The notes under the pieces: model-generated
Told to the model about the DNA's origin: nothing
Databases searched by the model: none
The model's input: only the letters and a program-made list of their open reading frames with translations
Shown here: positions 1 to 23,749 of the stretch, piece by piece
How positions within the stretch are numbered: position 1 is the stretch's first letter
How the letters are laid out: every line of letters begins with the position of its first letter
Position numbers and translations under genes: made by a program
Source of the DNA: a virus
Length of the DNA: 23,749 nucleotides
Virus genome (UHGV): UHGV-1361621
Strand: one strand, 5' to 3'

Positions 1-261
1 AAAAATCCAAGTATTGTTATTGCAGAGCTTTTGCAAGGTAAGGCAGAGCTTGAGCTAATACAAGAAAAGAAATATCGTGTATACCACCAACAACCAACAC
101 ACGACACACGTTTATTCTCTTATCACTTTTTCGATAAAAATTATGAATTGAATGAAGATGATTTCTTTACTAGCGTTCCGAAACTCACACAAGAGCAAGT
201 GAATAATATTGTAGACATTGAAGGGAACTGGGTATGGTCATGGGCTCACGAGGTGGAATAA
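1..261 (+). CDS. 3' part of an early gene cut by the window edge (hypothetical protein); probably the continuation of the ORF that starts at 23591
   Basis: Frame is open from nt 1 to TAA at 259-261. The ORF open at the right edge (23591-23749, exactly 53 codons) is in the same phase, so joining the window ends gives one uninterrupted 139-aa ORF. Confidence 0.5.
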   Translation, partial: KNPSIVIAELLQGKAELELIQEKKYRVYHQQPTHDTRLFSYHFFDKNYELNEDDFFTSVPKLTQEQVNNIVDIEGNWVWSWAHEVE

Positions 262-262
262 G

Positions 263-685
263 ATGATTAAAGCGACATTTAAACTAACAAAAGAACAACT
301 CACAGCATTAAAAACATGTGCAGACAACGGCTCTCTATTCCAAGCATATGACCAATATTTGAAAGATGATAAAAAAGACCCTTGGTTAGTAAATAGCGCA
401 CTTGATAAATTTTGGGAAGCCAGTGCGGAAAGTTTATCTCAAATTTTGACTTGGTACTTGCGTGGGGAAGTTGAAATAATTGAACAAGATAATCAAAACT
501 TTGCAGTTATTTTAGACGGTGCTAACACAGCATATAATTACACTTTTATGAACCAAACAGGTGTTATCTTAAAAGCTGATTATATTGAAGAAGTAGAATT
601 TATGTCATGGGAGGCAGTACAAAACTTGCCCGATTGGACTAAACCACTTATCAAAACAAAAGAAGAATTACAAAAAGGAGAATAA
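263..685 (+). CDS. hypothetical early protein (140 aa)
   Basis: ATG at 263 preceded by GAGGTGG. The track's TTG at 218 would overlap the upstream gene. Tight spacing with neighbours. Confidence 0.6.
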   Translation: MIKATFKLTKEQLTALKTCADNGSLFQAYDQYLKDDKKDPWLVNSALDKFWEASAESLSQILTWYLRGEVEIIEQDNQNFAVILDGANTAYNYTFMNQTGVILKADYIEEVEFMSWEAVQNLPDWTKPLIKTKEELQKGE

Positions 686-688
686 AAT

Positions 689-1036
689 TTGATTATTGAA
701 ACTATCCAAATTAACGAAAAAAATACACGTGAAGTACAAACTAAAGACGGTGCAAAGCTAGTAAGCACAATCTTCTTGTATCCATTTGGCTATATTGGTA
801 ACAACTGGGTGCCTTCTTGCAGTACATGGGGCGATTATGTAACGGTTATCGTTGAGAGCGTCAAGAAAGAAGAAAAGGGCGACAAAACTTATTACAACAC
901 TAAGAGCGGGCGTGTGGTTCCATTGTTTGAGTTGAGCAAAGGAAACCAAGCGCAAGAGACTTCTTTTAATGACATGAACGGCTTATTTGGTGGAAGTGAG
1001 CCCTTAGAAGTTTCTGACAGTGATTTACCTTTCTAA
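689..1036 (+). CDS. ssb: single-stranded DNA-binding protein (phage SSB)
   Basis: TTG start 9 nt after AAAGGAG. 115 aa with an acidic C-terminal tail ending ...SDSDLPF, matching the D-x-P-F protein-interaction tail of bacterial and phage SSBs. It lies in a recombination module near the ERF gene. Confidence 0.6.
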   Translation: MIIETIQINEKNTREVQTKDGAKLVSTIFLYPFGYIGNNWVPSCSTWGDYVTVIVESVKKEEKGDKTYYNTKSGRVVPLFELSKGNQAQETSFNDMNGLFGGSEPLEVSDSDLPF

Positions 1037-1047
1037 GGCGGTGTTAA

Positions 1048-1281
1048 ATGGTATTTATCAACTTTGACAACCGTTTTAAGAATGGTTATGACTATGAAGA
1101 AGCCCTTGACATTGTGGATAAAATGATGTTAGAAGAGGGTGCAACACTTGAAGAGGTTTTACATTGGATTGACATCAATGTCCCGCTAATATTCTGTCAA
1201 GATAAAGAAAACTTGATTGAACTAGCTGAAATAAACGAATTTAAACAAACATATATCACAGAGATAAAGGAGATTTTATAA
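1048..1281 (+). CDS. hypothetical early protein (77 aa)
   Basis: ATG preceded by AAGGCGG. Packed in the operon. Confidence 0.55.
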   Translation: MVFINFDNRFKNGYDYEEALDIVDKMMLEEGATLEEVLHWIDINVPLIFCQDKENLIELAEINEFKQTYITEIKEIL

Positions 1282-1282
1282 A

Positions 1283-1789
1283 ATGGCACGCTATTCACAT
1301 TTGAATAATTTACACGCACTTGAATTTAAAACACTTAAAGGCATTCACGAGGGTTTGGGAATTAAACAAGGTCTTAAAAACTATGTTCGTAATACCAATA
1401 AGAAATATGGCAAGAACTATGCAGAAGATGAAGTTATTATGAATGAAGTTGCTGATATTATCATCTTGAACACACTCGGCAAGCTAAAACGACACAACGA
1501 ACAAGCGAAATACATTGATTTAATGGCTGAAAGTAAAGAAGATACTGCTTTGATTGAAAAAGCTACACAATATGCTGAATTGAGCAACTTAGCAGACGCA
1601 ATCATTAACCAAGCGAAAGTTATGACAAAACTTGATTTACTTGACACGATTGAGAATAGCAAAGTTATTGGGGAAATTATGTATCAAAAAGGTGTTCCTA
1701 ATGCAAAATATTTCAGTCCACAAGGGAAAATACAATGGTTTAAAGACAATATGGACTATCTTATTAACTCCTATGAGGTGCAAAAATGA
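1283..1789 (+). CDS. hypothetical early protein (168 aa)
   Basis: ATG 1283 preceded by AAAGGAG. Its stop overlaps the next start (ATGA at 1786-1789). Confidence 0.6.
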   Translation: MARYSHLNNLHALEFKTLKGIHEGLGIKQGLKNYVRNTNKKYGKNYAEDEVIMNEVADIIILNTLGKLKRHNEQAKYIDLMAESKEDTALIEKATQYAELSNLADAIINQAKVMTKLDLLDTIENSKVIGEIMYQKGVPNAKYFSPQGKIQWFKDNMDYLINSYEVQK

Positions 1790-2094
1790 GTACAAAAGAA
1801 GACATCAAACAATTCCTAGAGGATTTAGGCTTTACAGTATCGCTTGACTATGAACGTGAGCCAATGGGCACAATGTTCGCTGATATACATGAGCATATTC
1901 ACACAATAGACGGCAATTTGGGCACATATCAAGCCTTTAGAGCGCTAGAAATTGAGTTAATGGTAATTGTATCGGGAGAGAGTTCGGAAGCTCTTAGAAA
2001 GGCTGTAAATGGCTTGAAAGACGAATTCACAATATACCAAAACAATGCAACAGACAATACACTAAAGATTATCATGAGGGGAGCTTTTTATTAA
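1786..2094 (+). CDS. hypothetical early protein (102 aa)
   Basis: GAGGTG SD. ATGA overlap upstream and TAATG overlap downstream indicate translational coupling. Confidence 0.6.
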   Translation: MSTKEDIKQFLEDLGFTVSLDYEREPMGTMFADIHEHIHTIDGNLGTYQAFRALEIELMVIVSGESSEALRKAVNGLKDEFTIYQNNATDNTLKIIMRGAFY

Positions 2095-2378
2095 TGATTG
2101 AAGAAAAAACATTTAAGTATATCAAATTTGCAACTGGTTATAATAGTTTGAGCCTTGAGGACTTGACAGCATTTGCTGAAAGTGAAATAGAGGAGCTCAA
2201 TCAATACAATACCGACCTAATTTACACAGTGGAAGACATTAACGCAAACGTGATTTTACGTAACTACATCATTGAAGGCTTGAAATTGAGCTTGCAAACA
2301 CGTTGGGGCAATAACTTGGAGTATCACAAAGACAAACGCTTGTCATATCTTAATCGTCTAACTAACATGCAAGTGTAA
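2094..2378 (+). CDS. hypothetical early protein (94 aa)
   Basis: GAGGGGAG SD. Coupled TAATG start. Confidence 0.6.
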   Translation: MIEEKTFKYIKFATGYNSLSLEDLTAFAESEIEELNQYNTDLIYTVEDINANVILRNYIIEGLKLSLQTRWGNNLEYHKDKRLSYLNRLTNMQV

Positions 2379-2399
2379 TAAATTTTAATACTCTTGTAA

Positions 2400-2428
2400 T
2401 TGACATCTTTTAAAAAATAATCTATAAT
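2400..2428 (+). promoter_or_regulatory. consensus sigma-A promoter: TTGACA(2400-2405), 17 nt spacer, TATAAT(2423-2428), with an upstream CTCTTGTAATTGACA context
   Basis: Perfect -35 and -10 hexamers at optimal spacing. Followed by the AAAGAAAGAGGT SD and ATG at 2462. Confidence 0.75.
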
Positions 2429-2461
2429 AAATACATAAAATAAAGAAAGAGGTAAAACCTT

Positions 2462-2908
2462 ATGACTATCACAATCGAAAACATTCTTGACGCTGTTACA
2501 GAGCAAGCTAAAGCACATGATGAATTTATTGGCTTACTGCTTAAAAAGTACAACTTACCAGAAGACGGCACAGCAAAAACAAGCGAATATGATGAACCAA
2601 TGACAGATGTGCTTGTAAAATTGTCAGACGATATTGAGTTACGTTTTAACCACATTATGGCGAAATACAGAGGGGAAGAGCTTGATGAAAATGCTAAAAT
2701 TTGGCTTGAAGGTGTGGAAGAAATGCTTGAAGCACTTGAAGAGGCTCTTAAAGAGATTGACAATAAAGAAGAATATGAAAACGTGCCTTTTGATACTCAT
2801 GCTAATCGTGACGCAATGGAAGAAACTTACGTAAATGAGCATGAAGCATTTGAAGCAATGCACAAAGGTGCTAAAATGATTGCTATGTTTGCAATGTTGG
2901 GAGAATAG
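2462..2908 (+). CDS. strongly acidic hypothetical protein (148 aa)
   Basis: ATG after a strong SD. Composition is dominated by E and D (EELDENAKIWLEGVEEMLEALEEALKEIDNKEEYEN...). Confidence 0.65.
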   Translation: MTITIENILDAVTEQAKAHDEFIGLLLKKYNLPEDGTAKTSEYDEPMTDVLVKLSDDIELRFNHIMAKYRGEELDENAKIWLEGVEEMLEALEEALKEIDNKEEYENVPFDTHANRDAMEETYVNEHEAFEAMHKGAKMIAMFAMLGE

Positions 2909-2923
2909 AAAGAGGATAGAAAT

Positions 2924-3334
2924 ATGTTTACAAGCGAATTAAAGTTAATTACAGGTCTTATCAACGACCACAATGAAAAAGCAAACAAAGAGCTAGCAGA
3001 GGTATTGAAGGACACAGAACCTTTCACAGACCAGTTTTACATTAAAGCTTTACCAGTTGCAACGGAAGCCTATAAAGACCTCGCAGAGGTAGCAAACGGC
3101 ATTAGAAAAGCATTTGGATTGGTAGCACAGTTTAGACCCGAAAAGAAAGTAGCATTCGACCTAATTAATGAAGCTATTCATGCACACAGTGAGCTGTTAG
3201 AAAAAACAGATGTTAAAGAAGGCATGACAAAAGGCGCTACATATCATCAAATTGTTAAGCATTACAGCGATTTGATGTTTAGCATTGGAGATGTTGCAGA
3301 CGAATTAGAAGAAAAAATGGAGGAAATGTTATAA
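2924..3334 (+). CDS. hypothetical early protein (136 aa)
   Basis: GAAAGAGGA SD. TAATG coupling to the next ORF. Confidence 0.6.
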   Translation: MFTSELKLITGLINDHNEKANKELAEVLKDTEPFTDQFYIKALPVATEAYKDLAEVANGIRKAFGLVAQFRPEKKVAFDLINEAIHAHSELLEKTDVKEGMTKGATYHQIVKHYSDLMFSIGDVADELEEKMEEML

Positions 3335-3594
3335 TGTTAGATTTTCATAAAGTAGTTGATTTTAATAAGTTGCCCCTTGTCCCCGCTACGGCTTTGAATA
3401 TGACGCAAGTTATTTGGGAGGATATGAGCATTAAAGACCGTCAAGAAGGTATCACAGCACTACAAAACGATATTGACAAAATGACTACTAATGACTATAT
3501 CATTCACAACGTGGAAAACTTGCAAGAGCACATGAATGAAATGAGAGAAATGCAAAAAGCAGCCGACCACATGGAAGAACATTTAAATGACTAG
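3334..3594 (+). CDS. hypothetical early protein (86 aa); last gene of the rightward operon
   Basis: TGGAGGAAA SD. Ends at the convergent non-coding region. Confidence 0.55.
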   Translation: MLDFHKVVDFNKLPLVPATALNMTQVIWEDMSIKDRQEGITALQNDIDKMTTNDYIIHNVENLQEHMNEMREMQKAADHMEEHLND

Positions 3595-3968
3595 CTAGGA
3601 AGTTGTTTATAGAAAGATTTTAATAAATAGTCTTATGAGCTTATATATGAGCTTGTAGGGCTGTTTTTGTTTGTTCTTGATATGTTATAGGAGGTGTGCT
3701 GTAAAATGCTTATATGGGCTTGTATGGAGCTTGTAGAGATATGCTTAGGTGTGTCAAATTGAATTGGAAAAATCACTTTTCTACTTTTTGAGGAGTTAGG
3801 CTTGATAGAAGACCCACCCCGTTATATACATACCCCCTTTAAGTTCCCTTTGAAATTCACGCAAAAAATAAAAAAATAGAAACAACCACAATTTTCAAAA
3901 TAAACTATGATTATCTCTATCTATATCTATACTATACTACTATACTACACTATATACTACTACTCTAC
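3595..3968. repeat. repeat-rich, C-tract-containing non-coding region where early and late transcription converge; candidate cos/packaging (or terminator) region
   Basis: Three copies of GNGCTTGTAKRG (3649-3660, 3715-3726, 3728-3739) are flanked by ATGCTTA repeats at 3706 and 3741, with TGAGCTT doubled at 3637 and 3648. C tracts CCCACCCC at 3813-3820 and CCCCC at 3833-3837. A-rich run 3862-3900. Degenerate tandem TATACTAC octamers at 3928-3968. It holds no convincing ORF. Confidence 0.5.
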
Positions 3969-4241
3969 TCAATCGGTAAGGTCTGTAACATTCTGTTTCA
4001 TTCCATTCAAGAACTTAAACAATGAAGCACACACAAGACCAATGTATACAGTACCAATGAGAGATAGTAACTCTGTGCTTATCATACCTTTGAACACTGT
4101 GTTTCCTGCTACATATACTACCAATACAATAGCTTCAATGCTTAGCCTTTTCTTTACGCTCGGTGTTAAAGTACCTGTGTCTATAAACTCAATTGCCAAT
4201 GCCAATGCTTGCATAAATAAAACTAGTGCTATTTCTTTCAT
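3969..4241 (-). CDS. holin-like membrane protein (90 aa, three predicted TM helices, charged C-terminus); last late gene
   Basis: Hydrophobic segments IALVLFMQALALAIEFI, IEAIVLVVYVAGNTVF and LLSLIGTVYIGLVCASLF, with a polar/charged C-terminal tail. ATG 4241 follows the AAGGGG SD, which overlaps the upstream stop. Confidence 0.55.
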   Translation of the reverse strand: MKEIALVLFMQALALAIEFIDTGTLTPSVKKRLSIEAIVLVVYVAGNTVFKGMISTELLSLIGTVYIGLVCASLFKFLNGMKQNVTDLTD

Positions 4242-4253
4242 TCTATTCCCCTT

Positions 4254-5699
4254 TTAATTTTCTACTTTGTTTTCCATTGTGTCGCCTGTATAGTAGTACA
4301 TCATATTGCCCCAAACATTTGTGTATCCTGTTAAATCCCAAGTATCTGTTTGTACACTTCCCATAAAAGTATAAGGAACTAAGTTATTATTTGGGTTAAC
4401 ATGGAAGTTTGTTACTATTCCACCCTTACCACTTGTCTTTAGGAAATAACTGCTATTACTTGTGCTTCCTACACTATCATCAATAATATTACTATGTGCA
4501 ATTGTATTATAAATGCTCACGCTAGTGTCTGCAACTGCGTCTGCGTTCTTTTCGTAATACTTCACTTCCACATTATTGATTTGCTTAAACACATCTATTT
4601 CAGCTCTGATTTTAAACATTCCTGTGCTCTCGTTATAATCAAGTACTTGCAGTCCTTTCAACTGATTGACCTTATAAGCACATGCAAAGTCATATTCCTT
4701 ACTGTAATAGAAACCTAATGCAGGTTGTATAAAAGTAAGACCTTGTAGCCCTCTGTCATACTCATATTCAAACACTTCTTGAGGTGTCATTGTGAAATCT
4801 GGGTTAAGTGTATTCTCTCCTTCATAAAGCATAGGCTCTAAGAAAGATACTTGTGTTCCTTTTTTCACTCGAATGCGGTAGAAATGATATGTTGCTTTGT
4901 CTAATTCTGCTTGTGGTAGTGTTGTGAATTGCACTTCACATTCATGCCATATAGGACTTCTTTTATCTATCACATCTTGACCTATAATATCTTGCCAACC
5001 CACATCACAAATAGTCTTCTGCACATCTGTGACATTAGGATACCAATATTCAATAGGGTGACCATTTATAATTATCGGTTTAGTAATATCAACATTTTTG
5101 TTCCAAGGAGAACCGATATGTGTATTAAATTGCTGTCCTACTTGGTCACGGTCACACCTTAATTTAAATCTAAGTGTATAAGTTGTTGAACCTTTCCAAA
5201 AGAAGCCCATACCATTTATGTTCTCTGTTGATGACGCTGTTCCATGTTTTTGGTTTCTCGTCCAATCATATGCGTCTTTTTCTGCTGTTGTAGGTATAGA
5301 AAATTGCGTAATCATGTTAGAGCTATTGCTTGCTAACATATTGTGGGTATAAGAATAGATATACGTATTTTCTGATAGTGTACGCTTCTCTGCAAAAGTG
5401 TCTAGCCAATCATTTTCTTTTATGACATCATCTGTACCGCTATATAGATTTGACATGCGCCACAAATTAGGAGTTTGATATTGTGTAGCCTTGATAGGGT
5501 GCAATATACTATACTCACGTTGTAGAGCGTAATACAGAGCCTTAGGACACCAAAAATCAATTTCCCTTATACCAATACCGAAAAGGTCTAAACCTTCCTC
5601 AAAATGCACATCATAGCCGTCTAGTGAGCTTTCAAACTCTCTTTCGTTTCCTGCCTGTGTCAAATTCTCTTTATCTTGATAACCACCTAAATATCCCAT
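4254..5699 (-). CDS. tail-tip / adsorption (receptor-binding-like) structural protein, 481 aa
   Basis: Large late-operon ORF rich in Asn, Thr, Tyr and Trp, typical of tail fibre/RBP proteins. Position is distal to the tape measure protein. Confidence 0.4.
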   Translation of the reverse strand: MGYLGGYQDKENLTQAGNEREFESSLDGYDVHFEEGLDLFGIGIREIDFWCPKALYYALQREYSILHPIKATQYQTPNLWRMSNLYSGTDDVIKENDWLDTFAEKRTLSENTYIYSYTHNMLASNSSNMITQFSIPTTAEKDAYDWTRNQKHGTASSTENINGMGFFWKGSTTYTLRFKLRCDRDQVGQQFNTHIGSPWNKNVDITKPIIINGHPIEYWYPNVTDVQKTICDVGWQDIIGQDVIDKRSPIWHECEVQFTTLPQAELDKATYHFYRIRVKKGTQVSFLEPMLYEGENTLNPDFTMTPQEVFEYEYDRGLQGLTFIQPALGFYYSKEYDFACAYKVNQLKGLQVLDYNESTGMFKIRAEIDVFKQINNVEVKYYEKNADAVADTSVSIYNTIAHSNIIDDSVGSTSNSSYFLKTSGKGGIVTNFHVNPNNNLVPYTFMGSVQTDTWDLTGYTNVWGNMMYYYTGDTMENKVEN

Positions 5700-6296
5700 T
5701 TAATAACCTCGCAATCCTCTTAGTCCTTTACCTTGCACAATATAGCAACCTCCATAGTTAGCGTCTGGCAACTCTTCTTTATATTGATTACCTGCTTTTT
5801 GTCTTATAACTGCTTCACTATCCCAATCATAGTTGGTTTGACAGTATTGTCCTGCGTGAACAAATTTCTTCGCTTGATAACCACCATCAAAGTGATGTTT
5901 AACAAAAAACATACAGTCATTTACATCAAATTCACTTGGATATTCTTCAGCTTGTAATATCTCAATATCATATAACACCTTTATGCGATATAGCTTAATA
6001 GTCATGTCTATATGTCCATCAGCAGTCCATGTTTCGCCTCTCTTGCACTGTTTAGGGTCAATCATATAAAGAACACTGAAACCCATTTCTAAGCTTGTAA
6101 ATTGCCCTATAAGCGTGTGATTTGGACTGTACATGTATTTAAATAAGTCACGTGATATAGACGCTTCTAGCTCTGATACACCATAATTTAAAAAATCAAG
6201 TGGGTTATAAAAGTGAATATCAAACCCGTTCACCTCACTTATAATTCTAATTTGACTCATGTTGCCTACATAAGTATCTCCCAAAGCGTGTGCCAT
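5700..6296 (-). CDS. structural/tail-associated protein, 198 aa
   Basis: Coding ORF abutting the 481-aa gene (stop and start adjacent). Confidence 0.4.
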   Translation of the reverse strand: MAHALGDTYVGNMSQIRIISEVNGFDIHFYNPLDFLNYGVSELEASISRDLFKYMYSPNHTLIGQFTSLEMGFSVLYMIDPKQCKRGETWTADGHIDMTIKLYRIKVLYDIEILQAEEYPSEFDVNDCMFFVKHHFDGGYQAKKFVHAGQYCQTNYDWDSEAVIRQKAGNQYKEELPDANYGGCYIVQGKGLRGLRGY

Positions 6297-6309
6297 TTTT
6301 ATTTCCTTT

Positions 6310-8328
6310 CTATCTGTTCCATACTCTGCGCAAGTTCATTGTACCGCTCATCAAGTTGATGTCGTATACCCCAAATGCTCCATACTTTTGGTCATTGAAT
6401 TGGAAGTTGCTTCTAACGAGTGCAGTGTCCCCCCAATAGCACATATCACTTCTGTAATTGTTATCATGCCACATAGGTGCATAGTAACAATTTTCTTTAC
6501 GTTCATCTGGGAAAAGGATATCAAGTCCAATAGTGGAAGGTAGGTTATTATAGGCATAATCTGTGTAGTTAGTGTCTGTGAACACTACGCAACCTTTTAG
6601 CTTACCGTCTTTAGGTAGTCCGTGTTTGTACCATTCTTGAACTGATGTCGAAAAATACCTTGGGCGGTCTTTCTCTGCACTTCTTTCCCATAGACCTGTT
6701 TTTTTATTGTAGTTGAACCACCACCATTTTTTAGTCGTCATATTAATCATTACTATGCGTTGGGGTAACGGCTTGATGTCTCCTATATTGCCCTCTCTAA
6801 ACCAATCTGGCATAGCAGTCTTAGAGCGGTCAAACACACTTACACCATTATTGTAACAAAAGTTAGTAATTGCTTTACTCCATTTACTATCTGTTGTGAA
6901 ACGTTTAATCTTATAGGGTTTAGTTGTAAATCCATACTGCCAAACCTGCTCAATATAAGAGGAAGCGCCACTACTTGCGTCTGGGTGTAAAGAACTTGCC
7001 ACTTTTAAACCTGCACTCTTAGGACGCCACTCCTCGGCTTCTTTTTTGAAAGAAATATCACCCCAACCACTCGGGAAATTCGCTCCGTGATTTTCTACAA
7101 TATCCCTTGCAACTTCGTCAATTCGACACAACGTACCCGTTGCATATTGTGAACCATCTTCCCCTAAATTCGCCATTTCCCCGACAACTGCGTCAATAAG
7201 AAGCCCATTCTGTGAGCAATACATAACATCACCCATATTAACAAAAGTACTATCGTTGTAATTATAAGCTCCTGCGTTATCCGTTTCATTCTCTACAATA
7301 TTTCCTACAAAGTTCATCTCCCTATTGAGTTGCGAAAATTTAACTGTGCGTCCTGTACCAACATTAAAAGTATCGCTGTCAATACCTACCCATATTTTAG
7401 GACGAACCCCGCCAATACCTTGCCAAGCGTCTTCTGGTAAATTTAAACAGTGAACCTCTGATTTTGTGTAACCAATATCTGTATTACGATTATCAAGGCT
7501 TTCAGTTGAAACAATCTCCCAACCTGTATAATCTTCCCAATTATTGCTATCTGTTGTGCTTCTGCCAACATAAGGTCTAAAGTAAGGGTCTTGGGTTTTC
7601 CAATTATCAGTTATTCCTTCGTCATGTGTTGTCGTTCTCCAAGGTGTAGCTTTTGTGCCTACCTCGATTTTAGGCATAGCGATAATAAAGTCTGCCCTAT
7701 CACTGCCCGATGTTTTTTGGAATACTCGTATACCCAAGTCGCCCTGTTCTGAATAACTGCCCTCGTGGTTGTATTTCAATGTGTGTTGCCATTCCAATCT
7801 TTGCCATGATTTTGCTTCTATACTGATATTAGTGCCAACGGAAAATTCACTCGCACCGTTCCATTTATTGGGGCTATTACTTTCATTTGTGCGTGTACTG
7901 AAGGTGTGAGCATAGTCATCATTATTGTAAATATAAACCGACATTGTGACCACTGTACCCGCCTTTAATTGCGTTTCTGGTGTATATACCCAGTTATTAG
8001 CTCGCATGTGCATACCCACATAATAAGATACACCCGCGTAGTCTGGGTTAGATTGCAAACGTAAGCCAAGAGATTTTGTACGCCCTGTTTCTGAAAACCA
8101 GTTAGAGACGCTATCTTCTCCCTCTATTGGATTTTTGACTATTGCACGGTTATCCCCGTCTATCTGCTCGAATTGGCTTGTTTGTTTTGTTGTTGGCTTA
8201 GTTGGGTTAAAGTTGCCATATCCTAAGAAAGAACTCCCTGTAAATAAGTTAGGTGGCACTTGTTGTGTCTTAGCAAAATCATAGCCATTTTCTGGGTTAT
8301 AACAATACGCTGTAAAATACTCTCCCAT
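6310..8328 (-). CDS. large tail/baseplate or adsorption protein, 672 aa
   Basis: Long uninterrupted ORF in the late operon, rich in aromatic residues, Asn, Thr and Gly. Confidence 0.45.
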   Translation of the reverse strand: MGEYFTAYCYNPENGYDFAKTQQVPPNLFTGSSFLGYGNFNPTKPTTKQTSQFEQIDGDNRAIVKNPIEGEDSVSNWFSETGRTKSLGLRLQSNPDYAGVSYYVGMHMRANNWVYTPETQLKAGTVVTMSVYIYNNDDYAHTFSTRTNESNSPNKWNGASEFSVGTNISIEAKSWQRLEWQHTLKYNHEGSYSEQGDLGIRVFQKTSGSDRADFIIAMPKIEVGTKATPWRTTTHDEGITDNWKTQDPYFRPYVGRSTTDSNNWEDYTGWEIVSTESLDNRNTDIGYTKSEVHCLNLPEDAWQGIGGVRPKIWVGIDSDTFNVGTGRTVKFSQLNREMNFVGNIVENETDNAGAYNYNDSTFVNMGDVMYCSQNGLLIDAVVGEMANLGEDGSQYATGTLCRIDEVARDIVENHGANFPSGWGDISFKKEAEEWRPKSAGLKVASSLHPDASSGASSYIEQVWQYGFTTKPYKIKRFTTDSKWSKAITNFCYNNGVSVFDRSKTAMPDWFREGNIGDIKPLPQRIVMINMTTKKWWWFNYNKKTGLWERSAEKDRPRYFSTSVQEWYKHGLPKDGKLKGCVVFTDTNYTDYAYNNLPSTIGLDILFPDERKENCYYAPMWHDNNYRSDMCYWGDTALVRSNFQFNDQKYGAFGVYDINLMSGTMNLRRVWNR

Positions 8329-8337
8329 ATGTCCCTC

Positions 8338-8628
8338 CTAATTCAATTTAAGACCCTTTGCAAAGTCTTCTAAACCTTTTTCTGCTTTCTCTTCCTCAAT
8401 AGCTGTCTTAACTTTTTCTACCTTAGGTTCAATATAAACCCCCTCAATTTCCATAAGCTTAAACAATGCTTGCTTATCTGGTAGTTTGTGTGTGGTGGTC
8501 ACGTTCTTACCTTTTACAACATCTCGACCATTCGCACCCCTTTGATATTGAACAACCTCTTTTACTTCATCTCCACCAAAAGCTAGAGTTCGTAAAGCTT
8601 CTAACATCTTTTCTTTATCTTTACTCAT
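8338..8628 (-). CDS. small lysine/glutamate-rich protein (96 aa) immediately downstream of TerL; function unknown (TerS-like role not excluded)
   Basis: Its ATG overlaps the TerL stop (TAATG). Confidence 0.5.
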   Translation of the reverse strand: MSKDKEKMLEALRTLAFGGDEVKEVVQYQRGANGRDVVKGKNVTTTHKLPDKQALFKLMEIEGVYIEPKVEKVKTAIEEEKAEKGLEDFAKGLKLN

Positions 8629-10193
8629 TAGCTAAAAAAATCCTCCGCATATTCTTCTTTTTCAATAAACCAATACATTGCGTCACTTAGTGCGTCTGCA
8701 AGGTCTATCTTATCTGCATACCCCTTCTTCTTGATACGCATTAAACCAAAGTCGTTTATTACTGTTTCGGCATTCATCAAATGCACACCAAGTAACTGAC
8801 TATCAAAGTGTAACCTTCCTTCTTGCATAAGTAACTGCATATTTTCTAACGTATTAGACAAGTGGAAGGAGTTTTGTTTAACCTCTTCATAAAATTCAAT
8901 GTCATACGTTTCTTCAAAGCGTCTTAGGAAGTTTGTGGCATGTGCACGGTCATAACATAAAGCAATTGGAACAGCGTCTTTTACACCTTGTGTAGTGAAC
9001 ACCTCCCAAGCTTCGTCACTCTTATTGCTGTCTGTATCGTGCGTGAGCGTTTCTCCTAAGTGTCTAAATTTATCCTCTGCACTTTCTGGCATGATAGGGA
9101 TAGCTTTTACATAATAGTGCCCCTCTTCTCTCCAAACTAACACAGTGCCCCAAACATCTCCCCTAATAGAGAAGTCCGAACCAACCACAACCAGTTTACC
9201 ACTTGGGTCAAGAGTATCACACAAGCAATTATCAACCATTTGTTTTGAGAAAATACTTGTGGTATCGTGCATGCTCAAATTAAAACGTTTAGTGATTACT
9301 TTAGCCATTTTGATAGGATTACCCAAAGCCCCTATAAAGTCGCTCTGTATATCCTCTAATGTGACTGTAAGACCTATTGCGGGGTTAGCCTTGTGATACG
9401 TTTCTGGTTTGTGTACCTCGTCATAATCATCTAAAGCATAATAGAACACCCAACGGGTAAAGTCCTCGTTCCTTACCCATTCTTTCCACGATTTCAATTC
9501 ATCATCATAAGCACCGCCTCGAATGACGTTGTTAGTAGTTGAAATAAACAAGAGCCCTTTATTTTTTCTGAGCCCCTGTCTGATTGTGATAAGCGGGTTC
9601 TTTTTGAATGCTCCGAACTCGTCCACGATTACAAGTTGTTCACGTCCACCGTCCAAGCTATCCTCATTTGAAGCATATACGGTTATTTCTGTGCCTTTAC
9701 TATCCAAGAAAGAATTGTCCTTGACCTTGATTTTATCTTGGTTGATTTTGATTTGGTTTTGGAACAGGTTTATAATCGTCCCCTGTGTGTTTGCCATAGC
9801 CCTAAAGTGTTTCATAAGGATTTGTTGCGCTTGGTCTTTTTTCGTTGCCATAAGAGCTATAACAGCATTAGGCATAGGAAGTAAGAACATAACAACTAAA
9901 GCGATCATGACATCAAGTATTGATTTTGCATTTGACCGACCTACAATAACCACTACTTCCGATACATCATAAGGGATACAGAAGGTTAGAGTAAGTACAG
10001 CTTTGTGATAAGGTATGATTTTAAAACGCTCATTATTTGGTAAGGTCATGTACTCTTCTAAGAAATTAAAAATTTCATCTGCTCTTTTATAGTCAATTTC
10101 ATCTTCTATTTTTAGAGCTTTCTCTTTAAGAGCTACAATTTCAGACCCCCACTCTTTTGAACTGTCCCCTATCCATTCTGTTAGCCTACTCAT
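8628..10193 (-). CDS. terL: terminase large subunit
   Basis: Walker A-like VIVGRSNAKS and Walker B LVIVDEFGAF in the N-terminal ATPase domain. The C-terminal RNaseH-like nuclease domain has acidic motifs VVGSDFSIRGD and DKIDLADALSDAMY. The start is chosen at ATG 10193 (MSRLTEW...), 2 nt after the HNH stop. The track's 10277 start would overlap the HNH gene by 82 nt. Confidence 0.85.
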   Translation of the reverse strand: MSRLTEWIGDSSKEWGSEIVALKEKALKIEDEIDYKRADEIFNFLEEYMTLPNNERFKIIPYHKAVLTLTFCIPYDVSEVVVIVGRSNAKSILDVMIALVVMFLLPMPNAVIALMATKKDQAQQILMKHFRAMANTQGTIINLFQNQIKINQDKIKVKDNSFLDSKGTEITVYASNEDSLDGGREQLVIVDEFGAFKKNPLITIRQGLRKNKGLLFISTTNNVIRGGAYDDELKSWKEWVRNEDFTRWVFYYALDDYDEVHKPETYHKANPAIGLTVTLEDIQSDFIGALGNPIKMAKVITKRFNLSMHDTTSIFSKQMVDNCLCDTLDPSGKLVVVGSDFSIRGDVWGTVLVWREEGHYYVKAIPIMPESAEDKFRHLGETLTHDTDSNKSDEAWEVFTTQGVKDAVPIALCYDRAHATNFLRRFEETYDIEFYEEVKQNSFHLSNTLENMQLLMQEGRLHFDSQLLGVHLMNAETVINDFGLMRIKKKGYADKIDLADALSDAMYWFIEKEEYAEDFFS

Positions 10194-10195
10194 GT

Positions 10196-10483
10196 TTAAA
10201 TTCTCCCCTCTGCTATTAGTTTTGCATAGTCTACTAAGTCCCCGCTTCTTTCTTTTGATTGGTGGCAAGCGTGACACACTACCTCAATAGGTTGGTATAT
10301 AAGTTCTTCCCTGCTGTCTGCTTCCACTTTACCATTTACCCATTGTATCGGTACAATGTGGTGCGCTATAAGGTCATAAGTTTTATAACATCTCTCACAA
10401 TGTCCTACTTCGTTTTTACATTTATTTGCGTAATTCTTCCACATTTGAGAGCCGTATATTTCCCCCTTTGTATATACTGGCAT
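10196..10483 (-). CDS. HNH endonuclease
   Basis: 95 aa carrying CERCYK...HHIVP...CHACH (CxxC/HH/CxxCH). Sits directly upstream of terL, as in cos phages where HNH assists terminase. GGAGG SD. Confidence 0.8.
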   Translation of the reverse strand: MPVYTKGEIYGSQMWKNYANKCKNEVGHCERCYKTYDLIAHHIVPIQWVNGKVEADSREELIYQPIEVVCHACHQSKERSGDLVDYAKLIAEGRI

Positions 10484-10490
10484 TCTCTCA

Positions 10491-12623
10491 TTACCTCCGT
10501 GTCAATTTAATACCGTTTCTTTCAAGTTTGCTATAAATATCTTTCGCTATCTTGTCTGCGTCATTACCATAAACATTAATGTTTACTTTGTTTTGTGATT
10601 GGTCATAGCTTGTCTGGCTATTAGTTGTACCAATTGAACCATTAAAGCCCACAGGAACGTTAGAAAGCAAGTTTTGAGTAGCTTTGTCATAGTTCCCGAA
10701 CAGTTGCAAGTGCATACCTAAAGGCTTACTCATAGAGCCGTATATCTTTTCTGTGACACCTTGTAAAGTATCATCAAAATCACTAGCTAACATAGGGCTT
10801 ACTAACCAACTACGACCGCCACCGCTTCCGCTGTGTCCCCCCGCTTGTGCAATATTATCCGCCATGCGCTTCTTATCAAAGAGCTTTTGAAACCACCCTA
10901 TTGCGTCTTGTATCCACCCGATAAGGTCAGCAAGTGAAGAAATGATTGAACCAATATCACTAATGAATCCCGATACATCTGCCCAATTAATTTGCTTCAA
11001 CCAATTGCGCACTTCGTAATAAGCGTCTGATACTTTGCCTGCTACCTTGTCAAAAGCTTTCCCTAGCTCCTCGTTAGATACTTCTCCATCACCGTTAGCG
11101 TCAATAAGTTTAATCATGTTATTAACAACATATCCTGCAAGCTGTCCCATTTTTTCCCCGACAAGCATAGAAAGATTTGTGGCAGTGTCCCCGAACTCTC
11201 CCATGCTAAAGCCTGAACTTGTCAACTCTGATTGGAAACCACTCAAAGCGCTTGTATCAAACCCTTTTCTAACCATTTCTTTAAGCTGTGTAAAAGTAAT
11301 TTGACCGCTATTAGCTGTATCTTCCGCTTGTTTTTTAAACTTTTCAAGAGCTAAATTCATGACCTCGGTATTAAATACCCCGTCTTCCATAGATTGCTTG
11401 AAATTATCCATTGTGATAGTACCATCTTGTTGGGCATTCATAGCATTTAACAAGCTTGTAGTGAAGTTTGTACCAAGTACGTTATTAAAATCCTCAATAG
11501 TAAGCTTACCCTCTTTTAATTGGCGCTTAATATCTCCAACTGATACCTTAAATCCTTTGTTCGCTTCCTGTGCTTTAGCCATTTTCTTTGCCCAATCAGA
11601 ACCAAAAGTATCAGCTAACATGTTGGCTTCTATCTTGCCCTCTTTCAAAGCGTCTGGCAACTCTTTAGCACTCATGGCTACACCTTGCAACTCATTGGCG
11701 GCTTCAATAAGCAAGTCACGGAACTGTGCACCTAGTGAACTTTGCATAATCTGGTTAAAGTCCTGCGCATGCAATACACCTGCCCCAAGAGCTTGTGAAA
11801 GACCGTAAGTAAATTGTTTTTGAGTATCCATTGAAAGCCCTAAGCTGTCCCCTACCGCATTGATAGCATTGACGATTTCAAAGGCTTCGTCCCCTGTTAC
11901 TTTTACATAACCTGAAATGAAAGAGGCAAGTTCTGCAAGGTCATTACGTTGTGATTGCAAGAGTAACGAACCTTTTTCAATATGACTGTTAAAATCTTGA
12001 TAACCTTTCGCACCGTCTGCCAATGTAACTGAAAGAGATTTCTGTGCACTCAATTGGCTGTCATAGGTATCCATTAAACGGTTAGCAAAGCCTCCCACAA
12101 GGTCAACTGCTTTCCCAATGCCATTAGACACCATACCAACACCACTTGAAACAGCTGTAAAAATCATTGAGAACTTAGAGCCAATATCTAACAAGCCACT
12201 TCCAAATGATTTTATTTTACCAACACCACCACTAAACATAGATTTGAATTTATCTAAGCCCCGTGGTGTGACATCTACCCCTTTAAGTTGGTGCAGTTCG
12301 CTCTCCAAGTTGTTTGCACTTATTTGCGCTTTACGCAATTGACTTTCTAAATTTGATACTTGTTTCTCTGTCCCACCGTTTAGCTTGACTTTTGCAAGTG
12401 ATTGTGTTAGTTGGTCAACGTTCTTTTTAGCAAGTGATAAAGCTCTCTCTGTATCTTTGATTGCCTTGTCTTTCATCTCGACTTTACCAGTTATTTTGGC
12501 ATTCTTGCTAGCACTCTTGGCAACTCGTCCAATCTCATTAATTTCTTTTTGTAGCGTCTTTGCGTCTGATAAAGCTTTCTTTGTTTCTAACTCGGTTTGA
12601 ATGACATATTTTTCTTTAGCCAT
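10491..12623 (-). CDS. tail tape measure protein (710 aa)
   Basis: Long N-terminal coiled-coil followed by Gly/Ser-rich hydrophobic segments. Sits immediately downstream of the overlapping chaperone pair. At about 0.15 nm per residue the length implies a tail of roughly 105 nm. Confidence 0.8.
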   Translation of the reverse strand: MAKEKYVIQTELETKKALSDAKTLQKEINEIGRVAKSASKNAKITGKVEMKDKAIKDTERALSLAKKNVDQLTQSLAKVKLNGGTEKQVSNLESQLRKAQISANNLESELHQLKGVDVTPRGLDKFKSMFSGGVGKIKSFGSGLLDIGSKFSMIFTAVSSGVGMVSNGIGKAVDLVGGFANRLMDTYDSQLSAQKSLSVTLADGAKGYQDFNSHIEKGSLLLQSQRNDLAELASFISGYVKVTGDEAFEIVNAINAVGDSLGLSMDTQKQFTYGLSQALGAGVLHAQDFNQIMQSSLGAQFRDLLIEAANELQGVAMSAKELPDALKEGKIEANMLADTFGSDWAKKMAKAQEANKGFKVSVGDIKRQLKEGKLTIEDFNNVLGTNFTTSLLNAMNAQQDGTITMDNFKQSMEDGVFNTEVMNLALEKFKKQAEDTANSGQITFTQLKEMVRKGFDTSALSGFQSELTSSGFSMGEFGDTATNLSMLVGEKMGQLAGYVVNNMIKLIDANGDGEVSNEELGKAFDKVAGKVSDAYYEVRNWLKQINWADVSGFISDIGSIISSLADLIGWIQDAIGWFQKLFDKKRMADNIAQAGGHSGSGGGRSWLVSPMLASDFDDTLQGVTEKIYGSMSKPLGMHLQLFGNYDKATQNLLSNVPVGFNGSIGTTNSQTSYDQSQNKVNINVYGNDADKIAKDIYSKLERNGIKLTRR

Positions 12624-13009
12624 TATAAAAGCCCCCTTATTTGTCGTCTAATTTTCTGTGCATTTGATTTGTAATCATAGTTAGCCTTAACTAAGTGCCT
12701 GCTATATCGTTGGTGTAAGTACCTATCATGTGCTAAAACGTTAAGCATTCGCCAACTTTCGTCTTTTGATTTGAAACCATTGATATAACCAATCATACCG
12801 CCTTTAATTGAGCCGTAAGCACGTGTTCTGGGTTTAAGCTGTGAAGTATCAAAGGTAACTGGATAACGGCTAAAATCGCCCCCTAATGTGCTCTTACGTG
12901 TTTGTTTAACTTCTTGTAAGTTATCGTTATGAACTCGTGCAATCTTCTTTGCTAAGTCCCCTGTGATTTCCCCTACTACTTTTTCGGGGTTGATTGTGGT
13001 CTTTGCCAT
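12623..13009 (-). CDS. -1 frame extension ORF of the tail assembly chaperone (GT-like C-terminal part)
   Basis: Overlaps the upstream 160-aa ORF by 34 nt in the -1 frame. Its stop overlaps the tape measure start (TAATG). Confidence 0.55.
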   Translation of the reverse strand: MAKTTINPEKVVGEITGDLAKKIARVHNDNLQEVKQTRKSTLGGDFSRYPVTFDTSQLKPRTRAYGSIKGGMIGYINGFKSKDESWRMLNVLAHDRYLHQRYSRHLVKANYDYKSNAQKIRRQIRGLL

Positions 13010-13458
13010 AATTTAACCTCAACGTGTTCCATATTATTTAACTCGTCCGCTGTAACTTTTTCTTTTTCTTTTGGCATGAGCTTCTTAATTAACCCTAGCG
13101 TCCATTTTAAGGGTCGTTTCGCATAGACTGGATAAGTTATACCAAGAGAAGAGCAAACAGCGCTTATCTGTGCTGTATTTAGCTCATGTGGCTTATCTGG
13201 GATAATTACTACACCATGTTTTCCTTTTGGTTTATCCTCTGCCATATACTTGTCTATGATTTCCCCCATAGTGATTGGCATTTTCCCGTGCATGATTGTG
13301 TGAAGAATTTCTTCTTTTGTGTACTTATCATCACAGCAAGCCCAATAAAAGCGTGCAATCTCTATAAAATTATCTGGGTCAATCTTCATAAAGTTAATAT
13401 CTAAGTCTTCCATTTTGGCTAGTGCTTCATAGGAGAAACAAAAATCTTCTTTTAACAT
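12976..13458 (-). CDS. tail assembly chaperone (G-like), 160 aa
   Basis: In the canonical position between the major tail protein and the tape measure protein. Ends within the G_AAA_AAG heptamer region. Confidence 0.6.
   Translation of the reverse strand: MLKEDFCFSYEALAKMEDLDINFMKIDPDNFIEIARFYWACCDDKYTKEEILHTIMHGKMPITMGEIIDKYMAEDKPKGKHGVVIIPDKPHELNTAQISAVCSSLGITYPVYAKRPLKWTLGLIKKLMPKEKEKVTADELNNMEHVEVKLWQRPQSTPKK
12979..12985 (-). other. candidate -1 programmed ribosomal frameshift slippery heptamer G_AAA_AAG (minus strand) joining the G and GT chaperone frames
   Basis: Read on the minus strand, ...ACC CCG AAA AAG TAG is in the 160-aa frame, and the -1 frame continues GTA GTA GGG into the 128-aa ORF. 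A AAG at the A-site is the classic bacterial shift site. Confidence 0.5.
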
Positions 13459-13509
13459 GTTTCACTTCCTTTGTCAAGTAATATTTATTAAGTAATTAAG
13501 TAATATAAT

Positions 13510-13540
13510 AAGGGGTACTATTACCTTCCAAGCCACCCCT
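13510..13540 (-). terminator. possible attenuator/terminator-like hairpin (AAGGGGT stem, 17-nt loop, ACCCCTT stem) in the 91-nt gap after the major tail gene
   Basis: 7-bp GC-rich inverted repeat, the only sizeable intergenic gap inside the late operon. No clean U-run follows, so it is weak as an intrinsic terminator. Confidence 0.25.
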
Positions 13541-13549
13541 TACTTTAAA

Positions 13550-14182
13550 TTATCCGCCCACGACTGTACCAATGTCAGTTGGCTCTAATGGTTTCAACTC
13601 TGTAAAGAGTTTCTCAAATGCAAGAGCTTCCTTACTTGTACCTGTTGCCAAGTCCTCGTCTGATACCATGAAATTAATCAATAAACGGGCTTTACCTTTT
13701 ACGACAAAGTTACCGCTTGTAATAGTCGCTTTGTGTTCGTACTCTTTACCTGTTGGACTTTCCTCGTCAGCTTGTGCGCTGTCACTTGGAGTTGTAGCCT
13801 GTGCACTTGGGTAGAAAGTAACTTTATAACCTGTCTTTTCATTATCACGGAAGCGTTCAGCATACGCAAACCCGTAAGGCTTGTAGGCTGTTGTGTCATC
13901 CCCCATGAAAGACCCGCCCAAGTTTTCAAAACCAAGAGCATGGCAAGCAAATTCTGACGGTAGGTCATAAGATTTTACAGTGATTTCACGTTTTAACGCA
14001 CCTGCAATAGTACGATACGGGGCACTAAACCCTGCGTAAAAGTTCACATTCTCTTGGTTGTTTTCGGTATCAATAGCACGCAGTCCCGCAATAGGGACAC
14101 CTTTAGTAGTGGAAGCACCTTTTAAGAAAGTCACTCCATAACCCAGCCCGTGCGTAAGTTCATTTAAAGCAGTATAAGCCAT
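13550..14182 (-). CDS. major tail protein (210 aa)
   Basis: Position immediately upstream of the G/GT chaperones. Size and composition are typical of siphoviral major tail proteins. The hairpin downstream fits high-stoichiometry expression. Confidence 0.5.
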   Translation of the reverse strand: MAYTALNELTHGLGYGVTFLKGASTTKGVPIAGLRAIDTENNQENVNFYAGFSAPYRTIAGALKREITVKSYDLPSEFACHALGFENLGGSFMGDDTTAYKPYGFAYAERFRDNEKTGYKVTFYPSAQATTPSDSAQADEESPTGKEYEHKATITSGNFVVKGKARLLINFMVSDEDLATGTSKEALAFEKLFTELKPLEPTDIGTVVGG

Positions 14183-14184
14183 AA

Positions 14185-14784
14185 TTAAGCATTACCTCCG
14201 ATTTCTTTCGTTACATTATCGGCATACCAAGCACCCAAGCAACGCATAGTGCCGTACACCTTTACTTTATTGTGTTGCATATCCATGCTTACCACGATTG
14301 TAGGAGTTATCTCCCCAAACAAAACACCCGTATCTGGGTTGATTGCAATAGTTTTAGCAGTTTTAAAGTAATCAACTTGATACTTAGGAATAGATAAAGG
14401 TACATAGTCATTATCATTTGTCAAGATGATGTCTGACATACCCTGTACAAATGTTCCTGTACTGTGAGTAAGTGCACTTTCTACCATATCCTTTTCAAGG
14501 TCTTTATAAATTTGTCGTGTAATCATGTCTACCGCAACATTGATAGCACCCTGTGTAATATCCCCGTTGTTATGGAAAACAATTTCATGCGTGTAAGCTT
14601 TACCGTCCCCAAGGACTTTAGTTTCAAAGTTACCCGCTAAACCGTCCACAACTTTAAACGTTTGTAAGACATCACTATCAACTACCCGCAAGCGTGATAA
14701 AAGAGGGAACTGCTCAAATGTCTGCCCCTCTAATACGCTCGTGATAGTTTGGGCATATCGACTTGTTACATCAAAATAAGCCAT
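14185..14784 (-). CDS. head-tail connector / head completion protein (199 aa)
   Basis: Sits between the capsid and major tail genes. AGGAGGG SD 6 nt before the ATG. Confidence 0.4.
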   Translation of the reverse strand: MAYFDVTSRYAQTITSVLEGQTFEQFPLLSRLRVVDSDVLQTFKVVDGLAGNFETKVLGDGKAYTHEIVFHNNGDITQGAINVAVDMITRQIYKDLEKDMVESALTHSTGTFVQGMSDIILTNDNDYVPLSIPKYQVDYFKTAKTIAINPDTGVLFGEITPTIVVSMDMQHNKVKVYGTMRCLGAWYADNVTKEIGGNA

Positions 14785-14808
14785 TTAAAGCCCTCCTAAT
14801 CTCTTTTA

Positions 14809-16239
14809 CTATGCTTCCGCCTTAGGCGTTAAAGTGATAAACACAGAGCGACCACGACCACGGATAGAGCCACCCACAAGCATTTCTGCCAACCATTGGT
14901 CAACGTTGTAACGTAAGTCAAAATCAACGTAATTGTTCATATCCAAGTCGCCAATAAGGACAAACTCTTCTTTGATATACATTGCAATCTCGTTTTGACC
15001 CATCCAAGCACGTGTTTCAATTGAGATAGCACCAAATGAGTTAGCGATTTGCTCTTTAGTTGCCAACTCGTTGAAACGTGAGTGACCGTCAGAGCCTTTA
15101 GCCTTGCGCAATTCAGCATAAGTTTTAGGGTGCATAACAACTACTACATTTTGATTATAAGAAACCTCTGCAATAGCGTCTGTCAACACTTCAAAAAGGT
15201 CAACTTTAGCAAGGTCAAAAGTGAGTTGTGGAGTCCAACCTGTTGTGTCTCCTTTAAGACCATAGATACCATTTGAGCCGTCTGCTTTACCGTAAATCAT
15301 GTTAAACTCAATTTGGTTAATAACACGTTGAGGAAGCACAGACATAACGTATTTAGAAAGTTCGCCTGTATCATCTACACCTGACACAGTCCCTTTATCC
15401 ATTTCCATGTAAGCATAAGCCATTTGAGGACGCAAAGAGCGTTTTGTTGCTGTGAGCTCTTCTTTCTTATCTCCGCCCGCTACAAAGAGGTCACGCTTGA
15501 AGATACCATTGTCCCCGTCGTCTGCCAAAGTCAAACCTTGAAAGCGTGCTTTTGTTGCTCCTGCAAAGAGTGAAGATTTAGAAGCCCATTGTGATGTGAT
15601 TGACCCAAGTTGATTAGACACAGCCAAGTTCCCTGCGTTGGTAAACTCACGCAAGAAAGTCTTTTCTGGGGTCTTTTGCATTTCTGCGCCTAACTCACGA
15701 TAAAAGAGTTCTTCATCATCTTTAGCCGTGTCTGTTGGGATTTGAGCTTCACGCTCTTTCTTCATTTCAGCCTGTACTTCTTCTAGCTCGCGTACTTTCG
15801 TTTCAAGAGCCTTCTTTTCAGCTTTTTCTTCCGCAAGTTGCTCAATTACTGCGTTAAGTCCGTCATTTACACCCATGTTTTCTTGTTCTCCTTCTTCTTC
15901 TTTGTTTTCTTTTTCTCGTACTTTTGTCACTTTAGCGCCTTTGTTGCTAGGCAGTGGAGTTAGTGACACCTCTTTTACAACGACATCTTTATAGAACGCA
16001 ATTCCGTCCACCTCTCGGGCTTTCATATCTAAGGCATTCCACCCAATAGATAAGCCTGCTTCTTCCAATGAACCCTCATAAGCGTCGTCTTGTACATATC
16101 CTGTGAGAATTAAATTGCCGTCCTCAACATGGATAAACCCTGACCCGATTTTCTCACGGTGTCGGTTGCAGATGTCTACACCTTCCTTTTCATTGCGGAC
16201 ACTCTCAATTACTGTTTTGTGACTGTCCAACGTTCCCAA
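14809..16239 (-). CDS. major capsid protein (HK97 fold) with an N-terminal prohead-protease-like segment and an acidic coiled-coil scaffold-like linker (476 aa)
   Basis: The N-terminus carries LDSHK...GLSIGWNAL...EVSLTPLPSNKGAKV, resembling the His / G-x-S-x-G / EVSLV..PAN motifs of HK97-family prohead proteases. Residues about 120-180 are an E/K-rich coiled-coil. The C-terminal roughly 290 aa have the composition of an HK97-like capsid protein. TTG start. Confidence 0.55.
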   Translation of the reverse strand: MGTLDSHKTVIESVRNEKEGVDICNRHREKIGSGFIHVEDGNLILTGYVQDDAYEGSLEEAGLSIGWNALDMKAREVDGIAFYKDVVVKEVSLTPLPSNKGAKVTKVREKENKEEEGEQENMGVNDGLNAVIEQLAEEKAEKKALETKVRELEEVQAEMKKEREAQIPTDTAKDDEELFYRELGAEMQKTPEKTFLREFTNAGNLAVSNQLGSITSQWASKSSLFAGATKARFQGLTLADDGDNGIFKRDLFVAGGDKKEELTATKRSLRPQMAYAYMEMDKGTVSGVDDTGELSKYVMSVLPQRVINQIEFNMIYGKADGSNGIYGLKGDTTGWTPQLTFDLAKVDLFEVLTDAIAEVSYNQNVVVVMHPKTYAELRKAKGSDGHSRFNELATKEQIANSFGAISIETRAWMGQNEIAMYIKEEFVLIGDLDMNNYVDFDLRYNVDQWLAEMLVGGSIRGRGRSVFITLTPKAEA

Positions 16240-17071
16240 AGGATTTGCTATCCCCCGAATTGCTTTGACTCCTATTTAGAGCACCTTCCTTTCCTGTTGT
16301 TGAAATATAAGCTACAAAATTTTCACGGTTAAACGTTGCATTTGGGCTGTGCTGTTTGATAAGCGGTTGTATCTTTTGCACGATAAATGTGATAAGAGAA
16401 ACCTCGTTACTTGTACCGTACAAAAGTTCTCTAGGCATACCATACTCAGCCAATGCAATATCAATTGCCAACTCCCCGTCATTCTTCACAGACCCGCTGT
16501 AATCTGGTTGCATTTGAGTGATTTTATCATCTTCACTCACTACCGTCATACCTCGGAACTCTTTAGCAAGTTCTGTCATACGGGTTAAACGCTCACGCAA
16601 TCTGTCCCATACTTCTTTCAAGCCACTGGCTACTTTCGTGTGCCAATAGACTTTGATTTGACCTTGACTGTCCAAACGACGACCAACACCATTAGAAGCC
16701 ATACCAAATAAAGCGCTAAAGCGTCTGGGGTTAGCTCCGTAGAATGGATTGTAAATCAGCTCATAGCTATCAGCTCTGACTGTTACCATTCGTTTGTTTG
16801 GCTCACGGACATAAATATTAAACTGATTTCCGTTTACCCTTAAAGCATAATAATTAAAGCCTCCTAAGGAAATTTTATAAACCTCTTGTCCCGTCAAGCA
16901 CAAACTAAATAAGTCATTAAGCTGTGCGCTATCCTTATAATTCACTCCGTCAAAGTAAGAAACCAAGCCTAAACACTTCTGTAGAATTAGGTCAGTTGTT
17001 GGATTGGAAACCGTGAAACTTGAAAAGCTTACATCTTCCGCTTGTGGTCTTAGTGGATTGTAAACATTCAA
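16205..17071 (-). CDS. head morphogenesis protein, 288 aa (portal/connector candidate)
   Basis: Sits between the lysin and capsid genes. TTG start 4 nt after GAGGTGA. No other ORF in the window is a better portal candidate, but 288 aa is short for a portal. Confidence 0.35.
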   Translation of the reverse strand: MNVYNPLRPQAEDVSFSSFTVSNPTTDLILQKCLGLVSYFDGVNYKDSAQLNDLFSLCLTGQEVYKISLGGFNYYALRVNGNQFNIYVREPNKRMVTVRADSYELIYNPFYGANPRRFSALFGMASNGVGRRLDSQGQIKVYWHTKVASGLKEVWDRLRERLTRMTELAKEFRGMTVVSEDDKITQMQPDYSGSVKNDGELAIDIALAEYGMPRELLYGTSNEVSLITFIVQKIQPLIKQHSPNATFNRENFVAYISTTGKEGALNRSQSNSGDSKSFGNVGQSQNSN

Positions 17072-17084
17072 CTAATCACCTCGC

Positions 17085-17747
17085 TCAATTCTTTTCTTTT
17101 GGTTTAGGGTAAATAGCTCTAAACTCTTTATCATACATTTTGGTGTATGGGAATTTGATTTTATTGTGTCCATCTTGACCTAAATAAAAATTAAGTTCAC
17201 GTTCTGTCTTAATCCAACGTGCGTTGAATCCGTCACAGATGTAATGTGCGTTGTTGTTCAAATTATAAATAACATACATATCTAAATTTACCTCTTCCTT
17301 TTCTTGTGGTTTTGGTTTTTCTGTTTGTTTATGTTTTACAGCTCGGACACCGTCCACAACTTCCGACCAACCTAAGTAGCGCATTTGCCAACCCATAAAC
17401 CTTATAAGCTCTGCACCACTGCCATATGGCTTATTACGTCTGCCACTAGCATATTCACTATCGTAAATCTTAGTCGTCTTACCGTCTGAATAGTACCAAG
17501 CAACATGCCCATAACCTGCGTATCGTCCATTTTCAATAGTGTAATAAACAGGTACCCATACATTGTTAGGCGGTTCTTCGTTGGGGTGTGCTGTCTTGTT
17601 AGCTACAGCATTGTTCCAAGACTGTTGCGCACTTCCTGCACGGTGTGAGTCTGGTGCTTTTACTGCGTCATCTACATACTGCAAACACCAACCACTAGCT
17701 CCCGATACATTCACGTTAGGTGTTGCGACCTGAACAAATGGTATCAT
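17085..17747 (-). CDS. CHAP-domain peptidoglycan hydrolase (endolysin), 220 aa
   Basis: Catalytic Cys in SGWCLQYVDDA and catalytic His in GYGHVAWYYSDG, as in CHAP amidase/peptidase domains. A C-terminal roughly 90 aa could be a binding domain. AAGGAG SD. Confidence 0.7.
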   Translation of the reverse strand: MIPFVQVATPNVNVSGASGWCLQYVDDAVKAPDSHRAGSAQQSWNNAVANKTAHPNEEPPNNVWVPVYYTIENGRYAGYGHVAWYYSDGKTTKIYDSEYASGRRNKPYGSGAELIRFMGWQMRYLGWSEVVDGVRAVKHKQTEKPKPQEKEEVNLDMYVIYNLNNNAHYICDGFNARWIKTERELNFYLGQDGHNKIKFPYTKMYDKEFRAIYPKPKEKN

Positions 17748-17750
17748 TAA

Positions 17751-18260
17751 TCACTCCTTTTCATATATTGTTTTATAGTCAACGGCTTCACAGTACAATA
17801 ATTGTGCTAGTGCGTCCGCTTTATTATCGTCTTTAGTTGGTTCTCCCATAACACGCTCGTAAAGCTCACAGCTTGCGTCCTTACGCTCTTTTCGTTTACC
17901 TTTGATAAGATGGTAGGCACACCACTTAGAGTTCCTTATATTGTAAATATAGCCCTTTGTGAGTGCGTGCATTTTACCCAAGGCATAACCATTCCATTGA
18001 GCTAATTCTATTGAGCCTGCGCTATTGCCTGCCAATATAGGACGCTCTATACAGATGTCATAATCTTGCAAGCCGTTTTCTAAAATAATATCCTCTAGCT
18101 TTTCTACAATAATCAAAGTACGGCTTTTCATGGTAGACCCTTTTGTATAAGGCTTAATAGAACCCACAATAAGTTTTCCCTCTTCATCTCGGAAAGCATA
18201 CCCTGTACCCTCTTTTGATTTAGAGCCTGTACTAAAATCAATACTTAATATTTTTTTCAA
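17751..18260 (-). CDS. RuvC-like Holliday junction resolvase (about 169 aa)
   Basis: Begins MKKILSIDFSTGSK (RuvC-type start with a catalytic Asp) and has the D-ADALAQLL C-terminal motif. The real start is probably TTG 18260, 8 nt after AGAGGAG, overlapping the stop of the small upstream ORF (TTGA). The track's 18296 TTG lacks an SD. Confidence 0.65.
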   Translation of the reverse strand: MKKILSIDFSTGSKSKEGTGYAFRDEEGKLIVGSIKPYTKGSTMKSRTLIIVEKLEDIILENGLQDYDICIERPILAGNSAGSIELAQWNGYALGKMHALTKGYIYNIRNSKWCAYHLIKGKRKERKDASCELYERVMGEPTKDDNKADALAQLLYCEAVDYKTIYEKE

Positions 18261-18400
18261 ATTGGTAGCTCCTCTGTATATATAACAGCATAGCAATCAG
18301 ATTTATTGTATTCAATCTTCTTTATAAGGTTCTCCCTTTTTAAGAAACTAATTGCCTGCTCAAAGTCCTCAATAGTGGGACACATGTATTTACTTTTCAT
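18257..18400 (-). CDS. first late gene, 47-aa protein (MKSKYMCPTIEDFEQAISFLKRENLIKKIEYNKSDCYAVIYTEELPI)
   Basis: ATG 18400 sits 9 nt after GGAGG (18410-18414). Its stop TGA overlaps the RuvC TTG start. Not in the ORF track because it is under 60 aa. Confidence 0.5.
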   Translation of the reverse strand: MKSKYMCPTIEDFEQAISFLKRENLIKKIEYNKSDCYAVIYTEELPI

Positions 18401-18430
18401 AAGTGATTACCTCCCTCAATCACAATAACT

Positions 18431-18436
18431 ATTATA
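18431..18436 (-). promoter_or_regulatory. candidate late promoter -10 (TATAAT on the minus strand) with no recognisable -35; possibly activator-dependent
   Basis: Perfect -10 hexamer about 18 nt upstream of the SD of the first late gene. The sequence at -35 (CTGTCA) is poor. It is face-to-face with early promoter P1. Confidence 0.35.
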
Positions 18437-18451
18437 CACTGTATAAAAAGC

Positions 18452-18480
18452 TTGACAGAATTTTAAATCTTTGCTATAAT
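18452..18480 (+). promoter_or_regulatory. early promoter P1: TTGACA(18452-18457), 17 nt, TATAAT(18475-18480)
   Basis: Perfect consensus hexamers at optimal spacing. Confidence 0.7.
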
Positions 18481-18510
18481 GGATTTGGTGCTCACTTTTG
18501 CTAGTTATAG

Positions 18511-18538
18511 TATATATGTTACACTTTTGCACATTAAA
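18511..18538 (+). promoter_or_regulatory. conserved 28-bp element copy 1 (TATATATGTTACACTTTTGCACATTAAA); candidate operator or ori element
   Basis: Repeated with one mismatch at 19068-19095. A partial CACTTTTGC repeat lies at 18493-18501. Confidence 0.4.
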
Positions 18539-18577
18539 CTTGTAATGAATTAGAAACAGTATTGTAACCATCTTGTG

Positions 18578-18606
18578 ATTGACATAGGGTGGAAAAGTGA
18601 TATAAT
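18578..18606 (+). promoter_or_regulatory. early promoter P2: TTGACA(18578-18583), 17 nt, extended -10 TGaTATAAT(18598-18606); upstream context CTTGTGATTGACA
   Basis: Perfect consensus with a TG extension. The AAAAAGGAGGT SD follows at 18620-18630. Confidence 0.75.
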
Positions 18607-18770
18607 AAAGACATAAAGAAAAAAGGAGGTAGTCAAACATAGCAAGACCAAAACAAAAAGAATGTACTAATTGTCATGGTTTAAATCCTAAGTGTCACTA
18701 TCTCGAAACTGGTAGAAAGTGCAGGGTTAAACAAAAGACATTAGACAAACGAAACATAAGAGAGAGGCTT

Positions 18771-19055
18771 ATGGAAATATATTTTGATAGATACTTGACA
18801 TTCTTAGAAATATATAATATAACGGAAAATGAAGTATCTTTTTTCAAGTGGCTAAGATTGCAAAGCCCAAATGTTGCAATGAGTTATTACAGGCAAAGAC
18901 AAACCAAAATAAAAAGAATGGGGGTAAATTTGTTTAGCGAGAAAGAAAAGAAAGAGTTACAAGATATTGACGCAATGGTAAAAGACGCAAAGGAGGTAAA
19001 AGAATTATACGAACAATCAGAGCGAGAACGAAAACTAAAAAATAAAACTAGATAA
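18771..19055 (+). CDS. first early gene, basic/Lys-rich hypothetical protein (94 aa from ATG; possibly 138 aa if initiated at ATA 18639)
   Basis: ATG 18771 has a poor SD (GAGAGG with 3-nt spacing). The frame is open back to 18633, and the strong SD at 18620-18630 sits 8 nt before an in-frame ATA. Confidence 0.6.
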   Translation: MEIYFDRYLTFLEIYNITENEVSFFKWLRLQSPNVAMSYYRQRQTKIKRMGVNLFSEKEKKELQDIDAMVKDAKEVKELYEQSERERKLKNKTR

Positions 19056-19067
19056 TATAACGTGTGT

Positions 19068-19095
19068 TATATATGTTACATTTTTGCACATTAAA
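19068..19095 (+). promoter_or_regulatory. conserved 28-bp element copy 2 (TATATATGTTACATTTTTGCACATTAAA)
   Basis: 27 of 28 positions identical to 18511-18538. It lies between the stop at 19055 and the SD of the first membrane-peptide gene. Confidence 0.4.
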
Positions 19096-19112
19096 AATTG
19101 GAGGTAGAAAAA

Positions 19113-19253
19113 ATGAAGTATGTTTATTTAGTTTGTGCCTTTTTGGGGTTCTTATTATCAATAATCAACTTTAATGGGCTTTTCCTTGTGTGGTTCGCAA
19201 TAGGGATTTTGAGCTTGTTAGTGGCTTTTGTAGAATGGTTAGGGGAGTATTAA
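19113..19253 (+). CDS. small hydrophobic membrane peptide (46 aa, MKYVYLVCAFLGFLLSIINFNGLFLVWFAIGILSLLVAFVEWLGEY)
   Basis: GGAGGT SD 7 nt upstream of ATG. Two predicted TM segments. Confidence 0.5.
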   Translation: MKYVYLVCAFLGFLLSIINFNGLFLVWFAIGILSLLVAFVEWLGEY

Positions 19254-19363
19254 TGTTAGATGTTATAAACATAATATGCGGGCTTGTAGCTTGTATCATT
19301 GTTGCTAGTGGTTTGAGTGACTTAATAGCGAATGCTTTAGGAGGTAAGAAAAATGATAGATGA
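19253..19363 (+). CDS. small hydrophobic peptide (36 aa, MLDVINIICGLVACIIVASGLSDLIANALGGKKNDR)
   Basis: TAATG overlap with the preceding peptide gene. GGGGAG SD. Confidence 0.4.
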   Translation: MLDVINIICGLVACIIVASGLSDLIANALGGKKNDR

Positions 19364-19520
19364 AGATAGTATTATGATGTTTTGTTGTTTAGTTGGTGTT
19401 ATAACAGCAGTGTTCTCATTGGCTAGCTTTATAGACAATAACATAGCACAGGGCACTACATTGCTCTTTATAAGCTTTATAGCATATATTGCGGGGTGGG
19501 CATTAGATGAAGAAGAATGA
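19353..19520 (+). CDS. small hydrophobic membrane peptide with an acidic C-terminus (55 aa, ...AYIAGWALDEEE)
   Basis: AGGAGG SD 8 nt before ATG. Overlaps its neighbours out of frame. Confidence 0.5.
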   Translation: MIDEDSIMMFCCLVGVITAVFSLASFIDNNIAQGTTLLFISFIAYIAGWALDEEE

Positions 19521-19776
19521 TAGCTTAGAAGCACATGCTATAAAATTATTTGTTGAGTTATACGGTTGGGTTTATACAGTTGGCGAAAGAGTGCTTGAAG
19601 ATGATATAATAAGTCAGGACATTGTTATGAGGTGGATAGGACTAACAACCAAATTAGAAAGGAAGGCGAAACAGCTCTATAATGCTGTACCATGTGACAC
19701 AACTAAAAGAGGTTGGGTAAGAGCGTTAGAGCTGAAAACACAATTTAATGACAGACAATACCCTAAGGCTAGATGA
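19507..19776 (+). CDS. hypothetical early protein (89 aa)
   Basis: ATG within the end of the preceding peptide gene, in the usual coupled arrangement. Confidence 0.5.
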   Translation: MKKNDSLEAHAIKLFVELYGWVYTVGERVLEDDIISQDIVMRWIGLTTKLERKAKQLYNAVPCDTTKRGWVRALELKTQFNDRQYPKAR

Positions 19777-20668
19777 TTTCGGATATACTGCGGTAGATAA
19801 TGACCCATTCAAAAGGTTAATTACCGCACAAGACCTAAAAGAAAAAGAAGAGTTTCAAGAAGCCAATTCTTGGTACATTAAAGATATACTCCCTAAAGGT
19901 GTAGGGGGTCTTGTTGTTGCACCACAGAAAAGCTTTAAGAGTTCAACGACTTTGTTTATGGCTCACGCTATTGCAACTGGCACACCATTTGGAGAACATG
20001 AAACGACAAAAGCCAACGTTCTTATTATTGATAATGAAGACACAGAATTTACTTTACATCAACGATTAAACGGCTATGACGGCTCACTAGCGGGCTTATG
20101 GTTCTTGACTGGTGGTATATTCAAGATGGATAATAAAGACAATCTGAACAAGCTATACAGCGTCATAAAGGAGTTAGATATTAAAGTAGTTATCTTAGAC
20201 TGTTTGAAAGATATGCTCACTAGTCCCGACAGCTTGAACGATATGCACAAGATGAATGAAATTTTAATGCGTATCACAAAGCTAAAGTTATTGCTCGGGG
20301 ATGTTACTTTCTTAGTAGTGGCTCACGCTAGGAAGGATTGTTTTGACAGGTCTTTAGAAGAACCATTATTCAGAACACGCTCTACCCATGCTCTTGGCTC
20401 TTCTGCTATTGGTGCATGGCATGAAGTATGTTTCACTCTAAGCCCTAAGATAAGCAAAAAGACAGGAAACAAGTATTCTATTATTGAAGTGGAAGCACGT
20501 AACTTTAACTATGATAAGCCAATCTGCGTGGGATATGTTGACGATAGATTTACAATCATAGACCCTACTGTAAAAGTGGAAACAGGCGAACAATTGGAAG
20601 GAGGAGAGGCTACCGAATTTTTAGACACCCTAAAACTAGCGGGAAAAGTTACAGAAATAAATGATTGA
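19748..20668 (+). CDS. RecA-fold P-loop ATPase of the AAA_25/DnaB-C-like type (replication or recombination protein), 306 aa
   Basis: P-loop-like VAPQKSFKSSTTLFMAHAIATG (a degenerate GxxxxGKS/T), Walker B VVILDCL, and the FLVVAHARKD motif that resembles the hhhhHH.RK motif of AAA_25 proteins. Confidence 0.55.
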   Translation: MTDNTLRLDDFGYTAVDNDPFKRLITAQDLKEKEEFQEANSWYIKDILPKGVGGLVVAPQKSFKSSTTLFMAHAIATGTPFGEHETTKANVLIIDNEDTEFTLHQRLNGYDGSLAGLWFLTGGIFKMDNKDNLNKLYSVIKELDIKVVILDCLKDMLTSPDSLNDMHKMNEILMRITKLKLLLGDVTFLVVAHARKDCFDRSLEEPLFRTRSTHALGSSAIGAWHEVCFTLSPKISKKTGNKYSIIEVEARNFNYDKPICVGYVDDRFTIIDPTVKVETGEQLEGGEATEFLDTLKLAGKVTEIND

Positions 20669-20754
20669 ACATAATTAGAAAGTAGGTTAGACCCCATTTA
20701 TTTTAATTCCTTGTATTGTAACTAACCCGTAATAATAGTTTAAAGCTCTTGTAA

Positions 20755-20783
20755 TTGACAGGGGCTTTTTTTATTGTTATACT
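20755..20783 (+). promoter_or_regulatory. early promoter P3: TTGACA(20755-20760), 17 nt, TATACT(20778-20783); upstream CTCTTGTAATTGACA as at 2391-2405
   Basis: Near-consensus promoter, followed by the conserved ATGTAAGATAAATAAAG element at 20788-20804. Confidence 0.65.
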
Positions 20784-20816
20784 ATGTATGTAAGATAAAT
20801 AAAGGAGATATAAAAA

Positions 20817-20963
20817 ATGGTAGCAAACGGCAAAATGGATTGCGTAAAAGCATTTGAAGAATTAATCTTGGAAGCAAAGAATGAAGGTGAAGCTTCTAAT
20901 GAAAAAATCAAAGATTATGAGGTAATCTTGGATAATCTTAAAAAGTTGAAGGAGTTGGCATAA
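20817..20963 (+). CDS. small protein (48 aa, MVANGKMDCVKAFEELILEAKNEGEASNEKIKDYEVILDNLKKLKELA)
   Basis: AAAGGAG SD 8 nt before ATG, downstream of P3. Below the ORF-track size cutoff. Confidence 0.5.
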   Translation: MVANGKMDCVKAFEELILEAKNEGEASNEKIKDYEVILDNLKKLKELA

Positions 20964-21004
20964 GGTTTGTAACAAATTGTAAATAAACTTTAAACAGTTA
21001 GTAA

Positions 21005-21033
21005 TTGACATTCGCAACAAAGTTAGTTATAAT
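21005..21033 (+). promoter_or_regulatory. early promoter P4: TTGACA(21005-21010), 17 nt, TATAAT(21028-21033), followed by the same ATGTAAGATAAATAAAG element (21038-21054) and a leader hairpin GATAAG-CGGAA-CTTATC (21062-21078)
   Basis: Perfect consensus promoter. The downstream 17-mer is identical to the P3 element and sits at the same 4-nt offset from the -10. Confidence 0.7.
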
Positions 21034-21121
21034 GAATATGTAAGATAAATAAAGCACACGAGATAAGCGGAACTTATCACACTTGACCTAACATTAAATA
21101 AACAAATTGGAGGTAGGAAAA

Positions 21122-21241
21122 ATGTTGACACTTATTGTACTTGCAGTTATTGCATTCTTTGTATTTAGAAAATTTATCACTGGCTTGTATAATGCTAGTG
21201 TTGCAGTAACTAAACATTTTGAGGAGGAAGAATATGAGTAA
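21122..21241 (+). CDS. small membrane peptide with an acidic tail (39 aa, MLTLIVLAVIAFFVFRKFITGLYNASVAVTKHFEEEEYE)
   Basis: Its initiation region ATTGGAGGTAGGAAAAATG is nearly identical to that of the 19113 peptide gene. One predicted TM helix. Confidence 0.5.
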   Translation: MLTLIVLAVIAFFVFRKFITGLYNASVAVTKHFEEEEYE

Positions 21242-21443
21242 AGAAAAAACCACCTATGCACTTTATAGAGTGGTAGAAGGAGGGGATGAACAAATAATCA
21301 CAGTTGGCACAGTTGACGAACTTGACTATGTGACTAACTTTGACCGTAAAAAGTTTTATCAAAAAGTAAAAGATGACAAACGCAAACCCAAAAAGAGAAA
21401 CCCAAACACAGGAACACTCAAACTTTATAAAGTGGAGGATTGA
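21234..21443 (+). CDS. basic hypothetical protein (69 aa, MSKEKTTYALYRVVEGG...)
   Basis: ATG 21234 is 6 nt after GAGGAGG. The track's TTG at 21219 lies inside the SD. Confidence 0.55.
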   Translation: MSKEKTTYALYRVVEGGDEQIITVGTVDELDYVTNFDRKKFYQKVKDDKRKPKKRNPNTGTLKLYKVED

Positions 21444-21560
21444 ATGTGTAAAAAACTAATGTCTATTACTATTTCATATCGTGATTTAGATGATTTAATC
21501 AGACAAATTAACAACCTTAAAAATAACCCGCTTATCGGACAACACACAAAAATTTATTTA
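21444..21560 (+). CDS. small hypothetical protein (38 aa)
   Basis: TGAATG coupling to the upstream gene. Below the ORF-track cutoff. Confidence 0.35.
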
Positions 21561-21576
21561 GAAAGTGATTTTTATT

Positions 21577-21873
21577 ATGGTTAGACAATTTAGAACAGTT
21601 GAAGAAGCAAATGAATTTATTGAAGAGCAAGACAAAATAATTAAAGAGCTTAACCAAGACATTGCGGAATTAAATGCAGAGCTTGAAGAGTTAGAGGAAC
21701 AATATTTTGAACAAGGAGAATATGTTGAAGAACTCGAATATGATTTATCAGAGGTAGAAAATAGCTATGATGAATTGAGTGAATTGCATGATGACGCACT
21801 TGAAGAAATTGCACGCTTAGACAAAGTTTGCGAAACTTATGAGAAAGAAATGGAGGCGTTGGAGAATAGCTAA
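21577..21873 (+). CDS. very acidic coiled-coil protein (98 aa; about 40% Asp+Glu); candidate DNA mimic or regulatory/anti-defence protein
   Basis: ATG 21577 (MVRQFRTVEE...). Extreme acidity with heptad-like EELEE repeats. Confidence 0.55.
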   Translation: MVRQFRTVEEANEFIEEQDKIIKELNQDIAELNAELEELEEQYFEQGEYVEELEYDLSEVENSYDELSELHDDALEEIARLDKVCETYEKEMEALENS

Positions 21874-22156
21874 AGAATGGGTTGTACCAGAAGAAAAGAA
21901 AATAATCGAAATAACTTACCACTTTTCAGACGGTACAGAAATCACAAAACAGGCAGACCCAATAGGAACAGACATGTTAAGAAAGTTAGAACAAGACGGG
22001 GCAACACTTTACGACTGTGCAGAGCTGTTATACAAGCCCCTAAGCAAGTTAGAAATGTCCCTAGGTGTTGTATCACGATATATGATAGACACGCTTAAAA
22101 TGGATGAGAAGAGCGCACAGGACACAATAAACAGTATTTTAGAAAGTTGGTTTTAA
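21839..22156 (+). CDS. hypothetical early protein (about 105 aa; start uncertain)
   Basis: Long ORF overlapping the 3' end of the acidic gene. No clear SD, and the next in-frame ATG is far downstream. Confidence 0.45.
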   Translation: MRKKWRRWRIAKEWVVPEEKKIIEITYHFSDGTEITKQADPIGTDMLRKLEQDGATLYDCAELLYKPLSKLEMSLGVVSRYMIDTLKMDEKSAQDTINSILESWF

Positions 22157-22159
22157 ATT

Positions 22160-22507
22160 ATGGCAAAAGATTACTATACAAACAAAAACGGATTTCAATT
22201 GATTGATTTTATGGTTCGCAAAAATCCTATTTCAGAGCGTGCAAGTTCAGATAATTTTACAGTGGAAGAAGGTTTCTTTACATTGAATGCTGTTAAATAC
22301 GCAATCCGTGCAGGCATGAAAGAAGGCGAAACATTTAAAAAAGACATGGAAAAATTTAACGACTATGTGGAAGCGTTGGTTAAATGTGGTTATGACCGTA
22401 TAGAAATTGTCAAAACCATCAACGGTTATAAACAAGCTTTCCTTGAATGGGACGGTACAGACGAATATATTGACGATTTATTTAAAGGAGGCAATTGGAT
22501 AGCATGA
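22160..22507 (+). CDS. hypothetical early protein (115 aa)
   Basis: Coding ORF whose stop overlaps the next start (ATGA 22504-22507). Confidence 0.55.
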   Translation: MAKDYYTNKNGFQLIDFMVRKNPISERASSDNFTVEEGFFTLNAVKYAIRAGMKEGETFKKDMEKFNDYVEALVKCGYDRIEIVKTINGYKQAFLEWDGTDEYIDDLFKGGNWIA

Positions 22508-22797
22508 GCATTCCATTAGATTGGGACGATTTCAAAGACTGGCGGGACGCTTCACTAAACTATCACGCATATAACACGCTAGACGCTTATAGCATGGCTT
22601 TCAATTATTTCGAATTGGCTAGAGAATTCTATCAAGTGAAAGGCTTTCCTAAGCGTGAGAAATACAAGACAGGTAAGAAGGCAGGGGAATACAAGCCATT
22701 GTCTAAAGACTTTGTTAAACAGCATGAAGAAGAACGCCAAACATGGATAAAACGCACAGCAGAAAAGAAAGGAATTAAACCACCTAGCGAATTGTAA
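22504..22797 (+). CDS. hypothetical early protein (97 aa, Lys-rich C-terminus)
   Basis: ATGA-coupled start. AAGGAGG SD upstream at 22484-22490. Confidence 0.55.
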   Translation: MSIPLDWDDFKDWRDASLNYHAYNTLDAYSMAFNYFELAREFYQVKGFPKREKYKTGKKAGEYKPLSKDFVKQHEEERQTWIKRTAEKKGIKPPSEL

Positions 22798-22818
22798 CAC
22801 AAAAGAAACATTCTATAT

Positions 22819-22847
22819 ATTGAAAAGTAACACATAATGAGTTATAA
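22819..22847 (+). promoter_or_regulatory. early promoter P5: TTGAAA(22819-22824), 17 nt, TATAAT(22842-22847)
   Basis: Near-consensus hexamers at optimal spacing. Followed by the AGAGAGGAG SD. Confidence 0.6.
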
Positions 22848-22876
22848 TAAATATATAAAGTTAAGAGAGGAGAACA

Positions 22877-23020
22877 AATGTTCAATAAAAAATGTAAAAT
22901 TGTAAAATGTCCATTTTGTAAAGGTAAGAATGTCACAGTACAGAAGCCACATGCTCACGCTGTTGAATACCACTGCCAAAATATCAAATGTAGAAAAACT
23001 TTTTCAAAGGAGTACAAATA
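22877..23020 (+). CDS. zinc-ribbon protein (47 aa, CKIVKCPFCKG...HCQNIKC)
   Basis: Paired CxxC-type cysteine motifs (C6, C11, C14, C33, C38). Strong SD. Immediately precedes the ERF gene. Confidence 0.5.
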
Positions 23021-23021
23021 A

Positions 23022-23591
23022 TTGAAAGTATCGGAACAAAACAAAGAATTATTTCAAGCCTTGACAATTGCACGGGCTAAAATAGTACAGCCTAAAAAAG
23101 ACAAGGCTAACCCTTATTTCGGATCTAAGTATGTGCCACTTGAGGCTGTTGTGGATTGTGTTGAAAATGCTCTTGAAGGTACGGGTTTGAGTTTTTTACA
23201 GGATATAGAAAACAACGAACTAAGCACAGTTATTTTCCACGAAAACGGACAATGGGCTTCACTTGGTGCAGTTGAGCTAAAACCAACTAAGAATGACCCT
23301 CAACAGCTAGGAAGTGCTATCACATACGCAAGACGCTACTCACTTAGTACTGTGTTTGGTATCACAAGTGAAGAAGATGATGACGCAAATAGCGCAAGCG
23401 GTTATAACAAAGCACCTACACAAAAGAAACAACAAGCAAAACCAAAAGCACAACCTAAACAACCACAAAAAAAAATGTATAAAAAAACATGGTTGTTAGA
23501 ACAAATTAATTTAGGGACTATGACAAGCGACCATGCAAACGAACTATACAAAAATGGTCAAGTAATTGACGACACGAAAGGACAAGCATAA
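23022..23591 (+). CDS. erf: ERF-family single-strand annealing protein (Sak-like), 189 aa
   Basis: GSAITYARRYSL is the characteristic ERF core motif. Low-complexity basic/Gln-rich C-terminus. TTG start 9 nt after AAGGAG. Confidence 0.7.
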   Translation: MKVSEQNKELFQALTIARAKIVQPKKDKANPYFGSKYVPLEAVVDCVENALEGTGLSFLQDIENNELSTVIFHENGQWASLGAVELKPTKNDPQQLGSAITYARRYSLSTVFGITSEEDDDANSASGYNKAPTQKKQQAKPKAQPKQPQKKMYKKTWLLEQINLGTMTSDHANELYKNGQVIDDTKGQA

Positions 23592-23749
23592 TGAAAAAAT
23601 ACGCAGTATCAAAAGAAACATTTAACTATATCACATCAATTTTAGCAGACAAGCCAAGCCACCTTTTACATGACTGGGAGCAATGGTTAAATGCCAATAG
23701 CGTTGGAAGTGAGAGTTACAATGTTATCAAAGAGTTATCTCATTTTGAT
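23591..23749 (+). CDS. 5' part of an early gene running off the window edge; in phase with 1..261
   Basis: ATG overlaps the ERF stop (TAATG). 53 complete codons remain open to the last base of the window. Confidence 0.5.
   Translation, partial: MKKYAVSKETFNYITSILADKPSHLLHDWEQWLNANSVGSESYNVIKELSHFD

Follow-up and report, generated by a model that had tools for sequence, protein, structure and literature searches.

Between a plus-strand ORF ending at 3594 and a minus-strand holin ORF (3969-4241) lies a non-coding region, 3595-3968, of a 23,749-nt viral genome (UHGV-1361621; the whole stretch analysed is called the window below). The strands of these flanking ORFs confirm an initial annotation that described a large non-coding stretch at the tail-to-tail meeting point of the early and late operons. 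Relatives do not keep the ORFs found inside the region, and Rfam gave no family match across 3400-4100. In some relatives (L016, L086, L088) the region is preceded by an additional small ORF. The features of the region and the packaging genes discussed below are collected in Table 1.

Table 1. Features of the operon-convergence region and packaging genes in window coordinates.
Feature	Position	Strand	Description and basis
Last early-operon ORF, 86 aa	3334..3594	+	left border of the non-coding region; no PHROG and no Pfam match
Left-arm segment	upstream of ~3686		two unrelated versions, not alignable to each other
Early-operon intrinsic terminator	3625..3676	+	19-bp hairpin, arms 3625-3643 and 3648-3666, then T-run TTTTTGTTTGTT; terminator scan
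Spacer	3677..3705		identity 0.80; conserved island starts at ~3686
Conserved non-coding island	3686..3749	+	four tandem units: ATGCTTATATG (3706), GGCTTGTATG (3717), GAGCTTGTAGAGAT (3727), ATGCTTAGG (3741)
GCTTRTA array	3706..3749		identity 0.885; changes mostly purine-purine or pyrimidine-pyrimidine, GCTTRTA kept
Left-arm segment	3750..3765		variable
Putative cos left flank	3766..3794	+	A/T tracts and ...TTTTTGAGGA; identity 0.92; contigs of three relatives stop at G3793
Putative cos core GTTAGGCTT	3795..3803	+	c2/Rc6 annotation, relatives' contig ends; identity 0.97
Conserved right flank	3804..3837	+	GATAGA-AGA-CCCACCCC-G-TTATATA-CAT-ACCCCC; present in c2-type phages, LG75P1, L022 and the window clade
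Right flank as aligned	3804..3840		identity 0.90
Late-operon intrinsic terminator	3863..3922	-	21-bp hairpin, arms 3922-3902 and 3894-3874, then U-run 3873-3863
TA-rich TAYAC/TACTA array	3923..3968	.	holin stop to late terminator; 3' untranslated end of the late mRNA
Holin, last late gene	3969..4241	-	phrog_9407, E 5e-35; 58-65% identical to c2-type holins
96-aa protein downstream of TerL	8338..8628	-	51% to c2 l13
TerL, 521 aa from ATG	8628..10193	-	72% to c2 l12; PF03354 E 5e-52, PF20441 E 4e-85
95-aa HNH-motif protein, directly upstream of TerL	10196..10483	-	51% to c2 l11; phrog_144 HNH endonuclease E 9e-9

The window is a complete genome in circularly permuted form. Its end-to-start join is spanned by a 146-aa ORF, phage LG75P1 is collinear with it on either side of this join, and the same genes are found on an ENA MEGAHIT contig of 23,868 nt (23,749 plus a 119-nt overlap). 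Because the window is a circularly closed metagenome assembly, its own ends are uninformative on the physical ends of the virion DNA. The nearest deposited genomes are the Lactococcus petauri phages LG75P1 and LG75P3 (OP172812, OP172813), at ~70% nucleotide identity in the late region, while the classical c2-type phages (Ceduovirus) match the window in TerL and tail genes only. Gene content is c2-like, with a tape measure, TerL and a holin that is 58% identical to c2 l17; relatives also encode a PF06673 capsid protein. The exact 90-aa holin sequence occurs in 143 public assembly index blocks, 69 of them with contigs of 20-50 kb, and this uncultivated phage type is thus widespread in sequenced samples. 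Elsewhere in the genome, the divergent early/late control region holds a 28-bp direct repeat, TATATATGTTACA(C/T)TTTTGCACATTAAA, at 18511-18538 and 19068-19095, which may be an operator or origin element. Near it are two plus-strand promoters with perfect sigma-70 consensus (12/12, with a TG extension) at 18452-18480 and 18579-18606.

Both operons end in intrinsic terminators that face each other across the region. The RNA of the early terminator folds at -25.8 kcal/mol (z = -4.3), a value that none of 200 shuffles equalled, and that of the late terminator at -19.7 kcal/mol (z = -6.6). Changes in the late stem are nearly all pair-preserving across seven distinct clade sequences. Hairpins with a U-run also flank cos on either side, at corresponding positions, in LG75P1, L022, bIL67 and Rc6, and in weaker form in c2. 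A second version of 3595-3685, with a terminator hairpin of its own, is found in otherwise near-identical genomes (L070, L072, L073, L081, L101).

The initial annotation had proposed the region as a cos site partly on the strength of its repeats, all of which are present to within 1 nt; two groups of them belong to the terminators, a hairpin nature that it had missed. The TGAGCTT doublet (at 3636, not 3637, and at 3648) is real, but it forms the early terminator stem: both copies, together with the first copy of GAGCTTGTAGGG, lie in the terminator arms. Likewise, the TA-rich octamer array described as running up to the holin stop exists, with exact copies of TATACTAC at 3933, 3941 and 3953 and a Tandem Repeats Finder array at 3927-3964 (period 13, score 53), but its start belongs to the late terminator hairpin, which it forms on the minus strand together with an A-rich tract. 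Comparable TA-rich arrays, differing in their unit, occur in all lineages.

The element that carries the cos assignment had also been overlooked. The sequence GTTAGGCTT, which occurs once in the window (3795-3803), matches base for base the c2 feature labelled '9 base, 3' extended single-stranded right cohesive end, cosR' (NC_001706 22164-22172) and to the annotated 'cos site' of Rc6. The initial annotation had suggested a comparison with the cos regions of lactococcal prolate-headed phages, and this comparison aligned window 3790-3840 with the mapped c2 cos: the window reads GAGGA-GTTAGGCTT-GATAGAAGACCCACCCCGTTATATACATACCCCC, and c2 reads AAAGA-GTTAGGCTT-GATAGAAAACCCACCCCCTTTATATTACACCCCC. 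The site lies at the early/late operon convergence, ~165 bp (160-170 bp) past the holin stop, as it does in c2-type phages. Relatives L003, L081 and L082 carry single-base variants of the core (GTTATGCTT, GTTAGGTTT, GTTAAGCTT). These variants fall at central positions, and the first four and last two bases are constant.

Conservation extends well to the right of the core. The pattern GATAGA-N3-CCCACCCC-N-TTATATA-N3-ACCCCC is common to c2-type phages and three other related lineages, and a pattern scan of viral contigs found this flank in ~25 c2-type genomes, including c2, Rc6 and bIL67; several c2-type records start exactly at GTTAGGCTTGATAGA. The C tracts singled out in the initial annotation (CCCACCCC at 3813 and CCCCC at 3833, within 3813-3837) proved to be part of this conserved flank. 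We consider 3804-3837 the strongest candidate for a sequence-specific recognition element. Megablast of the region against the phage collection gave no match. A distant blastn search with 3550-4000 returned 67 records, all of them Lactococcus c2-type phages, with matches at the record extremes or over annotated features, namely the 'cos site' of Rc6 and, in c2 (L37091), a '3' protruding cohesive end'. Searched by itself, the left arm (3595-3800) had no homologue in deposited phages, and a metagenome scan with a clade-specific 20-mer gave chance-level matches only. In LG75P1 (L003, OP172812), whose record is not cut at cos, a 74-aa hypothetical protein is annotated across the site (20321-20545); this gene call is probably spurious, since the reading frame is not conserved in the window.

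Public assemblies provide evidence on physical ends. Contigs of 23-24.4 kb were found via homologues of two window proteins, and five contigs of relatives terminate exactly at the cos site. Three of these, from three samples (L067, L073, L074), stop at ...TTTTTGAGG (= ...CTACTTTTTGAGG, ...CACTTTTCTACTTTTTGAGG), which corresponds to window 3793; one of them (L073) is a full-length contig of 24,071 nt. In the other two, from two samples and an LG75P1-like sub-clade (L059, L060), a TruSeq adapter is fused to ATAGAGACCCCACCCC (ATAGAG), corresponding to window 3805. Another two full-length contigs break off 45-100 nt right of the site. As end-repaired libraries lose a 3' overhang, the gap between blunt contig ends marks the overhang. 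That gap is AGTTAGGCTTG (3794-3804, 11 nt), which extends the published 9 nt by one base in either direction; judged by these contig ends, the gap would be 11 nt and not 9 nt. In the older c2 record L37091, too, the cohesive end begins at the extra A. We give the overhang as 9-11 nt because the left-end and right-end contigs come from different sub-clades. A right-end contig from the window sub-clade and a left-end contig from the LG75P1 sub-clade were sought, and the contigs found either ran through cos or broke in the TA-rich array.

The packaging genes point to the same group of phages. That HNH and TerL are both encoded, as the initial annotation held, is clear for TerL from its Pfam matches. 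For the HNH-motif protein, the PHROG match and an invariant CxxC...HH...CHxCH motif agree with the claim, but the Pfam HNH score (18.4 bits) is under the 21.4 cut-off; PDB sequence and fold searches with this protein gave no significant match. A homologue sits directly upstream of TerL in c2 itself (l11, NC_001706 15246-15533, annotated there as 'hypothetical protein') and in all c2-type genomes examined. A packaging HNH (HrdP) has been stated to be absent from Ceduovirus in a 2026 paper (PMC12967558).

Profile searches recognised no small terminase. The 96-aa l13 homologue is a weak candidate for this missing recognition subunit of c2-like phages, and its predicted structure could fit either a small terminase or an HU-like DNA-binding protein. 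Its model (pLDDT 75.7) comprises a helix, a beta-hairpin, a helix and a long helix. Against predicted viral structures, the top two matches were the Ceduovirus and GE1 homologues, followed by weak matches labelled 'terminase small subunit' (E 1e-3 to 6e-2). Against PDB structures, HU/IHF and the SPP1-like small terminase 3zqq appeared at E 0.1-0.8, which is not significant, and a PDB sequence search was uninformative. We know of no c2-like phage in which a small terminase or a terminase-binding site has been demonstrated.

We next consider the repeats to the left of the core. The 12-mer GNGCTTGTAKRG has three exact copies and no more in the 23.7-kb window (3649, 3716 and 3727, each on the plus strand); with one mismatch allowed there are six matches against 0.93 expected, a number that none of 100 shuffles reached. 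ATGCTTA is present at 3706 and 3741, and Tandem Repeats Finder reported an array at 3708-3735 (period 10). The four tandem units at 3706-3749 make up an array of GCTTRTA cores spaced 10-11 bp apart, or about one helical turn. Left-arm conservation was assessed as mean pairwise identity per segment in 17 aligned clade sequences (Table 1), and the arm proved to be a mosaic, with the GCTTRTA island conserved between two variable segments. On this sequence-level evidence, the array (3706-3749) is a reasonable candidate for a binding array of terminase or an accessory protein. Bending sites had also been suggested for the region; a crude scan for AA/TT periodicity at 10-11 bp reached at most the 96th percentile of the genome, and intrinsic bending is therefore not supported.

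Two likenesses between array and core were also seen. The repeat unit GAGCTTG-TAGAGA (3727-3740) resembles AGGCTTGATAGAAG across the top-strand nick (3799-3812), except for one inserted A, and in LG75P1 the cos core (TATGCTTG) and the left-arm motifs (TATGTTTG) both have T at the corresponding place. Either could be due to chance. A doublet of GCTTGTAGCTTGTA at 19282-19295, within a small coding ORF, was taken to be a coincidence.

Whether these repeats have any part in packaging is less certain than the cos assignment. They may be products of duplication or slippage, partly terminator stem, or sites bound by an unrelated regulator or nucleoid protein, and we consider this quite possible. The early terminator hairpin includes the TGAGCTT doublet and the first repeat copy, the units differ by several substitutions among close relatives, and the putative R sites published for c2 differ and are AT-rich. 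LG75P1 is without the tandem arrangement at the aligned position, and GCTTGTA-like words, which recur to the left of cos in LG75P1, L022 and c2, ranked near the top of a 7-mer enrichment test over four lineages, but their 4-7 fold enrichment is not significant after correction for 16,384 7-mers. Such an origin fits less well with a conserved island (0.885) between variable segments, in which substitutions are mostly purine-to-purine or pyrimidine-to-pyrimidine and keep GCTTRTA, with a spacing that puts the units on one face of the helix at 50-90 bp from the nick. A more far-reaching proposal would be a two-part recognition of cos, through the right flank and the helically phased GCTTRTA array (its core resembling GGCTTG-ATAG at the top-strand nick), in which the array is bound by the l13-type protein as a small-terminase or HU-like factor, and TerL with the l11-type HNH protein leaves an 11-nt overhang (AGTTAGGCTTG). 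We think this unlikely.

For the region as a whole, other functions find little room. It could be a spacer between converging terminators and nothing else, in a phage that packages by headful (pac) or has its cos elsewhere, for example in the 18.4-19.1 kb promoter region. Some of the repeats are indeed explained by two strong terminators, the assembly of the window closed into a circle, and the next-best match to the cos 15-mer in the window is at 18147, with three mismatches, which is chance level. This reading is nevertheless very improbable, given a core equal to the mapped c2 cos, a conserved flank, a TerL 72% identical to that of a cos phage, and contigs of relatives from independent samples that end at one fixed position. 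The repeat-dense, AT-rich sequence with iterated motifs might also suggest a replication origin or another cis element, instead of or besides cos, and to this we give hardly any weight: the analysis brought no sign of a replication function, the conserved block coincides with the mapped cos, and c2-type phages have their origin in the early/late promoter region.

The region 3595-3968 is thus very probably the cos site of a c2-like lactococcal siphophage, placed between converging early and late intrinsic terminators. The basis for this reading is the homology of site, position and packaging genes to c2, the contig ends of relatives, and both terminators. The proposal of the initial annotation that cos lies here is borne out by the c2-identical core, the conserved flank, the position, the packaging homologues and those contig ends.

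By homology with c2, packaging may proceed as follows. Terminase, consisting of TerL and most likely the adjacent HNH-motif protein, would make staggered nicks around GTTAGGCTT (3795-3803) during packaging of concatemeric DNA, probably at ~3803/3804-3805 on the top strand and ~3793-3794/3795 on the bottom strand in this genome. Virion ends would then be complementary 3' single strands of 9 nt (c2 annotation) or up to 11 nt (3794-3804). One genome end would be that of the early operon (...TTTTTGAGG), and the other, (G)ATAGAAGACCCACCCC..., would lead into the holin and late genes; the direction of packaging we can only infer. Recognition would most likely be via the right flank (3804-3837), and the GCTTRTA array of the left arm may serve as an auxiliary binding array, both contacts being presumed. 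After injection, the 3' overhangs would re-anneal, and both operons would terminate before the site.

These results establish no new principle, since this type of site is already known. What they provide is a set of expected physical genome ends for an uncultivated lactococcal phage lineage, and with the ends fixed by the cos site, genomes of a common lineage can be oriented and annotated correctly. They also extend the c2-type cos (identical core and flank) beyond the genus Ceduovirus and show which of its bases are under constraint. What is new is modest: a conserved GCTTRTA island, a gap of 11 nt suggested by contig ends, and the presence of an HNH-motif gene beside TerL in c2 itself. To our knowledge, packaging recognition has never been dissected in this group of dairy and fish-pathogen phages, and the GCTTRTA array, the l11 HNH-like protein and the l13 protein offer three inexpensive experimental targets.

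The closest known system is that of Ceduovirus, whose c2-type cos was reportedly mapped in the 1990s by Lubbers et al. in 1994 and Perrin et al. in 1997. It shares with the window the core, the right flank, the position at the operon convergence beside the holin stop and the flanking terminators, as well as a TA-rich array of the (TAC)n type before the holin and homologous TerL, l11, l13 and holin. The two differ in that megablast against Ceduovirus covers only 7% of the window genome, at 72-76% identity, and no similarity to the DNA of c2-type phages was detectable in the left arm (3595-3790); in place of the three-to-four-unit GCTTRTA array of the window, c2 has a single GGCTTGTAT and an inverted GAGCTTAA. 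The same 9-nt cos has been described at the ends of ten further Ceduovirus genomes, together with repeats beside it and sites proposed for terminase (Chmielewska-Jeznach et al., 2020; PMC7150918). Supplement S1 of that paper is the source of the AT-rich putative c2 sites R1-R4, which differ from the window repeats. LG75P1 and LG75P3 share the cos flank with the window and have the core GTTATGCTT and a partly alignable left arm; unlike c2 and Rc6, LG75P1 has no cos annotation.

With lambda cos (cosQ-cosN-cosB), the likeness is one of general logic, in that iterated motifs to which terminase could bind lie beside a nicking site. In lambda the overhangs are 5' and 12 nt long, with R sites for gpNu1 and a bend made by IHF, whereas the window site is expected to give a 3' overhang by homology with c2; no similarity to lambda R sites was found in the window region. 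Lambda-type 5' ends were considered and rejected, as the c2 homologue is annotated as 3' extended and there is a gap, not an overlap, between the contig ends of relatives.

Finally, HK97-like phages and the Skunavirus sk1 resemble the window in having a small HNH-motif gene beside a PF03354/PF20441 TerL, and they resemble the c2-type site in their 3' overhangs of ~10 nt. HNH-assisted cos packaging in HK97-like phages is said to have been described by Kala et al. in 2014. Their cos sites are without sequence similarity to that of the window, and the gene order of the window (tape measure, HNH, TerL and l13, amid tail genes) is unusual by comparison. An HNH gene beside a TerL of this type is the arrangement of HK97-like/Skunavirus cos phages, in which the HNH protein is thought to help nick cos (PMC12967558). 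By analogy, the arrangement in the window suggests the same division of labour in nicking as in HK97-like and sk1 packaging.

Follow-up and report, generated by a model that had tools for sequence, protein, structure and literature searches.

The stretch of DNA analysed here (23,749 nucleotides, hereafter the window) represents the complete genome of a virulent Lactococcus phage of the c2-like (Ceduovirus-like) type. Its early region carries four small open reading frames (ORFs) coding for hydrophobic peptides, named A, B, C, and D in the following (Table 1). A, B, and C belong to the first early unit, in which a promoter is followed by the Zn-ribbon ORF, by A, B, and C, and by the genes of the 89-aa protein and of the AAA_25 replication ATPase, in this order; another early unit, located further on, opens with D. 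An earlier note, made from the letters of the window, had placed these genes in the early operon. This placement is confirmed: promoters having 12/12 consensus positions precede the genes on the + strand, and the genes are collinear with the early region e1-e5 of phage c2 and its annotated early promoters.

Table 1. Coordinates of the four peptide genes and of the features discussed with them
Feature	Position in the window	Strand	Description
Holin	3969-4241	-	phrog_9407, E=5e-35; late operon
Endolysin	17085-17747	-	Late operon
Early promoter 1	18452-18480	+	TTGACA-17-TATAAT with TG extension; 12/12 consensus, sigma-70-type
Early promoter 2	18579-18606	+	TTGACA-16-TATAAT with TG extension; 12/12 consensus, sigma-70-type
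Zn-ribbon-like protein	18639-19055	+	138 aa, CxxC...C...C; first gene of the unit
Peptide A	19113-19253	+	46 aa; SD GGAGGT 19100-19105, 7 nt before ATG
Peptide B	19253-19363	+	36 aa; SD GGGGAG 19242-19247
Peptide C	19353-19520	+	55 aa; SD AGGAGGT 19339-19345
89-aa early protein	19507-19776	+	phrog_1405, E=4e-15
AAA_25 ATPase	19748-20668	+	306 aa; PF13481 E=6e-22; phrog_1284 E=7e-101
Terminator-like hairpin	20742-20768	+	11-pair stem, then T run; closes the first early unit
Early promoter 4	21005-21033	+	12/12 consensus; drives the unit starting with D
Peptide D	21122-21241	+	39 aa; SD GGAGGT 21109-21114

Early promoter 1 matches c2 EP1 by its position in the early/late intergenic region, and early promoter 2 is, from its sequence, the likely start of the A-B-C transcript. 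No strong terminator is found between promoter 2 and the ATPase gene; the sole terminator-like site of this interval (19276-19296, within B) is weak. The hairpin that closes the unit overlaps the -35 element of the following promoter. The Zn-ribbon ORF has an apparent ATA start codon with AAGGAGG located 8 nt upstream. Its N-terminal in-frame extension is kept in 10 related genomes, and it matches the N-terminus of ORF63 of the Uwajimavirus PLG-II. Homologues of the 89-aa protein are CDS 00027 of phage LG75P1 and ORF54 of PLG-II. Finally, the ATPase shows 57% identity to c2 e5 and is a homologue of orf47 of the Skunavirus P008, which belongs to a replication module.

The description of A, B, and C as mutually overlapping ORFs of 46, 36, and 55 aa, each preceded by its own SD sequence, is borne out by the coordinates and the SD sites. 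At the A/B junction (TAATG), the ATG start codon of B shares one nucleotide with the TAA stop codon of A, an arrangement of the coupling type. B and C overlap by 11 nt and C overlaps the 89-aa gene by 14 nt, the latter gene also overlapping that of the ATPase. A and C use the same reading frame, B a second one, and the 89-aa gene a third. Such overlaps are commonplace in phage operons and uninformative about function. A to D are predicted to be well translated. The C-terminal sequences pointed out at the outset, DEEE for C and EEEEYE for D, are also as claimed. However, the EEEEYE tail is encoded by the ribosome-binding site GAGGAGG of the next gene, and it is replaced by DGGVEK in LG75P1 and by EDGERE in the related genome L006. 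The acidic tail of D is thus a by-product of this site and is not conserved. More generally, the downstream gene, through its overlapping ribosome-binding site and start, dictates the charged tails of both B and D.

Both strands of the window were scanned for ORFs of 20-100 aa that follow an SD site and contain a 15-residue segment of strong hydrophobicity. Exactly four were found, A, B, C, and D, whereas 100 dinucleotide-preserving shuffles gave 0.81 on average and never more than 3. Hydrophobic ORFs do arise easily in AT-rich DNA, and the four could be imagined as chance ORFs of an AT-rich leader, or as the reflection of a gene on the opposite strand, where a 65-aa ORF is present (19337-19534, - strand). 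Besides the excess over the expected count, chance is opposed by the correct spacing of each SD site and by the survival of the frames of A, C, and D in LG75P1, and of the second allele of B, through 30-47% nucleotide divergence with dN/dS below 0.4. All four frames are maintained across 11-13 related phage genomes (intact frames in L004-L007, L013-L017, L019, L024, and LG75P1) with dN/dS values of 0.06-0.4, a range equal to that of the adjacent 89-aa gene. The values are 0.09-0.26 for A, 0.06-0.40 for C, and 0.07-0.35 for D. Thus, the frames are kept in relatives under purifying selection, a point on which the earlier note had made its proposal depend. As to the opposite strand, the synonymous:nonsynonymous ratio is best in the annotated frame, where no new stop codons appear. 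The phase-matched antisense frame alone comes near in its synonymous pattern, likewise gaining no stops for C and the 89-aa gene, and the antisense ORF is open in close relatives. It is nevertheless devoid of SD or promoter support, runs against the operon direction and the GC skew, and has lost its stop codon in L014. We regard an origin by chance or from an antisense gene as extremely unlikely. Given the SD sites, a number of ORFs above chance, the intact frames, and dN/dS values of 0.06-0.40, A to D are very probably real early membrane peptides.

These genes are not, as first supposed, missed by standard annotation. The GenBank record of LG75P1 has the homologues of A, C, and D as CDSs, the RefSeq record of c2 annotates e1-e3, and the gene calls of public Logan/JGI assemblies include 46-, 36/37-, 55-, and 39-aa genes. 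Homologues being already called "hypothetical" in GenBank and metagenome annotations, the finding itself is a modest, incremental one.

Hydropathy analysis, using scale values and no position term, predicts two transmembrane (TM) segments in A (4-18 and 23-40), one in B (7-21), two in C (7-21 and 37-51), and one in D (1-15), in agreement with the one or two TM helices per peptide originally announced. The AlphaFold2 models of A (helices 2-18 and 24-44, pLDDT 81) and C (helices 4-33 and 36-53, pLDDT 80) are helical hairpins. These predictions make A and C hairpins of two helices, and B and D peptides that cross the membrane once. With 36-55 aa, the four peptides are nearly all TM helix, their extramembrane tails having at most 24 residues. 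Both ends of C are acidic and the peptide contains no Lys or Arg, two traits conserved in relatives. In D, the N-terminal TM helix is followed by RK and then by a short tail.

No match to A-D was found in Pfam, NCBIfam, or PADLOC, and PHROGs gave weak matches only. One of these linked B to phrog_21538 ("membrane protein", moron/host takeover), with E=7.9e-4 for the B1 allele carried by the window, 0.04 for the allele of L005, and nothing for B2; this match, which the B2 alleles do not reproduce, is probably compositional. When the peptides were concatenated and compared by tblastn with 50,697 phage records, only LG75P1 and LG75P3 were returned, and a word-indexed protein search with A and C yielded only close relatives (78-98% identity). 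Likewise, a HMMER profile of C run against 1.84 billion representatives recovered only its own and the LG75P1-type 50%-identity clusters; two extra matches, in long repetitive proteins, were treated as spurious. PDB sequence searches with all four peptides and a Foldseek search of the C model against BFVD gave no match. A and C were also considered as possible paralogues, with shuffle z-scores of 2-3.4, but hhalign found nothing and the relationship is unsupported.

Lysis-timing proteins (holins, antiholins, pinholin-like proteins) or type I toxin-like peptides that depolarise the membrane are suggested by the small size of the peptides, by their one or two TM helices, and by the charged tails of B and D; the match of A to a holin family (phrog_1129, E=0.76) is very weak. 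However, the charged tails reflect, as described above, the signals of the downstream genes. No Pfam holin or toxin family and no NCBIfam family is matched. Rfam contains nothing at E<=1 for the region 18200-21600, an antisense RNA included, and antisense promoter-like sites are weak only (9/12 matches). Moreover, the early units that carry A to D are on the + strand, far from the lysis genes, which are on the opposite strand. Since the late operon encodes a bona fide holin (phrog_9407) as well as an endolysin, the holin/antiholin-like timer considered in the earlier note is unlikely, and we hold a lysis or toxin role, taken as a whole, to be highly unlikely.

Comparison with other phages gives a wider view of the locus. 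LG75P1 (OP172812) encodes true homologues of A (WAX16710, 51% identity), C (WAX16709, ~60%), and D (WAX16704, ~60%), arranged and surrounded as in the window, but it is devoid of B and the acidic tail is missing from its D homologue. There, the A homologue lies directly 3' of the early promoter, TTGACA-17-TGTATAAT, whereas in the window the Zn-ribbon ORF comes before A. In c2, the slot of A-B-C, upstream of e5, holds e1 (46 aa, two TM segments) and e3 (35 aa, one TM segment); c2 has e4 instead of, and no counterpart of, C or the 89-aa gene. Like B, e3 is single-pass and is present or absent among ceduoviruses, and pairwise comparison reveals no similarity between the two. Thus, it is by position that A-B-C correspond to c2 e1-e3.

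A and e1 both have 46 aa, two TM segments, and a L-(F/Y)-x-V-W-F motif that opens helix 2. A also shows the traits of the e1 family, namely 46-48 aa with two hydrophobic helices and an early slot upstream of an e5-type ATPase. Nevertheless, the e1-family profile phrog_11709 is matched neither by A nor by its LG75P1 homologue (E<=1), the c2 e1 control giving 8.6e-31, and local hhalign aligns A and e1 off-register with a probability of 30%. The global profile score of 13.6 is to be compared with 6.0+-3.2 for permuted controls, 5% of which reach 13.6. Shuffle z-scores are 1.9-3.6 and identity is at best ~25%. At the sequence level, A-e1 homology is therefore marginal.

Small TM genes also occur at this slot in other phages. 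P008 has orf48 (53 aa; phrog_9199), a small hydrophobic hairpin gene directly upstream of the homologous ATPase, and PLG-II has ORF55 (58 aa), a hydrophobic hairpin upstream of the ATPase and of the homologue of the 89-aa gene. In neither case was a resemblance in sequence to A or C detected (shuffle z-scores <=0.9). An alignment of the 89-aa neighbour, searched against IMG/VR and metagenomes, added only one close relative, Uwajimavirus-like contigs, and a short distinct contig, L027, whose slot holds a 29-aa + 52-aa pair. Small TM genes (c2 e1/e3, P008 orf48, PLG-II ORF55, and those of L027) thus recur at the slot across lineages with no detectable similarity. They might all be one ancient, fast-diverging part of an early module comprising Zn-ribbon protein, membrane hairpin, and ATPase in the window clade, Ceduovirus (e1/e3), Skunavirus (orf48), Uwajimavirus (ORF55), and L027, an idea that we hold to be improbable. 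If true, such a module would link the onset of phage replication to the membrane of the host or to the site of DNA entry, and C, with its acidic ends and no basic residues, would be an unusual membrane-insertion substrate or a partner-docking element.

This recurrence bears on a related proposal, that the hairpins of A and/or C tether or nucleate the Zn-ribbon protein, the 89-aa protein, and the AAA_25 ATPase at the membrane, in the manner of phi29 p16.7/p1. Indeed, a two-TM gene directly precedes the e5-type ATPase gene in four or five lineages (counting the window clade, c2, P008, PLG-II, and L027), and the Zn-ribbon ORF often precedes the two-TM gene. In the window, the chain of overlaps runs from C through the 89-aa gene to the ATPase gene, A and C are never missing, and the conserved acidic termini of C could contact basic partners. 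The phi29 proteins are also, like A-D, early membrane proteins encoded beside replication genes. However, p16.7 is a protein of ~130 aa that includes a soluble DNA-binding domain; A-D, being almost wholly TM helix, have neither a DNA- or protein-binding domain nor the TM anchor + soluble binding domain layout of p16.7. Furthermore, the peptides diverge much faster than the ATPase (A-e1 <=~25% vs. 57% identity for the ATPases), gene overlap is generic among phage operons, and we know of no membrane-attached replication in c2-like phages. On the whole, a replication organiser seems to us rather unlikely.

The distribution of the four genes among relatives is uneven. A and C are found in all of them, LG75P1 included, A being locally more diverged than its flanks. 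B exists as two old alleles, B1 and B2, having 59-67% nucleotide identity inside flanks that are 84-98% identical, and it is precisely deleted in L017 and LG75P1. The two alleles are separated by a dS of ~1.4 and a dN/dS of 0.22, indicating purifying rather than positive selection. D is accessory, with a homologue in LG75P1 and none in L017. In these comparisons, A and C form a fixed core, and B and D are accessory genes exchanged or lost by recombination. The turnover and deletion of B alleles, the presence or absence of D, the local divergence of A, and the recurrence of dissimilar small TM genes at the slot suggest the signature of conflict genes. For A and C, strict conservation and tight coupling to replication genes agree with a housekeeping function no less than with a role in conflict.

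Taken together with their position, these features lead us to consider an action at the host membrane at the onset of infection. A to D would be made within minutes of DNA entry and would then insert in the host cytoplasmic membrane. Since they have no soluble domain, their most likely targets are a component of the host membrane or the membrane as such, to which they would bind. The explanation that we prefer is an immediate-early host-interaction role, most probably the blocking of the membrane route of DNA entry for later phages, with a mode of action that would resemble that of T4 Imm or HK97 gp15. B, and perhaps also D, would then be allele-specific conflict genes. A host membrane protein is reportedly required by c2-type phages for DNA ejection (Monteville et al. 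1994, cited in PMC7150918). T4 Imm, HK97 gp15, and the lactococcal Sie2009 are, like A-D, small membrane proteins without enzymatic domains. T4 Imm is a two-TM early protein of a virulent phage, and it blocks, as does HK97 gp15, phage DNA entry at the inner membrane, exclusion being for A-D a candidate role. Sie2009 and HK97 gp15 are prophage-encoded and larger than A-D, and neither sequence nor fold likeness to T4 Imm, gp15, or Sie2009 was detected. Known exclusion proteins (Sie families) gave no match in PHROGs, Pfam, PADLOC, PDB, or BFVD. The literature searched yielded no functional data for c2 e1-e3 or for the LG75P1 genes. By analogy with the proteins cited above, exclusion or host takeover is our tentative reading of the mechanism, quite possible if still short of probable.

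The same immediate-early timing, together with the allele turnover of B and the presence-absence of B and D, is typical of anti-defence loci. The peptides might neutralise membrane-associated Abi or other defence proteins, or envelope-stress sensing, for example by CesSR. In L. lactis IL1403, genes of the CesSR envelope-stress regulon are induced by c2 infection as well as by membrane-protein overproduction (PMC7476776), and overexpression of cesSR slightly reduces the efficiency of plating of c2 (PMC9894900). On the other hand, escape mutants of c2 selected against 13 lactococcal defence systems are reported to carry mutations in other genes (PMC12184496). No match of A-D to PADLOC or to the other libraries points to counter-defence either. 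PARIS escape mutations have been placed near "c2 orf1/ORF2", which we take to follow a different gene numbering and not to designate e1-e3. Counter-defence appears to us, on this evidence, an unlikely function for the peptides.

Whether exclusion, as we prefer, or another function applies, the first genes expressed by c2-like phages code for tiny membrane peptides that have stayed uncharacterised since the sequencing of c2. These peptides are under selection and recur at one slot in several genera, including a recombining allelic cassette, B. The c2-like and 936-like phages are the chief industrial phage problem of dairy fermentation, and the fish pathogens L. garvieae and L. petauri are hosts of their relatives. 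A to D are concrete and cheap candidates for work on superinfection exclusion, host takeover, and envelope-stress induction.

Finally, the surroundings of D deserve mention. Early promoter 4 is located within a repeated promoter unit of ~250 nt, shared with the promoter at 20755-20783, and the 20-nt translation-initiation region of D is common to D and A only.

Each of the four ORFs, A to D, starts with an ATG located 5-7 nt 3' of a GGAGG-type Shine-Dalgarno (SD) site. Overlaps are of 1 nt between A and B (TAATG), 11 nt between B and C and 14 nt between C and the gene of the 89-aa protein. Simple hydropathy and insertion-energy calculations predict two transmembrane (TM) segments in A, one in B, two in C and one in D, and AlphaFold2 models C and A as two-helix hairpins (pLDDT ~80). 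The ORFs, ribosome-binding sites, overlaps and one or two helices per peptide described in the earlier note are thus borne out. When the whole window is scanned on both strands for ORFs of 20-100 aa that combine an SD site with a strongly hydrophobic segment, exactly A-D are returned. In dinucleotide-preserving shuffles, such ORFs number 0.81 on average and never four; the pattern is not background. A (19096-19115) and D (21105-21124) also have in common a nearly identical 20-nt translation-initiation region, AATTGGAGGTAG(A/G)AAAAATG, which occurs in the window at these two places only.

Features of the early region and loci of similar gene order (window coordinates unless another genome is named)
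Feature	Coordinates	Strand	Remarks
Early promoter 1	18452-18480	+	sigma-70-type
Early promoter 2	18579-18606	+	sigma-70-type; heads first early unit
Zn-ribbon-like ORF	18639-19055	+	138 aa; apparent ATA start at 18639
A	19113-19253	+	46 aa
B	19253-19363	+	36 aa
C	19353-19520	+	55 aa
89-aa protein	19507-19776	+	phrog_1405
AAA_25 ATPase	19748-20668	+	306 aa; PF13481; phrog_1284
Terminator-like hairpin	20742-20768	+	closes first early unit
Early promoter 3	20755-20783	+	sigma-70-type
Early promoter 4	21005-21033	+	sigma-70-type; D is first gene after
D	21122-21241	+	39 aa
Recurrent gene order, phage P008 (L009)	2013-2445
Recurrent gene order, phage PLG-II (L003)	914-1300 and 2566-2742

A-D are real genes. 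Among the relatives compared (five IMG/VR contigs of 23.6-24.5 kb, six distinct Logan/ENA assemblies and the isolate LG75P1), A and C are intact in every genome, D is missing from one only (L017), and B is found in most. Pairwise Nei-Gojobori dN/dS values are 0.09-0.26 for A, 0.13-0.26 for B, 0.06-0.40 for C and 0.07-0.35 for D, with 0.09-0.27 for the 89-aa gene next to C. The purifying signal persists at high divergence, between the window and LG75P1 for A, C and D (53-68% nucleotide identity) and between B1, the window's allele of B, and the alternative allele B2 (67% nucleotide identity, dS ~1.4, dN/dS 0.22). The annotated frame of each gene has the best synonymous:nonsynonymous ratio of all six frames and no new stop. 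Its sole near competitor is, as expected, the phase-matched antisense frame, which likewise acquires no stops in C and the 89-aa gene. Since the frames are present, intact and under purifying selection in relatives, the lack of conservation that the earlier note would have counted against them is not what is found.

The window is a complete or near-complete genome (23.7 kb) of a virulent c2-like (Ceduovirus-like) Lactococcus phage. In a megablast search, patchy 70-81% identity is found only to LG75P1 and LG75P3, Lactococcus phages of L. petauri (23.6 kb); weaker matches, to ceduoviruses of L. lactis, lie in structural genes. Late genes lie on the minus strand, from ~18296 down to 4254; a Holliday-junction resolvase homologue and an endolysin are among them, and a holin (phrog_9407, E=5e-35) stands at the far end. 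Because this operon already carries a complete lysis module, the holin/antiholin-like timer envisaged for the peptides in the earlier note is unlikely. Early genes occupy the plus strand from ~18640 to the window end and then on through 1-4257, and GC skew tracks this strand split. They are faced by four perfect or near-perfect promoters. The annotation of c2 has the same architecture: early and late genes diverge from the region between them, and there are several early promoters (EP1-EP5). The first early unit is made up of promoter 2, the Zn-ribbon-like ORF, A, B, C, the 89-aa gene, the ATPase gene and the hairpin, in this order.

The Zn-ribbon gene 5' of A was listed from ATG 18771 (94 aa). 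Its frame continues upstream for 44 more codons, to an ATA 8 nt 3' of a perfect AAGGAGG, and the N-terminal extension carries a CxxC...C...C Zn-ribbon-like motif matching the N-terminus of PLG-II ORF63. Across 10 related genomes, in which gene callers cut the gene to 86-92 aa, the ATA, SD site and uninterrupted frame are all kept; RefSeq also gives an ATA start for the lysin l3 of c2. In the same region, a 28-nt direct repeat, TATATATGTTACA(C/T)TTTTGCACATTAAA, has one copy just 3' of promoter 1 (18511-18538) and another abutting the SD site of A (19068-19095). No such repeat is expected by chance, and several relatives keep both copies. A role as operator or RNA-processing site is possible.

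A-D have no match in Pfam, NCBIfam or PADLOC and only weak ones in PHROGs. The match of B to phrog_21538, probably compositional, weakens from E=8e-4 for the window's B to 0.04 for another B1 allele and is lost for B2. A-D have no sequence relative in the PDB, the model of C has no fold match in BFVD, and Rfam gives nothing for 18200-21600 at E<=1. A C profile run exhaustively with HMMER against 1.84 billion representatives returned just its own cluster and the LG75P1-type cluster. In the absence of a robust match in any of these, A-D are considered clade-restricted orphans. A type I toxin function, with neither a Pfam nor an Rfam match, has no support.

By position, A-D are equivalent to the early genes e1 and e3 of c2, where the order is e1 (46 aa, two hydrophobic helices), e3 (35 aa, one helix), e4 and the ATPase gene e5. 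The window's ATPase shares 57% identity with e5 and 40-45% with the "DNA polymerase subunit/AAA ATPase" of 936-type phages. e3 is present in c2, D4412 and CHPC122 and absent in bIBBp6/4 and L008. A and e1 have equal lengths and share the motif L-(F/Y)-x-VWF where helix 2 begins. A has no match to the PHROG of e1 (phrog_11709), shuffle z-scores are 1.9-3.6, and the global profile-profile score is equalled by 5% of column-permuted controls; homology is not established by these sequence comparisons. The same slot holds small hydrophobic genes elsewhere: orf48 (53 aa) of P008, preceded by the Cys-rich orf49; ORF55 (58 aa) of PLG-II, immediately 5' of the 89-aa-gene and ATPase homologues; and, in L027, a short contig from a metagenome, two peptides 5' of the 89-aa homologue, one single-pass (29 aa) and one with two helices (52 aa). 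None of these has detectable similarity to A or C. The contig (ERZ1023658, 1493 nt; peptides at 840-1084) represents a distinct lineage, its 89-aa homologue being just 54% identical; the 29-aa peptide ends GGKKK, and the theme is the same though the sequences are unrelated. The order Cys-rich/Zn-ribbon ORF, small TM gene, e5-type ATPase recurs in Skunavirus, Uwajimavirus and the window clade. The earlier finding is real and correctly described, and A-D exemplify a feature already known, though uncharacterised, in c2-like phages; they are no new kind of element. Nor does standard annotation miss such genes, as had been supposed: the LG75P1 GenBank and c2 RefSeq records list them as hypothetical proteins, and gene calls on public assemblies contain them too.

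B is a cassette: L014, L016 and L019 carry in its place the 37-aa allele B2, MLEFINAVCGIIAMIFVVSGFYD...GG(R/K)KNDR, only 59-65% identical in nucleotides to the window's B between flanks at 84-98%. B is absent from L017 and LG75P1. Its deletion in L017 is exact, C then starting MLDDD (Met-Leu of B joined to C), and the sequence is consistent with recombination across the ATG(T/A)TAGATG common to both start sites. In L013, A is more diverged than its flanks (dS 1.1 vs 0.07-0.09 for B and C). From this pattern of presence, replacement and loss, A and C form a fixed core, and B and D behave as exchangeable accessory genes.

Several charged tails are set by the downstream gene that overlaps them. 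The invariant GG(K/R)KNDR of B is the coding image of the ribosome-binding site and start of C (GGAGGTAAGAAAAATGATAGATGA), and the EEEE of D is the GAGGAGG ribosome-binding site of the following gene; in LG75P1, where the site reads GGAGGT, D ends DGGVEK. The likeness of C (DEEE) and D (EEEEYE) pointed out in the earlier note is hence partly an artefact. By contrast, the acidity of C is conserved. Its N-terminus is acidic throughout (MIDEDS, MIDDSE or MLDDDS; MIDKDS in the relative P0012), as is its C-terminus (DEEE, DDD, EGEE, EGE, DEEK), even under differing overlap sequence. C of the window and of LG75P1-type homologues has no Lys or Arg (net charge -8 and -7), so its orientation is not given by the positive-inside rule; among other relatives, a single Lys occurs only in P0012 and L016. 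In L005 (IMGVR_UViG_3300045988_054383), one extra nucleotide close to the 3' end of C, aligned to window ~19490, gives a tail ...ISGVGIR (52 aa); the context in which the 89-aa gene starts would be disturbed too. Either an assembly error or a genuine frameshift variant could account for the insertion.

A-D are thus predicted small membrane peptides whose ribosome-binding sites are strong; they belong to early units and are under purifying selection. Within minutes of infection, they would insert in the host membrane, where, having no soluble domain, they would probably act via helix-helix contacts. The main rival to a host-interaction role is that they organise replication, to which the repeated adjacency of small TM genes to the ATPase and the strict conservation of A and C lend weight; a total lack of soluble domain and a divergence much faster than that of the ATPase weaken it. 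We favour an immediate-early host-interaction role. Its likeliest form, by analogy with T4 Imm or HK97 gp15, would be to bar later phages from DNA entry at its membrane step. This suits phages with relatives that depend on a host membrane protein to eject their DNA (Monteville et al. 1994, in the reference list of PMC7150918). The allele turnover of B fits the behaviour of a conflict gene. In L. lactis IL1403, c2 infection and membrane-protein overproduction each induce the CesSR regulon (PMC7476776); it is compatible with this, if speculative, that early phage membrane peptides trigger the regulon. Most interest attaches to the B cassette polymorphism, the acidic hairpin C devoid of basic residues and the small TM genes recurring at one slot across lactococcal phage genera.

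Finally, promoters 3 and 4 lie within a repeated ~250-nt unit (20729-20804 and 20979-21054). Both copies contain the upstream element, the -35, the -10 and a leader of 29 nt (GTTATAnT...GTAAGATAAATAAAG), which suggests duplication of a promoter cassette. A 116-aa plus-strand ORF (3907-4257) where early and late operons converge has no PHROG match, is almost wholly antisense to the holin gene (3969-4241, minus strand) and is probably spurious. A 48-aa non-membrane early protein is single-copy in the window (20817-20963), and LG75P1 has two tandem paralogues of it, of 49 and 51 aa (3938-4087 and 4090-4245).

Follow-up and report, generated by a model that had tools for sequence, protein, structure and literature searches.

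The DNA mimics Ocr and ArdA are, respectively, a compact helical monomer that assembles into a bent dimer mimicking about 24 bp and a protein of three domains. Ocr is expressed early from its phage, contains 29% Asp + Glu and carries a net charge of -28. Lambda Gam, a phage-encoded inhibitor of RecBCD, is helical and possibly dimeric, lies beside a phage recombinase module, and is 17% acidic with a net charge of -8. The T7 protein gp5.9 (Pfam PF25708; PDB 8B1R) mimics DNA by means of a parallel coiled coil that occludes the RecBCD DNA site; it is homodimeric despite its acidity and does not inhibit AddAB (PMC9836394). In lactococci, the PARIS system senses negatively charged anti-restriction proteins, and mutants of phage c2 that escape PARIS are mutated in c2_ORF2, an acidic early protein with a negative cluster that is outside the six proteins found to be toxic in the trigger assay (PMC12184496).

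The window, that is the whole stretch of DNA analysed (23,749 bp), is a near-complete c2/Ceduovirus-like Lactococcus phage genome in circularly permuted form. Among isolates, the L. petauri phages LG75P1 and LG75P3 (23.6 kb) are closest to it, and DNA similarity to these and to the L. lactis Ceduovirus phages extends over about a fifth of the genome, mainly structural genes. The late, structural module occupies the - strand at 4254-18640 and includes a homolog of the protease-scaffold-MCP precursor (14809-16239; Pfam L_lactis_ph-MCP in relatives). The early genes lie on the + strand, beginning at 18771 and continuing past the end of the window to ~3600, followed by a strong terminator at 3625-3666. 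Their order is collinear with the early region of the lytic phage c2 and comprises the e5 ATPase (AAA_25, 19748-20668), e11/DUF3310 (22160-22507), e13 (22495-22797), Erf (23022-23591), SSB (689-1036), and e17 to e20 (1048-2378), all on the + strand. Four promoters with a 12/12 match to TTGACA-N(16-17)-TATAAT are found on the + strand at 18452 and 18579 (both within 18452-18606), 21005, and 2400, and resemble the annotated early promoters EP1-EP6 of c2. The synteny and the consensus promoters point to the acidic gene being an early gene of a virulent phage, as had been proposed.

The ORF at 21577-21873 (+) is a real gene. It encodes a 98-aa protein with 7 Asp and 28 Glu residues (35/98, 35.7% acidic), 4 Lys, and 3 Arg, resulting in a net charge of -28 and a pI of 4.05, and it is the most acidic among the 41 plausible ORFs of the window, with the runner-up at 25%. 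The original prediction of about 40% Asp + Glu slightly overstates the composition of the whole protein and is accurate for residues 36-98, and its count of eight basic residues is reached when the single His is added to the seven Lys and Arg residues. The gene is under purifying selection, with dN/dS values of 0.11-0.34 relative to its relatives (codons 1-57). Our best guess for the function of the protein, put forward tentatively, is a DNA-mimic or anti-nuclease role. The DNA-mimic idea raised previously is partly supported, as a reasonable candidate rather than a finding.

The acidic gene is the third ORF 3' of a promoter at 21005-21033 (+; TTGACA-17-TATAAT, 12/12 match to the sigma-70-type consensus) that drives the operon. 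The first ORF (21234-21443, +) encodes a basic protein (pI 9.7) of 69 aa from ATG 21234, or of 74 aa from an alternative TTG start at 21219 in the ORF list, and is the ortholog of LG75P1 gp22 (E 6e-12). This ORF also gave a marginal match to phrog_803, 'host nuclease inhibitor' (E 0.0013), for which no counterpart was obtained by phage tblastn or in the PDB; if the match is genuine, the operon would contain genes for two candidate anti-nuclease proteins. The 46-aa ORF that follows (21444-21584, +) has a stop codon overlapping the start of the acidic gene (ATGGTTAG), an arrangement that suggests translational coupling of the acidic gene to the 46-aa ORF. The 46-aa ORF is present in the relatives L003, L004, and L014 and missing in L001 and L002; these two have a GGAGG ribosome-binding site ahead of the acidic gene in place of the overlap. 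On the 3' side, the acidic ORF overlaps by 35 nt with a gene for a 105-aa protein (21839-22156, +), a homolog of c2 e8 and bIL67 ORF6 (c2 e8, E 1.5e-11 by blastp; LG75P1 gp20, E 1e-24) that also matches phrog_10596. The 5' part of this e8-like gene (window 21839-21970; L001 10240-10330; L003 10240-10330) is conserved as coding DNA in all relatives. An in-frame ATG (21839) is found in the window only, the sole available start in L001 and L002 is a downstream GTG (71 aa), and no gene is called at the 5' part in L001 and L003. A programmed frameshift from the acidic ORF into the downstream gene was considered because relatives lack an in-frame start for this conserved part, and was rejected because the shift needed, as read from the alignment, differs between the window (+1) and L001 (+2/-1).

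The acidic gene lies in the interval that separates the e5-like ATPase gene from the e8-like gene, and the Erf and SSB genes follow further downstream. In c2 and bIL67 the same slot is filled by unrelated, non-acidic genes (e6/e7 and ORF4/ORF5, respectively), indicating that the slot between the ATPase and e8 is a variable accessory region. Such a slot, within an early operon that has a 12/12 promoter and precedes the Erf and SSB genes, favors a mimic role, whereas the fact that c2 and bIL67 manage without the acidic gene counts against it. The position between the AAA_25 ATPase gene and the DUF3310, Erf, and SSB genes would also suit an accessory of the phage's own replication and recombination module, for example one modulating the e5-like ATPase, Erf, or SSB, or a chaperone shielding basic DNA-binding phage proteins; the neighboring proteins are basic, as seen for the 74-aa protein with its pI of 9.7 and for the downstream protein, which begins MRKKWRRWRIAK. 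One would expect a core replication accessory to accompany the ATPase, Erf, and SSB, and c2 and bIL67 share all three but have no counterpart of the acidic gene at this position. Together with a tail that varies in both length and sequence, this makes an accessory role quite unlikely.

Alignment of the relatives divides the protein into two parts. The conserved head, residues 1-35 (MVRQFRTVEEANEFIEEQDKIIKELNQDIAELNAE; 21577-21681, +), shows 65-90% identity across all lineages including LG75P1 gp21, and the variable, hyper-acidic coiled-coil tail, residues 36-98 with the stop codon (21682-21873, +), contains 40% Asp + Glu and 5% Lys + Arg. The tails of the relatives are 44-63 aa in length with 25-59% identity, and all of them retain 40-46% Asp + Glu, 2-5% Lys + Arg, and an uninterrupted heptad in the same register, with an acidic content of 34-38% for the whole protein in all eight variants. 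The acidity is therefore both extreme and seemingly selected, in keeping with a mimic, as the tails diverge and yet stay acidic. This pattern would fit selection for an acidic helical rod and not for a particular tail sequence, with the specificity residing in the head. The tail of the window protein contains an 18-codon insertion relative to the 79-aa forms, L014 represents a third tail type, and L010 is truncated to 90 aa. A diverged ortholog, LG75P1 gp21 (112 aa, 34% acidic), retains 65% identity over a 31-residue head (E 3e-7); both of its flanking genes are homologous to those flanking the acidic gene in the window, and the LG75P1 DNA at this region no longer matches the window at the megablast level.

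Only eight variants are known, all of them in ~24-kb relatives including phage LG75P1. A word search of 5.8 billion proteins returned 4 relatives of the 98-aa protein, and five IMG/VR contigs of 23.6-24.5 kb carry the gene. Exhaustive profile searching across 1.84 billion representatives yielded no further relative, only long repetitive coiled coils, the protein was not found in JGI metagenome contigs, and a search with LG75P1 gp21 as the query gave nothing. The protein is also absent from 185,579 bacterial and archaeal genomes, indicating that it is not a host or prophage housekeeping protein, and this confinement to phages is in agreement with a mimic role. The 98-aa protein founds a new, tiny, phage-restricted family, although the general kind, small acidic early proteins, is already known. 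A family of this size, with no others among the 1.84 billion representatives or in the JGI metagenome scan, may also be explained by a dispensable or low-constraint ORFan, for example a translational-coupling filler for the downstream gene. The tail tolerates the 18-codon indel and the L010 truncation, and the C-terminal end of one 97-aa relative (P0002), basic and not acidic, appears to be frameshifted. The low dN/dS values, the conservation of the head even in LG75P1, the persistent acidity of every tail, and the two independent translation-initiation solutions that are conserved all argue against low constraint, leaving an ORFan of this type distinctly improbable.

The structure of the 98-aa protein was predicted with AlphaFold2 as a monomer from a 5-sequence alignment. 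The model shows one continuous helix comprising residues 8-97 with a mean pLDDT of 95.7, preceded by non-helical residues 1-7. The heptad is exact over residues 8-95, with a positions at 8, 15, 22...92 and d positions at 11, 18...95, and 23 of the 26 a/d positions are hydrophobic; none of 20,000 shuffled sequences reached 23 (mean 13, maximum 19). The heptad-like repeats noted in the original prediction are thus more regular than was claimed. Position c is occupied by ten acidic residues consecutively. Residues at a are largely β-branched and those at d largely Leu, which under the Harbury rules is typical of parallel dimers, and the unbroken heptad with this a/d pattern favors a mimic of the coiled-coil type. 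A hypothetical two-stranded coiled coil of the 90-residue helix would be ~133 Å long, equivalent to ~39 bp, with a net linear charge of -0.45 e/Å, which places it between gp5.9 (-0.30 e/Å) and B-DNA (-0.59 e/Å) and is likewise consistent with mimicry. It had been suggested that structure prediction might reveal a helical dimer with DNA-like charge spacing; the long helix and heptad were obtained in the monomer model, and the charge spacing is estimated only as this linear density. The rod length among the variants ranges from ~107 to 134 Å, which argues against mimicry of a DNA site of fixed length.

The predicted charge distribution leaves the parallel homodimer itself uncertain, since in this register the g-e' pairs (E35-E40, D56-E61, E77-D82, and E91-E96) are four acid-acid pairs with no attractive pair among them. 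In a charge-hydropathy plot the monomer is located deep in the 'natively unfolded' zone (H 0.397 versus a boundary of 0.516). A single α-helix (SAH) domain, in which alternating Glu and Lys/Arg residues form i to i+4 salt bridges, does not account for a 90-residue helix with 5 Lys + Arg and 35 Asp + Glu, and SAH domains lack the hydrophobic a/d seam present here. The helix would thus be expected to form only in an oligomer or in a complex with a partner. The same features could be explained if the protein were the acidic strand of a hetero-coiled coil, unstable alone, that pairs with a basic helix in a protein of the host or the phage (for example a cell-division protein, an SMC-like arm, or a regulator) and sequesters or re-wires this partner without DNA mimicry. 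In support of this, the g-e' pairs of a parallel homodimer are repulsive, folding of a natively unfolded monomer must be coupled to binding, and weak generic matches are seen to SMC, Rad50, LmuB, and JetC arms as well as to DivIC/DivIVA-like coils. However, no basic amphipathic helix of comparable length is encoded nearby, all of the family matches fall far below thresholds with no DivIVA/GpsB chain in the PDB at E<=10, and gp5.9 forms a homodimer even though it is acidic (PMC9836394). A hetero-coiled coil is accordingly judged somewhat unlikely.

Comparison with known families gave only sub-threshold, generic coiled-coil matches in Pfam, PHROG, NCBIfam, and PADLOC (SlyX, SMC, Rad50, LmuB, JetC, and tape-measure proteins), in line with the earlier statement that neither acidic protein can be assigned a function from sequence alone. 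The best 25 matches listed per library (Pfam, PHROG, and NCBIfam) contain no Ocr family, no Ocr chain was matched in the PDB at E<=10, and ArdA was likewise absent from the matches listed for Pfam, PHROG, and NCBIfam and from those in the PDB at E<=10. Membership in the Ocr, ArdA, or Gam families is excluded by the sequence together with the predicted fold of one straight helix (residues 8-97). The resemblance to Ocr and ArdA put forward originally therefore applies to the very high negative charge common to all three, which per residue is greater for the 98-aa protein (-0.29) than for Ocr (-0.24), gp5.9 (-0.15), or Gam, and not to family membership. Like Ocr, the 98-aa protein is probably expressed early and may form an elongated acidic dimer, whereas the variable rod length of its family is unlike the fixed-footprint mimicry of Ocr and ArdA. 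With Gam it shares a phage-encoded, helical, possibly dimeric nature and a location beside a phage recombinase module, but Gam is far less acidic, adopts another fold, and has no sequence similarity to it.

A virion scaffolding or assembly protein, the scenario named at the outset as refuting an anti-defence role, would also be expected to be small, acidic, and helical, as scaffolding proteins often are, and sub-threshold matches to a head-scaffolding PHROG (E 0.011) and to Phi29_MCP (E 0.0018) were obtained. These matches are ordinary coiled-coil noise. The acidic gene belongs to an early operon on the + strand and all structural genes are on the - strand, and c2-like phages have their scaffold built into the protease-scaffold-MCP precursor as an internal domain (PMC13595954). 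The early-operon position and the presence of a scaffold already inside the capsid precursor make this role extremely improbable. A DivIVA/GpsB-like head was considered separately. By eye, the head stretch FRTVEEANEFI resembles B. subtilis DivIVA FRGYDEDEVNEFL; no DivIVA or GpsB chain was matched in the PDB at E<=10, Pfam DivIVA was outside the top matches, and LG75P1 gp21 does not retain the F..NEF residues, so the candidate was rejected.

Searching 177,635 distinct PDB sequences with the family profile identified T7 gp5.9, a proven coiled-coil DNA mimic, as the best match (E 0.018), which favors mimicry, although syntaxin 7 nearly ties with it (E 0.024), and acidic composition combined with a coiled coil is not specific to DNA mimics. 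The hhalign comparison with the gp5.9 alignment gave a probability of 61% and a score of 26.5 over 36-37 residues in heptad register with 35% identity. When the columns of the gp5.9 alignment were shuffled within each heptad position, so that the heptad was preserved, the scores were 22.8 ± 3.2 and 27 of 200 shuffles reached 26.5; unrestricted shuffles, with a mean score of 10.3, would have wrongly suggested significance. Homology to gp5.9 is not supported on this basis, and the likeness, for which the common register and composition account, is an analogy between acidic coiled coils and no evidence of descent. As an analogy of kind, the right counterpart of the 98-aa protein would be gp5.9 and not Ocr or ArdA. 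Both are small early phage proteins with a pI of ~4 that form or are predicted to form a coiled coil with outward-facing Asp and Glu residues, and both are encoded among DNA-metabolism genes. The 98-aa protein differs in being about twice as long (a helix of 90 versus 36 residues) and more acidic, and in being represented by a predicted monomer helix, whereas gp5.9 has a parallel dimer with an N-terminal β brace. It also derives from a phage of Gram-positive bacteria, whose host has RexAB/AddAB, while gp5.9 inhibits RecBCD instead.

A mimic is the most economical reading because it brings together the acidic rod, the early operon between replication and recombination genes, the restriction to phages, and nuclease pressure on the lineage. 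With respect to the latter, Type II sites are strongly avoided in the whole window relative to maximal-order Markov expectations, with 2 GATC sites observed versus 44.6 expected, 0 versus 23.4 for GGCC, 0 versus 17.9 for CCGG, 2 versus 21.7 for CGCG, and 0 CCNGG sites, suggesting heavy nuclease pressure on the lineage. The heptamer GCGCGTG, the L. lactis Chi sequence, occurs on neither strand of the window, where the expected count is estimated at only ~0.65. In the proposed mechanism, the 98-aa protein would oligomerize, most simply as a two-stranded coiled coil, to form a ~13 nm rod with a surface made up almost entirely of carboxylates. As a nucleic-acid mimic, this rod would sit in the groove with which a host DNA-processing enzyme binds DNA and thereby block the enzyme, with the conserved 35-residue head providing target specificity and the tail needing only to stay helical and acidic. 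The most plausible targets would be a DNA-end or restriction-type nuclease, that is, lactococcal RexAB/AddAB or a Type I R-M or BREX-like system. The oligomeric state, the DNA mimicry, and the identity of any target are the parts of this explanation that we infer. Mimicry is a tentative reading because the composition is not specific, the rod length varies, a parallel homodimer would have repulsive g-e' pairs only, and gp5.9 itself is inactive on AddAB.

If DNA mimicry holds for the 98-aa protein, this would be the first mimic of the coiled-coil type from a Gram-positive phage. It would possibly also be the first coiled-coil protein encoded by a phage to inhibit a nuclease of the AddAB/RexAB type, an enzyme class of interest as an antibacterial target; our literature search found no coiled-coil AddAB inhibitor. 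It would also illustrate a simple design rule of a specific head joined to a generic acidic rod, and would be a candidate trigger of plasmid-borne PARIS-type systems in lactococci. Otherwise, the protein adds to the ORFan early proteins and is confined to one small phage clade. A more far-reaching proposal, which we consider unlikely as a whole, is that the protein belongs to a new Gram-positive-phage family of long coiled-coil DNA mimics, the second natural example after gp5.9, in which a conserved head carries an interchangeable acidic rod of variable length, lactococcal RexAB/AddAB or a Type I R-M or BREX-type system is inhibited, and rapid tail change reflects an arms race with PARIS-like sensors of acidic proteins.

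A second acidic early protein was also predicted from the window, and its description was borne out. It comprises 148 aa (2462-2908, +), is helical with 25% Asp + Glu and a net charge of -23, and is encoded behind a perfect consensus promoter at 2400-2428 (+; TTGACA-17-TATAAT, 12/12 match). It shares 90% identity with a 151-aa protein of L001, matches no Pfam, PHROG, NCBIfam, or PADLOC family, and has no tblastn match in 50,697 phage records; from these searches it appears to have no relative outside the clade of the window. The single-sequence AlphaFold2 model of this protein is unreliable (pLDDT 49). The adjacent gene (2924-3334, +) encodes a 136-aa acidic protein with a net charge of -10 that is a weak homolog of c2 e21 (E 6.6e-4) and bIL67 ORF19 (E 4.6e-4, both by blastp) and matches phrog_10769 (E 5e-4). 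Paralogy between the 148-aa protein and this e21-like protein is unsupported by blastp. From locus-tag and gene order only, c2_ORF2 is probably e21, so that its weak homolog in the window is the 136-aa protein. Like the 98-aa protein, c2_ORF2 is an acidic early protein of the same phage lineage, but the two are not homologous. Escape from PARIS through c2_ORF2 (PMC12184496) indicates that host defence sees acidic early proteins of the c2 lineage, which is in line with a mimic role and makes both acidic proteins of the window testable as PARIS triggers. An abundant acidic protein such as the 98-aa protein could potentially also trigger PARIS-type sensors.

Several further features of the genome were noted. 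Promoter sites with an 11/12 match are located on the early strand at 20755 and 22820, and a terminator-like hairpin at 20742-20768 overlaps the -35 box of the former. The hairpin that ends the early region at 3625-3666 has 19 pairs, and the ORF at 3907-4257, with its low-complexity translation rich in Tyr, Ile, and Thr, is probably not a gene; by analogy with c2, the stretch 3625-4257 may hold the cos site. In L001, an HNH_3 endonuclease gene (5791-6207, 138 aa) adjoins the DUF3882/Holliday-junction-resolvase gene and is missing from the window (compared at 17751-18296), L003, and L004, making it a likely mobile homing-endonuclease insertion. A 48-aa helical protein encoded at 20817-20963 (+; MVANGKMDCVKAFEELILEAK...) is by eye close to LG75P1 gp24 and also resembles gp25, the neighbor of gp24 in LG75P1 (compared at L005 9493-9800, -); if this likeness by eye holds, gp24 and gp25 would be tandem paralogs.
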